From: an uncultured Actinomycetes bacterium
GTDB lineage: Bacteria; Actinomycetota; Thermoleophilia; UBA2241
Direction of reading: 5' to 3'
DNA length: 64,000 nucleotides
NCBI GenBank assembly: GCA_963767005.1
Contig: CAVYCN010000002.1
Coordinates: 625,028-689,027, forward strand
Position numbers and translations under genes: made by a program. The notes beneath the pieces were generated by a model, which did no database searches, was not told the DNA's origin, and worked only from the letters and a program-made list of their open reading frames with translations. Positions 1 to 64,000 of the stretch are shown in pieces. The number at the start of each line of letters is the position of its first letter. Position 1 is the stretch's first letter.

Positions 1-105
1 TTCCCCGCCGGGGACGACCTCACGCTCGTCTGCCGATCGGCTCTTCTCGGCGATCGCGCGCGGGCCCGCGCGACGGCTCGTGCTATCGTTGACACCGGCC
101 GCCCT

Positions 106-615
106 GTGGAGGACGTCATCGAGCCCGACCTGCGTTACCGCGACGCCGACTATCGCCTGGCCGACCTCGTCGTCGCCCTGCTCGCCTTCGACCGCCGCGA
201 GTGCGGCGAGAACTCCACCTTCTCATATGTGACGACGACCGGGTCGCAAGGCGGCCACACTCCCGCCGGCGAGCACCGGCCGCGGGAGCGGGTGTCGCGC
301 CTGCTGCGAGCCGTCGCCGACGGCGCCTGGCTGTTCCTGCCCTTCTGCGTGTTCTCCGCCGACCACGCACGCTGCGCCGACGGCGCCCGCCCCGGGCGCC
401 GGCCCGCCTCGGAGCGGGCCGGCGCGGGCTGGCTCGGCCGGGCCCGCGCCGGCGACTGCGTCGGCGTGCTGCTGAGTCGCGAGGGCGAGTCGCTCGTGGT
501 GCGGCCGGCCTTCAACGAGTGGCGCGGCGGCGACTCGCTGATCGCGGTCGCCGACGACCTGGCCGCGCTGGGCGCGCCCCTCCGGCGGTTCATCGACTCG
601 TTCGCGCGGCGCTGA
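106..615 (+). CDS. hypothetical protein
   Basis: 169-aa ORF with GC-rich third codon positions; no motif recognised. Confidence 0.4.
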   Translation: MEDVIEPDLRYRDADYRLADLVVALLAFDRRECGENSTFSYVTTTGSQGGHTPAGEHRPRERVSRLLRAVADGAWLFLPFCVFSADHARCADGARPGRRPASERAGAGWLGRARAGDCVGVLLSREGESLVVRPAFNEWRGGDSLIAVADDLAALGAPLRRFIDSFARR

Positions 616-785
616 CGCTCGCTCAGGGGTCGGGAACCCGGTTCCCACGCTTGTGCGGAGCGGCCCGCCCTGGGCCGACCTCTCGGCGGGCGACAACGTC
701 AACCTGAGCACCACACCACCGGACCCGAGACGCGACGGGAGGGCGAGCCTCCTGCGGCTCGCCCTCCCGTCGGCGCGGTCGGTCG

Positions 786-856
786 GCGCGCCCGCCGTTG
801 CCAGGCCCAGGGCGCTCCGTTCACAAGCGCGCCCGCCGTTGCCAGGCCCAGGGCGC
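786..856. repeat. 30-bp direct repeat x2 (GCGCGCCCGCCGTTGCCAGGCCCAGGGCGC), 11-bp spacer
   Basis: Identical copies at 786-815 and 827-856. Confidence 0.8.
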
Positions 857-946
857 GCCCCCGCTTTCGTGGCGCGAGGCCGGCACGGCCTCGCGCCTGC
901 GGTGCGCCCGCCGGTCGTCGGCCCGGGCGCGCCGCCGCCGGCCGTG

Positions 947-1510
947 CTAGCTTGCCATCGGCACCGTCTGCACGACCGTGCTCTTCGTGCCGTCCCGACC
1001 GACGGCGTAGATCTCGATCTGCCCCCCCACCTCATGCGGGTCGACGACGTAGTCGATCACGATCGTGCCGCGCAACCTGGCCACGGTCAGGTCGCTCGCG
1101 GCGTACCTGTCGGCCGCGAAGCCGGGGGCGCTCGTGATCCAGATGGCGGGCGGGGTGCCGCCCGCGGGCAGCGTGTCTTTGTCGACGACGCGGTCCGAGC
1201 CGGTGCAGGGGTTGACGACATGCAGGTCGCCGCCGACCCGGCGTCCGTTGCTCAGGTCGCCTGCGAGCCACCCGCGAGCAACCGTGACGGCGCCGGTGAG
1301 CGAGGTCGGTCCGGCGTCCTGCACGTCGGCCCACGACGTCTGGACCGGCGTGGTCACGTTGCGCGCGTTGGCGACGAGCAGCACGTCTTCGGCTTTGCTC
1401 CGCTCGCTCGCGTACACAGGACAGGCCACCACGCTGACGACGCCGAGCGCGACCACGACGATCAGCAGCTCGAGGAGGCTGAAGCCCCGCTGGTCGTGAC
1501 GTCGTCTCAT
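947..1510 (-). CDS. type IV pilin / prepilin-type N-terminal cleavage-methylation protein
   Basis: MRRRHDQRG|FSLLELLIVVVALGVV class III signal; GGAGGAG RBS before ATG 1510. Confidence 0.85.
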   Translation of the reverse strand: MRRRHDQRGFSLLELLIVVVALGVVSVVACPVYASERSKAEDVLLVANARNVTTPVQTSWADVQDAGPTSLTGAVTVARGWLAGDLSNGRRVGGDLHVVNPCTGSDRVVDKDTLPAGGTPPAIWITSAPGFAADRYAASDLTVARLRGTIVIDYVVDPHEVGGQIEIYAVGRDGTKSTVVQTVPMAS

Positions 1511-1649
1511 GGTCTCCTCCCAAGGCCTCGTCGTCTCTGCGTTACACAGCATCGGGCGCCGCCTTCCTGACGTCCATGGGCATCGCTCCCTATTTCCGGC
1601 TCCCGGGCAAGGGTGACGGACTCCGCGGGGGTGTGTAGAGTGCTCAAGC

Positions 1650-2528
1650 GTGAGGGTCCTGCCCGAAGCGCTCCCAGACGCCCCCCACGTCGGACCGACG
1701 CCCGTGCGTGTCGGCGGCATGGCGTTCGGCAACGGCGTGCTCATGAGGAGCGTACGGTTCTGGGCCTGGGCCCGCGACGACGGCAGCGTCCTCGACGGCC
1801 CCGTGCTCAGCCTGCTCGACCGCTACCCCCTGCTGCGCTGGCCGCTCGTACGCTCGCTCGTCGCCTTCGCCGAGATGGTCGTCTTCGCCGTGCGGCTCCA
1901 CCGGCGCAACGGTCGCCGCCCGAACGGCCGGCTGCTCGCCTGGCTCGGGCTGTGCCTGGTGGCCGGCGCGTGCCTCGACGAGGCGGCCGGCGGCCTGGGC
2001 GCCGCTGGTCTGCCCGGCGAACTCGCCGTGGACATCGCCAGCGTCGCGCTCGCCCTGGCGGCGCTCCGCCTGGGCATGGGCCGCGACGTGTGGCGCTACC
2101 ACGGCGCCGAGCACAAGGCGGTCAACGCCTACGAGGCCGGCGCCGACCTCTCCGACCTGGATGCCGTGGGCCGCTTCAGCCGTGTCCACGACCGCTGCGG
2201 CACCAACCTCACCGTGATCATCGTGGCGCTCTCGCTCGCCTACCTGCCGTTCGGCGCCGGGTCGGTCGGCGAGGCGCTCGGCATCGCCTACGGCCTGCTG
2301 GCAGTGGCCGTCTCGCTCGAGCTCTTCCGCCTGGTCACGCGCCGGCCGCAGCTGCTCGCCTGCCGGGCCGTGCTCCTGCCCGGCCGCGCCCTGCAACGCT
2401 GCTGCACGACGCGCGACCCGCGGCGGGACCAGCTGGCGCTCGCCTGCCTGGCCCTCGGTCGGGTCGTCGCGCTCGAACGAGGGATGGCCGTCCCTCAGAT
2501 CGCCGGCGTCGGCGCGGACGACGTCTGA
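1650..2528 (+). CDS. DUF1385 (YqhQ-like) membrane protein
   Basis: VGGMAFGNGVLMR, YHGAEHK and SRVHDRCGT motifs. Confidence 0.85.
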   Translation: MRVLPEALPDAPHVGPTPVRVGGMAFGNGVLMRSVRFWAWARDDGSVLDGPVLSLLDRYPLLRWPLVRSLVAFAEMVVFAVRLHRRNGRRPNGRLLAWLGLCLVAGACLDEAAGGLGAAGLPGELAVDIASVALALAALRLGMGRDVWRYHGAEHKAVNAYEAGADLSDLDAVGRFSRVHDRCGTNLTVIIVALSLAYLPFGAGSVGEALGIAYGLLAVAVSLELFRLVTRRPQLLACRAVLLPGRALQRCCTTRDPRRDQLALACLALGRVVALERGMAVPQIAGVGADDV

Positions 2529-2598
2529 CCGACACGGTCCGCGCGGACCATGCGGCGCCGATGGAGCGCGACGGGGGAGCTATCGACCGCCCTGAACG

Positions 2599-2928
2599 GT
2601 GAGGCCGCACGACCCCCTGGGAAGCGAGATTGCCAGACCCTGCCCAGGCGTCGGCGCCGGCGGGCGCCGCGCACGTCGGCGGAGGGAGCGAGGAAGGGCG
2701 CTCCCGCCGCCGTTCCTGCGCGAACGGCGGCGCTCCCGCACGACCGGGGAACACCTTCTGCCGGACACCCGGACCGAGGAGTCCACGCTCGCCAGCCTGA
2801 CCGCGCACACCACGCGCCGCTTCGCCGTGCCCGACCTGCGCCGCGCCGGCCTGCTCGTGGGCGGCATCCTGCTCATCGTCGGCTTCGGCCTCATCATCTA
2901 CGCGCTGCACTTCGGCACCACCCTCTGA
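2599..2928 (+). CDS. small membrane protein (true start probably near 2787)
   Basis: C-terminal hydrophobic helix AGLLVGGILLIVGFGLIIYAL; GAGGAG near 2777. Confidence 0.35.
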   Translation: MRPHDPLGSEIARPCPGVGAGGRRARRRRERGRALPPPFLRERRRSRTTGEHLLPDTRTEESTLASLTAHTTRRFAVPDLRRAGLLVGGILLIVGFGLIIYALHFGTTL

Positions 2929-2998
2929 GGACTCATGCCCCGCCACGCGAGACCCGGCGTGCCACGGCTACCCGGCGCGCCTGTAGTCCGAGACGAGT

Positions 2999-3709
2999 CT
3001 AGGCCAGGCCGGTCGCGGCCAGGAAGTTGGCGGCAAGGCGGTCGCAGAGCGCCGCCGAGGCCGGCAGGCGCACGCGGCTCTCGGCGAGCAGGGTGTCGGC
3101 ATCGGAGGCGGCGACCTCGCGCGCCGACCGCGCGTCCTCGCCGAACCACCCGGCGACGATCTCGAAGGTCACCTCGGGGTGGAACTGGACGCCCCACGCG
3201 GCGGCGCCGACCCGGAACACCTGCGGGTCGCCATCGCCACTCGCCGAGAGCACCGCCTGCTCGGGCAGGCGACAGGCGTACCAGCGCCAGTGGAAGACAC
3301 GCGTCGTGGGGTCGATACCGGCGAGCAGCGGATCGTCGTCCTGCACGGTGAAGGGGCGCCAGCCGAGACCCAGGCTCACGCGCCGCCTCACCCCGCCCCC
3401 GCAGGCAGCGGCGAGCTGCTGCGCGCCCAGACAGATACCGAGGGTGGGCAGGCCGGTCGCCACGGCCTCGCGCAGGAGCTCCCGCTCGGCGAGCAGGAAG
3501 GGGAACCGCTCCTCTTGGCCGACGTTCATGTCGCCGCCGAGCACGATCAGGGCGTCGTGGCCGTCGAGGTGCGCCGGCGTCGCGTCGCCGGCGCACAGGA
3601 CGCGCTCGTCGAGGCGCAGGCCGGCGGCCCGCAGCGCCCGACCGAACAGACCGGCCGGCGCCGCCGGCTCGTGCTGCAGGACCAGGGCGAGCGGCGCGCG
3701 ATCGCTCAC
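2999..3709 (-). CDS. type 1 glutamine amidotransferase
   Basis: LGICLGAQQLA nucleophile elbow and GVQFHPE. Confidence 0.9.
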   Translation of the reverse strand: MSDRAPLALVLQHEPAAPAGLFGRALRAAGLRLDERVLCAGDATPAHLDGHDALIVLGGDMNVGQEERFPFLLAERELLREAVATGLPTLGICLGAQQLAAACGGGVRRRVSLGLGWRPFTVQDDDPLLAGIDPTTRVFHWRWYACRLPEQAVLSASGDGDPQVFRVGAAAWGVQFHPEVTFEIVAGWFGEDARSAREVAASDADTLLAESRVRLPASAALCDRLAANFLAATGLA

Positions 3710-3712
3710 GGC

Positions 3713-4246
3713 CTACCTCACCCGGGTCACGAAGTCGGGCTTGCGCGGGGCCGGCTCGGGCAGCTCGCCGTCGGGATAGCCCAGGATGCAGGCCCCGACG
3801 CCGACGTAGTCGCCGACGATGCCCCACGCGCGCAAGAGGGCCTTGCCCTCGTCGGTCTCGAACATCTGCCGCTCGCGGTTGACCCAGCACGAGCCGAGAC
3901 CGAGCGAGTGGGCTGCGTTGAACATGTTGCCGAGGGCCAGCGCGGCGTCTTCGACGGGCGTCGACACCGTGCGGTCGGCCAGCACGAGCACGATGGTCGG
4001 CGCCCCATAGTACGGGTCGTCGTCGCTCGGGCGCACGTCACGGTTCATGCGGCTGAGCCGCGCCCTCGTGGCGACGTCCTGCACCACGACGAACCGCGCC
4101 GACTGGCGGTTGTTGCCGCTCGGCGCGTACATGCCGGCCCGCAGCACGGCCTCGAGCTCGTCGTCGCGGATCTGGTCCGGCCTGAAGCGCCGCACGCTCC
4201 GCCTGCCGAGCAGGGTCCCGATCGTCTCGTTCATCAGCCTGGTCAT
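3713..4246 (-). CDS. nitroreductase family protein
   Basis: RRSVRRF, APSGNNRQ, AHSLGLGSCW. Confidence 0.9.
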   Translation of the reverse strand: MTRLMNETIGTLLGRRSVRRFRPDQIRDDELEAVLRAGMYAPSGNNRQSARFVVVQDVATRARLSRMNRDVRPSDDDPYYGAPTIVLVLADRTVSTPVEDAALALGNMFNAAHSLGLGSCWVNRERQMFETDEGKALLRAWGIVGDYVGVGACILGYPDGELPEPAPRKPDFVTRVR

Positions 4247-4398
4247 GGTTTCACGATATACCCTGGCAAGATACATCGCATCAGCCAATCTGATTGAATC
4301 TCCCGGCCGAACGGGTACACTCATGAGCACCGCCCCGGCCCGTCGCGACCGCTCCGTGCGCCGGGACGGGCATCGCCGCAATCACGACTATCGATGAG

Positions 4399-4899
4399 GT
4401 GTCCATGACGTCTACCGCCGCACGGGCAAGCCTGGCGAGCGACATCGCCGACAACTTGCGCCGGGTCTACGCCACCCTTCAGCACTTCAACGTGCCGACC
4501 TGGCTCGAGCTCGACCTCACGATGGCGCAGTTCAAGGCGCTCGTCGCGGTGCAGCGCCACCCGGACACCTCGCTGTCCGAGGTCGGCCGCCGGCTGTCGA
4601 TCGGCGAGTCGGCCGCGAGCCTGCTGGTCGACCAGCTCGTGCGCCGCGGCTACGTCGAGCGGGGCACCGACCCCGACGACCGCCGGCGCGTGCGCCTGAA
4701 CGCAAGCGAGCACGGCCGGCGCCAGCTCGACGAGCTCCGACAAGTCAGCGGCGCGACGGTCGCGGCCTGGCTCGTCGGCCTGGCCGACGACGACCTCGAG
4801 GCGCTCGCGCGCGGGTTGCGGGCCCTGGCCGTCACGGTCGGACCGGCGGTCACCGACGACAGATCCCCACACGACGAACGACAGGGTGTGACGGCATGA
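4399..4899 (+). CDS. MarR family transcriptional regulator
   Basis: LTMAQF...LVDQLVRRGYVER...DRRRV winged helix. Confidence 0.9.
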   Translation: MSMTSTAARASLASDIADNLRRVYATLQHFNVPTWLELDLTMAQFKALVAVQRHPDTSLSEVGRRLSIGESAASLLVDQLVRRGYVERGTDPDDRRRVRLNASEHGRRQLDELRQVSGATVAAWLVGLADDDLEALARGLRALAVTVGPAVTDDRSPHDERQGVTA

Positions 4900-6710
4900 C
4901 GACAGATGATCGACAGGCGACGACCTACGGCCCCGTCGCCCCGCCCGGGAGCGACGCGCGACCGCCGCGCGGCGCGGCCGGCCCGCGGCGCCACGTGGCC
5001 TACAAATGGGTCGTCCTCTCGTGCACGACCTTCGGCGTGCTCATGGCCATGATCAACGCCTCGAGCCTGCTGATCGCTCTGCCGGCGATCTTCCGCGGCA
5101 TCGGTCTGAACCCGCTCGACGCCGGCAACTTCACCTATCTCCTCTGGATCCTGATGGGCTACGGCCTGGTCGCGGCGGCCCTCGTCGTGACCGCCGGACG
5201 GATCGGCGACATGTACGGCCGCGTACGCATGTTCAAGTTCGGCTTCGTGATCTTCACGGCGGCCGCGCTCGGCCTGACGCTCATCTGGAGCAGAGGCGCG
5301 GCCGGGGCCACCGAGATCATCGCCTTCCGCATGGTCCAGGCGGTGGGCGGCTCCATGATGATGGCCAACTCGGCCGCGATCATCACCGACGCGTTCCCCC
5401 ACGACCAGCGCGGCATGGCACTCGGCATCAACGGTGTGTCCATGCTGGCCGGCTCCTTCATCGGCCTGATCGCGGGCGGTGTGCTCGCGGCTGTCGATTG
5501 GCGCCTGGTCTTCGCCATCAACGTGCCGATCGGCCTGATCGGCATCCTCTGGGCCTTCTGGCAGCTCCACGAGATCGGCGAGCGCCACCGCGCCCGCATC
5601 GACTGGGCCGGCAATCTCACCTTCGCCGCCGGCCTCGCCATGGTGCTCACCGGCATCACCTACGGGATCAAGCCTTACGGCGCCTCGAACATGGGTTGGG
5701 CGAACCCCTTCGTGATCGGCATGATCGCCGGCGGCATCGCGGTGCTCGTCGCCTTCGTCTTCGTCGAGCTGCGCATCGACCAGCCCATGTTCCATCTCGA
5801 CCTGTTTCGCATCCGCGCCTTCGCCGCCGGCAACCTTGCCGTGGTGCTCTCCTCGCTCGCCCAGAGCGGCATGCAGTTCATGCTGATCATGTGGCTGCAG
5901 GGCATCTGGCTGCCGTTGCACGGCTACAGCTTCGAGCAGACTCCGCTCTGGGCCGGCATCTACATGCTGCCGCTCACCGTCGGCTTTCTCTGCGCCGGGC
6001 CACTGTCGGGCGTCCTGTCCGACCGCTACGGCGCGCGACCCTTCGCCACCGCGGGCATGCTCGTCGCCGCGGCCAGCTTCCTGCTGCTCATGACCCTGCC
6101 GGCGAACTTCGCCTACTGGACCTTCGCCGTCGTGCTCTTCTTGAACGGCATCTCGTTCGGCATGTTCGCGGCGCCCAACACGGCGGCCATCATGAACAGC
6201 GTGCCGGCCCGCGACCGCGGCGTCGCCTCGGGCATGCGGGCCACGTGCCAGATGCTCGGTCAACCCCTGTCGATCGGCATCTTCTTCAGCCTCATGGTGG
6301 TCGGTCTCACAGCCCACGTACCGGCCGCGATGTACGCCGGCCTCACCGCCCAGCACGTGCCGGCCCAGGTCGCGACGCCGCTCTCGCACATGCCGCCCAC
6401 CGGCTACCTGTTCGCCGCCTTCCTGGGCTTCAACCCGCTCAAGCAGCTCCTCGGCGTGCACGTCCTGCACCTTGTGCCGGTGGCAAGCGCCCACGTGCTC
6501 GTGAGCAAGGCCTTCTTCCCCATGCTCATCGCCAAGCCGTTCAAGGACGGCATCGTCGACGTGCTGATCTTCGCCGCCGCCATGTGCGCGGTCGCGGCCC
6601 TGGCGTCGTGGCTGCGAGGCGGCAAGTTCGTGCATCACGAGGCACTCGCCGCCCACGGCCACGAGCATCACCGCGTCGCCGAGAGCGCCGGCGAGCCCAC
6701 GCAGGGCTGA
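4896..6710 (+). CDS. MFS drug:H+ antiporter (DHA2/EmrB-like)
   Basis: GRIGDMYGRVR motif A, many TM segments, coupled to marR by an ATGA overlap. Confidence 0.9.
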   Translation: MTTDDRQATTYGPVAPPGSDARPPRGAAGPRRHVAYKWVVLSCTTFGVLMAMINASSLLIALPAIFRGIGLNPLDAGNFTYLLWILMGYGLVAAALVVTAGRIGDMYGRVRMFKFGFVIFTAAALGLTLIWSRGAAGATEIIAFRMVQAVGGSMMMANSAAIITDAFPHDQRGMALGINGVSMLAGSFIGLIAGGVLAAVDWRLVFAINVPIGLIGILWAFWQLHEIGERHRARIDWAGNLTFAAGLAMVLTGITYGIKPYGASNMGWANPFVIGMIAGGIAVLVAFVFVELRIDQPMFHLDLFRIRAFAAGNLAVVLSSLAQSGMQFMLIMWLQGIWLPLHGYSFEQTPLWAGIYMLPLTVGFLCAGPLSGVLSDRYGARPFATAGMLVAAASFLLLMTLPANFAYWTFAVVLFLNGISFGMFAAPNTAAIMNSVPARDRGVASGMRATCQMLGQPLSIGIFFSLMVVGLTAHVPAAMYAGLTAQHVPAQVATPLSHMPPTGYLFAAFLGFNPLKQLLGVHVLHLVPVASAHVLVSKAFFPMLIAKPFKDGIVDVLIFAAAMCAVAALASWLRGGKFVHHEALAAHGHEHHRVAESAGEPTQG

Positions 6711-6875
6711 CCCCGTCGTCGGCGCGGGCCGCCGCCCCGCCGGCACCGACACGCGACGCGCGGCGCCGGCGGGCGGTGGCGACCGGTGTCCACCGGTCGC
6801 CACCGCCCGCCGGCGCCTCCGGATGGTCGCCCACGGCCTCTAGACAGACGTCCCTGTCTGCGAATCTGGCAACGG

Positions 6876-6889
6876 GGCAGGCTGGTTGC
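6876..6889 (+). promoter_or_regulatory. possible sigma54-type -24/-12 promoter of pilin gene
   Basis: GGCAGGCTGGTTGC fits GG-N10-GC with TTGC, 40 bp upstream of the pilin ATG. Confidence 0.3.
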
Positions 6890-6929
6890 GAACAGAGTCC
6901 CGGATACCGAGGAGGAGGTGATCATCCAC

Positions 6930-7334
6930 ATGAAGCGTCTCGCCGCAGATCAGCGAGGGTTCACGCTGATCGAGCTCCTCATCGTCATCATCATCATCGG
7001 CATCCTCGCCGCGATCGCCATCCCGATGTTCCTGAACCAGCGCGGCAAGGCCAAGGACGCCGCCCTCAAGGACAGCCTCCACAGCATCCAGATCGGCGTC
7101 CAGAGCTACGCGCTCGACAACAGCGATACCTACCCGCCGTCGGTCGCCACGAGTGCCACACTCGTCGACCCGACCGGCAAGGCCTATGTCGACAACTGGC
7201 CGAAGAACCCGTTCACCAACCTGCCCATGAAGGACAGCTCGTCCCAGGGCGACTACACCTACTCCAAGCCGACCAGCAACAGCTACCGGCTCGTCGGCCA
7301 CGCCTCGAACGGCATCGACATCACGGTGCCCTGA
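6930..7334 (+). CDS. type IV major pilin / GspG-like pseudopilin
   Basis: QRG|FTLIELLIVIIIIGILAAIAIP; WPKNPF; GGAGG RBS. Confidence 0.92.
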   Translation: MKRLAADQRGFTLIELLIVIIIIGILAAIAIPMFLNQRGKAKDAALKDSLHSIQIGVQSYALDNSDTYPPSVATSATLVDPTGKAYVDNWPKNPFTNLPMKDSSSQGDYTYSKPTSNSYRLVGHASNGIDITVP

Positions 7335-7354
7335 CCTGCAGCGACATCCCATGC

Positions 7355-7400
7355 AGACGACGAGGGGCCGGCCCCTGACGGGGCCGGCCCCTCGTCGTCT
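7355..7400. terminator. perfect 21-bp hairpin between convergent genes
   Basis: AGACGACGAGGGGCCGGCCCC-TGAC-GGGGCCGGCCCCTCGTCGTCT. Confidence 0.8.
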
Positions 7401-7402
7401 CG

Positions 7403-8611
7403 TCAGGCCCGTCCCGGCAGGTTCCAGACCGTGCCCGGCGGCGCGGCGGCGGGGCGCGGCAGCAGCGCCGCGAGCGCCGCGACCGCCAGCGGCAGGGCGG
7501 CGATCACGTAGACCACGGCGACCGGTCCGGCGGCGTCGCCGAGCACGCCGAGCAGCGCCACGATCAGCCCGCCGACGCCGCTCGTGAAACCGATGGTGAG
7601 GCCCGTGGCGAGGCCCATGTGCCGCGGCAGGTACTCCTGGGCGAGGACGAGGGCGATGCCGACGTTGGTGTTCAGACAGAACCCCACGGGCACGGCGAGC
7701 ACGAGGATCCCCGCGTACCCCAGGCTGGGGACCAGGGCCAGCAGAGGCAGCAGCACGAGCTGCGGCCAGATCAGCACCGCGCGCCTGCCGAACCGCTGAG
7801 CGGCGATGCCGCCGGCCAGCGTGCCGAGCGCCTCGGCGCCGAGCAGCACGCCGGTGACGACGGTGCTCCAGCCCGGCGAAACGCCGCGCGTGCGCTCGAG
7901 GAACAGCGGCACGTAGGTGAGCAGGCCGATACTGACGCTGCCGGCGACGCAGAACTGCGCGAGCAGTAGACCGAACGGCCGCCACTCCGAGACGAGCGCC
8001 TCGACCGGCCGGAACCCTCCGTCGTCGCCGGCACGAGCACGAAAGCGCGCCAGGCCGACGGTCACGGCGACAGCCGCGGCCGCCGGCACGAGCATCATGA
8101 GCGGCGTGCCGTGCAGGCCAAGGGGGAGCACGACCGCAAGCACGAGCGGCGTGCTGAGGGCGTAGCCCAGCGTGCCGCCGACCGAGAAGACGCTCATGTC
8201 GGCGGCGACGCGCTCCCCGGACGCGAACCGGGCCCAGCGAGCTCCCTCTGGGTGGTACGCCGCGACTCCGGCGCTGCAGACCACGACGGCGAGGAGCGTG
8301 AGTGGGAAGCTCGGCGTCAGCCCGACCGTGCCGACACCGACGGCGGCGAGCGCGAGGCCGACCGGCAACAGCCATCGTGCCCTGCCGCTGCGGCTGTCGC
8401 CGTGCACGCCGACCGTGGGCTGCACCAGAGCGGTCGCGAGGCTGCCGACGAGGGCGAAGATGCCGGCCTGGCTCAAGCTGTAGTGGCGCGCGCCGGCGAG
8501 CGACGGCAGGAGCGCGAACAGGCCGCCGGAGCAGAGGTCGACGCTGCCGTGCCCGAGGGCGAGCGCGAGCAGGGTGGGCCGCGAGGCCGCGCGCGCGGCG
8601 ACGACGCTCAC
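7403..8611 (-). CDS. MFS transporter, FSR (fosmidomycin-resistance) type
   Basis: GHGSVD, AAYHPEG, AQEYLP motifs; about 12 TM segments. Confidence 0.85.
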   Translation of the reverse strand: MSVVAARAASRPTLLALALGHGSVDLCSGGLFALLPSLAGARHYSLSQAGIFALVGSLATALVQPTVGVHGDSRSGRARWLLPVGLALAAVGVGTVGLTPSFPLTLLAVVVCSAGVAAYHPEGARWARFASGERVAADMSVFSVGGTLGYALSTPLVLAVVLPLGLHGTPLMMLVPAAAAVAVTVGLARFRARAGDDGGFRPVEALVSEWRPFGLLLAQFCVAGSVSIGLLTYVPLFLERTRGVSPGWSTVVTGVLLGAEALGTLAGGIAAQRFGRRAVLIWPQLVLLPLLALVPSLGYAGILVLAVPVGFCLNTNVGIALVLAQEYLPRHMGLATGLTIGFTSGVGGLIVALLGVLGDAAGPVAVVYVIAALPLAVAALAALLPRPAAAPPGTVWNLPGRA

Positions 8612-8813
8612 CGGCGCTCGCGGCGCCGACCGCCGTCCGGCCGGGCGCCCGTCACGCCGTGTCCCTGTGCTGCGCTCCGACCCATCCCGCCCGGCACTCT
8701 ATCACCGCCGCGTGGCCGGCTCTCGCCCCGCCGGCGGACGTTCCGTATCCCCTGCACCACACCTGCTATGACAGAATGGAGCCACCGAAGAACGGACCGA
8801 GGAGGGGTCGACC

Positions 8814-10418
8814 GTGCGTCAGCGCTGCGCGTTGCTTTCCGTCTACGACAAGACCGGCATCGAGGACTTCGCCCGGACCCTGACCGAGTCGGGCTTTCGC
8901 ATCTACGCCTCGGGCGGCACCGCGCGCACGCTGGCGGCCGCGGGCATCGACACGACCGACGTCGCGACCCTCGTCGGCGGCGCCGCGATCCTCGGCCACC
9001 GCGTCGTCACGCTGTCGCGCGAGGTCCACGCCGGCCTGCTCGCCCGGCCGGTGCCCGAGGACTTGGCCGAGCTCGACGCGCTCGGAGTGCCGTTCATCGA
9101 CCTCGTCTGCGTCGACCTCTACCCGCTCACGGCCGAGATCGCACGGCCCGACGCCACGACTGCATCGGTGATCGAGAAGACCGACATCGGCGGGCCCACC
9201 ATGCTGCGCTCGGCGGCCAAGGGGCGACGCATCGTGGTCAGCCTGCCCGAGCAGCGCGCCGCGGTGCTCGCCTGGCTCGCCGCCGGCGAGCCCGACGCCG
9301 ACGCCTTCCGCAACGACCTGGCGGCGCGTGCCGAGGCGGTGGTCGCCGACTACTGCCTGGCGTCGGCCCGTTATCACTCGGACGGCCGTTTCGACGGCGT
9401 CGTGGCCCAGGCCGCGCAGACCCTCAAGTACGGCGAGAACGCGCCCCAGGCGCCCGCCCACCTCCTGACCGTGCCCACCGGCGACCCGCTCGCGCTCGAC
9501 CGGCTGACGCTGCTGGCCGGCACCGCGCCGAGCTACAACAACCTCGCCGAGGTCGCCCGCCAGATCCAGACCGTGACCCACGTCGCCGCCGGCTTCGAGC
9601 GCAACTTCGGCGCCGTACCCTGCATCGCGCTCGGCACCAAGCACGGCAACGCCTGCGGCGCGGCGGCGGGCGACGACCCCATCGACGTCGTGCGCACGAT
9701 GGTGATGGGCGACCCCCGCGCCATCTTCGGCGGCCTCGTCATGCTCAACTTCGCGGTGACCGAGGAGATCGCCGGCGAGCTGCTCACCTGGGGCGTGAGC
9801 GAGGGCCGCCGCGTGCTCGACGCCGTGACCGCACCGGCGTTCGAGCCCGCCGCCGTGCAGCTGCTGTCGCGCAAGGGCGACAAGTGCCGGTTCCTGGTAA
9901 GCGAGGCCCTGGGCTCGCTCGGCGTGGCGTCGCTCGACGCGACGCCGATGCTGCGCCAGGTGCGCGGCGGGTTCCTGCGTCAGCCCAACTACACGTTCGT
10001 GCCCGACCTGGCTGCCCCCGAGGTTGCCCGCATCGGCGAGCTCAGCGACGCGCAGCGCCGCGACCTCGTCCTGGCCTGGGCGATCTGCGCCACGTCGAAC
10101 TCGAACACGGTCACCCTCGTGCGCGAGGCCGGCCTGATCGGCAACGGCGTCGGCCAGCAGGACCGCGTCGGCTGCTGTGAGCTCGCCCTCAAGCGCGCGG
10201 CCGACGCCGGCCACGACGCGGCCGGCGCGATCGCGGCGAGCGACAGCTTCTTCCCGCGCTCGGACGGCCCGCAGACCCTGATCGACGCCGGCGTCGCCGC
10301 CATCTGGGCGACCTCGGGCTCGGTGCGCGACGGCGAGACGCAGGACCTCTGCCGCGCGCGCGGAGTGGCGCTCTGGCAGGTGCCCGACGCGGTCGGCCGC
10401 GGCTTCTTCGGGCATTAG
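8814..10418 (+). CDS. purH: bifunctional AICAR formyltransferase/IMP cyclohydrolase
   Basis: ALLSVYDKTG, DIGGPTMLRSAAK, LKYGEN, KHGNACG, GVGQQDRV, ASDSFFP. Confidence 0.93.
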   Translation: MRQRCALLSVYDKTGIEDFARTLTESGFRIYASGGTARTLAAAGIDTTDVATLVGGAAILGHRVVTLSREVHAGLLARPVPEDLAELDALGVPFIDLVCVDLYPLTAEIARPDATTASVIEKTDIGGPTMLRSAAKGRRIVVSLPEQRAAVLAWLAAGEPDADAFRNDLAARAEAVVADYCLASARYHSDGRFDGVVAQAAQTLKYGENAPQAPAHLLTVPTGDPLALDRLTLLAGTAPSYNNLAEVARQIQTVTHVAAGFERNFGAVPCIALGTKHGNACGAAAGDDPIDVVRTMVMGDPRAIFGGLVMLNFAVTEEIAGELLTWGVSEGRRVLDAVTAPAFEPAAVQLLSRKGDKCRFLVSEALGSLGVASLDATPMLRQVRGGFLRQPNYTFVPDLAAPEVARIGELSDAQRRDLVLAWAICATSNSNTVTLVREAGLIGNGVGQQDRVGCCELALKRAADAGHDAAGAIAASDSFFPRSDGPQTLIDAGVAAIWATSGSVRDGETQDLCRARGVALWQVPDAVGRGFFGH

Positions 10419-10595
10419 GCCACGCAGGCCTGAGCGTCGACGACGTCGTCGCCTGACGGCGTGATCGCGCCGCCCTGCGCGGGTCACGACCCGCGCAGGG
10501 CGGCCGACAGGCTCACCTGATGTGAAGAGCGGCCGACGTTCGGCCGACCCGCGCCGTCCGGGGGTGGTCCGGTTGGGTCTTCGTCGGCGCGTCCG

Positions 10596-10898
10596 TCACG
10601 AACTGTGGGCCCGATAGAAGCTCTCGAGCCGGTCGCCCTCGTCGCGGCTGAGCATGCCCTTCGCCTTGAACGACGGGGCGCTGTCGATGAACGCGCTCCC
10701 GTGCGGCACCACGACCTTGCCGCCCGGCGTCTCGACGACGTCCATCGGCACGAGCAGGTCGCGTGCCAGGAAGCGTGAGATGACGAGGTAGGTACGGTCG
10801 GTCGCATCGTCGCCGATCAGGGCCCTGATCTTGCCGAGCTTGGCGCCGTCACGCGAGAACGCTTCCAGCCCCACCAGCTCGTCGACAGCGGTCGTCAT
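10596..10898 (-). CDS. PRC-barrel domain protein
   Basis: GLEAFSRDGAKLGKI...LLVP; GAGGAG RBS. Confidence 0.75.
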   Translation of the reverse strand: MTTAVDELVGLEAFSRDGAKLGKIRALIGDDATDRTYLVISRFLARDLLVPMDVVETPGGKVVVPHGSAFIDSAPSFKAKGMLSRDEGDRLESFYRAHSS

Positions 10899-11130
10899 GA
10901 CCGGTCTCCTCCTTTCCGCGCGGCCCGGCGGCGTGCGCCGCGGACCGTCGTCGGCTCGTCTGACCGTACCGTGACTGTACGAAGGGACGCCGCGCGACAC
11001 ATCGCCCGAAGGGCGCATCTTCGGGTCGGTCAGCCGACCGAGGCGACCGGCGGCGCTCGAGGGCGTAAGCTGGCCCCCGCGGCTCTTGTCGCGTGAGCGC
11101 ACGGCGCGAAAGACGGCGAGGAGGACGGAC

Positions 11131-12354
11131 GTGACAGACGAGCACCACACGGGACGTGACGCGGTGAGCGCGTTCGGCTCTTTCGAGCCGCCGCGGCGGA
11201 CGCTGATGGGCCCCGGGCCCTCCAACGTCCACCCGCGCGTGCTGGCCGCCACGGCGCGCCCCACCATCGGGCACCTCGACCCCGCCTTCGTCGCCATGAT
11301 GGAAGAGGTCAAGGAGCTCCTGCGCTACGCGTTCCAGACCGGCAACGGCACGACGTTCCCCATCTCGGGCCCAGGCTCGGTGGGCATGGAGTCCTGCTTC
11401 GTCAATCTCGTGGAGCCGGACGACACGGTGGTCGTGTGCCGCAATGGGGCCTTCGGCGGCCGCATGGTCGAGAACGTCGAGCGCTGCGGCGGCCGGGCCG
11501 TCGTCGTCGACGACGACTGGGGCCGCCCCGTGTCGCTCGACAAGGTCGCGGCCGCGCTCGACGCGCACCCCGCGGCACGGGTCGTCGCGTTCGTGCAGGC
11601 CGAGACCTCGACCGGGGCGCACACCGACCCCGGCCCCCTCGTGGCCCTCGCCCACGAGCACCGCTGCCTGACGATCGTCGACACCGTGACGGCGCTGGGC
11701 GGCTGCCCTGTGAAGGTCGACGAGTGGGAGATCGACGCGGTCTATGCGGGGACGCAGAAGTGCCTGTCGTGCCCGCCCGGCCTTGCTCCGGTCAGCTTCG
11801 GCGAACGCGCCCTCGAGCGCGTCCGGGCGCGCACGACGCGCTGCCAGAGCTGGTTCATGGACCTCGACCTGCAGCTCGGCTACTGGGCCGCCGGCACGCG
11901 CACGTACCACCACACGGCGCCGGTGAACGCCCTCTACGGGCTGCACGAGGCGCTGCGCCTGCTCGCCGAGGAGGGCCTCGAGGCGGCCTGGGCGCGCCAC
12001 CGTCGCAACCACGAGGCGCTCGTCGCCGGGTTCGAGGCCATGGGCCTGCGCCAGCACGTCGCGGCGGGCGACCGCCTGCCGCAGCTCAACCTCGTCGTGG
12101 TGCCCGAGGGCGTCGACGAGGCGGCCGTGCGGCGCCGCCTGCTCGACGACTTCGACCTCGAGGTGGGCGCCGGCCTGGGCACGCTGGCCGGCAAGGTCTG
12201 GCGCGTCGGTCTCATGGGCGAGACCTGTCGCCCGGAGACGGTGCTCCTGTGCCTCGATGCCTTCGAGCGCGTGCTCGTGTCGCTGGGCGCGTCGCTGCCG
12301 CAGGGCGCCGGCGTCGCCGCGGCCCGCGCGCTCCTGCCGACGCGGACCGGCTAG
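11131..12354 (+). CDS. alanine--glyoxylate aminotransferase family (class V PLP)
   Basis: LMGPGPSNV, QAETSTG, GTQKCLSCPPG. Confidence 0.92.
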   Translation: MTDEHHTGRDAVSAFGSFEPPRRTLMGPGPSNVHPRVLAATARPTIGHLDPAFVAMMEEVKELLRYAFQTGNGTTFPISGPGSVGMESCFVNLVEPDDTVVVCRNGAFGGRMVENVERCGGRAVVVDDDWGRPVSLDKVAAALDAHPAARVVAFVQAETSTGAHTDPGPLVALAHEHRCLTIVDTVTALGGCPVKVDEWEIDAVYAGTQKCLSCPPGLAPVSFGERALERVRARTTRCQSWFMDLDLQLGYWAAGTRTYHHTAPVNALYGLHEALRLLAEEGLEAAWARHRRNHEALVAGFEAMGLRQHVAAGDRLPQLNLVVVPEGVDEAAVRRRLLDDFDLEVGAGLGTLAGKVWRVGLMGETCRPETVLLCLDAFERVLVSLGASLPQGAGVAAARALLPTRTG

Positions 12355-12357
12355 CGC

Positions 12358-12396
12358 GCGGGGCGGGGCGCCCCGTCCCGGGGCGCCCCGCCCCGC
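12358..12396. terminator. GC-rich hairpin between convergent genes
   Basis: GCGGGGCGGGGCGCCCC-GTCCC-GGGGCGCCCCGCCCCGC. Confidence 0.75.
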
Positions 12397-12400
12397 ACCG

Positions 12401-13117
12401 TCACTCGCTCGTCGGCAGGTGCACGTACATGGATTGCACGCCGACCCGTCCCGGCCCGCGGAAGCGGTTGAACATGAGCTGGCCGGCACCGCCGAAGATG
12501 CCGGTCTTCAAGCCGTAGACCGTCGGCTTCATCTGCACGCTGTGGTCGTGGTAGATCCAGCCGCCGGGCTCGATGTCGATCTCCTCGCCCGCGCCGAGCA
12601 CCTTCTCGAAGACGTTGCCGTAGCCGTGCAGCCAGACGACGCCCTCGCCCTGCGTCGCCGCGAAGGTGTCGACGAAAAAGCCGCTGCCCCCGAAGAGCAT
12701 GTTGCCGATGCCCTTGAGGCGCTGGAAGCTGAAGTCGACGTTGCCGGTGGCGCAGAGCATCTGATGCTCGCGCACGACGACGCTCTGCCCCTGCTGCAGG
12801 TGCAGGGGGACGATGTGCCCGGCGCCGTCGCGTGAGAAGGCGATCTCGCCGGGTCCGCGGGCCTCGGTCATGAAGATCTGCATGCCGGACACCATGCGCT
12901 TGAAGGTGCCCTTCATCGCGCGGATGCCGATCTCGAGCTGGGGGCTCTTCCACAGCACGATGTGGTGCTCGAAATACACCGGAGTCTGGCCGTTCAACGC
13001 GAGGTGGAGCACCGGTACGAGCTCGCCCTCGATGCGGTAGCCGATGCCGGCCGCCTGGCCGTCCTGCACCTGCGTGGGCAAGAGCATGGGTGGTGCGCCG
13101 CCGACGATCGTGCTCAC
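12401..13117 (-). CDS. AIM24 family protein
   Basis: YRIEGELVP, GGSGFF, FRGPGRVGVQS; AAGGAGG RBS before GTG. Confidence 0.85.
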   Translation of the reverse strand: MSTIVGGAPPMLLPTQVQDGQAAGIGYRIEGELVPVLHLALNGQTPVYFEHHIVLWKSPQLEIGIRAMKGTFKRMVSGMQIFMTEARGPGEIAFSRDGAGHIVPLHLQQGQSVVVREHQMLCATGNVDFSFQRLKGIGNMLFGGSGFFVDTFAATQGEGVVWLHGYGNVFEKVLGAGEEIDIEPGGWIYHDHSVQMKPTVYGLKTGIFGGAGQLMFNRFRGPGRVGVQSMYVHLPTSE

Positions 13118-13190
13118 AACGCCTCCTTGGATCGGGTCGTGCAACTGCTACGCCACGCGACTCCGACTACCTTCTTCGGGGGGCGATGGT

Positions 13191-14390
13191 TCAGGCGAGC
13201 GCCTGCGCGAGGTCGGCGATCAGGTCGTCGGCATCCTCGATGCCGACGGAGTAGCGGATCAGCCCCTCGGGGATGCCCATGGCCGCGCGCTCCTCGGCCG
13301 TGCACTCGACGTGGCTCGTGGTCGCGGGCGGCCCGGCGATCGTCTCGACAGCGCCGAGGTTGGCGGCGCGGTGCGCCAGGCGCAGGCTCGGCAGGACACG
13401 CTTCACGGCGTCGAAGCCGTCTTCGAGCATGAAGCTGAGGACCCCGCCGAAGCCGCGCATCTGGCGCAGGGCGATCTCGTGGCCCGGGTGCGACTCGAGG
13501 CCGGGGTAGTAGACGGCGGCCACGCCCGGCTGCTCCGCAAGCCAGCGCGCGATGCGCAGGGCGCTCTCGTTCTGCTGGCGGATGCGCAGGTAGAGCGTCT
13601 TCATGCTGCGGATCAGCAGGTAGGCGGCCATCGGGTCGAGCGCGGCGCCGGTGATCTCGCGGTAGTGGAACACGCGGGCCACGAGCTCGGCGTCGCCGCA
13701 CACGACGCCGCCGAGCACGTCGGCGTGGCCGCCCAGGAACTTGGTGGCGCTGTGCAGCACGAGGTCGGCGCCCAGGGCGAGCGGGTTCTGGTTGACCGGC
13801 GTGGCGAAGGTGTTGTCGGCGACCACCAGGGCGCCGGCGCGGTGAGCGGCCGCCGCCAAGCGCGCGATGTCGATGACCTTGAGCGTCGGGTTCGTCGGCG
13901 TCTCGAGGTAGACCAGCCGGCAGCCGCGCGCGATCTCGGCCTCGAGCCGCTCGTGGTCGGTCGTGTCGCAGAGCTCGACCTCGACGCCCTGGCGCGGCAG
14001 GAAGCTCGTGAAGAGCTGGTTCGTGCCGCCGTAGGTGTCCTTGACCGACACCACGCGTTCGCCCGGTGCGACGAGCGCGAATAGGGTGTTGCTCACCGCT
14101 GCCATGCCGCTCGCGAAGCTCGTGGCTGCCGCCGCGCCCTCGAGCACGCGCACCTTTTCCTCGAAGGCGTGCACGGTCGGGTTGGTGTTGCGCGAGTAGA
14201 TGTGGCCGGGCACGCGCCCCAGGGCGACGTCGAGCCACGCGTCGACGTCGGGGTAGCCGTACGCCACGCTGTAGACGACCGGCACCTGGGTGGCACCGAG
14301 CAGGGACGGTCCGTCCTCGCCGGCGCGCACCGCCAGAGTGGCCGACGACAGGGCTTGCTGCGGTCGCTCACTGCGCGCGTCGTCTGTCAT
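13191..14390 (-). CDS. cystathionine gamma-synthase family PLP enzyme
   Basis: [40 protein letters not shown]. Confidence 0.92.
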
Positions 14391-14442
14391 GTCGCCTCTC
14401 CTCGGAAGGTGGTTACCAGCGCCGTGCGGTCGCGGCGCCGGA

Positions 14443-14820
14443 TCAGTCGACGTCGGGCAGGAGCTCGGCCCGGCCCGTCTCGGGCGGCGCGCCGACCACG
14501 AGGACGACGAGCTCGGCGTCGGCCTCGTTGCGGATCTGCTGGCCGGTGTCGGTGCCGACCACGGCCACGCCGCCGCGCGGCAGCACGGCGCGCTCGGGCG
14601 GGTCGCCGAGCAGGAGCGTCGCGGTGCCCTCGAGGACGACGAACATCTCCTCCTGGGCATGCTCGACGTGACGCGTGCCACGCGTGCCGGGCGGCAGGTG
14701 CCAGATGTTCGCCCGCATGCCGGCCAGGTCGTCGGACAGGGGCGTGAGGCGGCGACGCTGGTCGCCGCGCTTGGGCGACTGCAGCTCGCACGCGCCCGGC
14801 AGAAAGACCCTGAAGCTCAT
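14443..14820 (-). CDS. cupin domain protein
   Basis: HVEHAQEEMFVVLEG cupin motif. Confidence 0.8.
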   Translation of the reverse strand: MSFRVFLPGACELQSPKRGDQRRRLTPLSDDLAGMRANIWHLPPGTRGTRHVEHAQEEMFVVLEGTATLLLGDPPERAVLPRGGVAVVGTDTGQQIRNEADAELVVLVVGAPPETGRAELLPDVD

Positions 14821-14850
14821 GTCGGCAGGCTAGCCGACGGCCGCCGGGCG

Positions 14851-14864
14851 GTCAACAGGAGCCC
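14851..14864. repeat. left target-site duplication of casposon (GTCAACAGGAGCCC)
   Basis: Identical 14-mer at 29321-29334, each directly outside a TIR. Confidence 0.95.
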
Positions 14865-15245
14865 GGGATAGGGGATAGGGACGCGAGAAATGTCCGGTTG
14901 CGTGACATCGGCCAAAGATCGACACTGCCGCGAGGGTGCCGGCGACGGCTCTCCTGCCCGCTCGCCGCGCTGCGCGCGGCTCGCTAACCCCACCGGAGCG
15001 ACGGCTCCCGGCGAGGGCCGAGGCCGGATTTCGGACTCCATGCCCGGTGCGCCGTCGCGCCATGGGCCGGCTCACTACTCCCCAATCCCAACCCAGCACC
15101 GTGCACGCTGGCAGCGCTCAGAATCCGTTGCCCTTGTGGGTCCTGGCACGGGCGTTGGATCGTCGCGGGCGGGCTCAGGGACCGTCAGACGTGGTCAGGG
15201 TTACGAGCGACGGGTGACAAGTCACGGGCTCGCCGCCGCTTCGCG
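14865..15245 (+). repeat. left terminal inverted repeat (381 bp), starts GGGATAGGGGATAGGGAC
   Basis: Reverse complement of 28940-29320 with one C/T mismatch seen near 14920. Confidence 0.95.
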
Positions 15246-15350
15246 CGGCTCGGCGAAAGGGCGACGAGCGAGGCGTGCGGCTGGGGCGAGGGTGGTCGAG
15301 GCGCGAGTCGACGGTCCGGCGCGTCGCGTCGTCGCGGGTGGCGCGGTGGG

Positions 15351-16427
15351 TCAGGGCTCGCCCCCGCTTGCTGTGGTGAGCACAAGGCGTCCGCCGGCGA
15401 CGCAGCCGTCCTTGGCATCAAGGAAGGCGACCGCTCGAAAGTCGCTGCCGGCCGGACCGCGGACCTGTTCGTGCCAGGTCGCACCACCGTCGTCGGTCGC
15501 CACGACGATGCCGGCCATCGTGTGTCCGGTGGCGACGTCTCCGGCCACCCAGCCGTGCAGCGAGTCCGCAAAGGAGACAGCCCACAGGAAGCCGGGCATC
15601 CCCGCGGTGTCCTGCAGCTTCCAGGTGGCGCCACCGTCTGTGGTATGCAGGACGGCGATCTTCTGGGAGAACGGCGGTAGGTTCTGCATGACGGTACCGA
15701 CGACCCAGCCGCTGCGCTCGGTCGTGAACGTCGCCGCGTTGAGAATGAGCCAGCAGCCCTTGGCCACCCGAGGCAGTGTCTGTCGATGCCAGGTGACGCC
15801 GCCGTCCGTGGTCGCCTCGATAGAGCCTTGGCCGACTCCCCAGCCGTCCTCAGAGGTGACGAAGTCGATAGCCGTCGTGTCATGTGCGCCGAGACTCCTC
15901 CAACGTTTGCCGCCGTCGGTCGTGACGGCGAGGTCACCCGCTGCGAGAAGCCAGCCGTGCCGGGCATCGACGAAGCTCACGTCGGACAGGCCGTTAAAGG
16001 GGGGCTGCTGGACCTGCCAGTGACTGCCGCCGTCGGTCGTGGCCAGAATGACGTGCCAACCACCCACCACCCAGCCGTGCTTGGCGTCGACGAAGTCGAT
16101 CGCATCCATGGGATCGGACGTGGGCACGTCTCGTTTGTCCCAGCTACGGCCGCCGTCGGTCGTCGAAAAGACGCAGCCACCGTCACCCGAACCGACAGCC
16201 CAGCCGTCCTTGGCACTGGTGAAGGCAAGGCCGCGGATGTCGGCGTGCAGGCCGATCGCATGCCAAGCGCCATCACCGGCCAGGGCGACCGGCGAACTGT
16301 GCATCTTGGCCTGCCCGCAGCTGCACAGCAGGGCGGCCAGGACAAGGGTCATGACAGCCACGAGGATGCCGCTGGAAGCGAGAGTGGCACGACTACTCAA
16401 GTGAGACGGTGACCTTCTGCGCGCCAC
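15351..16427 (-). CDS. YCF48/BNR-repeat beta-propeller lipoprotein, copy 1
   Basis: LAALLCSC lipobox-like; repeated TTDGG.W and F.D..HGW motifs; start inferred from GGAGG RBS. Confidence 0.85.
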   Translation of the reverse strand: MARRRSPSHLSSRATLASSGILVAVMTLVLAALLCSCGQAKMHSSPVALAGDGAWHAIGLHADIRGLAFTSAKDGWAVGSGDGGCVFSTTDGGRSWDKRDVPTSDPMDAIDFVDAKHGWVVGGWHVILATTDGGSHWQVQQPPFNGLSDVSFVDARHGWLLAAGDLAVTTDGGKRWRSLGAHDTTAIDFVTSEDGWGVGQGSIEATTDGGVTWHRQTLPRVAKGCWLILNAATFTTERSGWVVGTVMQNLPPFSQKIAVLHTTDGGATWKLQDTAGMPGFLWAVSFADSLHGWVAGDVATGHTMAGIVVATDDGGATWHEQVRGPAGSDFRAVAFLDAKDGCVAGGRLVLTTASGGEP

Positions 16428-16692
16428 GGGCTCCAGTCCTCCGACGAATGGCTTCGTGGGGTATTTCGTCAGGCGTGGCCGCAGCCTTGAGACTAGCTGA
16501 CGGGTAGACCAACACCCACAGATGCTTAGTGAGCCGCGATGACCCGAATTGCCATGGCCTGTCGCTTCAGTTCGCCGCGCTTCGCGGCTTGCCGAACGGC
16601 CGTCGGGCGATGCGGGCGGGGGGAGGGGCGAAGGCAGCCGGGTCGCGAGCGACGAGTCCGGAGCGTCGCATCGTCGCGGGTGACGCAGTGGG

Positions 16693-17796
16693 TCAGGACT
16701 TGCCCCCGCTTGCCGTGGTGAGCACGAGCTGGCCGCCGGCGACGCAGCCATGTCGAGCATCAGAAAAGGCAACCGCCTTGAAGTCGTTGCCGGCCGGACC
16801 GCGGACCTGTTCGTGCCAGGTCATGCCGCCGTCGTCGGTCGCCAACACGACGCCAGCGGTCTTGCCATTGTCAGCGACGATCCCGACCGCCCAGCCGTGC
16901 ACTGGATCGGCAAAGGAGACAGCCGAGAGGGAGCCACGGAGCCTTGGTGTGTCCTCCAGTCTCCAGTTGGCACCACCGTCAGTGGTATGCAGCACCGCGA
17001 GCCTCTCGGGAATCGGAAACACGTTGGGCTCAACCATCGCGCCAACGACCCAGCCGGACCGACGCGTCGTGAACGCGACCGTGGAAAGGTCGAGGACCCA
17101 CCCTCTTGGTACCCGGGGCAGCGTCTGGCGGTGCCAGCTGGCACCGGCGTCTGTAGTGGCCTGGATGTTGCCGTCAGCGACGCCCCAGCCGTCCTCGGAG
17201 CCGACGAAGTCAATCGCCCAGACGCCGTCAGTCGTGAACAGGTGTCGTCGGTTCCAGGTGGCGCCGCCATCGGTCGTTGCCAGCAGGATGCCGCTGCCGG
17301 TGAGGATCCACCCGTGTCGAGCGTCGCCGAGGCTCACGTCGCTCAGGCCGTTGACCGGACTGTGCTGTACCTCCCAGTGCGCCCCGCCGTCGCTTGTCGC
17401 CAGGATAAGGTCGCCACCGACGATCCAGCCGTGCCTTGCGTCGGCGAAGTCGATCGACTCCAGATCGTCGCCCAGCCCTATCCCGGGGTGCGGCACGCTC
17501 CGTCTGAGCCAACTACGGCCGCCGTCAGTGGTCGCAAACACCCATCCGCCATCGCCGACGCCCACGGCCCAGCCATCATCGGTACCGTTGAAGGCTAGGT
17601 CGCGGATGTTCGCGCGCAGGTCGGTCGCCTGCCAGGCGGCATCACCGGCCAGGGCGACCGGCGAACTGTGCATCGTGGCCTGCCCGCAGCTGCACAGCAG
17701 GGCGGCCAGAACAAGGGTCAAGCCAGCCACAAGGACGCCGCTGGAAGCGAGAGTGGCACGACTACTCAAGTGAGGCGTTGACCTTCTGCGCGCCAC
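16693..17796 (-). CDS. YCF48/BNR-repeat beta-propeller lipoprotein, copy 2
   Basis: Paralogue of copy 1 with near-identical leader, signal peptide and C-terminus. Confidence 0.85.
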   Translation of the reverse strand: MARRRSTPHLSSRATLASSGVLVAGLTLVLAALLCSCGQATMHSSPVALAGDAAWQATDLRANIRDLAFNGTDDGWAVGVGDGGWVFATTDGGRSWLRRSVPHPGIGLGDDLESIDFADARHGWIVGGDLILATSDGGAHWEVQHSPVNGLSDVSLGDARHGWILTGSGILLATTDGGATWNRRHLFTTDGVWAIDFVGSEDGWGVADGNIQATTDAGASWHRQTLPRVPRGWVLDLSTVAFTTRRSGWVVGAMVEPNVFPIPERLAVLHTTDGGANWRLEDTPRLRGSLSAVSFADPVHGWAVGIVADNGKTAGVVLATDDGGMTWHEQVRGPAGNDFKAVAFSDARHGCVAGGQLVLTTASGGKS

Positions 17797-18148
17797 GGGC
17801 TCCAGTCCTCCGACGAATGGCTTCGTGTGGTATGTCGTCAGGCGTGGCCGCAGCCTTGAGGCTAGCCGACGGGTAGACAAACACCCCCCCGGAACCTAGT
17901 GAGCCGCGATGACCCTAATTGCCATGGCCCTTTCGCTTCAGTTCGCCGCGCTTCGCGCGGCTCACCGAACGGCTGTCAGGCGACGGGTGCGGGCGGAGGG
18001 GCAACGACAGCCGGGGCGGGACCGACTGTGAGAGTGCAGCGGGGCCGCGGGGCCGGCGGGCCGCCGCGCCCATTCTCGACCCCCCAACAGGTGCTACGAT
18101 TGCCGCAGGTGGATGGGCGCTCAAGACGCCGCCGAGAGGATGCGACAC

Positions 18149-19069
18149 GTGGTCACGAAACGGGTCTCAGCCGTCGCCGTGCAGTCTCTGAAGGAAGCTC
18201 TGGCCAGCATCTTCTGGTACAAGCGGGACCTGCGGGGCTTCATCTCCAACTGCGTCAGCGATCCGCGACTCTTGGCGGTGGCGGATTGGGGCGGATACAA
18301 ACACCAGATTGTCTCGGACATCATCGACTATCTATGCGCTCACCAGCCGCAGTCTTCCGATGACCTCGCCGTCCTGTTCGACGAGGTGGCTGAGTTCGAT
18401 TCCTTTCGACACCTTGAACAGCTCGACGACGGGGCTGCGAAGGTGGCGAAGGCAAGACAGGCCGTCGCAGACCTTCGCAAGATCGTTCGGGCTCACGGCC
18501 AATTGACGGCAGAGGCAAGAGCCATCGAGGCGCGACGCAAGACGGCTGCCAGCAAGCGCGAGAAGAACGAGTCTTTCAAAAGCGCTCTCGACAAGCTGCG
18601 GGGGGATTACCTCAAGATGCTCGCCGCCGATTCCCCGCAACAGCGCGGGTTCGACTTGGAACAGCTGCTGTATGCGGTCTTCGCGTTGTTCGATCTGGAC
18701 CCGAAGGCGTCTTTCCGCATCACCGGAGCACAAATGGACGGGGCCTTCAGCTTTGACGGAACCGAGTTTCTGCTGGAGGCAAAATGGGAGTCGGGGCCGG
18801 TCGACGGTAGTGCGCTGGATAGGCTGGCCTCCAAGGTGAAGCGTCAACTCGACAACACCCTGGGGCTGTTTCTCTCCATCAATGGTTTCTCGGCGGACGG
18901 AGTTGCTGACCATTGTCGAAGCCGCCCGGTGCTCATCCTGATGACGGGGGCTGACCTCATGGCTGTGCTCGACGGCAGGATAGACCTGGTGAGCCTCCTG
19001 CTTCGAAAACGTCAGCACGCTTCGCGGACGGGTCGAATACTCATCACCGTGCAGGAGATTCTGGACTAA
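18149..19069 (+). CDS. Mrr-like PD-(D/E)xK restriction endonuclease
   Basis: RGFDLEQLL...QMDGAF...LLEAKW...LFLSINGF; start uncertain (18113, 18140 or 18149). Confidence 0.8.
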   Translation: MVTKRVSAVAVQSLKEALASIFWYKRDLRGFISNCVSDPRLLAVADWGGYKHQIVSDIIDYLCAHQPQSSDDLAVLFDEVAEFDSFRHLEQLDDGAAKVAKARQAVADLRKIVRAHGQLTAEARAIEARRKTAASKREKNESFKSALDKLRGDYLKMLAADSPQQRGFDLEQLLYAVFALFDLDPKASFRITGAQMDGAFSFDGTEFLLEAKWESGPVDGSALDRLASKVKRQLDNTLGLFLSINGFSADGVADHCRSRPVLILMTGADLMAVLDGRIDLVSLLLRKRQHASRTGRILITVQEILD

Positions 19070-22000
19070 TCCCGGCTCGCCTGGCTCTTTGCCGACATAA
19101 TGCACTACAGAACGTCGCTCGCACCTTCACGGCTCCGCCGCAGACGGGACAAATCCGAGTCCGCTTGCCCAGCTCCCCAACATAGGCGCGCAGCGCCGCC
19201 ATGTCGCCGCGCGGAACCTCCAACCCGGCGGCCGCGAGCCGCGCTCGCGCCTCTTGCGTCGCAAGCGCCGTGAGCGCGGCGCGGTTCTCCGGTTGCGGTA
19301 GCGATTCACCCTTGAGGTTGCGCCGCAGTGTGCGCACGTCCACGTCCGCTGCTGCGGCAATTGCGCTCTGGCGCAGGGTCCTGAGCACGGGAACCACCAA
19401 CCGCACAAACGGATCGTTGCTCGGGTCGACATACTCGTTCATGACCTCGTCTTCGTCTTCGATAAGACCGTGCTGTACCTCTTTGAGGCGGTTGGTCTCC
19501 TTACCCACGTAGATGACGCGTAGCGCTTCGACTGGCCTGCGCCGCAACACTCCGACGGTTGTCTGCGAGCACGGCTGTCCACCTGGCGCGAGACTCTTGA
19601 ATTCGCGATGACAGCGGTATTCGGCGACCACATCGGCATAGGTCTTCACCCGGGCGACCCCGGGCGCGAGCGCGTCGCCTGTAGTCACGCGGTACGCCTT
19701 GCCGCTGTAGCGGTCCGTGTAGCGCAGCTTCAGCCATTGGCTCGGGTCGGCGTTGTACGGAGCGATGAGATGGAAGGGCTTGAGCGGGTCAATGCCGGGC
19801 GGGTGACCGAGCGGGGCAACTTGTGCCGAGAGCAGGAAGTTCTGGGGCTTGACCTGCGCGGCGTAGGGTCGACCCTTGTTTAGAGCCGCAAACAACGTCA
19901 GCGTGCGGGGGTCGTTAATGCCGACGCGACCGAGCGCGGGACGCGTAAACCAAGAGGGCGCTTGCGGCAATTCCCCGAGCACGTCGGCCGCGATGATGTA
20001 GTGCCATATCTCTTCGATCCAATCGTGCTCGCGTGAGTCGGGATCGCTCGGGTTGAGCAGGTGCCCCAAGCCGTGTCGTGAGTACTTGCGGATGACGGGG
20101 CGACCGTCGGCGTCCAAGTTGTACATGACATACCGCTTGGCGCTAATCGCGTAGCAGTACAGCTCGCGCTGCTCGCCGGTGACCTTGTCGAAGTTCTCGT
20201 CTTCGGCCTTCAGGACAGACCCGGACACGGCGTCGGGTTCATACGGATTGAGCGCCGCGAAGCGTTGGCGAACCTCTTCGACCTCCGCCCAGCTCAGGGC
20301 CTTGACGGCTTCACGTCCATCGCACAGGCGGTGCCGCCCGCCCGGACAGGCCAGCAGACCGCCGTCTTCGTTGCCGACTATCGCCAGCGAGTCGGTATCG
20401 CAGAACACATACGATCCGCCGCGCTCGCGCACGCTGCATTCAAGCAACGCCAGCATGAGGCGAGCGGCTGAGGTAATCAGGGCGGCCAGTGGCGGGAAGC
20501 AGAACGGGCCGGGCTTTTCGGGAGCCGCCACCTTGGTTGTAAACGGCTGCCCGTCGCTGTTCCAGGCGGTCACCTTGGCCTTGCGGTTGCCCGGCTGTTC
20601 CTTGCGGTTCATCTCCGCGAAGATGCCGTAGCTGCCGGCGTTGGCCGTCACCTTGAGCGCCTTCTGCAGGCGCTCGCGTTCGGTCGAATCGAGGGCCTGG
20701 TTGCGTTGCGTGCGCTTGCGTTCCTCGATAACCACCTTAAAGAAATCCTGCGCGCGCGGGTCGACCGGCACAGCGCCACGCAGCTTGGTCGGCCGCATGC
20801 CCTCTTGCTGTCCTTGCGCTTCGAGACAGAAGGCTTCCACCACCTGCGGTGTCTTGCCGGTCAGGAACTTGGCGGCGACCACGTCGGGCAGGGCAAACCA
20901 GACGGCGTTGTCACTTCTCAGGGGATTGGAGCCTATCTGCCAGCTTGGGCCGTGGGGGTCGTACTTCACGCGCACGGGGAAGGTGTCGTCCTGCGGTCTG
21001 ACCTTGACGAACGCCGCAAGCCGTGGCCACGTCTCGCGGCAAAAGCAATCCTCAAGGGTCACCGTGTCGAGGAACTCGGCGACCTCTCGCGTCGCCTCGA
21101 CGGCACGAATCTCGCCAGCGGTAAGCATGGCCCAGTTGCCGAGCAGGGCGTTGACCGTCGGATACATCGAAACGAAGTCCGTGTAGACGACCGGCAACGC
21201 CACCCGGCGAATGCGACATTCGGCCCGCCCGCCATAGAAGGCGTTCATCGCCGAGCCGAGCCTGTGGCGCGGGAAGTCGGGCTGGCGGGCAAGCACCGCG
21301 TCGAGGCGCATCGCCTTCTGATAGGACTTGGCAAGCGAGGCCGGCGAGAACGCCTTGGTCACCTGCAGCGGGATCGGGTGGCGCTCGAACTCCTCTAGCA
21401 GCTTCACGAGTAGCTCAGCCGTCGCCTTCACGTCGCGGCGGTTGTAGTCGACGTACTCGGGCGTGATCTTGCCGTGTTCTTCGGCTTGCTGCTTGGGGTG
21501 CTCGACGCCGAAATCCTCGCAGGCTTTGGCGAGCGTGTAGCTGCGGTCGGAGAGCGCGAAGGCCAGCGTGCGCAGGTCGAGGAAATGTCCCGAGAACGCG
21601 CTGCGGCGCTCCTTGCCGTCGTCGTCTTGCCAAGTCTCGTAATCTTCCGGGTCACCGACGCGGCGGTCGGTGAAGCGGAAGAGATGTTCCTTGGAGTTGA
21701 GACTCTTGATAATCAGCAATGGGCGATTGACGTCGGGCCGCAGCACGCCGCTCTCTTTGTCGGGGAAGTCCCACAGAGTGAAGGAGAAGCCACCGCCGTA
21801 TGAACGCCGAGCGTCTTTGACCTCGACGGCCAACCGCGACAGATCGAATGGCAGGTTGAATCCGACGACCAACGCCTGTGCCTTGTAGGCCGCCCGCCAG
21901 AACGGCCCCGTCACGTTCCGCTTCAGCCGTGGCTCGTAGCGCTTCACTACGAACTCGCGGCGTGAGTAGAGGTGTAGCGGCTTGCGGTAGCGCCGCACGT

Positions 22001-22310
22001 CGAGGTCGGCCTCATGGGCGGCGACATACTCCCGAAGGACGGCGAGCCCTTCGGGGTAGCGCTCGGGCAGCTCGTCGGCGTAGAAGATGCCCTCTTCAAG
22101 ACAACTGCCGGGCGCGTGCTTGCCGTAGGCAAGGGCGATGAACCGGTACGAGCCGAAGTTGAGCGCCTGCGTGGCATCGGTCGTGGTCTCGGTATCGATG
22201 ACCAGGGCGAACTTGGGCGGCGTGATGAGCGTCGGTTTGTTACGGTCGGGCGCATGGGCGGAGTCCGTGGACTCCGCCCATGCGCGTAGCGCTATCGTCT
22301 CGTGACTCAA
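19044..22310 (-). CDS. polB: family B DNA polymerase with C-terminal HTH and Zn finger (casposon PolB)
   Basis: Exo motifs IDTETT, GFNLPFD, YNRRDV; pol motifs YGGRAE, DFVSMYPT, KVTANAGSYG, CDTDS, KRY; TTG start overlaps the upstream TGA. Confidence 0.93.
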   Translation of the reverse strand: MSHETIALRAWAESTDSAHAPDRNKPTLITPPKFALVIDTETTTDATQALNFGSYRFIALAYGKHAPGSCLEEGIFYADELPERYPEGLAVLREYVAAHEADLDVRRYRKPLHLYSRREFVVKRYEPRLKRNVTGPFWRAAYKAQALVVGFNLPFDLSRLAVEVKDARRSYGGGFSFTLWDFPDKESGVLRPDVNRPLLIIKSLNSKEHLFRFTDRRVGDPEDYETWQDDDGKERRSAFSGHFLDLRTLAFALSDRSYTLAKACEDFGVEHPKQQAEEHGKITPEYVDYNRRDVKATAELLVKLLEEFERHPIPLQVTKAFSPASLAKSYQKAMRLDAVLARQPDFPRHRLGSAMNAFYGGRAECRIRRVALPVVYTDFVSMYPTVNALLGNWAMLTAGEIRAVEATREVAEFLDTVTLEDCFCRETWPRLAAFVKVRPQDDTFPVRVKYDPHGPSWQIGSNPLRSDNAVWFALPDVVAAKFLTGKTPQVVEAFCLEAQGQQEGMRPTKLRGAVPVDPRAQDFFKVVIEERKRTQRNQALDSTERERLQKALKVTANAGSYGIFAEMNRKEQPGNRKAKVTAWNSDGQPFTTKVAAPEKPGPFCFPPLAALITSAARLMLALLECSVRERGGSYVFCDTDSLAIVGNEDGGLLACPGGRHRLCDGREAVKALSWAEVEEVRQRFAALNPYEPDAVSGSVLKAEDENFDKVTGEQRELYCYAISAKRYVMYNLDADGRPVIRKYSRHGLGHLLNPSDPDSREHDWIEEIWHYIIAADVLGELPQAPSWFTRPALGRVGINDPRTLTLFAALNKGRPYAAQVKPQNFLLSAQVAPLGHPPGIDPLKPFHLIAPYNADPSQWLKLRYTDRYSGKAYRVTTGDALAPGVARVKTYADVVAEYRCHREFKSLAPGGQPCSQTTVGVLRRRPVEALRVIYVGKETNRLKEVQHGLIEDEDEVMNEYVDPSNDPFVRLVVPVLRTLRQSAIAAAADVDVRTLRRNLKGESLPQPENRAALTALATQEARARLAAAGLEVPRGDMAALRAYVGELGKRTRICPVCGGAVKVRATFCSALCRQRARRAGISPESPAR

Positions 22311-22729
22311 AGGGCGGCCTCCGGAAGCTCGCGCCACTCGGGGTACTCGCTGTCGAGCGAGGCGATGAACAGGCCAAGCAAGCCAGCGAGCCACACGAAG
22401 GTATCGGCAAGCTTGCGCAAAAGCGCAGCGGCGGCCACGAGAATCACGCTGGCGACGACCAACAGGATGCGCTTCGGCGGGTGGGTGAGGTCGACGCCCG
22501 CGTCGAGCATGTCGACGTGCAGCTTGCGATGACAGTTGCGGCAAAGCCAGACGGTCAGGTGGGGCAGGTTGCCAACGCCCGCGATGTGGTGATCTTCGAG
22601 CATCGTCTTGTCGACCTCGACAAAGCAGGCGGGGTCGTGCTCGCCACAGAACGGGCAGGCCGTGCCGGGCGGCACCTTGCGCTCGCGTTTGGCCGCTCTC
22701 GCGGCCTCGCCGATGGGATCGTCACTCAT
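22307..22729 (-). CDS. HNH-like zinc-binding protein
   Basis: CPFC...EDHHIAG...LCRNCHRKLH; hydrophobic C-terminal segment. Confidence 0.8.
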   Translation of the reverse strand: MSDDPIGEAARAAKRERKVPPGTACPFCGEHDPACFVEVDKTMLEDHHIAGVGNLPHLTVWLCRNCHRKLHVDMLDAGVDLTHPPKRILLVVASVILVAAAALLRKLADTFVWLAGLLGLFIASLDSEYPEWRELPEAAL

Positions 22730-22741
22730 GACTTCATCGCC

Positions 22742-23353
22742 TCATTTCTCGTAGGGTTCGTACTCAAGCTCGCCGCTGCGTTCCAGGTCCTCCAGGACCT
22801 CCGGGCGCGTCTCAAGCTCGCGGCCGCCGACCTTGACCCCGGCGAACTTGCGCAGCGGCTCGGCGTCGCCGGTCAGCAGGAACTTCTTGATGGCATTGGC
22901 GTGCTCGCCAACCAAGGTAGCCTGGCGCGAGCTGCGCAGGGACACCTCGACCACGCCCTCGGTCGTGACCGCGTTCATCACGCGGTAGAGGCGGTCGGAG
23001 CGGCTGGCCACCGTGCGGCCGCCCTCGCGACGCAACTGCTCGCCTGCGTACTTGGCGACGGTGTTCGGCGTCGTTCCGGCCTGCTGTGCGGCACGGGTCA
23101 ACGTCTCGCCGTGGCGAACCTTCGAGAGGGCGTCCAGGGCGCGGGCGCGAGCCTGCTTCTGCGAGGCGCGTAGCGAGCCATAGCCCTTCGCCGTTACCTT
23201 CTCGGCTGCCCTCTGCTGCCCGTGCCAGCTCGCAAAGCCCTGACGTTGGGCGAGGGCGTTGCGGTACTCGCGCTCCGTGTAGAAGGTCCGGTCCTTGAAG
23301 GCTCCGGAGCGCGGCGTGTAGGGCCGCGCCTTGGTGATGGGGGGTCGTGCCAT
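22742..23353 (-). CDS. basic HTH DNA-binding protein
   Basis: GETLTRAAQQAGTTPNTVAKY helix-turn-helix; AAGGAAGG RBS. Confidence 0.7.
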   Translation of the reverse strand: MARPPITKARPYTPRSGAFKDRTFYTEREYRNALAQRQGFASWHGQQRAAEKVTAKGYGSLRASQKQARARALDALSKVRHGETLTRAAQQAGTTPNTVAKYAGEQLRREGGRTVASRSDRLYRVMNAVTTEGVVEVSLRSSRQATLVGEHANAIKKFLLTGDAEPLRKFAGVKVGGRELETRPEVLEDLERSGELEYEPYEK

Positions 23354-23447
23354 GGCACCTTCCTTTGATCGTCGCGGCCACCTGCCGCGTTGATCCGGAA
23401 GGGTAGAGAGCGTGGCTCGCGCTGTGGCGAAGTTTCGCGCGGAGTTG

Positions 23448-23453
23448 TAGAAT
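23448..23453 (+). promoter_or_regulatory. -10 element TAGAAT, likely leaderless transcript for the gene at 23460
   Basis: TAGAAT ends 6 nt before ATG 23460; no clear RBS. Confidence 0.4.
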
Positions 23454-23459
23454 CACAGA

Positions 23460-24617
23460 ATGCCACGGCGTCTGTCGACAGCCTCATATCGCGAGCTGCG
23501 CAAGGAAGTCGACGAGCTGCTTTGGCCGCAGGAGAAACCACCCTCGATGACTCAGCTCGAACGCTGGCGGGGTGGTGGCTACATTCCGCGCACCGAACGT
23601 CACGGGCAGGGTCAGCGGCGCGGCATGTGGTCGCGTTACCCGCCGCAGACAGCCGAGCAGGTGGTCGCCCTACTGCGCGAGTTGCCGCGCAGTCACTCAC
23701 TCGACAGGGCCGCGTTGCGCCTGTTCTATCAGGGCTACTGGATTCGCAACGATGTGCTGCAGCGCGCCATTCTTGCCGAGATGACGCGCGTGCGCGTTCA
23801 AATGGAGATGTACGCCGGGACGCGACGCAGCACACGGCAGCCAAGTCCCGACCCCGAGCTAACCGCCACACGGCTTGCCCATCGGCTGGCGAGCGGCAGA
23901 CTGAGTGAGGAAACGCGGCGACAGACGGACCTCATGCTCGCCCACCTGGGCAAGGCGCTGCGTTGGGTTCGCGAAGACGCACCGCAGGACAACCTTGAGA
24001 CCGTCTATGCGAGCCTCTTCCATCTCTTCCTCAGTGGCGACCTGCTGCCCGGATCGGAGGATGTGCCCTATCAGGCGTGGGTCGCCTACGGCGGCGAGGC
24101 GGCGCTCGCCGGCACGCTCTCTGCCAAGACGGCCGTGGCCGTGGCGCAGCAAGTGGAGAGCGACGAGGTCGTTCGCGAGGTGCTCTGGCGTCTCAGCCTG
24201 CCCGGCCTTACCAAGACGGTGCAGGAGATGGAGACCGCCGACTTCGAACGCGCGCGCGACGACTGCGCCATGGTCGTCGACCTCGTGCTGTTTATCCTGC
24301 GAGTTCTGCTCGCCGCGCTTCCGCCCGACCTTGTTGCGCAACTGCCGTGGCGCGTGAGCAAGGGAGTCGACTGGAAGCTCGTGGCGAGTGTGGCCGCGCT
24401 GCCGCTGGTGTTCGATGTGCGCCGCAAGGAGGCAGACACCTTCGACGCCTTTCTCGCCATCGCACGCGAGCACCTGCCGCAGTGGCGAGAGCGCTTCGAG
24501 GCGGCCTTGCGAGCGGAGGTCTTCGACGACGAAGAGAAGCGTGATGCGATCCGCGCTGAGACGATTGCGGGCGCTCAGGGGGCGCTCGCGGCAGGCAAGC
24601 CAATCGTAGACGTTTGA
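23460..24617 (+). CDS. hypothetical protein with N-terminal MerR/excisionase-like HTH
   Basis: TQLERWRGGGYIPR...SRYP pattern; first gene of the cas1 transcription unit. Confidence 0.6.
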   Translation: MPRRLSTASYRELRKEVDELLWPQEKPPSMTQLERWRGGGYIPRTERHGQGQRRGMWSRYPPQTAEQVVALLRELPRSHSLDRAALRLFYQGYWIRNDVLQRAILAEMTRVRVQMEMYAGTRRSTRQPSPDPELTATRLAHRLASGRLSEETRRQTDLMLAHLGKALRWVREDAPQDNLETVYASLFHLFLSGDLLPGSEDVPYQAWVAYGGEAALAGTLSAKTAVAVAQQVESDEVVREVLWRLSLPGLTKTVQEMETADFERARDDCAMVVDLVLFILRVLLAALPPDLVAQLPWRVSKGVDWKLVASVAALPLVFDVRRKEADTFDAFLAIAREHLPQWRERFEAALRAEVFDDEEKRDAIRAETIAGAQGALAAGKPIVDV

Positions 24618-24680
24618 CAAAGTGCCCCCGCGACCGTGCGACCGGTCCGGGGGCGTGGCACTCGGAAAGGTAGTTCCGAA

Positions 24681-26243
24681 ATGCAGAACTATGTTAGCGC
24701 AACCTTCCGAAGCCTCGACTGCGCGGGCGGCGTCTGCGTGGTCGACGGCTACGGCGTCCAAGTCAGAGTCCGCAGACGGTCTCTCGTCGTTTCCGATGGC
24801 ATCGGACGGTTTCGCAGAGAGCGCAGCTTCGCCAAGGCGCTCGTCGGAATCAAGCGGCTCGTGATACTCAGCCACGAGGGCGCAATTACCCTCGAAGCGC
24901 TGCGCTGGCTAACCGACGCGGGAATCGCTTTTCTGCAGATCGACCGCGACGGCGAGGTGATTGCCGCTTCCGCGAGTTACGGGCTCAGCGATCCGCGTCT
25001 GCGTCGTGCGCTGGCACTCGCGACGACAAATACCGCTGGCCTCGAAATCGCGCGATTTCTACTGCACGCGAAGATCGCAGGTCAGGAACGCAATCTGACG
25101 CGGCCGATATTCGCGAATAACGTCCGCGCTGAAGTATCCGATTGCCTGAATGTCGCCAAAAATGCGCGGTCAATTCCCGAGATACTGACGGCCGAGGCGC
25201 GGGGCGCTTTGGCGTATTGGGGAGCCTGGAAGGATGTTTCCCTGCGGTTCGCTCGTAAGGAGGAGAAATCAATTCCCGAGTACTGGCGGACATTCGGGCA
25301 GCGGCGCTCACCGATTACCGACTCACCGCGCCTGGCGGCGAATCCCGCGAACGCTACCCTCAATTACCTCTATGCCCTGCTTGAGGCGGAGTGCCGCTTC
25401 GCCTGCCTAGCGTGTGGGCTCGATCCGGGGCTCGGCGTGTTCCACGCAGACCAGAAATCGCGCGACTCGTTGGCACTCGATCTCATGGAGGCGGTGCGAC
25501 CGAAGGTCGACGCCTACCTGCTGGACTTGATCGAAGCGCGCACCTTCAGCTCCAAGGATTTCGTCGAGACGAGAAGGGGCGTCTGCCGCGTGCTTGCGCC
25601 GCTCACACACACGCTGGCAGAGACCGCGCCACGATGGGCGGAGGCGGTTGCACCGGTCGTCGAAAACGTCGCCGCGCTAGTCGTCTCAGGCGGCGAGCTT
25701 CAGTTGCGCCTTCCGACACCGCTCACACAGGCGAACCGCAGTGCCGGGCGCAACAGAGTGCGTCGCAACCCGACGAAGGCCAAGCCGGCGAGGGCCAAGC
25801 TCGCGACGACCTGCGCGAACTGTGGCGGTGCGCTGCCGAGCCCTGACCGCATGTTCTGCAACGACTGTCTGCCAGAGCACGAGAAAGAGAAGCTAGTCCT
25901 TTTCTGCGAGGCCGGATCGGTTGCGTTGGCGCGTCTCCGGGCGGAGGGTCGCGATCCGACCACAACCGACGATGCAAAGAAGAAACTCAGAGACGCGCAC
26001 TGTCGCCACGTCTCCGACGCTGCGCGCTGGGACGCCGAACACGAGCCTTGCGACAGGGCGGAGTTCATTGAGAAGATACTGCCCGGGCTTCAAGGTGTAC
26101 CGCTTTCAAGGATGATGGACGCGACCGGCCTGTCACTGCGCTACTGTTCGAAGATTCGACGGGGGCGCGTGCCGCACCCGATGCACTGGGACGCATTGCG
26201 ACTGTGCGAACGCGGCGCATCTGGTGCTGGCGTCGACGGATGA
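24681..26243 (+). CDS. cas1: Cas1 endonuclease (casposase) with C-terminal Zn finger and HTH
   Basis: ITLEALRWL, AEARGALAYW, NATLNYLY, GLDPGLGVFHAD, LALDLMEAVRP; CANC...CNDC; terminal HTH ending PHPMHW. Confidence 0.95.
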   Translation: MQNYVSATFRSLDCAGGVCVVDGYGVQVRVRRRSLVVSDGIGRFRRERSFAKALVGIKRLVILSHEGAITLEALRWLTDAGIAFLQIDRDGEVIAASASYGLSDPRLRRALALATTNTAGLEIARFLLHAKIAGQERNLTRPIFANNVRAEVSDCLNVAKNARSIPEILTAEARGALAYWGAWKDVSLRFARKEEKSIPEYWRTFGQRRSPITDSPRLAANPANATLNYLYALLEAECRFACLACGLDPGLGVFHADQKSRDSLALDLMEAVRPKVDAYLLDLIEARTFSSKDFVETRRGVCRVLAPLTHTLAETAPRWAEAVAPVVENVAALVVSGGELQLRLPTPLTQANRSAGRNRVRRNPTKAKPARAKLATTCANCGGALPSPDRMFCNDCLPEHEKEKLVLFCEAGSVALARLRAEGRDPTTTDDAKKKLRDAHCRHVSDAARWDAEHEPCDRAEFIEKILPGLQGVPLSRMMDATGLSLRYCSKIRRGRVPHPMHWDALRLCERGASGAGVDG

Positions 26244-26268
26244 GGCTGGTGCGGAATAGACTCGCTCG

Positions 26269-26997
26269 GTGTTCACAAAGGAACACATTCTAGCTGAGAT
26301 TCAGCGCACCGCCGGAGCGAACGGCGGCCGACCGCTCGGTCGCGCGCGGTTTGAGGCCGAGACCGGAGTTCGCGAAGGTGACTGGCTCGGTCGCTACTGG
26401 ACGAAGTGGGGGGACGCGCTCTCAGAGGCAGGCTTTGCGCCAAACACCTTGAACGCGGCCATCCCAACTGTTGACCTGATCGAAAGGCTCGCGCGGCTGG
26501 CTCGCGAAGTCGGGCACTTCCCGACAGACGCGGAGTTGAAGATGAAGCATGGACTCGACCCATCCTTCCCGAGTTCCAACACGTTCTGGCGGCTTGGGTC
26601 GAAGCGCCAACGCGCACAGGCGGTTCTAGAGTTCTGCGAACGCTCGGGCAACCTCGACGACGTTGCCGCCCTGTGCCAACAGCTCACCGACGGCGAGCCG
26701 ATGGCCCACTCCGACCCCGCCCTGCGCGATGAAGCCGGGCCGAAGGGCTTTGTCTACCTGATGAAGTCCGGAAGGTACTACAAGATAGGTCGCAGCGTCT
26801 GCGCCGAGAAGCGCGCGCGCGAGGTACAGCTTGTGCTTCCCGAGGAATTGAGGCTCGTTCACAAGATAGCGACAGATGATCCAGTCGGCATCGAGGCCTA
26901 CTGGCATTCGCGGTTTGCCGCCAAGCGGAAGATGGGCGAGTGGTTCGACCTGAGAGCCGACGATGTGGCGGCTTTCAAACGCAGGAAGTTTATGTAG
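26269..26997 (+). CDS. GIY-YIG (T5orf172/MUG113-like) protein with N-terminal homing-endonuclease-type repeats
   Basis: GFVYLMKSGRYYKIGRS...EAYWH..F...GEWF. Confidence 0.8.
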   Translation: MFTKEHILAEIQRTAGANGGRPLGRARFEAETGVREGDWLGRYWTKWGDALSEAGFAPNTLNAAIPTVDLIERLARLAREVGHFPTDAELKMKHGLDPSFPSSNTFWRLGSKRQRAQAVLEFCERSGNLDDVAALCQQLTDGEPMAHSDPALRDEAGPKGFVYLMKSGRYYKIGRSVCAEKRAREVQLVLPEELRLVHKIATDDPVGIEAYWHSRFAAKRKMGEWFDLRADDVAAFKRRKFM

Positions 26998-27088
26998 CCC
27001 ATTCGTCCTAGCCGATCCGGAGGAACTAGGTACGTCGTCGCACCAAGTAGAAGCGAACCGGCCAGCCAGTTGCCGAGTTACCCTCAGC

Positions 27089-28114
27089 ATGCTCACCTTG
27101 GTTGTGTTATCAGTGCTCGTGGCCGGATGCGCGCCTGCAGCCACGACCACCGGAGCTGCGCGCAGCTTGGGCTGGATCGCACAACAGTCTGGCACCGGAA
27201 ATGGCCTCATGGGCGTCTGCTTCACCAGTGCCAACGATGGCTGGGCCACTGGAGAGGCCGGCATGCTGCTTGCCACCTCAGACGGCGGTGCCCATTGGCA
27301 AACGGTCGACTGTGGCACTTGGGAGGACCTCTTCGATGTCACCTTCACGGACAGATCGCACGGCTGGCTACTCGGCAACGACGAGGTGATACGCACCTCG
27401 GATGGTGGCAAGCACTGGTCGGTCGTGAGGCTCGCCCCGCCAAACGCGGGTCTGGCCTTGGCGGCGCTTGCGTTCACCGACCGTCTCCATGGTGCTGCGA
27501 CAGGGGTAATCGCACGCGGCAACCACCAGGTGGGCGTCATCTTCTACACGTCCGACGGTGGCGCACATTGGCGCACGGCGTGGAAGCAGAGCCCGACATT
27601 TCGCTTCACCAAGTATGAACGGTTCCTGCAACATGCGGCCGGTGTCACGAGCGAAACAGTCGGACTGGGTGAGATTGCCGTTGTCGATCGTCAGCACCTC
27701 GTGGTCACAGACGGCGGAGGCATCTGGTTGGCCAGCCGGGACGGAGGCGCAAGCTGGTATCTCCTTGCGAACAGCGAGTTCGCTGACGGCCTGCGCTCGC
27801 CGGTGTTCCCAACCCCATCTCAAGGATGGGCGGTCACAGCACGAGGCGGGATAGTGGAGAGCAACGACGGGGGCCGCACGTGGCAGCTTCGCCAGACCGT
27901 TGGCCAGTACTCGCTGTACCAGATCGCCTTTGCCAGCAAGACGGTCGGATGGGTCGTTGGTGATGGCGGGCTGTTCCGAACGACAGACGGCGGCGCGCAT
28001 TGGACTGCCGTGCCTGGGCTTCTGCCGGCTTCGTCGCCGCAAGCGGAGGCGTTTGTGGGGCCGGACCACGGCTGGATCGTCGGCGATGGCGGAAGCATCT
28101 ACGCCTTCCGCTAG
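27089..28114 (+). CDS. YCF48/BNR-repeat beta-propeller lipoprotein, copy 3
   Basis: LVAGC lipobox; multiple TSDGG.HW repeats; start uncertain. Confidence 0.85.
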   Translation: MLTLVVLSVLVAGCAPAATTTGAARSLGWIAQQSGTGNGLMGVCFTSANDGWATGEAGMLLATSDGGAHWQTVDCGTWEDLFDVTFTDRSHGWLLGNDEVIRTSDGGKHWSVVRLAPPNAGLALAALAFTDRLHGAATGVIARGNHQVGVIFYTSDGGAHWRTAWKQSPTFRFTKYERFLQHAAGVTSETVGLGEIAVVDRQHLVVTDGGGIWLASRDGGASWYLLANSEFADGLRSPVFPTPSQGWAVTARGGIVESNDGGRTWQLRQTVGQYSLYQIAFASKTVGWVVGDGGLFRTTDGGAHWTAVPGLLPASSPQAEAFVGPDHGWIVGDGGSIYAFR

Positions 28115-28304
28115 TTCGGCTCCGCCCACAGCCGCCCCGGGCCGACCATGCTGGGGAGCCGGGCGGCGGCCCTGCACGCCCGTCGTCCTGACGACAACCG
28201 CCGGTGGGTAGGCGAGCCGGACGGACTCGGACAGGCGGAGTCTCGCGCATTCCTCGTGGTGCTCCTCACACTCGATAGGTAGGATCACCTCCAGGAGGCG
28301 GCCC

Positions 28305-28910
28305 ATGTTCGAGGCGCAATACGTCTTCAGCCCATCTGTCGCCCGTCGCGCCTTCGTGAGCGCACTGTGGCACGAGCACAGTTCCTTCGTCTGCGCGGTC
28401 GTCACTGCTCTCGGAGTTGCAGTTGTCGGCATGCGCTGGTCAGCAGTCCGCCTGCCATGCGTCTTTGTCGCAGGATTTGCGTGTTTTCCGTGCTTTGTGG
28501 CGGCGGTGGTGTTTCTTCGGGTAGGTCCCAACGCGAAGGAGCAAACGGGAACCGTCGAGCTTCGATTCACCGAGGAAATCTTGGAGTGCTCGGCTCCATG
28601 GGGGCACTCTTCAGTCCCGTGGTCCGCGCAGTCCGCCTCGTATCTGACTCGCGGCTTCGTCGTCTTCGTGAGATCCAACAAGAAGCAACTCTTCGTACCG
28701 CGCAAGGCCTTAGGTGTGGAGGCGCTGGCCTTTGTCCGAGAGAGACTGGACATCGCGAGGCTTCTTTCTGACGTCTCCCCCCCCGAGTTCGTAGCTCACC
28801 CGGCCACATCCCCACTTTCCGGCAAGCCCCATTCCCGACTCTACCCCCAGACGCCACCGGGCCGACCACACCGGGGATCCGGGCGGCGACCTCCACACTT
28901 ATCACCCTGA
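28305..28910 (+). CDS. membrane protein, YcxB-like
   Basis: Two TM helices then a ..W....FVPRKAL pattern; GGAGG RBS. Confidence 0.5.
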   Translation: MFEAQYVFSPSVARRAFVSALWHEHSSFVCAVVTALGVAVVGMRWSAVRLPCVFVAGFACFPCFVAAVVFLRVGPNAKEQTGTVELRFTEEILECSAPWGHSSVPWSAQSASYLTRGFVVFVRSNKKQLFVPRKALGVEALAFVRERLDIARLLSDVSPPEFVAHPATSPLSGKPHSRLYPQTPPGRPHRGSGRRPPHLSP

Positions 28911-28939
28911 CGGCGACTCCCGGCAGGTAGGCGAGCCGC

Positions 28940-29320
28940 CGCGAAGCGGCGGCGAGCCCGTGACTTGTCACCCGTCGCTCGTAACCCTGACCACGTCTGA
29001 CGGTCCCTGAGCCCGCCCGCGACGATCCAACGCCCGTGCCAGGACCCACAAGGGCAACGGATTCTGAGCGCTGCCAGCGTGCACGGTGCTGGGTTGGGAT
29101 TGGGGAGTAGTGAGCCGGCCCATGGCGCGACGGCGCACCGGGCATGGAGTCCGAAATCCGGCCTCGGCCCTCGCCGGGAGCCGTCGCTCCGGTGGGGTTA
29201 GCGAGCCGCGCGCAGCGCGGCGAGCGGGCAGGAGAGCCGTCGCCGGCACCCTCGCGGCAGTGTCAATCTTTGGCCGATGTCACGCAACCGGACATTTCTC
29301 GCGTCCCTATCCCCTATCCC
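28940..29320 (-). repeat. right terminal inverted repeat (381 bp)
   Basis: Ends ...GTCCCTATCCCCTATCCC; reverse complement of the left TIR. Confidence 0.95.
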
Positions 29321-29334
29321 GTCAACAGGAGCCC
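29321..29334. repeat. right target-site duplication (GTCAACAGGAGCCC)
   Basis: Identical to 14851-14864. Confidence 0.95.
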
Positions 29335-29538
29335 TCCCGTGCCTGTCCGCACCAGAATCCGTTGGCGGTCCTGACGACGAAGGCCGTTTTGCCGTGAAGT
29401 CCACGCTCCCCCCTGTCGATAGAAGTACCAGGAGGGTCAGATGCCGCCCCCGGGTACGGGCGGTCACCGAGTCGCTCTCCACCATCGCCAGGATTTTCCA
29501 CGGATGGTGGGCGCCATGCTTCGGGAAGGGAGGTCCAT

Positions 29539-29634
29539 ATGAGGGTGCCAAACGCCTGGTTCAACCGCGTCGCCTTTGCCGCGTTCGTGGTGTCGTGCGC
29601 GCTCGCGAGTGGCGCGTTCAAGAAGTGGGCCTGA
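29539..29634 (+). CDS. 31-aa hydrophobic micropeptide MRVPNAWFNRVAFAAFVVSCALASGAFKKWA
   Basis: Translated by hand; GGGAGG RBS 5 nt upstream; too short for the ORF track. Confidence 0.6.
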   Translation: MRVPNAWFNRVAFAAFVVSCALASGAFKKWA

Positions 29635-29704
29635 GCGAACGGGCTCGCTCAGGCTGAAAGGACGTTCACGGCTCACCAGGCTTCACATGGAGAGGGAGTA
29701 CGTT

Positions 29705-29815
29705 ATGAAGCAACTGCTTTCGAGCAGGTTCATGATCACCGTCGGCATGATCACCGCGCTGGCGGTCACCAGCGGTTTCTTCCACGTGGTGCCGATGTGG
29801 CTCAAGTGGGACTGA
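29705..29815 (+). CDS. 36-aa hydrophobic micropeptide MKQLLSSRFMITVGMITALAVTSGFFHVVPMWLKWD
   Basis: GAGGGAG RBS; followed by a terminator-like hairpin. Confidence 0.6.
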   Translation: MKQLLSSRFMITVGMITALAVTSGFFHVVPMWLKWD

Positions 29816-29851
29816 GGCACCGCTAGAGACAGTCCGTCGACTCCGTCGGCG

Positions 29852-29889
29852 ACGAAGGCCGCGACCGGGGACCCGATCGCGGCCTTCGT
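29852..29889 (+). terminator. hairpin downstream of micropeptides
   Basis: ACGAAGGCCGCGA...TCGCGGCCTTCGT followed by GTCTTT. Confidence 0.65.
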
Positions 29890-29943
29890 GTCTTTGGCAC
29901 GCGATGGTTGCGGCGACACGAGTGCGGTCGTAGGGTCGTGGCC

Positions 29944-31119
29944 ATGTTCCGCGTCTGTCTTGTCAAGCAGCACACCACCTACGACCTGTTCACGCGCACC
30001 GGTCCCGACCTGCGCGCCATCGTCGCCTCGTCGAACTGGCGCTCGGGTCCGATCGGCCTGTGGGAGGCCTTCCCCACCACGGCGCGCATCGTCTGGGAGG
30101 ACGACGCCACCGAGTGCCGGATCGGCAAGAGTACCTGGAGCCGCTACGTCGAGGGCTGGGACGTGTGGCCGGCCGACGGCGAGGCGGAGCGTGCGGCGGA
30201 GGTCGACTGGGACGCCTACGACGTCGTCGTCGCGATCGACGTGGCGGTGCCCACGCGCATCGTCGCCCGGCACCCCCGCGTCCTGTGGTGTTACTACTTC
30301 ATCGAGGGCGGGCCCGCCAGCATCGACGGCCCCCGCCGCGGCAGCCCCTTCTACGGCTACAACGTGTTCTGCAGCCAGCGACTGGCCAAGGAGCGCCTTA
30401 CCGTGGCCTCGCCGGCCATCCGCCGCCTGACGGCGACTCGCCGGACCGTGCTCGACCTGCCGTACTACCTGCAGTCGTCGCGCTCGATCCGCCAGCTCTA
30501 TCCGGAGCTCGCAGCGGCGCGCCGCGAGGGCATGTGCCTGTCGCACCACAGCCGCGGGGTGTGCGGCAACTCCACCCGCGCCGCCCTCGAGGCCTTCGGT
30601 CCGGTGCGCCGCGAGTGGAGCACGCTCAGCGACATCCATCGCGCAGAGATTGCCTCGCGCTACTACGTGGTCCTGCCCGACAGCGTGCGACGAGCCGGCC
30701 TGGGCGTCGTCGAGGCAGTGTCGGCAGGCTGTCTCGCGCTCGCGCCCTCACAGCGCCTCTCCGGGTTTCCCGAGCTCGTCCTGCCCGAGCTCGACTTCAC
30801 CACGTTCGACGAGTTGCTGAGCCTGCTCGCCGACCTCGAGGCCGACCCCGCCTTTGCGGGTCGCTGCCTCGCCGCACAGCAGGACCTGGTCGATCGCTGG
30901 TGCTTTGCCAACCCGGTCGCCAACCTCGAGACCGCGCTGCGCGCCTTCAGGGAGTCGCGAGCCACACCGGCGCGCCAGCGGCACGCCGAGGAGCGCTCGC
31001 GGCTGTCGGCGGAGGGACGGCGCCTCGCCGTCGATGAGCTGCGGCGCGTGCGCCGCGCGGCCCGGCGCAGCGGCGTCGATACGATCCGCTCCGGCGCTGC
31101 CCGGCCGGCAACCCCCTAG
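29944..31119 (+). CDS. hypothetical protein, possibly glycosyltransferase-like fold
   Basis: Long ORF with host-like codon usage; GLGVVEAVSAGC resembles the GT-B EA..G motif. Confidence 0.55.
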   Translation: MFRVCLVKQHTTYDLFTRTGPDLRAIVASSNWRSGPIGLWEAFPTTARIVWEDDATECRIGKSTWSRYVEGWDVWPADGEAERAAEVDWDAYDVVVAIDVAVPTRIVARHPRVLWCYYFIEGGPASIDGPRRGSPFYGYNVFCSQRLAKERLTVASPAIRRLTATRRTVLDLPYYLQSSRSIRQLYPELAAARREGMCLSHHSRGVCGNSTRAALEAFGPVRREWSTLSDIHRAEIASRYYVVLPDSVRRAGLGVVEAVSAGCLALAPSQRLSGFPELVLPELDFTTFDELLSLLADLEADPAFAGRCLAAQQDLVDRWCFANPVANLETALRAFRESRATPARQRHAEERSRLSAEGRRLAVDELRRVRRAARRSGVDTIRSGAARPATP

Positions 31120-32657
31120 CGGACCACCAGCCTGTTGCCGGCCGCCGCAGTCTGGCGGTTGCCGGCGGCATCGGTCGCCGCCACGGTGAAACGGTACCGA
31201 CCCCGCGGCAACCAGCAGGTGAAGACCCATTGCTGACGGCTATCGACCGCGACGCCGCGCAGCACGGTCTTCTTCGCCAGCACGCCGCGCGCGTCGACGA
31301 TCCGGATCGTCACGGTGGCCGTCGGGCTGCCTGGTCGCGGATCGCGGACGAAGAAGCTCAGCGCTGTGCGGGCGCCGCGCAAGGCGGAGCCGGCCCACAA
31401 CGCCAGCGGAGTCGGCCGCCGGGTGTCGATACCGACCCAGCCGCGGCGTGTCGCCTCGACGTTGCCGGCGTTGTCGCTCGCCCGGTAGAGGAAGGCATGG
31501 ACGCCGTCGCCGGCATGATCCGCCGGCGCCGGCACGGTGAACGTCGAGCCCTGGATCCAGGTCGCACCGCGGTCCAGCGAGTAACGGATCGCCGCGATCC
31601 CCGACCCCCCGGCGTCCGCGGCGTGGACGACGACCCGGGCGGCGCGGTCGTGCCAGCTCGTGGCGCCGATCGTCGAGGCCGTCGGCGGGCGCGAGTCGGT
31701 CCAGCCGCCGCGCCGGGTGGCGAGCATCTGGCCGGCCAGGCTGCTGGCGAAGCCGTGCAACGGATCGACGAAGGCGACCGACGTGACGTCCTGCCGGGCC
31801 GGGTCCGGCTGCGCGCGCCAAGTCAGGCCGCCGTTGGTCGTGGCCAGGACGAGACCACTCGCGCCGACCGCCCAGCCGTGGCGCCCGTCGACGAAGTCGG
31901 CCGTGTAGAGGTCGCCCGCCTTCGCCGGGCGGCGCACGACCCAGCGAGCGCCACCGTCGGTGGTGGCGAGCACGATCCCGCCCTCACCGACCGCCCAGGC
32001 TCGCGCCGCGCCGTGACTGGCCACCCCGTTCAGGTAGGCAGTGGTCGGCGAGCGTTGCGCTGTCCAGTCGACGCCGCCGTCGGTGGTAGCGAGGATCGTG
32101 CCGGCGTCGCCGACGGCCCAGCCGTGCAGCGCGTCGGCGAAGCTCACCGCGTAGAGGTCTGCCGTCGTCGAGGTCGGCTGCACGGTCCAGTCGACGCCGC
32201 CGTCGGTGGTGGCGAGGACCGTGCCCTGCTCGCCGACCGCCCAGCAGTCGCCGGCCTTGCTGGTCGCACCGATCAGGGCGACGGTCGCCGGCGCGGTCTG
32301 CGCGGTCCAGTTGACGCCGCCGTCGGTGGTGGCCACGATCGTGCCGTCCGCTCCGACGGCCCAGCCGTCGGCGGCGTCGGCGAAGGTCACGGCGTACAGG
32401 TCGCTCGAGACCGGCGCCTGCTGCGCGGTCCAGCTCGCCCCCCCGTCGGTGGTCGTCACGATCGCCGGCCCCGGCCCGACCGCCCAGGCGTGCAGAGGGT
32501 CGGTCGCCGCCACCGACAGCAGCGGTCCGGGGGCGACCGCACGGCCGGCCCAGCCGGCCGGTGCAGCGCCGGCGGGCGCCGCGACCACGATGGCCCCGAC
32601 GACCCACGCCACGGCGACGACGGCTACGGTGCGGAGCGACGATAGCGAGCGCCTCAT
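31116..32657 (-). CDS. secreted YCF48/BNR-repeat protein with C-terminal Ig-like domains
   Basis: Signal peptide; repeated ATTDGG.W..Q; YRASDNAGNVE and ATDAAGN. Confidence 0.85.
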   Translation of the reverse strand: MRRSLSSLRTVAVVAVAWVVGAIVVAAPAGAAPAGWAGRAVAPGPLLSVAATDPLHAWAVGPGPAIVTTTDGGASWTAQQAPVSSDLYAVTFADAADGWAVGADGTIVATTDGGVNWTAQTAPATVALIGATSKAGDCWAVGEQGTVLATTDGGVDWTVQPTSTTADLYAVSFADALHGWAVGDAGTILATTDGGVDWTAQRSPTTAYLNGVASHGAARAWAVGEGGIVLATTDGGARWVVRRPAKAGDLYTADFVDGRHGWAVGASGLVLATTNGGLTWRAQPDPARQDVTSVAFVDPLHGFASSLAGQMLATRRGGWTDSRPPTASTIGATSWHDRAARVVVHAADAGGSGIAAIRYSLDRGATWIQGSTFTVPAPADHAGDGVHAFLYRASDNAGNVEATRRGWVGIDTRRPTPLALWAGSALRGARTALSFFVRDPRPGSPTATVTIRIVDARGVLAKKTVLRGVAVDSRQQWVFTCWLPRGRYRFTVAATDAAGNRQTAAAGNRLVVR

Positions 32658-32844
32658 GAGCCTCCAGCGGAAGAGCCGTCACCGATCGGCCGGGCCTGCC
32701 TCGACCGGCGCGTCTGCGGGCGTCGCCGGCAGACGCTGTCTGAGCAGGTTACACGACCGTCGACGCAATCGTTATATCACGCCCCCGTGGCTCCGATATT
32801 GCTCATAGGCTGGTACCGCTTCCGAGAGAGGGACGGAGAGGGCC

Positions 32845-33858
32845 ATGCGACACGCACGAGCGCTGCTTCTGATCGTTCTCACGACCGCCCTGCTGGGCGT
32901 GCCGGTCTGCCGGGCGCTCGCCGAACCCGCGCCGAGCTACGGCGCGGCCGCCCAGACCTTCACCTGCGTCGGCAAGGTCACCTCAGCCAGCCACGGCAGC
33001 GTCACGATCACCGTGCGGCACGCGTCGCTCGCCCTTCAGGGCGCGCTCGGCCAGCGACTCAGCCTGACCGTGACGAGCAAGAGCGCGTTCGCGGTCATCT
33101 CGCGCGGCACGACCAGGACCGTCACGGCGGCGAGCGTGACGGCCGGCGACCTGCTGGCCGTCCAGGGCACCGTCGACGCGACCAGCGAGCCCGGCGCGAC
33201 ACTGTTCGACATCTCCACGGCCACCGCCTGGAAACCGCAGGTCCTGAACAGCTTCTACTGCGTGGGCACGGTCACGTCGGTGTGCCCCGAGCCCAGCGCC
33301 CAGTCACTGACCGTGACCATCGGCCGTGGCTCGACCGGGCTGGGCAGCCGGACGGGCGCGAGCGTGACGATCGACGTGCCGACTAGTGCCGGCGTCTACG
33401 TGCTCCAGCACCGCCTGGCGACGACCACGACGTTCAACGACCTGACGAGCGGCGACGCCGTGCTGGTCAGCGGCACCGCCGATCGTACCGACGCGAACGT
33501 GCCGCTCTTCGCCGCCAGCCGGGTGCTGGCGACCCACGTCACCGCTGTCGACCAGATCACGTGGTTCGCCCTGCGTGGCGTCGTCCAGGGGCCCGGCCCG
33601 TCGGCCGGCACGCTGTCCGTCACGCTGACGTGCGGCACGCGCGCCGTGCGCACCGACGTCGGCGCCGACCTGACCCTCGCAACGACCGCTTCCAGCGTCG
33701 TCCGCACGCTCACCGGCGGCGTCGTCTCGACGCTGCCCGTCACCGACGTCGCGGCGGGCGAGTCGATCGCGGTCACGGGCACCATCGATCGCAGCGTCCC
33801 GGCCGTGCCGGTCTTCGAGATCGGCAGCGCCTTCGTCTGGCAGACGGCGACGCCCTGA
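32845..33858 (+). CDS. secreted protein with three OB-fold-like (DUF5666-like) repeats
   Basis: Signal peptide; three GxV...GD/E.L/V.V.G repeats. Confidence 0.6.
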   Translation: MRHARALLLIVLTTALLGVPVCRALAEPAPSYGAAAQTFTCVGKVTSASHGSVTITVRHASLALQGALGQRLSLTVTSKSAFAVISRGTTRTVTAASVTAGDLLAVQGTVDATSEPGATLFDISTATAWKPQVLNSFYCVGTVTSVCPEPSAQSLTVTIGRGSTGLGSRTGASVTIDVPTSAGVYVLQHRLATTTTFNDLTSGDAVLVSGTADRTDANVPLFAASRVLATHVTAVDQITWFALRGVVQGPGPSAGTLSVTLTCGTRAVRTDVGADLTLATTASSVVRTLTGGVVSTLPVTDVAAGESIAVTGTIDRSVPAVPVFEIGSAFVWQTATP

Positions 33859-33936
33859 GCGGCTCGCGGCCGCTCGGGCCGTGGCCCCAACGTAGTCAGG
33901 TCACTCGCGACAGACCGCCGACAGCCCGGTGCGCCC

Positions 33937-34698
33937 TCAGGCGGCCCGCCTGTCGGTCATGGCCTCTACCTCGGCGCGCTCCGTCGTCTCCGCCTGCGCC
34001 CGGCGCTCGGCCAGCAGCGTGCGGTAGACGAGCCCACCGACGACGCCGCCGACGATCGGAAAGACGATGAAGACCCAGACCTGGCCGACCGCCCAGCCAC
34101 GCGCCCAGATCGCCGGCGCGAGGCTGCGCGCGGGGTTCACGGACGTGCCGTCGACCGGCAGGCTGACCAGGTGGACCAGGGTCAAGGTGAGGCCGATCGC
34201 AAGAGGAGCGAGCGCGGCGGGCGCGCGTTTGTCGGTCGCGCCGTGGATGACGAGCACGAAGAAGGCCGTGAGCACGATCTCGGCGACGATCACCGCGCCG
34301 AGGGCGTAGCCGCCCGGCGAGTGGCTGCCGTAGCCGTTCGAGCCGAAGCCGCGCGCCAGGGTGAAACTGTGGATGCCGGTGGCGATCGGGTAGAGGACCG
34401 AGGCGCCGGCGAGACCGCCGAGCACCTGCGCCGCGATGTACACAGGCAGGTCGCGCGCGCGGAAGCGCCCGCCCGCCCACAGGCCGATCGAGACGGCGGG
34501 GTTCAGATGGGCTCCAGAGATGGGGCCGACCGCGTAGGCCATGGTCAGCACGGTGAGCCCGAAGGCGAAGGCGACGCCCAGGTAGCCGAAGCCGAGCCCG
34601 GGAAAGGCCGCGCCGATGACCACGCTGCCGACACCGGCGAAGACGAGCCAGAACGTACCGAAGAACTCGGCGCCGAAGCGCCGGGGCAGTGAAGGCAT
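33937..34698 (-). CDS. aqpZ: aquaporin Z
   Basis: AEFFGTFWLVF and two NPA motifs (HLNPAVS, SVNPARS). Confidence 0.93.
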   Translation of the reverse strand: MPSLPRRFGAEFFGTFWLVFAGVGSVVIGAAFPGLGFGYLGVAFAFGLTVLTMAYAVGPISGAHLNPAVSIGLWAGGRFRARDLPVYIAAQVLGGLAGASVLYPIATGIHSFTLARGFGSNGYGSHSPGGYALGAVIVAEIVLTAFFVLVIHGATDKRAPAALAPLAIGLTLTLVHLVSLPVDGTSVNPARSLAPAIWARGWAVGQVWVFIVFPIVGGVVGGLVYRTLLAERRAQAETTERAEVEAMTDRRAA

Positions 34699-34748
34699 GG
34701 TTCCTCCATGAAGTCGACTGGACCTCCTGGGCAGCTTCCCGGGCCTTC

Positions 34749-34914
34749 GCGCGCCTAGTCCCGTCAGGGGACTGCGTCGCTGCCGCTCAGGCGTGCGTGG
34801 CTGCGCTGCGCGCCTAGTCCCGTCAGGGGACTGCGTCGCTGCCGCTCAGGCGTGCGTGGCTGCGCTGCGCGCCTAGTCCCGTCAGGGGACTGCGTCGCTG
34901 CCGCTCAGGCGTGC
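34749..34914. repeat. 59-bp tandem repeat x2.8 with internal hairpin AGTCCC-GTCAG-GGGACT
   Basis: Identical units at 34749, 34808 and 34867 (partial); no spacers. Confidence 0.9.
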
Positions 34915-36785
34915 TATCCGAGGAGTCCTCGCGCCGCCGCGACCACGTCGGCGGCCGCGATGCCGGCCAGCTTCAGCAGCTCGGCCGGCTCCCCCGAGCC
35001 CGGCAGGTCGCGCACGGCCAGATGCCGCCAGGTGAACGGTTCGGCGGTCGCCGTCAGCGCCGCCACGACCGCCTCGCCGAGGCCGCCCTCGGCGTAGTGG
35101 TCCTCGACCACGACGAGCCGCCCGCCCGCCGCCCGGACACTCGCCGTCAGCGTCTCGCGGTCGATCGGCTTGATCGAGTAGAGATCGAGCACGCGGGCGC
35201 GCCGGCCCTCGCCGGCCAGCTCCTCGGCCGCCTGGAGGCACTCGTAGAGGGTGACACCCGCGCCGACCAGCAGGATATCGTCGTCCGGAGACTGGCGCAC
35301 GATCCTGGAGCCGCCGACGTGGAACTCCTCGTCGGGCGCATAGAGCACGGGATAGGCGCCGCGCGTCGTGCGCAGGTAGACGACGCCCTCGGTGTCGGCC
35401 ATCGCGGCCGTGAGCGCGACGGCAGAGGTGGCGTCGCTCGGATAGAGCACCGTCGAGCCGTGTACAGCGCGCATCATGGCGATGTCCTCGAGGCCCATCT
35501 GCGACGGTCCGTCAGCACCGATCTCGACTCCGGCGTGCGAGCCGCAGAGCCTGATGTCGGCCTGCGATATGGCCGCCATGCGGATGAAGTCGTAGGCGCG
35601 GGTCAGGAAGGCCGCGAAGGTGGCGGCGAAGGGCACGTACCCGAGCGCGCTCAGGCCGACCGCCGCGCCGATCATCTCCTGCTCGGCGATGAACGCCTCG
35701 AAGAAGCGCTCCGGGTAGGCCTCCTCGAACTCGCCGGTGAAGGTGGAGTTGCCGACCTCGCCGTCGAGCACGACCACCTCGGGGCGCGCCCCCAGCGCCA
35801 CGAGAGCGTCGCCGAAGGCCTTGCGCGTCGCGACCTTCTGTCCGAGGTCGTACCGCGGCAGCTCGACGGTGGCTCCTTCCCGCACACGCACCGCCACCCT
35901 GGGCCCGCGCGGGCGCGGCGGCGTGACCACCCGCAGGTCGCGCTCGCCGCCCAGCGCGCGCACGGCGTCCAGCGCCATCGTGGCCGGGAGCGGCTTGCCG
36001 TGCCAGCCCTCCTTGTCCTCGAGCTCGGGCACGCCCTTGCCTTTGATCGTGCGCGCCACGACGACGGTCGGTCTGTCGCCGCGCTCGGCCTGCGAGTAGG
36101 CGTCGTCGATCTCGTCGACGTCGTGGCCGTCGATCAGGCTCGCGCGACAGCCGAACGCCTCGACCCGGCGGCGATAGGCTTCGAGATCCCATTGCAGCTC
36201 CGTGGGCCGGCTCTGCCCGAGACGGTTGACGTCGAGGATGACGACCAGGTTGCCGAGGCCGTAGTAGGAGGCCTTGTCGAGGGCCTCCCACATGGAGCCC
36301 TCGGCCATCTCGCTGTCGCCGCAGAGCACCCAGACCCGATAGTCGACCTCGGCGAGTCGCTTGCCGGCGAGCGCCATGCCCACGCCCGCGGGCAGGCCCT
36401 GCCCGAGCGAGCCGGTGGCGACGTCGACCCAGGGGAGCGCGGGTGTGGGATGACCCTGCAGGCGCGAGCCGGCGCGACGGTAGCCGCTCATGAGCTCCTC
36501 GTCGGTGACGACACCGGCCGCCTTGAACAGCGAGTAGAGCAGGGGCGACGCATGCCCCTTCGAGAAGATCAGGCGGTCGTTGTCCGGCCGGCGGGGATCG
36601 TCCCAGTCGTAGTGCAGATGCCAGGCGAAGAGCGTCGCCATGAGGTCGGCGGCCGAGAGGGCCGAGGTCGGATGCCCGGAGCCGGCCGCCGTGCTCGAGC
36701 GGATGCTGTCGACGCGGAGCTGCCGCGCCAGCTCGTGCACGAAGGCCTCACTCGGCCTGATCTCCTCTTGCGGCAGCGCGCTCAT
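34914..36785 (-). CDS. tkt: transketolase (short, animal-like type)
   Basis: SGHPTS, SKGHA, LQGHP, GSLGQG, GDSEMAEG, GADGPSQM. Confidence 0.92.
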   Translation of the reverse strand: MSALPQEEIRPSEAFVHELARQLRVDSIRSSTAAGSGHPTSALSAADLMATLFAWHLHYDWDDPRRPDNDRLIFSKGHASPLLYSLFKAAGVVTDEELMSGYRRAGSRLQGHPTPALPWVDVATGSLGQGLPAGVGMALAGKRLAEVDYRVWVLCGDSEMAEGSMWEALDKASYYGLGNLVVILDVNRLGQSRPTELQWDLEAYRRRVEAFGCRASLIDGHDVDEIDDAYSQAERGDRPTVVVARTIKGKGVPELEDKEGWHGKPLPATMALDAVRALGGERDLRVVTPPRPRGPRVAVRVREGATVELPRYDLGQKVATRKAFGDALVALGARPEVVVLDGEVGNSTFTGEFEEAYPERFFEAFIAEQEMIGAAVGLSALGYVPFAATFAAFLTRAYDFIRMAAISQADIRLCGSHAGVEIGADGPSQMGLEDIAMMRAVHGSTVLYPSDATSAVALTAAMADTEGVVYLRTTRGAYPVLYAPDEEFHVGGSRIVRQSPDDDILLVGAGVTLYECLQAAEELAGEGRRARVLDLYSIKPIDRETLTASVRAAGGRLVVVEDHYAEGGLGEAVVAALTATAEPFTWRHLAVRDLPGSGEPAELLKLAGIAAADVVAAARGLLG

Positions 36786-37043
36786 CGCGACCCTCCTCGC
36801 CTCGTTCCCGTACGCATGGTAGACGTGGTATTCCACGGTGATGGGCCGCCAAGCCGTGCCGCCGTCACCATGTGGGCCGGCCGGTGACCCCGCGCGGGCC
36901 CGGGACTGCTCAGGCGTCACCAACGGGCGTCGAGTGCCGCCGTCGCGGGCAGGTGGACTCGAGGACGCCCCACCGGACGGCGCCGACCACCACCGACCGG
37001 GGCGCGCGCACGGGGAAGGTCAACGAGCGGAAGGGAGACTGTC

Positions 37044-38450
37044 ACGAGCGCGACCGAGTCGGATGCGTTCGTCTTCTACGGCGCCTTCGGCGACCTCGCC
37101 CACAAGAAGATCTTCCCCGCCCTGTACGCCATGGTGAGGCGCGACGGCCTCGACGCACCCATCGTCGCCGTCGCCCGCGGCGACAGGGACCTCGGCCTGC
37201 TCAGGCAGCGGGCGCGCGAAAGCATCGAGCAGCACGGCGGCGGGGTCGACGAGAAGGCCTGCGCCAGGCTGCTCTCGCTGCTGCGCTTCGTGCACGGCGA
37301 CTACGATGACGGCGGCACCTACGCGCAGCTTCGCGAGACGTTGGGCGACGCGGCCCACCCCATCCACTACCTCGCGATCCCACCGGACATGTTCGAGACC
37401 GTCGTCGGCAAGCTCGCCGCGTCCGGCTGCGCCGCCGGCGCCCGCGTGATCCTCGAGAAGCCGTTCGGCACCGACCTGGCCTCGGCTCGCGAGCTGGACC
37501 GGACGCTGCACTCGGTCTTCGCCGAGAAGCGTGTCTTTCGCATCGATCATTTCCTCGGCAAGAGCGCCGTGCAGAACATCCTCTGCTTTCGCTTTGCCAA
37601 CACGTTCCTCGAGCCCGTCTGGAACCGCAACTACGTCGACAACGTGCAGATCACGATGGCCGAGGAGTTCGGCGTGCTCAGCCGCGGCCGGTTCTACGAG
37701 GCGACGGGGGCGATCCGCGACGTCGTCCAGAACCACCTCCTCCAGGTGCTCGCTTACGTGGCCATGGAGCCGCCCCTGCTCGGCTACCGCGAGTCGATCC
37801 GCGACGAGACGGTCCGCCTGCTGCGCGCCGTCGAGCCACTCGATGCCGCCGACCTCGTGCGCGGCCAGTACCGCGACTACCGCGAGGAGCCCGGCGTGGC
37901 CCCCGACTCGCGCGTCGAGACCTACGCGGCCGTCCGCCTGCGCATCGACTCGTGGCGCTGGAGGGGCGTGCCCTTCCTCATCAGGGCGGGCAAGCGACTG
38001 CCGCTGACCGCCACCGAGGTGCAGGTCACGTTCAAGGCGCCGCCGCTGGCGCCGCTACGTCCGGCTCGTGGCAACCGGGTGCGCCTGCGCATGAGCCCGC
38101 AGGTGGTGATGGGGATCGAGGCGCGCATCAAGGGCGAGGGCGAGGGCGGCCTGCTGGGAGGGTCGCTGCGCGAAGAGGAGCTCCTGGCCGAGTACCCGAC
38201 CGGCGCCACGGAGCTCGGCGACTACGAGCTGCTGCTCTCCGAGGCGATGCGCGGCGACGCCACCCTGTTCGCGCGAGAGGACGCCGTCGACGTCGCCTGG
38301 TCGATCGTGGAGCCGATCCTGGGCGACGCCACGACGGTCCATCTGTACGAGGCCGGCACCTGGGGGCCCGCCGCAGCCGACGTCCTGGCTCGAGACGTCG
38401 GCCGCTGGCACGAACCCGCCCGGGAGCAGGGGGCGAGCCGGTCTCAGTGA
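37044..38450 (+). CDS. zwf: glucose-6-phosphate 1-dehydrogenase (start apparently ACG)
   Basis: [16 protein letters not shown] lies upstream of the first ATG; [27 protein letters not shown]. Confidence 0.9.
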
Positions 38451-38533
38451 AGGAGCCGGACGAGCGCGGCGACGTCGTCGGGCTGATCCGCGTCGCGCAC
38501 CAGCCCGACGAGACACGAGGCCCCTCCCCCTGC

Positions 38534-39919
38534 CTACCATCCGACCGTCTGCTCGAGCTTCTCGAGCAGCGGCTGCCACCGTACGCTCCGTCCCGTGCCG
38601 AACTCGACGCGGTCGGCGTGGGAGAGGACGAGGTTCACGCCGGTGGCCGCCAGCCAGCGCAGCGGCTCCGGTTCCCACCGCCGGCTGCGATGGCCCACCC
38701 AGGGTAGCCGCACGAGCTCGCTGTCGAGCCCGAGGATCAGGTCGCGCAGCGTGCGGCCGGCCAGGTTGGCGGTCGCCACGCCGTCGCCGACGTAGCCGCC
38801 GGCGAAACCAAGGCCGGTGCGCGCATCGTACTCGGCGGTCGTGTGCCAGTCGCGGGTGGCCCCCAGCACGCCGCCCCAGCGATGGGTGACCTCGACCTCG
38901 CCGGCCGCCGGCAGCAGGAGCCGCAGCGCGCGATGCACGCGCTCGTAGATCGCCGCGGGGCGTTCCAGGCGCTCGCTGATGCGCGAGCCGTAGTAGTAGG
39001 GCGCAGTGGTGCCGCCGATCGCGACGCGCCCGTCGGCGGTGCGCTGCGCGTAGACGATCATGTAGCGTCCGTCGGACAGCACCTCGCGGCCCGCCCAGCC
39101 GATCTCGTCCCAGGCGGCGGCCGGCAGCGGCGCCGTGGCGATCATGAAGTCGTAGATCGGCACGACGTCGCGCTCGTGGCCGGGCAGCTCGACGCTGTAG
39201 GCCTCGGTCGCCAGGATGACGCTGCGCGCGGCCACCGAGCCGGCCGGCGTCTGCGCGGCGCCGGGCTCGATCCCGACGGCCGGCGTGCGTTCGTAGATCG
39301 TCGCGCCGAGCTCCTCGACGCGGCGCGCCAGGCCGCGCGCCAGGCGCGCCGGCTGCACGCTCGCGTAGTGGGGGCTGAAGACCGCGCCGCGACAGCCCTC
39401 GACCCGCAGGCGGCTCAGCACGTCGGCCCGCTCGAGCCAGGTCCAGTCGGTCTCGCCGTAGCCGAACGAGCGCTGCTCGGCCACCACGGCCTGCAGGCGC
39501 GGCGTCTGCGCCGGCGACGTGCTGACCCACAGCATGCCGCCCCTGTGGTAGCCGGCCTCGATGCCGTCCTGCTCGACGACCCGGCCGATCTCGGCGACCG
39601 TGTCGATCATCGCCCGCTGCATGGCGACGGCAGCCTCGCGGCCGCTCTCTTCGGCGAGCGTGGCGAGCGGCGTCGCGAACATCGACGACACCCAGCCGCC
39701 GTTGCGGCCCGAGGCGCCGAAGCCGGCGATCTCCTTTTCGAGCACGACGACACGCAGGCCGGGTTCGGCCTGCTTCAGGTAGTAGGCCGTCCACAGGCCG
39801 GTGAAGCCGGCGCCGACGATCGCGACGTCGGCCTCGATCGAACGGTCGAGCGAGGGCCGCGGGACGAGGTCCTCCGGGGTGTCGTCGAGCCAGAAGCTCC
39901 GAGAGCGGTAGTCCGTCAT
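38534..39919 (-). CDS. FAD-dependent oxidoreductase (PuuB/DadA-like)
   Basis: IVGAGFTGLW, GASGRNGG, GYVGDGV. Confidence 0.88.
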   Translation of the reverse strand: MTDYRSRSFWLDDTPEDLVPRPSLDRSIEADVAIVGAGFTGLWTAYYLKQAEPGLRVVVLEKEIAGFGASGRNGGWVSSMFATPLATLAEESGREAAVAMQRAMIDTVAEIGRVVEQDGIEAGYHRGGMLWVSTSPAQTPRLQAVVAEQRSFGYGETDWTWLERADVLSRLRVEGCRGAVFSPHYASVQPARLARGLARRVEELGATIYERTPAVGIEPGAAQTPAGSVAARSVILATEAYSVELPGHERDVVPIYDFMIATAPLPAAAWDEIGWAGREVLSDGRYMIVYAQRTADGRVAIGGTTAPYYYGSRISERLERPAAIYERVHRALRLLLPAAGEVEVTHRWGGVLGATRDWHTTAEYDARTGLGFAGGYVGDGVATANLAGRTLRDLILGLDSELVRLPWVGHRSRRWEPEPLRWLAATGVNLVLSHADRVEFGTGRSVRWQPLLEKLEQTVGW

Positions 39920-41388
39920 GCCTTCTCCTTGTGCACATTCCCTCCGACCGGCGCACTCGCGTCGGCGGCGGCGGCCCTGGCCCGCAGGCTGGCGAGCTCG
40001 CGCTCGACGTCGTCGTCCAGCGGCAGCGGGCGGTGGCTGGCGAGCAGCTCGGTCGCCCGGCCGGCGGCCTCGTCGGCCACGTCGGGCCGTCCGGCGGCGA
40101 GCCAACGCTCCGGGCTGTCGTGAAAGCCGAGGCCCGGCAGGTAGAAGTCGCCGCCGCGCACGGCGGCGCGTGTCGATGGTTCGCGCAGAAAGTGCGCGCC
40201 GGGGCCGCCGCGCTCGAGCACATCGGCGAGCCAGCGGTCGTCGCTCGTCGGGATGCCCTCGCGAGCGTGCGCGCACATGCGGAAGATCTCGGCGTCGACG
40301 AGCAGCTCGGCAAGGCTCAGCACCGTCGCCCCGCCCAGGCAGCCGGGGCCCACCATCAGGTCGGGCCAGGAGAGCGTGCCGTACAGGGCGCTGAAGGCCT
40401 TCTCGCAGGCCGCCTGAGGGCCGGGCGCGAAGGCGTCGGTGCCGGCTGCCGAGCCCATCACCGGCAGGCCATAGAAGCGCGCCATCTCCACGCCGGCGAC
40501 GCCGATCGCCGCGTGCGCGGTCGTGCCCGCGTAGCGGCCGCTCCGCGGGTCCATCGTCAGGGCGATCGGCGCGTACACGAACGGCGTGCCGGGCTCGGCC
40601 GCCTGCACGAGACACAGGGCGCCGATCGTCTCGCAGTTGGCGAGCAGCGTGGTGGCGAGCAAGCTGGCCGGCGCGGTCGTGCCCATCATCGGCATGGGCA
40701 GCACCGCCACCGGGATGTCCCAGCCGCGCAGGGCGAGCCAGCTGTCGGTACAGGGCGCGTCGATCACGAGCGGCGAGACCGGGGTGAGCAGGAATGAGAA
40801 GGGGTGGCTGTGACGCACCTCGCCGCGGCCGAAGACGACGTCGAGCGCCTCGAGCACCCAGGGCGAGAGCGCTGGGTCGAGCCAGGAGTCCTGCACGTGC
40901 TTCGAGAAGCTACGGTGCAGCTCGATGGTGTAGTCGACGAGGCCGGCCCGAGGGCCGCCGCCGGAACGCACGCCCTCGACCATCGCCCAGTAGACGCCGA
41001 CCTCGTCGAGCGCGTCGAGCAGACGGGTGGCCGCGAGCCAGTCGCCGTGCGTCGCCGGCCGCGGCTCGGCCGCGGCGCCGTCGAGGACCTTCACGGCCTC
41101 GCCGTCGGCGACCAGCGTCATCTGCCCGGCGCCCAGGGGAAAGCTCCACCCCGGCCGCCGACCCCCCAGGTCGAAGCGCCGGGGGGCGAGACGCAGGGCC
41201 TCCTCGACGAGCGCCGGCGGGAACCGCACGACGCCGGTAGCGGGATCGACGCGTGCTCCGGCGCCGGCCAGGATGCGGCGACCCTCCGCGGAGTCGACCC
41301 GCATGCCGGTCTCGGCCAGCACCCGCAGGGTGCGCTCGTGGACCTGGGCCCGCTCGGTGGGCGACAGGACGTCGAGGCACGCCTTCAC
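39916..41388 (-). CDS. trimethylamine methyltransferase (MttB) family protein, paralogue 1
   Basis: PVSPL, PMPMMGTTAPASL, DPRSG, ARFYGLP, VGPG, GPGAHFL; no in-frame amber codon. Confidence 0.88.
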   Translation of the reverse strand: MKACLDVLSPTERAQVHERTLRVLAETGMRVDSAEGRRILAGAGARVDPATGVVRFPPALVEEALRLAPRRFDLGGRRPGWSFPLGAGQMTLVADGEAVKVLDGAAAEPRPATHGDWLAATRLLDALDEVGVYWAMVEGVRSGGGPRAGLVDYTIELHRSFSKHVQDSWLDPALSPWVLEALDVVFGRGEVRHSHPFSFLLTPVSPLVIDAPCTDSWLALRGWDIPVAVLPMPMMGTTAPASLLATTLLANCETIGALCLVQAAEPGTPFVYAPIALTMDPRSGRYAGTTAHAAIGVAGVEMARFYGLPVMGSAAGTDAFAPGPQAACEKAFSALYGTLSWPDLMVGPGCLGGATVLSLAELLVDAEIFRMCAHAREGIPTSDDRWLADVLERGGPGAHFLREPSTRAAVRGGDFYLPGLGFHDSPERWLAAGRPDVADEAAGRATELLASHRPLPLDDDVERELASLRARAAAADASAPVGGNVHKEKA

Positions 41389-41497
41389 GAACGACCCGAT
41401 CCTGAGCTCGACACGGCCCCCTCACCTTCGCCGTGCCCCGAGGCTGTGGGGAGCAACGGCTCGACCGGACCATTCTAGGAACGCGTCGGCGGGCAGA

Positions 41498-41561
41498 CGA
41501 GCCCCGATCACTCGACGAGAATGTGCACCTTCGCTGGACGGAGTGTGGACAAAGTTGACAG
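41498..41561. promoter_or_regulatory. conserved operator/promoter motif upstream of mttB paralogue 1
   Basis: CGAGCCCCGATCACTC.ACGAG...GCTGG...GTGGAC.AAGTTGACAG, shared with 44336-44399. Confidence 0.65.
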
Positions 41562-41591
41562 ATGCGCACGGCACCGGTCATATAGAGGGCG

Positions 41592-42707
41592 ATGTACCTG
41601 AGCACACAGGCAGCGGCGCGGCGCCTCGGCGTGGCACCCCACACGCTGCGACGCTGGGCGGCGTCGGGCATCATCCCTTGCGTGCGCACCGCCGGAGGCC
41701 ACCGCCGCTTTCGTCAGGAAGACGTCGACGAGCTCCAGCGCCAGTCCCGCCACACGGGGGTCCGCGAGGCCACGGTCGCCCGCGAACGGGAGCTCGACAC
41801 GCTGCTCGACGTCCTGGTCACGCTCACCGGCCAGCTCGAGCTGACCGAGCTGCTGGCCGACATCGCCTGCCAGGCCACCCGCCTGCTCGACTGCCAGGCC
41901 TGTGTGATCTCGGCCTTCGATGAGGCGAGCGGCATGGTGCGGCCGCTCGCCGAGTTCGACCGCGCCGGCCAGCGCCTGCCCGACTTTCCGCCCTACACGA
42001 TCGACGACGAACCCACGATCCGCGGCGTGCTGCGGCGTCGCGAGCCGGCCGTGCTGACCGCGAGCGACCGCTCGGCCGACCCGGCCGAGACGAGCGAGCT
42101 GCGCAGGTGGAACATCAGGACGGTGCTCCTCATGCCGCTCGCCAACCGGGACGGCGCGATCGGCCTGCTCGAGGCGATCGACCGCGAGCGCGAGCGCCGC
42201 TTCTCGCGTCAGGAGATGCGCATCGCGCGGGCGATCGCGGCGAGCGCGTCGGTCGCGCTGCACAGCGCCCAGCTGTTCGCCCGGCAGCAGCTCACCGACG
42301 CCGACGCGCTGCGGTTCGAGACGGCCGTCGAGCGCACCACCGCCCGGCTGGGCGACCTGTGCGGCGCGGCGTCGGGCGACGACGCCCTGCGCGCCGCGGC
42401 CGCCGTCGTCTGCGAGGCGTTCGACGCGCCGTCGGCGGTCGCCCGCTGGGACGACCGCGCCCAGCTCGCCGGCGGCGAGCTGGGCGCGGGCCCCGCCGGA
42501 GCGGGACGACCGCGACGGACCGCCGCCGGCACGGATCCCGGCCCGAGCAGCGTGCTGGCCTGCCGGATGCCGTGCGGCGACGGCTTCGTCGACCTCAGCG
42601 CGACGCTGCACGACCCGCCCGGCCCCGGTCTGACCGGGCTCGCCCGGATGATCGCCGCGCTCGCCGCCTGGCGGATCGGCGACCTGCCGGTCGACCGCGC
42701 TCCGTAG
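41592..42707 (+). CDS. excisionase/MerR-type HTH plus GAF domain regulator
   Basis: LSTQAAARRLGV..HTLRRWA..G..P..RTAGGHRRF followed by a GAF domain. Confidence 0.85.
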   Translation: MYLSTQAAARRLGVAPHTLRRWAASGIIPCVRTAGGHRRFRQEDVDELQRQSRHTGVREATVARERELDTLLDVLVTLTGQLELTELLADIACQATRLLDCQACVISAFDEASGMVRPLAEFDRAGQRLPDFPPYTIDDEPTIRGVLRRREPAVLTASDRSADPAETSELRRWNIRTVLLMPLANRDGAIGLLEAIDRERERRFSRQEMRIARAIAASASVALHSAQLFARQQLTDADALRFETAVERTTARLGDLCGAASGDDALRAAAAVVCEAFDAPSAVARWDDRAQLAGGELGAGPAGAGRPRRTAAGTDPGPSSVLACRMPCGDGFVDLSATLHDPPGPGLTGLARMIAALAAWRIGDLPVDRAP

Positions 42708-42764
42708 CGCCCGCCGAGAGGCGCGGGCCGCCCGACGAGGGCGGGTCGCACGACGGCCGGGCTG

Positions 42765-44198
42765 CTACGCGCCGTCTGCCTCGAGCGCCCGGGCGCGCAG
42801 CGCCGCCAGGGCGCGCTCCACGTCGTCGGGCAGCGGCAGCGGCTCGTGCGCGGCGAGCAGCGCGGCGACGCGCTCGTGACACTCGTCTTCGAGCGACGGG
42901 CGCCCGGCGGCCAGCCAGGCATCCAGCCCCGCGTGCCAGCCGAGCCGCGGCGCGAACCACGTGCCGTCACGCACGGCAGTGCGGGTCGTCCGCTCGCCGA
43001 GGAAGCTGCCGCCCGGCCCCACTCGGGCAAGCACGTCGTCGAGCCAGAGGTCGCCGGCGACCGGGATGCCGCGACTGGCGTACTCGCTCATGCGGAAGAT
43101 CTCGACGTCGATCAGCACCTGGCGAGGGTCGAACACGAGAGCGCCGGCCAGGCTGCCCGGCCCCAGCAGCAGGTCGGGACGGGCGAGGCTGCCGACAAGC
43201 GATCCCGGCGTCTTCTCGTAGGCGGCCTGGGCACCACCCACGGCGTCGCAGCCGCTGCCGGAGCCCATCACCGGCAGGCCGTAGAAGCGCGCCATCTCGG
43301 TGCAGGCGGCGCTCAGCATCGGGTGGAAGGTGTTGCTCGTGTAGCGCCCGCTGCGCGGGTCCATGGCCACCGGCAAAGGGGCGGCGATGAAGGGTGCCCC
43401 CGGCTCGGCGGCCTGCACCAGGCAGAGCACGCCCAGGGTCTCGCAGGTGGCCAGCAGCGTGGTGGCGAGCAGGCTGGCCGGCGCGGTCGTGCCCATCATC
43501 GGCATGGGCAGCACCGCCACCGGGATGTCCCAGCCGCGCAGGCCGAGCCAGCTGTCGGTACACGCTTGCTCGATGATCAGCGGCGAGACCGGCGTGAGCA
43601 GGAACGAGTAGGGATGGTCGCGGCGCACCCGGTCGCGCCCGAAGACGACGTCGAGGACCTCGAGCAGCCAGGGCGAGAGCGCCGGGGCGAGCCAGGAGTC
43701 CTGGACGTGCTTCGAGAAGGTCGCCTGCAGCCGGGCGTTGTAGGCGACCCAGTCGGCCAGCGGGTGCGGGCTGGGCGGGCTGGCCTCCACGGTCGCCCAG
43801 TAGACGCCGATCTCGTCGATCGTGTCGATCAGCCGCGTCGCCTGCAGCCAGTCGTCGGAGGTGCTCGGACGCAGCTCGCCGCTCGCGCCGTCGACCACGT
43901 GCGTCGCCTCGCCGGACATCACCAGGGTGGCCTCGCCGCGGTTCATGACGGTCCGCCAGCCGGGACGCCGGGCGCCCAGTGAGAAGTCCTTGGGCGCCAG
44001 GCGCAGCGACTCCTCGATCAGCGCCGCCGGGAACCGGACCATGTGCGTGTCCTGGTCGACCAGCGCGCCGGCCTGCGCCAGCAGCTCGCGCGCGAGCGCC
44101 GAATCGACGCGCATGCCGACCGCCGCGAGCACGTGGAGCGCGCGCTCGTGGAGCGCGCCCCGCTCGGTGTGGCTCAGGACCTGCAGGTGAGCCTTCAT
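42765..44198 (-). CDS. MttB family methyltransferase, paralogue 2
   Basis: Close paralogue of 39916-41388 (FSKHVQDSWL, PMPMMGTTAPASL, VGPGGSFL). Confidence 0.88.
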   Translation of the reverse strand: MKAHLQVLSHTERGALHERALHVLAAVGMRVDSALARELLAQAGALVDQDTHMVRFPAALIEESLRLAPKDFSLGARRPGWRTVMNRGEATLVMSGEATHVVDGASGELRPSTSDDWLQATRLIDTIDEIGVYWATVEASPPSPHPLADWVAYNARLQATFSKHVQDSWLAPALSPWLLEVLDVVFGRDRVRRDHPYSFLLTPVSPLIIEQACTDSWLGLRGWDIPVAVLPMPMMGTTAPASLLATTLLATCETLGVLCLVQAAEPGAPFIAAPLPVAMDPRSGRYTSNTFHPMLSAACTEMARFYGLPVMGSGSGCDAVGGAQAAYEKTPGSLVGSLARPDLLLGPGSLAGALVFDPRQVLIDVEIFRMSEYASRGIPVAGDLWLDDVLARVGPGGSFLGERTTRTAVRDGTWFAPRLGWHAGLDAWLAAGRPSLEDECHERVAALLAAHEPLPLPDDVERALAALRARALEADGA

Positions 44199-44335
44199 GC
44201 CGGGCTCGCCTTCGCGCCGCGGCGCAGGCCAGTGTGGACGTCGATCACGCCTCGTCACCTCCTGGTCGTCGAGGCAGGCCCGGCCGGGCGACGGCCCGGC
44301 TGCTGCTCATTGTAGAAACGCCCCGTCACGCGCGG

Positions 44336-44399
44336 CGAGCCCCGATCACTCCACGAGGGTGCTCAGTCCTTGCTGGCAGAAAGTGGACGAAGTTGACAG
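44336..44399. promoter_or_regulatory. second copy of the mttB upstream motif
   Basis: Matches 41498-41561 in conserved blocks and position. Confidence 0.65.
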
Positions 44400-44797
44400 C
44401 AGCGGCCTGCGCGGAGCGTCGCCAGCTCGATCCGCCCCGTCTCTTCGACCGTCACCGCGGACCCGCCGCCACGCCCGGTCCTCAGGCCCCGACCTTACAG
44501 GAAGGACGCCGCCGGACATTGGATCTACGTTGACGGTTCGAGCAACGTGCTTGAGACTGACAGGAGCCTTCTCGCCCTGCTCGATGATGAGGCCGTGACC
44601 TCAGAGGGTGCCCTATCCGACGACTGAGCTTCATACCGTGCGTAGATCCCGGCTCGCCGGCCAGGCTGCGTAGGCTGCGCCACCTTTGACCGGCGTCCGG
44701 CAGGTCCTCAAGAGGTCGGATACGCTGGTGCGGCTCGTGCGAGTCGCCCGCCCCATCCAGGGCCGGCTCACCGCTTCCAGGCGCATCAGCAGACTAC

Positions 44798-45373
44798 ATG
44801 GCGAGCAGCGGAGTACGCCGTCTGCAGCTGGGCGCGGAGGGCGCACCGCTGCCCGGCTGGCTCTGCGTCGACCATCGCGTGGATCGCGGCCCGCTGGCCT
44901 ACCTCGATGCGAGAAAGCCCTTTCCGTTCGGCGACGCCGTGTTCGACTGCATCTACAGCGAGCACTTCCTCGAGCACTTCACCTGGGCCGACGGCGCCCG
45001 GCTGCTCGCGGAGTGCCGGCGCACCCTCAGGCCGGGAGGGACGCTCCGGGTCACGACCCCCGACCTCGCGGCGCTCATCGGCCTCTACGGCGACGCCGAC
45101 GATCCCGACAAGCAGCGCTACGTCGTCTGGCAGACCGACAAGCTCGACGACGCCGCGTTGCGCAGACCCCAGTTCGCCATCAACCTCGCCTTCTACGGCT
45201 ACGGCCACCGCTTTCTCTACGACGGCGATGCCCTCGAGCTGGCACTGGACAGAGCCGGGTTCGCGGAGATCGAGCGGCTGCGCTGCGGCGAGTCTCGCGA
45301 ACCGCACTTGCGGGACATCGACTCGCATACCACCTTCGTCACGATGGTCTACGAGGCGCGGCGGCCGGGGTAG
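44798..45373 (+). CDS. class I SAM-dependent methyltransferase
   Basis: LQLGAEG, FDCIYSEHFLEH, LRPGGTLRVTTPD. Confidence 0.85.
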   Translation: MASSGVRRLQLGAEGAPLPGWLCVDHRVDRGPLAYLDARKPFPFGDAVFDCIYSEHFLEHFTWADGARLLAECRRTLRPGGTLRVTTPDLAALIGLYGDADDPDKQRYVVWQTDKLDDAALRRPQFAINLAFYGYGHRFLYDGDALELALDRAGFAEIERLRCGESREPHLRDIDSHTTFVTMVYEARRPG

Positions 45374-45560
45374 GCGTCGGCGGGTGCAGCCAGAAAAGTG
45401 ACCATGCGCAGGCGTTTATCAGTCTGATTGGGTCGTTAGCGGCGTATGAATGAGGAGCTCTTCACGGAGCGGAGCATCGCTTCGCGCTCGGCTTGACGCA
45501 GTGTCCCGCAAATGGCACTGCGCCGGATGCTCACCGCACGGCGACGTGGTCACTCAGGCC

Positions 45561-46607
<1,047 letters not shown>

Positions 46608-46951
46608 GCGCTACTCCTTTCGGTCCCTGGGTGGCTCATGCTACATGGCGCCGCAGGTGTCGCCAAGCCGCGAGGGAGGGTCTGGCTGGAGGATCAGCCA
46701 GCCACAGCAACAGTCCGCAGCACGTCCACCATCTGCGAGATGCGCAGCTGGCCGACGGCGCTCAAGAGCATCACGGCGCGGTCAAGGAGAACCACCGAAC
46801 AGTAGCGCGACTCCTACCAGAGACGGCCCGGAGACTATCATGGGAGCGACTCGATGAACGGAGTCTGATCGCCACTACGACACCGCCAGTCACGTGGAGA
46901 GCGGCGGCTCGTTCCTGGCCGAGCCCAGCCCGACGTCCAGCACGGAGGCCC

Positions 46952-48157
46952 ATGCCGATCGAGAACCTGGCCTTTCTCAGCGCCGACGAGGTAGCGCAGA
47001 TCGCCGCGCGCTGGGGCACGCCGCTGTACGTCTACGATGAAGCGACCATCCTGCGCCAGGCCGCCCTGGCGCTCGCCTTCCAGGCCCCCTTCGGCCTGAC
47101 CGTGCGCTTTGCCATGAAGGCTAACCCAAACCCGGCAGTCCTTCGGGTTCTCGATGGGGCTGGTGTGCGCTTCGATGCCAGTTCCGGCTATGAGGCAGAA
47201 GCGGCTCTTCGGGCCGCCATCAGCCCGGAGAAGGTCCAGATCACCACCCAGGAGATGCCCAAGCAGCTCGCCGAGCTCGGCGAACTGGGTGTCAAGTTCA
47301 ATGCCAGTTCGCTGCACCAGCTCGAGCAGTTCGGCAAGCTCTTCCCCTCCGGCTGCGTCGGTGTGCGCATCAACCCCGGCATCGGCAGCGGTCACTCCCA
47401 CAAGACGACCACGGCCGGTCCGACCGCCAGTTTCGGCATCTGGCACGAGTACATCCCAGAGATGCTGGAGATCGCCAGAAGATGGGATCTGACCATCTAC
47501 CGCATCCACACCCACGTCGGCTCCGGCGCTGATCCCACCGTGTGGCTACGGGCCTCCGAGCTCAGCCTGCGGCAGATCGCCAAGCTGCCCGATGTCACCC
47601 ACCTCGACCTTGGCGGGGGTTTTCGGGTGAGGCGGATGAGCTACGAAGAGCCCACCGATCTGCAGGCCGTAAGCAACGTAGTCGCCGAGGAGGTCCGCAG
47701 GTTCGCTGAGCTGTGCGGACGCCAGCTGCACCTGGAGATCGAGCCCGGTACCTTCCTGGTGGCCAACGCCGGCTCACTGGTGACGACCATCCAGGACATG
47801 TCGGACACGGGCTCAAGGGGCTATCGCTTTCTGAAGCTCGATTGCGGCATGGATGGCATCCTCAGGCCGAGCCTCTACGGCGCTCAGCACCCGATGGTCG
47901 TCGTCAACGACCGCGCGCGATCAGAAGAATACGTGGTGGTTGGCCACTGTTGCGAAGCGGGCGATCTGCTGACTCCCAGCCCGGATGATCCCGAGAACCT
48001 CGCGCCCAGGCTCGTACGGGAAGCTGCGATCGGTGACCGCCTGGTGATCGAGGGAGTCGGTGCCTACTGCGCCCACATGAGCGCGCACGGCTACAACTCT
48101 TTTCCGGTGCCGCGGGAGATCATGAGACGACAAGACGGTAGTTTCATCGACCCGTAG
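46952..48157 (+). CDS. lysA: diaminopimelate decarboxylase
   Basis: GTPLYVYD, FAMKANPN, HTHVGSG, DLGGG, EPG, RPSLYG, HCCEAGD. Confidence 0.88.
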   Translation: MPIENLAFLSADEVAQIAARWGTPLYVYDEATILRQAALALAFQAPFGLTVRFAMKANPNPAVLRVLDGAGVRFDASSGYEAEAALRAAISPEKVQITTQEMPKQLAELGELGVKFNASSLHQLEQFGKLFPSGCVGVRINPGIGSGHSHKTTTAGPTASFGIWHEYIPEMLEIARRWDLTIYRIHTHVGSGADPTVWLRASELSLRQIAKLPDVTHLDLGGGFRVRRMSYEEPTDLQAVSNVVAEEVRRFAELCGRQLHLEIEPGTFLVANAGSLVTTIQDMSDTGSRGYRFLKLDCGMDGILRPSLYGAQHPMVVVNDRARSEEYVVVGHCCEAGDLLTPSPDDPENLAPRLVREAAIGDRLVIEGVGAYCAHMSAHGYNSFPVPREIMRRQDGSFIDP

Positions 48158-48788
48158 CTGACCCGCGCGGCTGCTGCTGCGTGATGCAGTGCACGTTGCC
48201 GCCACCGAGCACGATCTCGCGGCCGGGCACGGTCGCGACCCGGCGGTCGGGGAACACGGCCTCCAGCTTCGCCTTGACCACCGCGTCGCTTGGCTCGTCG
48301 AACACCGGCATGATCACGCCACCGTTCACGAGCAGGAAGTTGAGGTAGGAGGCGGCGGTCTTGTCACCGGGCTCTCGCGGGATGCTGCCCTCGGCGCTGT
48401 CGACGCCCCAGGCCTCTGCTGCGGTGATCTCCATGATGGTCGGCATGGGCACCGTGTGGATCTCGAGCTTGCGATCTCTGGCGTCGGTCGTTCCGCGCAG
48501 GCGATGCAGGTTGTCCTGCAAGAGCTCGTAGCGCCAATCGTCGGTGTCGTCGATCACGGCCGCGAGGCCACGCCCGGTCTAACGAAGCAGGCGACGTCAT
48601 CGACGTGGCCGTTGGTTTCGTCAGGGTCGAGCGCTCGTTGGCGCTCTTCGGGGTCCTGCGGGTGTTCGGCTTGGCAGATGAGCTACCAGGTTGGGAGGTA
48701 CGGCTTCCCTGCGCCCGCACAGCCCGCTCGGTCAGCGTCCGCCGGCCCCAGAGGCGATCGTCTGGCAGGGCTTCAGGCTCTCCGACAT
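48144..48788 (-). pseudogene. aguA: agmatine deiminase remnant
   Basis: DETNGHVDDVACFVRPG and ASYLNFL...GGGNVHCITQQQP are not in one continuous ORF; much of the N-terminus is missing. Confidence 0.8.
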
Positions 48789-48825
48789 CGCACCCCCGTC
48801 ACCAACACCGGAGCTGTCTATGGCA

Positions 48826-50299
48826 CTGATATGGAGCAGCGTTTGTCAAGCGGCCGTCGTCGAACCGCCCGCACTCGCAGAGGCGGGTTTGGCGTGGATT
48901 GCCGGGGGGACGCCACGGTGAGCGCGTCGAGCCGCGCTGGCGACTCGCGGTCAGTCTGATATGCGCGGGTTTGACTATCCGAATGACCGTCCTGTGCGTC
49001 GGGAGCGGCGCTGCTCTAACGGCGAGCGTGGCCCTCTCAGAGGGCTGCTCATAGTGCCATCGCGCATGCTCCTCGCGCGGGCGGCCCGGCGCGCTTGCCG
49101 CGACGTCCCATGAGGTGGGAGGCTAGGCGTCCATCGTCGCCAGGCTCCAACACCAGCCGGCCAGCTCGCGGGCCACGGCCACGGCGGCCACCGGGGAGCG
49201 CTTGCCGCGTGCATCGAAGGCCGCCCAGCGTCGCTGTAGACGGCGTCCCGCGGCCTCGGCACGCACACGCACCTCGGCCGGCTGCCCCTCGCGACGGCGC
49301 GCCAGCTCTCGGCTCACACGCAAGGTCGATCGCCGCTGCTGCCAGGCGGCTTCGACCAGCAGGCGCCGGGCGTGGCTGTTGCCGGTCTTGGTGATCGCCC
49401 CCTGGCGGCGGTGCTCCCCGGAGGAGCTCTCGCTGGGGGTGAGACCCAGGTAGGCGCCGATCGAACGGCCATCGAAGCGCTGCCAGTCGCCGATCTCGCA
49501 GGCCAAAGCGAAGGGGGTCAGCGTGGAGACGCCACGCAGACAGGCAAGCCGACCGACCGTCGCCGCCCAGGGCTGCTTGGCGGCTTCCTCGCAGATCGCC
49601 GCATCGAGGGCGTCGCGACGCGCACGCACGCTCTCGACGGCAGCCACGGCCTCCCCGTAGGCAAGAGCCAGGCCGCGCATCTCGAAGCGCTGGCTCGCCA
49701 GCCAGCGCTCATGTGCCTGTGTCCACGCCGAGCCCTCCCAGACGAGGCCCTGGCGCAGGAGCAGCCGCGAGAGACGGTGGCGGGCACGCATGAGGTCGCA
49801 ACGCGCGTCCTCGCGGGCGCGTACGAGGTCACGGGCGGCTTCTTGCTCAAGGCTCGGCACGCGCACTGCGACCAGCTCGCCGAGGCGCAGCAGGCGGGCC
49901 AGCTTGAGGGCGTCGCGGCGGTCGGTCTTGACGCGCTCGCCGGGGGCGCGGGCGATGCGCGAGGGGGCGGCCACCAGGCAGGGGATGTGCGCCGCTTCGC
50001 AGGCGCGCGCCAGGCCGAAGCCGGTGGGGCCCGCCTCGTAGGCGACGGTGATCGAGTCGCCCCGGGCGCGCAGCCAGGTGACGAGCTCGGCGGTGTGCAC
50101 CGGGGCGGCGCAGCTGCGCACCTCGCCGGTACTCCCATCGAGCACCGCAGCCGCGACCGACCGTGCATGCACGTCGAGACCGATGAACGTAAGCTCACTC
50201 ATGCGGCGCCTCCCCGTAAATGCGGCTCTGCCACCACCCGGTGTGGCGGCAACCCGCGCCAACTTACGTGGCGAGGCGCCGCGCCGCTACATACGGTCT
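48826..50299 (-). mobile_element. IS110 family insertion sequence (ends approximate)
   Basis: DEDD transposase; about 300-bp non-coding 3' end with TTGACA near the terminus; CT at both inferred ends; no TIR. Confidence 0.7.
49123..50202 (-). CDS. IS110 family transposase
   Basis: IGLDVH, YEAGPTG, KTDRRDA, GLTPSESSSG, ITKTGN. Confidence 0.95.
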   Translation of the reverse strand: MSELTFIGLDVHARSVAAAVLDGSTGEVRSCAAPVHTAELVTWLRARGDSITVAYEAGPTGFGLARACEAAHIPCLVAAPSRIARAPGERVKTDRRDALKLARLLRLGELVAVRVPSLEQEAARDLVRAREDARCDLMRARHRLSRLLLRQGLVWEGSAWTQAHERWLASQRFEMRGLALAYGEAVAAVESVRARRDALDAAICEEAAKQPWAATVGRLACLRGVSTLTPFALACEIGDWQRFDGRSIGAYLGLTPSESSSGEHRRQGAITKTGNSHARRLLVEAAWQQRRSTLRVSRELARRREGQPAEVRVRAEAAGRRLQRRWAAFDARGKRSPVAAVAVARELAGWCWSLATMDA

Positions 50300-50365
50300 A
50301 ACATAGAAGGTGGACCGATGAAGGGGGTCCGGCCAAGTGGTTCGGCCAAAGTGACGACCTGACGG

Positions 50366-51724
50366 ATGTCGTCGTCGAGCGGGGGGTGTGACGTGCGGAG
50401 CAGTGTCCGTGTGGAGCAAGAGGTCCAGCCGCTCTACGAGATCGGCGAATACACCTATGGGACACCCAGCGTCGCCCAATTCGGTTCGCACGCCAGACTG
50501 TACGTAGGCAAGTACTGCTCGATCGCCGACAAAGTTCTGGTCTTGCTGGGTGGCAACCATCGGGCTGACTGGACAACGGCGTACCCATTCCCTTGGGCGA
50601 TGGGTGACGAGTGGCCGGAGATTGCCGCAATCGACGACTGGCACGGCACGAAGGGCGACGTCGTGGTAGGTAACGACGTCTGGATCGGCTTGGGTGCACT
50701 GATCCTGTCGGGTGTGACGATCGGGCACGGTGCTGTGGTGGGTGCGGGGTCGCTGGTCACTGAGGATGTGCTGCCCTATGCGGTCGTTACAGGCAATCCG
50801 GCGCGCGTGATCCGCATGCGTTTTGATGAGGATACCGTCAGCAGACTCCTGGATCTCCGCTGGTGGGATTGGTCGCTGGAGCGTGTGCGGGCCAATGCTC
50901 GCACTCTTTGCGCCCCTCTGGATGAGTCGAGGCTCCAGCTCGCGAGGCCCAGTGAACCTTGGCCGCCCCCCATTACGAACGCGGACGTGGGGGGCAGCAT
51001 CACCGGGCTGGATTGCAGCTTGTTTGGCGAGGTTGGTGCGCAATCCTCAAGAACCGAGCGCATGTCATGGCTGGCTTTACAGCGGGCAGTGCGCAGTGCA
51101 AAGCCCGGATACAAGTACTGTGAGATCGGACCTGCACGCGGCGGCGGCCTGATGACCCATCTCCTGGATCCGAAGTGTTCGAGAGTTGTCTGGCTCAAGG
51201 AGGCCGACGGGTCGGATGCTGGCAATGAGGCTGTGCCATATCGTGACGAGCCGGTGCTGAGAGTGCTGGAGGGGATACGCCGACGGCCAGACCTCGCAGC
51301 CAAGCTGTCGCCCCTCGGCACAGAGGACGCGCAGCGTGGCGACCCTGCCGACATTTGCCTCGTGGACTGGACGCCATCCGTTGAGTCATCCATCCGGCGA
51401 GTCGAACTGGCGCTGCGCACCTGCGCACCCGGCGGATTGCTTTGCTTCCGCCACGCGAAACTCTCTAGGGCTGCCATACACAAGTGCCTCGACTTGCTCA
51501 AGCAATCCCGGAGCGGCTACTTCTCCCACCACCTCCCAGGAGACACTTTCTGCGTGTGCCTCAAGGGATCGCCCGCCATCAAGGACAGTGGGATACGAGC
51601 GATGTCTGAGGATGGCACACTCTGGCTTGCCAAGACGGATGGGCTGGAACGCGTGCAGTCGATCGTCGGGCACAGCCTCTACACGCTTCGCGCTGCTCTC
51701 GGCGCCGCGGCCGGCCCCCGATAA
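50366..51724 (+). CDS. CatB/Vat-type hexapeptide O-acetyltransferase with extra C-terminal domain
   Basis: VGKYCSIA, GGNH, GNDVWIG, GNPARVIRMRF, WWDW; second domain with YCEIG. Confidence 0.8.
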   Translation: MSSSSGGCDVRSSVRVEQEVQPLYEIGEYTYGTPSVAQFGSHARLYVGKYCSIADKVLVLLGGNHRADWTTAYPFPWAMGDEWPEIAAIDDWHGTKGDVVVGNDVWIGLGALILSGVTIGHGAVVGAGSLVTEDVLPYAVVTGNPARVIRMRFDEDTVSRLLDLRWWDWSLERVRANARTLCAPLDESRLQLARPSEPWPPPITNADVGGSITGLDCSLFGEVGAQSSRTERMSWLALQRAVRSAKPGYKYCEIGPARGGGLMTHLLDPKCSRVVWLKEADGSDAGNEAVPYRDEPVLRVLEGIRRRPDLAAKLSPLGTEDAQRGDPADICLVDWTPSVESSIRRVELALRTCAPGGLLCFRHAKLSRAAIHKCLDLLKQSRSGYFSHHLPGDTFCVCLKGSPAIKDSGIRAMSEDGTLWLAKTDGLERVQSIVGHSLYTLRAALGAAAGPR

Positions 51725-52733
51725 GGGGCCAAGTCATGGTCAATCACGGCCGGGGCGGCCACCACGGCCGGGTCAGGCTTGCGTGATCTCCAAGTGCAGG
51801 GTCGCTGGAACATGATGCCGACGGCGCGGTCGTAGGTGAGCCTGCGACTCGTTTGCTACCGTCCTGATCGTAGTCCACACTGGCTCGTATCATGGTCCTT
51901 TCTGAAGCCGAGCAGGCCGAGCATGAGCGGCGCGTCCTAGCCCGCTGGGACCGCCAGCCGAAGGTCGCCCTGCGAGGACTTCCTGAACCGCCCCGGGTTT
52001 CCTGGAGGCTCCACTCCTTGAGAGGATGGAGCCATGAGTACATCAACGAGGTATCCAGCAGAGGTCCGGGAACGCGCCGTGCGCATGGTCAGAAGTGGCC
52101 GGGTTGGCCTGGACAGCTGAAAGGGGTTCGTAGGTGATGAACTGTTCCTCATGCAGCTGTTGCTTGAGTGCGTAGTGTAGACCAGTAGACCTCATCGGGG
52201 GTGCGGTCTGCGAGCCCCTGATGCCGGCGGCGGCGATTGTAGAAGTCGAAGTAGGCCCCGAGCTCGCGGCGCGCCTCGACCAGGTTCGCGTAGGCCTTCA
52301 GGTAGACCTCCTCGTGCTTCACGCTCCGCCAGAGCCGCTCGATGAAGACGTTGTCTAACCAGCGGCCGCGGCCGTCCATGCTGATCTGCACGCCGTGGCC
52401 GGCGAGCACGCTCGTAAAGCCCTCGCAGGTGAACTGCGCGCCCTGGTCTGTGTTGAAGATCTCGGGCGCCGTGTGGCGTTCCAGCGCCTCCTCGAGCGCC
52501 GCGATGCAGAAGCTGGCGTCCAGGGTGTTCGACAGCCGCCAGGCAAGCACCCGCCGGCTCGCCCAGTCCATGATCGCCGTCAGGTAGCAGAAGCCTCTGG
52601 CCATGGGCACGTAGGTGACGTCGCACGACCAGACGTGCCCGGCCTCGGTGATAGGGAGAAGTGGCCGGGCAGATTCGGACAGCCCGTTAGGTGATACTGC
52701 TCCCCGGCAGCCGACCGAGGAGGAGCACCCGCC

Positions 52734-53039
52734 ATGGCACGACGCCCACGCCGCAACCACTCGCCCGCCTTCAAGGCCAAGGTCGCCCTGGAGGCGATCA
52801 AGGGCGAGCAGCCGATCATCGAGATCGCCGAACGCTTCGACGTTCACCCCAACGTGATCACCAAGTGGAAGCGCCAACTCCTGGAGGGCGCTCCCGCGGT
52901 GTTCGGGGCCGCAGAGAGCGAGAAGGAACAGGCCCCCGACGTCGCCAAGCTGCACGCCAAGATCGGCGAGCTCACGATGGAGAACGATTTTTTGTCCGGG
53001 GCGCTCGGGCGCACAGACGGGCCGAGCGCAAGGCGATGA
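52734..53039 (+). CDS. IS3 transposase OrfA
   Basis: RRNHSPAFKAKVAL...IAERFDVHPN..KWK HTH. Confidence 0.92.
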   Translation: MARRPRRNHSPAFKAKVALEAIKGEQPIIEIAERFDVHPNVITKWKRQLLEGAPAVFGAAESEKEQAPDVAKLHAKIGELTMENDFLSGALGRTDGPSARR

Positions 53040-53866
53040 TCACCAGAGAGGCATCGCTGCCGATCACCAGACAGGCGCGCCTGCTCGACCTTGCCCGCTC
53101 CAGCGTCTACTACCGGCCGCTGGACACAAGCGAGCGTGACCTTGCCCTGATGGCGGCGATCGATGAGATCCACACCGAGCTGCCGTTCTACGGGATCAGA
53201 AGGATCCGAGGCGAGCTGCGCGGCCGTGGCTTCGATGTTGGCCGCGCTCACCTGGCCACCCTCATGCGCCGCATGGGCATCACGGCGATCGCCCCCAAGC
53301 GCCGGCTCTCAAAGCCGGCTCCGGGCCACAAAATCTACCCCTACCTCTTACGTGGCCTACCCATCACCGAGGCCGGGCACGTCTGGTCGTGCGACGTCAC
53401 CTACGTGCCCATGGCCAGAGGCTTCTGCTACCTGACGGCGATCATGGACTGGGCGAGCCGGCGGGTGCTTGCCTGGCGGCTGTCGAACACCCTGGACGCC
53501 AGCTTCTGCATCGCGGCGCTCGAGGAGGCGCTGGAACGCCACACGGCGCCCGAGATCTTCAACACAGACCAGGGCGCGCAGTTCACCTGCGAGGGCTTTA
53601 CGAGCGTGCTCGCCGGCCACGGCGTGCAGATCAGCATGGACGGCCGCGGCCGCTGGTTAGACAACGTCTTCATCGAGCGGCTCTGGCGGAGCGTGAAGCA
53701 CGAGGAGGTCTACCTGAAGGCCTACGCGAACCTGGTCGAGGCGCGCCGCGAGCTCGGGGCCTACTTCGACTTCTACAATCGCCGCCGCCGGCATCAGGGG
53801 CTCGCAGACCGCACCCCCGATGAGGTCTACTGGTCTACACTACGCACTCAAGCAACAGCTGCATGA
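53036..53866 (+). CDS. IS3 transposase OrfB (DDE)
   Basis: WSCDVTY, NTDQGAQF, DNVFIERLWRSVK. Confidence 0.92.
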   Translation: MITREASLPITRQARLLDLARSSVYYRPLDTSERDLALMAAIDEIHTELPFYGIRRIRGELRGRGFDVGRAHLATLMRRMGITAIAPKRRLSKPAPGHKIYPYLLRGLPITEAGHVWSCDVTYVPMARGFCYLTAIMDWASRRVLAWRLSNTLDASFCIAALEEALERHTAPEIFNTDQGAQFTCEGFTSVLAGHGVQISMDGRGRWLDNVFIERLWRSVKHEEVYLKAYANLVEARRELGAYFDFYNRRRRHQGLADRTPDEVYWSTLRTQATAA

Positions 53867-54247
53867 GGAACAGTTCATCACCTACGAACCCCTTTCAGCT
53901 GTCCAGGCCAACCCGGCCACTTCTGGGTAGGCCACGTAAGAGGTAGGGGTAGATTTTGTGGCCCGGAGCCGGCTTTGAGAGCCGGCGCTTGGGGGCGATC
54001 GCCGTGATGCCCATGCGGCGCATGAGGGTGGCCAGGTGAGCGCGGCCAACATCGAAGCCACGGCCGCGCAGCTCGCCTCGGATCCTTCTGATCCCGTAGA
54101 ACGGCAGCTCGGTGTGGATCTCATCGATCGCCGCCATCAGGGCAAGGTCACGCTCGCTTGTGTCCAGCGGCCGGTAGTAGACGCTGGAGCGGGCAAGGTC
54201 GAGCAGGCGCGCCTGTCTGGTGATCGGCAGCGATGCCTCTCTGGTGA

Positions 54248-54553
54248 TCATCGCCTTGCGCTCGGCCCGTCTGTGCGCCCGAGCGCCCCGGACAAAAAAT
54301 CGTTCTCCATCGTGAGCTCGCCGATCTTGGCGTGCAGCTTGGCGACGTCGGGGGCCTGTTCCTTCTCGCTCTCTGCGGCCCCGAACACCGCGGGAGCGCC
54401 CTCCAGGAGTTGGCGCTTCCACTTGGTGATCACGTTGGGGTGAACGTCGAAGCGTTCGGCGATCTCGATGATCGGCTGCTCGCCCTTGATCGCCTCCAGG
54501 GCGACCTTGGCCTTGAAGGCGGGCGAGTGGTTGCGGCGTGGGCGTCGTGCCAT
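54248..54553 (-). CDS. IS3 transposase OrfA of element B
   Basis: Translation identical to 52734-53039. Confidence 0.9.
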   Translation of the reverse strand: MARRPRRNHSPAFKAKVALEAIKGEQPIIEIAERFDVHPNVITKWKRQLLEGAPAVFGAAESEKEQAPDVAKLHAKIGELTMENDFLSGALGRTDGPSARR

Positions 54554-54836
54554 GGCGGGTGCTCCTCCTCGGTCGGCTGCCGGGGAGCAGTATCACCTAA
54601 CGGGCTGTCCGAATCTGCCCGGCCACTTCTGTCTTCGAACACGAAGGCGAGTATGGCTCCCAGTGGGCGGCGATCAGCTCGATCGCCGCCAAGCTCGGCA
54701 TGACGCCGGAGACGCTGCGCACCTGGGTGCGCCGCGCCGAGACAGACGAGGGCCTGCGGCCGGGCCTGACCACCACGGAGCGCGAGCGCCTCAAGGCCCT
54801 TGAGCGCGAGAACCGCGAGTTGCGCCGTGCCAATGA

Positions 54837-55805
<969 letters not shown>

Positions 55806-56077
55806 AGCCGGGGCGGTTCATCCCCTCTTCCTCTGGGGCATTCTCTACGTCCTTGGGGGCCTCCCTGTGGCCCGCCTCGGTCTCATCGGCTGGCTCTCTG
55901 GGTGGGATCCGTTGAGCTTCGGACCCGATGGCAGCGCTCCCTGGTCGGGAATCGCCATTGAGGGCCTGGTGCCCCTCTGCCTCGGCTGCCTGGTCCTCTT
56001 CGGGATGGTTGTGTTGACGGTCAATAGAGGGGCATTTCAGGGCACGCCTAGAAAGGCGCGTTTTGGAGGGAAGAGGC

Positions 56078-56127
56078 TGGTGGCGAGGGACAGAATTGAA
56101 CTGTCGACACCATGATTTTCAGTCGTG
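56078..56127 (-). other. 3' half of tRNA-Phe(GAA), probable att site
   Basis: Reverse complement reads CACGACTGAAAATCATGGTGTCGACAGTTCAATTCTGTCCCTCGCCACCA: anticodon arm, T arm and CCA, but no D arm or 5' acceptor strand. Confidence 0.85.
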
Positions 56128-56348
56128 ATCCGAGGCGACCGACGGGCCGTTTAGTTCAGCTTAGTTCAGGATTTGCACCCCGTCCGGTGCCTCAGAAAAG
56201 GCCTCTACGCAGGTATTCCTGCGCTCAGCCTCCGCGCTGCACGGGCGATTCCCTGAACTAAAACAGCCCCTTTTGCACCCAAACTGCACTCTAGCGACGC
56301 CTTTCGGGCCGTAGTGCTGCACGATGTCGGCGGCCCGTCGGCGGCGGT

Positions 56349-57095
56349 TCATGACCGCTCCCCCTCTCCGGGCCCGGCCGCCGGTCCCTCGCCGGACTGT
56401 TCATCGGCTGCGCCCTCGCTGTCGCGCTGCGCCATGAACTCCTTGATGGCGATCAGGCGCTCAAGCACATCGGCGCCGCTGCCGTGAATCAGCGGACCCG
56501 AGGCGGCCCGGCCGCGGCCGCTGAGGCCCAGAAGCCCAGCCTGTCTCGCCCGGGCGATGCGACTGGCGGCCGCGGTCGGGCTGATCGCAAAGTAGGCAGC
56601 CACCGCCTGGCGCGGCGCACGGTGCTCGGCATGGGCCTGGGCGTAGACCTCGGCGACCTCCTCCAGGTGGGTGAGGTCAAGCCGCCGTTGTCCCGCCCGC
56701 TTGGGGCCGGCGGCCAGCAGGGCCTCCTCCCTACGGCGCTGCTCAAGGAGCCGCTTGCGGTACTCGGTCTGCGAGCTCGGCGCCGTAGTCGCAACGGCAA
56801 GCTCGCTGGCCGCCGCCTTGGCAAGCTCCTCGCGCAGCTGCCGGTAGGCGGCCGCGGCTATGCCCCTCATGCCCAAGCCGCGCAGATCGGCGGTCTGCAG
56901 GGCCCGTGGCGCTACTCCTGCGGGAAAGCCGACGTGCAGGCCGACAGGCTCCCAGCGACCTTCGAGCAAGACGAACTCGACGCTGAGCTCAAGCTCGCCG
57001 TCGCGGCCGTTGGGCCAGCGGAGCGCAATCGTCTTACTTTGCCAGGGTCCGAGCGTCATGAGCGACATCGTGCCGAATTTCGAAGGATCCGTCAA
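56349..57095 (-). CDS. DNA-binding protein of integrative elements (DUF6214-like)
   Basis: VAEVY..A.....APRQAVA..F.IS..AA..RI..AR..GLL C-terminal HTH. Confidence 0.55.
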   Translation of the reverse strand: MTDPSKFGTMSLMTLGPWQSKTIALRWPNGRDGELELSVEFVLLEGRWEPVGLHVGFPAGVAPRALQTADLRGLGMRGIAAAAYRQLREELAKAAASELAVATTAPSSQTEYRKRLLEQRRREEALLAAGPKRAGQRRLDLTHLEEVAEVYAQAHAEHRAPRQAVAAYFAISPTAAASRIARARQAGLLGLSGRGRAASGPLIHGSGADVLERLIAIKEFMAQRDSEGAADEQSGEGPAAGPGEGERS

Positions 57096-57321
57096 TAGAT
57101 TTGCGCTTCTGTCTGATATGCGAGTAACTCTCGGTCAGTCAGCTCCTTCGTTATTCACCGGAGGTCGTCATGAGCAACACGGCGTTCGACAGCAGGCAGC
57201 CGGGGGGCACTCTTCTCGCGCGCGCGACTACAAAGGTTACCTCGCCACCAGCCTCATCACGGTGGCGACGGCGCTCACCGTCGCCAGCGCCACGGTCTCT
57301 GCCACCAGGAGGTGATGCGCC

Positions 57322-57744
57322 ATGCCCCGCGCGAGCAAGGCCGAACACGAGCAACGTATCGAGCAGTTCGTCCAGCTCATGATCCTCAAGGACGCACAAC
57401 GACGCGACCTGATCCCCTGGGCCAAGGCACGCTGGGGCATCGGCGAGCGTCAGGCCGACAAGTACATCGCCGCTGCCCGCGAGCGCATGGTCCAGGGTCT
57501 CGCCGTCGATCGCGCCTTCGAAAGCGCCCAGTCGCTGCGCCGTCACGCGGTGGTCTTCGTCCAGGCTCTCAAGGACGGCAAGCTCGCCGTGGCCGAGAAG
57601 GCGCTGCACGATATCGACCTGCTGCGCGGCCTCGGTGTGCGCGGCGCACAGGCGCAAGAGCTCGATACCGCCACACTACGCCGCAACTTCGCGGAGATCG
57701 CCGCTGAGCTGCTCGAGGCGGGCGAGCTCGATGAGGTCGGCTGA
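57322..57744 (+). CDS. putative terminase small subunit
   Basis: HTH-like WGIGERQADKYIAAA; overlaps the start of terL; GGAGG RBS. Confidence 0.55.
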   Translation: MPRASKAEHEQRIEQFVQLMILKDAQRRDLIPWAKARWGIGERQADKYIAAARERMVQGLAVDRAFESAQSLRRHAVVFVQALKDGKLAVAEKALHDIDLLRGLGVRGAQAQELDTATLRRNFAEIAAELLEAGELDEVG

Positions 57745-59176
57745 AGCCAGGCGGCGCGCCGAGGCCTGGGCGGAGAAGCTCACGCACGAGGAGCTGATCC
57801 GCATGGCTCACGGCATCCGCCTACCCGACGAGATCACCTTCCTCAAGACGTTGCAGATCGAGGACAAGGTCTGTGGCGGTCTGATCGATTTCACCCCCTG
57901 GGACTTCCAGGAGGAGCTCATCGCCGAGCTCGATCAACACGACCAGGTGATGGTGCTCAAGGCGCGTCAGCTCGGCATCACCTGGACGGTCCTGGGTCAC
58001 CTGCTCTATGCGGGCACCTTCTGGGGCAACAGGCTCTTTTTGATCTTCAGCCAATCCGGTGACGATGCGGTCGCCGCCCTGCAGCGCATCCGCCTCATGC
58101 ACGACTCGATGCCCGAGGCCTGGCGCCCGGCCAAGCTCAAGGACAACACGAAGGAGATCGTCTTTGCCAACGGCAGCCGCTACAAGGCGATGAAGGCAAC
58201 CAAGCGCGCCGGCCGCGGCCTGGCACCCTATGCCGTGCTGGCTGACGAGCTTGCCTTTTGGGCCTGGCCTGCCGTGCAGATGGCCACGATCGAGGCCGGC
58301 GCGGCGCGCATCTGCGTGGTGACCACGGGCAACGGTCCCGACGATCACGCCCACCACATGTGGCTTAAGGCGCAGGCCGGCGAGGGCGAGTACACGCCCA
58401 TCTTCTATCCCTGGAACGCGCACCCCGACCGCGACGAGGAGTGGTACCGGCGCAAGGTCGTCGAGTCGGCTGAGCCGCGCCTGGCACGGCGCGAGTTCGC
58501 CGCCAACCCGCAGGAGGCCTTCGCCGCGCCCGAGGGCGTCTTCTTCGAACGCTGGCAGGACGAGCGCAACGCACCCAAGCCCTTCCGCCCGGCCGCTAAC
58601 TGGGAGACCTGGCGCTGCGTCGACTTCGGCTACCACTGGCCCGCCTGCCTGTGGGTGCAGATCTCGCCCAAGGGCCAGTACCTGGTGGTCTCCGAGCTCG
58701 CCCAGCGTGAGTCGCGCGGCTGGACCACGGCCGAGTTTGCCGAGGCGATCCTGGAGCGCGACGCCGAGCTGAACCTGGCGATGCCGATCCGCGGCACCTT
58801 CTGCGATCCGGCCGGCAAGGCCAAGGAGGTCACGACCGGCACCAGCGAGTTCGAGATCTTCTCCTCGATGGGCCTGGCGCCGATCGGCAAGCCCTCGTCT
58901 GTGCGCGACGGCTGCGTGCGCATCACAGACGAGATCGCCCACCCGGCGCTGCCGCTGCTGGTGAGCCGCTCGTGTAAGTGGACAGTCGAGGCGCTCACCA
59001 CGATCGCCGCCGACAAGAGCCACCCCGACGTCTACGACGAGGGCTCGGTCTACACCCACGCACTCGATGCGCTGCGCTACTTTCTGGTCAACCAGACCCG
59101 CGCCGCGGCCCCGTACCGGCCCATGAGCCGCGGCTTTGACGAGGCCCCGTTCGGCGGCGTCTTTAGCATCTACTAG
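57731..59176 (+). CDS. terL: phage terminase large subunit
   Basis: VLKARQLGIT (Walker A), VLADELAF (Walker B), VTTGNG, CVDFG, HALDALRY. Confidence 0.9.
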   Translation: MRSAEARRRAEAWAEKLTHEELIRMAHGIRLPDEITFLKTLQIEDKVCGGLIDFTPWDFQEELIAELDQHDQVMVLKARQLGITWTVLGHLLYAGTFWGNRLFLIFSQSGDDAVAALQRIRLMHDSMPEAWRPAKLKDNTKEIVFANGSRYKAMKATKRAGRGLAPYAVLADELAFWAWPAVQMATIEAGAARICVVTTGNGPDDHAHHMWLKAQAGEGEYTPIFYPWNAHPDRDEEWYRRKVVESAEPRLARREFAANPQEAFAAPEGVFFERWQDERNAPKPFRPAANWETWRCVDFGYHWPACLWVQISPKGQYLVVSELAQRESRGWTTAEFAEAILERDAELNLAMPIRGTFCDPAGKAKEVTTGTSEFEIFSSMGLAPIGKPSSVRDGCVRITDEIAHPALPLLVSRSCKWTVEALTTIAADKSHPDVYDEGSVYTHALDALRYFLVNQTRAAAPYRPMSRGFDEAPFGGVFSIY

Positions 59177-59240
59177 AGGCAAACTCGGCCGGCGAGACCC
59201 GACTGTGAGTCACGCGCCACGACGCGGTCCCGAAGGCGTC

Positions 59241-59768
59241 TCACAGCGAGCCTCCACCGGGGCCTGGTGGGTCGGCGGGCCTGCCTGCCTGCACAGGTGT
59301 GACAGCAGCCGCCCCTGCACCCCGCCCCTCGGCGTCGTCGAGCTGCCTCGCGTAACCCTCAAGGAGGGAGCGCAAGCGGAAGTGCAGGTCCTCCTCGACT
59401 CCTTGCAGCACGGCGATCTCCTTGGCGAGGGCTTGCTGCGCGGGGTAGGCGTCGGCGACCGCCTGGCGCGCCTCAAGGGTGGCCTCGCTTCTGGTGAGCT
59501 CGGCCTCCTTTTGGGCGGTGGCCGCAAGCTCGGCGACGCTTCGCTTGGCGACGAGGAGCGTGTTGTGAAGCGTCTGTTCGAGCGTGCGGTACTGCTCGAG
59601 CTGCTGCTCTGTGGCCTCGCAACTCTCGGCTAAGGCGACGTTCTCGCCAAAGAGGCGCTCGAACTGCTCGGCGAGCTCCTCAAGAAAGGCATCGACCTCG
59701 GCGCTCAGGTAGCCGCGCGACGTGTGCTTGAACTGCTTGCTGCGGATCTCGAGCGGCGTCAGCTTCAC
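59241..59768 (-). CDS. divIVA: DivIVA domain protein
   Basis: LTPLEIRSKQF....RGY...EVDAFL followed by coiled coil. Confidence 0.88.
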   Translation of the reverse strand: MKLTPLEIRSKQFKHTSRGYLSAEVDAFLEELAEQFERLFGENVALAESCEATEQQLEQYRTLEQTLHNTLLVAKRSVAELAATAQKEAELTRSEATLEARQAVADAYPAQQALAKEIAVLQGVEEDLHFRLRSLLEGYARQLDDAEGRGAGAAAVTPVQAGRPADPPGPGGGSL

Positions 59769-59965
59769 AACGACCCCCAGTTCCGGCTTCTGGGGCGCCG
59801 CCTGCGTCTGCGTGTGATCGTGTCGATCTCCTCGAGGTAGGTGCCCGCACCCACGGCGACACAGGTAAGCGGCGACTCGGCAAGCGGTACGGCGATCTCG
59901 GTCTCTGCGCGCAGGCGCTCGGGCAGGCCGCGCAGCTGGGCAGCGCCGCCGGCCAGCATGATGCG
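59765..59965 (-). pseudogene. mreB: C-terminal fragment of a second mreB
   Basis: [49 protein letters not shown] closely matches the end of the mreB at 45561. Confidence 0.85.
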
Positions 59966-60529
59966 TCAAAGCCGTCGCCCCTGCTTGACTGCTCCCCCCT
60001 CGAGGCGACGTGGTCGGCGACGTTCCTCTTCCTGCATGGCCTGTTCGTAGGCCTCATCGTCTTGGTAGAGGTCGTCACCGTCGTGTCTGACGTAGTCGCG
60101 AACATCGTGCCAGGCCTGAGCAACACGTATGACTCCTCCCCACACAGACGAGCGAGACTGCTCAAGGGTCGGGCTCGCGAGTCGACACCGGCCTCCAGGT
60201 CTCCGTGATTCGCGCTTGCCTGAGCGTTGCCTTCTCTTCCGGAGGGCACGACCGCCGGGTCTAGATCGATCACCCGGCCACAGGTGGCCTCGTGTGGAGT
60301 TGGAGCTGAGCAACCGGTTTCAGCCGTGGATCAGGCCGCCGCCGCGAACCCCGCGAAGAGCGCCGACGCTGAATCCGGGACTCCGGAGCCACTCGCTTCC
60401 CACAACGTCGTGCTAGTAAAAGGGCGCCGACCAGAGAGACTGCAGGGGGATGGGCAAGCCTCCTCGGTCGACGCCCTTGTCCCGCCAGAGCGCCAGGCAT
60501 GACGTGATGCGGGCTTGCAGGTAGACGTG

Positions 60530-61712
60530 CTACAAACGCTTGACGACCTCCCCCATCAGGTCTTTCTCGGCCAGACCGCGTTCGACGTCCGTGATGACGG
60601 AGCAGCTCTCGGCCCAGCAAGCGACGGTGACTCCCTGGTCGGTCGCCCACTCCCGCCGCGCGCCGTGGAGGATGTTCTGCTGCAGCACCTGCGCCAGATG
60701 CTTACCCTCGATGTCGACGATGAACTGCGTCACCGAACCCATGTACACGACGGCCTTGATGGTCGCACGGAAGACGTTCTGCGGACGGTTGTGTTCATCG
60801 AGCCCATCCTCGGCAGATGGAGCAGCTTCTCGGGTCGGACCACGATTCCAACGCGAGGAGCCGACGGTGACGCCAGAGGCTCTCGTCGCGCACAGATTCG
60901 CAGGACCAGTCCGTTGTCGGTGCGACATTCGGCGATGCCCGCATCGAGGTAGGTCACCTCACAGGGGTAGACGTTTGCAGACGCCAATGAAATTGGCGAC
61001 GAAGGAAATTCTGGGCGTTTTCGTAGATGTCCGCCGGCCGGCCCACCTGCTCGACGACTCCCTCAACTGATCACGGCGAGGCGATCGCTCATGGTCAAGG
61101 CCTCTTCCTGGTCATGAGTCACGTAGATGAACGTGATGCGACCCTCGGGCTTGAGCCTCTGGAGCTCGAGCTGCATCGCCTTGCGCAGCTTCGCGTTGAT
61201 AAGCACCCCGAGCGGCTCGTCAAGCAGCAGCACAGTGGGCCTGTTTACGAGAGCGCGCGCTAACGCGACGCGCTGCTGCTGGCCGCCCGAGAGCTGACTG
61301 GGTTTGCGCTTGCCCATCCGGTCCATCTCGACCATCTCGAGAGCCTCTTGAACGCGCTCCCCGACCTCCTTCTTCGGGACCTTGCTGCGCCGCAGACCGA
61401 AAGCCACGTTGTCCCAAACCGTCAGGTGCGGGAACAGCGCGTAGCTCTGGAACACCGTGTTGACGTTGCGTTTGTAGGCCGGCACGCCGGCGACAGGCGG
61501 TGTTGCCGAGGTAGATCTCGCCCTCGCTTGGCTGCTCGAACCCGGCGACCATCCGGAACGTCGTCGTCTTGCCGCAACCCGACGGTCCGAGTAGCGAGAA
61601 GAACTCGCCCTTGTGGATGCGCAAATCCATGTCGCGCACGGCCACGAAGTCACCAAATCGCTTGGTCACGTTCTCGAGCTCGACGTCGACTTTGCTCGGT
61701 GCTCACCTGCAT
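60530..61712 (-). pseudogene. potA: polyamine ABC transporter ATP-binding protein (PotA-like), frameshifted
   Basis: [38 protein letters not shown] spread over several frames. Confidence 0.8.
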
Positions 61713-61804
61713 GTCCTCGCACCCCCCTTCTTTGCCACGGACTGGACGAGCCGCCGTGAGACTCACCGGAGCCATGCTAACTCCGCTGGGACTCTCCACA
61801 CGAC

Positions 61805-62632
61805 CTACACCCGGCGACGGCGACTGCGCGTAGACATCCGGACGGCAAACCTCGAGCACGGGCACCTGTGCCCGGCGCCGCCTGGCCTCCGCAGCGTCAA
61901 CATTCGGCGACGACGACCCCATCCCCATCAGGAAGCTCGGCGAGGATCGTCCCCCACGGATCGATGATCAGACCGTGTCCCCAGTGCGGATACCCCTCGC
62001 AGACCCCGTCGGGCAAGCGCCACCACGAAGGCAAGGTTCTCGATCGCACGGGCGCGCAGCAGAACCTCCCAATGCACCCTGCCGGTCGCCTCGGCCCAGG
62101 CGGACGAAACAGCCATCAGGCAGACGCCGGCGCCCGCCAGCGCCCGGAAGAGCTCGGGGAAACGCAGGTCGAAGCAAGATCCTCAGGCCGAGGATGAACT
62201 CCGGCAGCTTCACGGCAACGAGGCGGTCGCCGGGGACGATGAGGGTCGATTCGACTAAAGGGTCACCTCACCGGGCACGTCGATGTCGAAGAGGTGGACC
62301 TTGCGGTAGACGGCGCGGATCTCGCCCTCCGGGTCGAGCACGTAGCTCGTGTTGTAGAACTTGCCGGGCACCGGCGAGACCTCGATGAAGTTCTCCCGCA
62401 TGGACATGGATGCCGTGCTCGCGCGCCTTCGCCGCAAAGCGGGCTGACGTCTCTCCCGGCAGTCGTTCGGCGACGCTTGCGTACTCCGCTTCGGGGGCGA
62501 TGAACGTAGCGTACTCGGGAAGCACGACAAACCGGCGCCCGGCGCCACCGCCTCGTCGATCAGCTCGAGGGCACGCTCGACGTTGGCCTCCTTGGACGCA
62601 CCGGCCTTGATTTGCACCGCAGCGACGCGCAT
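61805..62632 (-). pseudogene. carbon-nitrogen hydrolase (Nit-like), frameshifted
   Basis: [32 protein letters not shown] in different frames; end approximate. Confidence 0.8.
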
Positions 62633-62649
62633 GGCCGAGGACACCCCCT

Positions 62650-63415
62650 CACGAGACGTGTTGAAGTGCACGCGTGCCTCACGGACAATCTCGTCGACGG
62701 CGAGCCCGACGCTGCCCGCGTCGGCCAGCGTCGGCCGCCCCAACACCCCCGACGACGTCACCTCGCGGTACGACGGGATCCGCCTGATACCGCCCGTGAA
62801 GGGGTCGACTTGTGGGACGAAATCCTGGTAGGGCCCGCTGCGCACGAGATCGCTGCGCAGGTACATGAGCACCGATGTGCACAGCTCGCCGGCGTGACCG
62901 GCCACCCAGGGGTTGTCGGTGAGCTCCTTGAAACGCCAGGTGGACGCAGAACCGCCACCAGTCGATCTGCATGCAGCGCGCTCCGGCATCTTCGATGAGC
63001 GACGCCGCCAGCTCGTCAATGTACTCACGTTTCCTGCATGGGTGTTCAGGAATAGCAGGTCAGTGAAACCCCAGCCGATCAGGCTGCGGCAGATGCCTTC
63101 GAGCATAGCCGAGAAAGGCTCTGGGCTCGACAGTGAGCGTCCCGGGGAAGCTCATCAGGTCACGCGAGTGGCCAACCGGAACAAAGCGGCCCGCAGACCG
63201 CCCCCAGCCGCTCCGCCACGAGCTGGGCCACCGCCGCCGCGCACCAGGGGTCCAAGGCCAGCGGGGAGATGCGGGCCGTAGACCTCAAAGGCGCCGCTCG
63301 GCAGCACCGCGATCGGCGACGCCGCCGCCATCTTCTCGACCTCGGACCACGTGTGGCTGCCGTACTCCACGGCCGGCCGACCGGCGGCGCTACCGTCCAT
63401 CACGCGCTCCTTCAA
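62650..63415 (-). pseudogene. creatininase family protein, frameshifted
   Basis: VLPSGAFEVYGPHLP, LNTHAGN, GHAGELCTS, SGVLG; end approximate. Confidence 0.75.
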
Positions 63416-64000
63416 TCAGTTCGGCGATGGGAGCGAAGCTGCGATGGCAGCCCGCGACGCAGGAGCGCTTGCCGATACTCATCGTCCCCGCGCCAGTCGG
63501 CATGAGCCGGCTCCAGTAGCGACTGCGCTTCCTCTACCGACAGCACGAGAACGCCGTCGTCGCTGGCCAGGATCAACTCCCCGGGCTTAATCCCGCACAC
63601 CGCCACACGTGATCGGTGTGTTGCCACGGCGCCGGATTCGCCAAGCAGCAGCGTCGTCAGTGGCGAGGCGCCGCGCGCGAAGACGGGCAGCCCAAGCGTG
63701 GTATCTGCGAGATGTCGGTGGCCGGGCCGTCGACCACGACGCCCGCGGCGCGCGCAGCTTGGCGGCGAGCGTCATCATCTCGCCCCAGCACGAATAGCGC
63801 TCGCCGCCCTCCTGGCTCATCACGACGACGTCACCGGGCGACAGCAGGTCGTCTTCGACCGCCTCGCGGGGCACCGTCGAGTCGCGACCACGCACCATGA
63901 CCGTCACTGCCAGACCGACGATCGCGGACGCAGGCGCTATAGCCTTAATCCCTGAGTCCATGGCCCGCCCATCCATAATGTGTCCGAGCGTCGACGGCGC
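63412..64000 (-). pseudogene. RraA/HMG aldolase family protein, frameshifted, 5' end outside window
   Basis: VGLAVTV, PGDVVV, WGEMMTLAA, PITCGGV, ASDDGVL. Confidence 0.7.

Follow-up and report, generated by a model that had tools for sequence, protein, structure and literature searches.

Where does an intact bacterial casposon insert, and which feature of the host DNA determines that choice? Published casposon targets, in the accessible portions of the literature, are tRNA 3' ends, aEF-2 or intergenic sites without further specification. The element examined here measures 14,456 bp from TIR to TIR and lies within a stretch of 64,000 nt that was analysed as a whole (the window). Its GC content is 65.2%, compared with 72.2% and 72.6% in its flanks. 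The features of the locus, numbered from the first nucleotide of the window, are as follows.

14443..14820, minus strand: host cupin gene outside the element, predicted to be leaderless, with its ATG 6 nt past the -10 box (PF07883, E 7.9e-11)
14827..14832, minus strand: TAGCCT, predicted from sequence as the -10 box in the target promoter
14850..14855, minus strand: predicted -35 box TTGACC, from sequence and register statistics; the TSD ends with its bases 1-5
14851..14864, no strand: left 14-bp TSD, promoter side
14865..15245, plus strand: left TIR, 381 bp, starting with GGGATAGG
15351..16772, minus strand: passenger YCF48/BNR-repeat protein 1, which probably starts further downstream than the ORF (PF14870, E 1.2e-24)
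16693..17880, minus strand: passenger YCF48/BNR-repeat protein 2, a tandem duplicate of the protein 1 unit (76% at the nucleotide level)
18113..19069, plus strand: passenger ORF of 318 aa, restriction-nuclease-like by eye only
19044..22310, minus strand: family B DNA polymerase (PolB), about 1088 aa, with a C-terminal CxxC cluster (PF03175, E 2.6e-7; phrog_1907, E 4.5e-9)
22307..22729, minus strand: HNH-like protein, 140 aa (assigned by eye from a CxxC-HH-CxxCH motif; related elements have homologues)
22742..23353, minus strand: conserved HTH protein, 203 aa (weak RamA match, E 0.016; homologues in related elements)
23460..24617, plus strand: conserved 385-aa protein upstream of cas1 (MerR-like N-terminus as a weak lead, score 0.80)
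24681..26243, plus strand: Cas1 casposase, 520 aa (PF01867, E 4.9e-38)
26269..26997, plus strand: passenger with a homing-endonuclease-associated repeat and a T5orf172/MUG113 nuclease domain
26963..28114, plus strand: passenger YCF48/BNR-repeat protein 3 (PF14870, E 1.2e-26)
28305..28910, plus strand: passenger ORF, 201 aa, probably membrane-bound (no family above cut-off)
28940..29320, minus strand: right TIR, 381 bp
29321..29334, no strand: right 14-bp TSD, promoter-distal copy

The preliminary description had reported TIRs with one mismatch and a perfect 14-bp direct repeat, and comparison within the window sequence bore this out. The two 381-bp TIRs differ at the single position 14920, and the TSD, GTCAACAGGAGCCC, is identical in both copies, which are its only 2 exact occurrences in the 3.44-Mb genome. 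The reported open frames for cas1, polB, HNH-like and HTH proteins were also recovered. The exonuclease and polymerase motifs of PolB are intact, and PolB gave no match among PDB sequences. The HNH-like and HTH frames matched no library family above cut-off and were assigned by motif and conservation, which, together with their position beside polB, fit family 3. The suggestion that the element is young agrees with TIRs that are nearly perfect, a TSD without mismatch and core frames that are all open. Profile searches of the 11 main ORFs revealed no other recombinase or transposase, and the 318-aa ORF matched no Pfam, NCBIfam or PHROG family, its sole match being a marginal one in PADLOC. An attC or integron cassette array was rejected as an account of the internal repeats, which have neither canonical boxes nor a stable hairpin (folding z from -0.9 to +1.2); an attC scan detected five sites at the host integron and zero in the element.

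As had been claimed, cas1 occurs without cas2 or an array: the genome (100% complete) contains no PF09827 match (control positive 6/14), and no CRISPR-like repeat family was found in the 64-kb window. The genome holds a second complete casposon, and its two cas1 genes both sit in casposons. We considered the alternative that the locus is no casposon but a composite or assembly artefact carrying a CRISPR-derived cas1, given that independent reads leave the junctions unspanned. One DNA run contained 6% of the sequence words and showed no joints, and no RNA run was listed as sharing any. An artefact of this kind is barely conceivable in view of the second element, the recurrence of gene order, TIRs and 14-bp TSDs together in other genomes, the placement and fold of Cas1 (below), and the empty site proposed earlier as a check, which was found in a genome of the same genus (G226) with a single target copy. 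Occupancy of sites is patchy among the genomes compared. It is thus virtually certain that the element is a casposon.

The catalytic residues of Cas1 (E172/H255/D267/E270, matched by pattern to E. coli E141/H208/D218/D221) are invariant across 107 aligned homologues. The protein ends in a tail of about 180 aa that comprises a C4 zinc finger (378-396) and an XRE-type HTH (about 455-515); given this tail, it is not the compact Cas1 without extra domains that is characteristic of family 1. In a quick tree, 27 casposon-type and 21 CRISPR-type rows separated with an SH-aLRT of 100, placing this Cas1 outside the CRISPR clades as anticipated. Moreover, the top structural match was the M. mazei casposase 6OPM (Z 30.0, rmsd 2.7 Å over 311 residues). 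Among the families listed, the tail HTH matched XRE-like folds at low Z (4-6) and was not sigma-4-like, which lends no support to the idea that the tail mimics sigma region 4. The subfamily comprises at least 120 homologues at 47% identity or more and at least 150 clusters at 50% identity, mostly full-length matches. Searches of plasmid records returned three weak matches to CRISPR Cas1, and viral contigs one locus.

The insertion site is intergenic. A tRNA was rejected as target, the only one in the window lying 6.5 kb away and Rfam finding nothing at the site. On the minus strand, the TSD ending in TTGAC is followed by one base, 17 bp, TAGCCT, 6 nt and the ATG of the cupin gene, predicted to be leaderless. 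The duplicated 14 bp consist of nine free bases plus TTGAC, and base six of the -35 box stays together with the 17-bp spacer and the -10 box on one side of the element. Both boxes fit the actinobacterial promoter consensus BTGACN/TANNNT (PMC8780764), although a scan of the site with the E. coli sigma-70 consensus returned 0 sites. The -10 box is kept as (T/C)AG(C/A)CT in 7/8 related loci, cupin orthologues share the promoter-to-ATG geometry, and the G226 empty site retains the promoter boxes. Judged from sequence, the interrupted site is a predicted sigmaA-type promoter whose core is left intact.

The same register was found in related casposons. A flank-blind search placed TTG(A/C)C at the exact register in 30/33 related ends, against 0.0014 per position; related genomes supplied these ends, so binomial p-values overstate the significance. 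Ends remained unresolved in 26/39 regions, and a stricter end pattern yielded zero new ends over 320 genomes. All 19 promoter-side flanks carry a -10-like box at a spacer of 17/18 bp (strict TANNNT in 18/19). The elements occupy at least 11 different, unrelated promoters in Actinomycetota and Chloroflexota; both orientations occur, and some insertions are in tandem. Furthermore, the features downstream of occupied boxes (leaderless ATGs, tRNA-Met, SRP RNA, a SAM riboswitch, rpsT and rpmH-rnpA) begin where a transcript would, and the unoccupied SRP, rpsT and rpmH promoters of the element's own genome retain their boxes. Nearly all close relatives examined thus appear to have inserted exactly at a -35 box belonging to a predicted promoter, and we are highly confident that the promoter-register rule is real.

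The Cas1s of promoter-type elements form a single clade (SH-aLRT 99, quick tree) characterised by the zinc-finger/HTH tail. Short-Cas1 casposons of the same hosts lie near tRNA, tmRNA or gene 3' ends. Two genomes (G231 and G018) each combine a promoter-type with a short-Cas1 element, at these different kinds of target, indicating that the element sets the target. The clade contains three exceptions: G139 lies at the 3' end of a coding sequence, G182 occupies a palindrome, and L044 is a single end inside an ATPase gene despite a full Cas1 tail. Two further sites (L048 and L102) have no TTGAC and carry a -10 box at the usual distance, and the -10 box at the G734 site is weak.

The L044 end in a coding region, and the fact that observed insertions are survivors only, could be taken to mean that Cas1 needs just a short TTGAC-like motif and that the link to promoters arises because harmless insertions survive. 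This account is very improbable: a -10-like box at 17/18 bp accompanies only 250/9,551 (2.6%) of genomic TTG(A/C)C sites compared with 19/19 occupied ones, many other intergenic TTGAC sites ought to be tolerated, and two sites retain the -10 box without TTGAC.

How, then, are promoters recognised? The target of known casposases consists of one motif at the TSD 5' end and another upstream, and their HTH is essential, according to the available parts of the reports (PMC6614799, PMC6977970). We lean, by a little, towards the casposase alone picking sites by reading the promoter sequence itself. By analogy with known casposases, a Cas1 tetramer would join both TIR 3' ends at points 14 bp from each other. 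Its catalytic core would touch GTCAA where the TSD begins, and the -10 box would be the 'leader' motif contacted by the zinc-finger/XRE-HTH tail, whose tether would be loose enough to accept a 17 or 18 bp spacer. Because gap repair would restore the core promoter, expression of the gene would continue and the site could be used again. Sites lying over 9 bp upstream of -35 would be displaced. PolB is predicted to copy the excised element. Weighing against this reading are the negative E. coli sigma-70 scan, the three exceptions in the clade, the two sites lacking TTGAC, the weak -10 box of G734 and a tail HTH that resembles XRE and not sigma-4.

Alternatively, the host sigmaA RNA polymerase or its open complex may recruit and position the casposase, as has been proposed for TnGBS/ISLre2 DDE transposases in the accessible text of PMC3942029. 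The sites L048 and L102 are explained at least as well in this way as by direct readout, spacers of both 17 and 18 bp are in use, and many targets lie upstream of housekeeping genes. However, the -35 pentamer sets the register whereas the -10 distance varies, and known casposases, in the reports as available, locate targets unaided in vitro. In addition, one of the cuts falls within the -35 hexamer, a position that bound sigma would be expected to obstruct; TnGBS, by contrast, goes in 15-17 bp upstream of -35. Polymerase guidance is accordingly considered unlikely, at perhaps a quarter of the weight of belief.

A separate selector, the 385-aa protein or the 203-aa HTH protein, might instead bind the boxes and recruit Cas1 in the manner of Tn7 TnsD. 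The 385-aa protein is conserved beside cas1, has the weak MerR-like lead at its N-terminus, and diverges more than any other core gene (46% to the C8 copy vs 61-69% for the rest). Strong divergence between two elements following the same rule nevertheless fits a common DNA target poorly, and elements located at tmRNA or gene 3' ends (G018:C24, G018:C13, G139) carry homologues too; the protein was rejected as a marker of promoter targeting on the latter ground. A selector of this kind seems decidedly doubtful.

Extending direct readout by Cas1, we tentatively propose, at somewhat less than even confidence, that a large multi-phylum Cas1 clade acts as a stand-alone reader of housekeeping promoters, in which the core would read the -35 pentamer and the zinc-finger/XRE tail the -10 box. 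Such promoters would offer a self-restoring safe site before almost any gene, and their reuse would build polarised TSD-element-TSD arrays. If so, these promoter-side arrays would be a living analogue of leader-repeat spacer acquisition, with the difference that the promoter here points away from the array.

No description of promoter targeting by casposons was found in the literature searched, nor, in its accessible portions, a family 3 casposase among characterised enzymes. The degenerate two-box target opens the function of the C-terminal HTH in the casposase to direct testing, and the element suggests a large-cargo integrase that spares the neighbouring gene. It also indicates that Cas1 can be retuned to choose its targets by a host-wide signal, a convergence on the strategy of ISLre2 transposases.

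Among known systems, the available text of PMC3942029 describes TnGBS/ISLre2 (p-MULT3) and ISKra4 Mutator-like elements as likewise inserting at a set distance from many sigmaA promoters and, where their ends are symmetric, doing so in both orientations. TnGBS/ISLre2 elements, however, use a DDE transposase and insert upstream of -35, whereas the casposon TSD contains the -35 pentamer, and a profile search detected no Mutator-like DDE transposase in the element. The two forms of promoter targeting are convergent and unrelated. The family 2 casposases of A. boonei and M. mazei, as far as PMC6614799 and PMC6977970 are available, share the 14-15-bp TSD, the TSD 5' motif with an upstream motif, the C-terminal HTH and tandem re-insertion, and M. 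mazei 6OPM provides the closest fold. They are archaeal and use tRNA 3' ends or few fixed sites, in contrast to the many unrelated promoters here, and the present Cas1 tail gains a zinc finger and long helices relative to theirs.

The host, the gene set and the Cas1 tail all agree with an assignment to family 3, with published members compared by description. The host is bacterial, its closest relative with a name being a Thermoleophilia MAG. NitAL212-C1, StrAlb-C1 and HenMar-C1 are also bacterial and intergenic with the same core gene types, but their direct repeats, in the published portions available, have no TTGAC, and their Cas1 domain layouts differ. AceAut-C1 from Ca. 'Acetothermum autotrophicum', by its description in the accessible part of PMC4046053, is bacterial, encodes PolB, HNH and HTH proteins and a Cas1 with C-terminal zinc-binding and HTH domains, and has a similarly long TIR (602 bp, starting GGGATAG). 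That text gives its site merely as 'intergenic' and states no promoter rule. Its published 15-nt direct repeat ends in TTGACG on the other strand, and AceAut-C1 therefore probably follows the same target rule.

The preliminary description had proposed a complete casposon, and its structure was recovered in full. The terminal inverted repeats (TIRs) had been placed correctly, and the direct repeat of 14 bp that borders them on the outside, the target site duplication (TSD), has exactly two copies in the 3.44-Mb genome. The element measures 14,456 bp, with a GC content about 7 points below that of its flanks, and is organized as follows:

14851..29334: casposon including TSDs
14865-15245 and 28940-29320: TIRs, 381 bp, one mismatch
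Minus strand: polB, HNH-like and HTH core genes
Plus strand: core gene for a 385-aa protein, then cas1 (24681..26243)
Passenger genes: three YCF48/BNR proteins, one T5orf172-type nuclease and two unassigned ORFs

The reported lack of cas2 was also borne out, with no cas2 match and two cas1 genes in the whole genome. Many YCF48/BNR-repeat genes of the passenger type lie on several contigs of the host genome. Its nearest named relative being a Thermoleophilia MAG, the host probably belongs to that class of Actinomycetota. A sub-terminal motif, also found near the ends of other elements, has internal copies at 15237, 16576, 17949, 28171-28220 and 28890-28960 that flank passenger genes; these were rejected as attC sites and may be marks of tandem duplication or capture at the casposon arms.

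Four catalytic-type residues of Cas1 were invariant in an alignment of 107 homologues. A quick tree of 48 rows, which excludes seven loci (one from an unpublished genome), split 27 casposon-type from 21 CRISPR-type sequences with an SH-aLRT of 100, placing this Cas1 outside the CRISPR clades as anticipated; 18 of the 21 CRISPR-type rows come from loci with an array, and the downstream ORF was Cas2 in 7/7 tested. The predicted structure (pLDDT 91.9) had the M. mazei casposase as its top match (Foldseek E 1.3e-17), with Z values of 30.0 vs. 27.3 for A. fulgidus Cas1, and the sequence-profile ranking of these two proteins alternated with the alignment used. Moreover, the predicted empty site was found in the same-genus genome G226, where the flanks are directly joined around a single diverged target copy. 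The element is a real, intact casposon, probably of recent insertion; it fits family 3 on the features examined and, by analogy, may operate like family 2/3 casposons.

The casposon target is predicted from its sequence to be a promoter. Read on the minus strand, the left junction runs through nine bases, TTGAC, a single C, 17 bp, TAGCCT and 6 nt to the ATG of a cupin gene. The arrangement TTG(A/C)-17 bp-(T/C)AG(C/A)CT-6 nt-ATG is kept, with diverged spacer sequence, in seven of the eight related loci compared, two of which come from a split match in a single genome; in the eighth, the gene lies directly behind another ORF. The site did not pass a sigma-70 scan based on the E. coli consensus; TANNNT / BTGACN is the Streptomyces promoter consensus given in PMC8780764. 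Three further sites of related elements in the same genome all carry TTGAC at the same register, with -10-like boxes (TAGACT, CAGAAT or TAGCAT) 17–18 bp away:

Contig C8: complete casposon, 12.3 kb, Cas1 69%
Contig C7: mini-element, 930 bp
Contig C2: lone end

A flank-blind search with only the first 14 TIR bases as query yielded 33 ends, 24 from 89 family genomes and nine from 24 genomes of another order, seven of the 33 being from the casposon's own genome. At the exact register, TTGAC was present in 24/33 and TTG(A/C)C in 30/33, against a background of 0.0014 per position; the misses were one TTGCG, one tandem junction 2 bp out of register and one site without a -35. A -10-like hexamer, defined by a loose pattern chosen after data inspection, followed at a spacer of 17 or 18 in all 19 promoter-side flanks (strict TANNNT in 18) and at that spacing in only 250 of 9,551 genomic TTG(A/C)C sites. 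Grouped by hand by downstream gene, these flanks represent 11 promoters:

One flank each: cupin, Rrf2, FAD oxidoreductase, SRP RNA, trpE, GH18 gene, rpmH-rnpA, cyclase-like gene
Three flanks each: diaminopentanoate dehydrogenase operon, rpsT
Five flanks: SAM-riboswitch PLP enzyme

The SRP, rpsT and rpmH promoters are unoccupied in the casposon's own genome and retain both boxes. The control, a 351-genome phylum sample, gave 19 matches, with TTG(A/C)C in one and TTG(A/C/T)C in three, two of which are a paired element before tRNA-Met; the remaining 16 look like chance hits. Kinship among genomes inflates the p-values of the flank-blind test; shared ancestry does not cover 11 unrelated promoters.

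Applied to 39 regions, a motif-blind finder that required only a TIR and an adjacent 13–16-bp repeat resolved 13 elements, leaving aside a few hits judged spurious: seven with TTGAC (including two Chloroflexota genomes), one with a -10 box only and five at other targets. Sites with a -10 but without a -35 are the strongest evidence for guidance of the casposase by RNA polymerase, which we regard as possible but doubtful, the cut within the -35 hexamer being the main counter-argument. Three of the five other-target elements have short Cas1s, which belong to a separate clade, and are situated near a tRNA, a tmRNA or a gene 3' end. Since genomes G231 and G018 each contain both element types, the target is set by the element, not the host. 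There are exceptions to the rule: G139 and G182 belong to the long-tail Cas1 clade but are not inserted at promoters, and the single L044 end lies within coding sequence. By hand count, the polB side faces the promoter in five elements and the cas1 side in four. G182:C10:209795-215898 is a casposon remnant of 6.1 kb whose end sequence differs and whose TSD is a palindrome. At L185 (G765:C4:1349 onward), a short-clade Cas1 is, by eye, continuous with DNA-methylase-like sequence in a single 804-aa open frame.

In G054, G734, G1001 and G231, elements are stacked in tandem as TSD-element-TSD. The elements at G000:C7:6304-7233 (own genome) and G226:C1:238122-248850 each have two ends of different TIR types, as expected for deletion between stacked elements, and share one end type at different sites. 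The diaminopentanoate dehydrogenase promoter carries different TIR types in three genomes (G000:C2:206342 L077, G226 L088 and G146 L078) and the SAM-riboswitch promoter is likewise occupied in five, suggesting that both are reused hot spots.

Elsewhere in the window, 51984-55820 is an IS3-family-like region with an ALIL pseudoknot (54852-54968). It contains two inverted blocks (569 and 707 bp) that are near-perfect, nested and ordered A B A' B', reflecting either an assembly artefact or an inversion that took place between nested IS copies. Intergenic 34749-34925 contains three 59-nt repeats arranged head to tail, two of them identical, and segments 40432-41104 and 43242-43914, 2,810 bp apart, are duplicated at 74-81% identity. 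Integrons are uncommon in Gram-positive lineages; in this actinobacterial genome, outside the window, G000:C12:167860-171983 carries an integron integrase above the TIGR02249 cut-off and five canonical attC sites.

The flank-blind and motif-blind comparisons, together with the empty sites and in-host outgroups, show a new target rule, set by register to predicted promoters, in Actinomycetota and Chloroflexota. Literature searches, with most subscription journals outside their coverage, found no paper on promoter-targeting casposons, and 'promoter' is absent from a 2023 casposon review (PMC9939771). In their accessible text, Krupovic 2014 (PMC4046053), which defines family 3, gives all four bacterial sites as intergenic, as again does Krupovic 2016 (PMC4779613). 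Read on the opposite strand, the published AceAut-C1 repeat has a terminal TTGAC, on which that part of PMC4046053 does not comment. Unrelated DDE elements are known to target promoters (PMC3942029, in part). Seen from the promoter side toward the element, the target would comprise the -10 box, a gap and GTCAA, the first five TSD bases. A separate selector protein picking this target appears unlikely, and survival bias as the source of the promoter link very improbable. We lean, by analogy, toward direct reading of the promoter boxes by the casposase, because the target layout resembles that of known casposases and because of the part played by the HTH in the M. mazei enzyme. The Cas1 tail HTH looks XRE-like at low Z in structure comparison of the model. 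The M. mazei casposase requires its HTH, which has been proposed to read the upstream motif (PMC6977970). The known casposase target, as described in the available portion of PMC6614799, combines an upstream motif with a TSD 5' motif, the second cut being set 14 bp off by a ruler; the promoter-type target has the same layout of upstream motif and TSD 5' motif.
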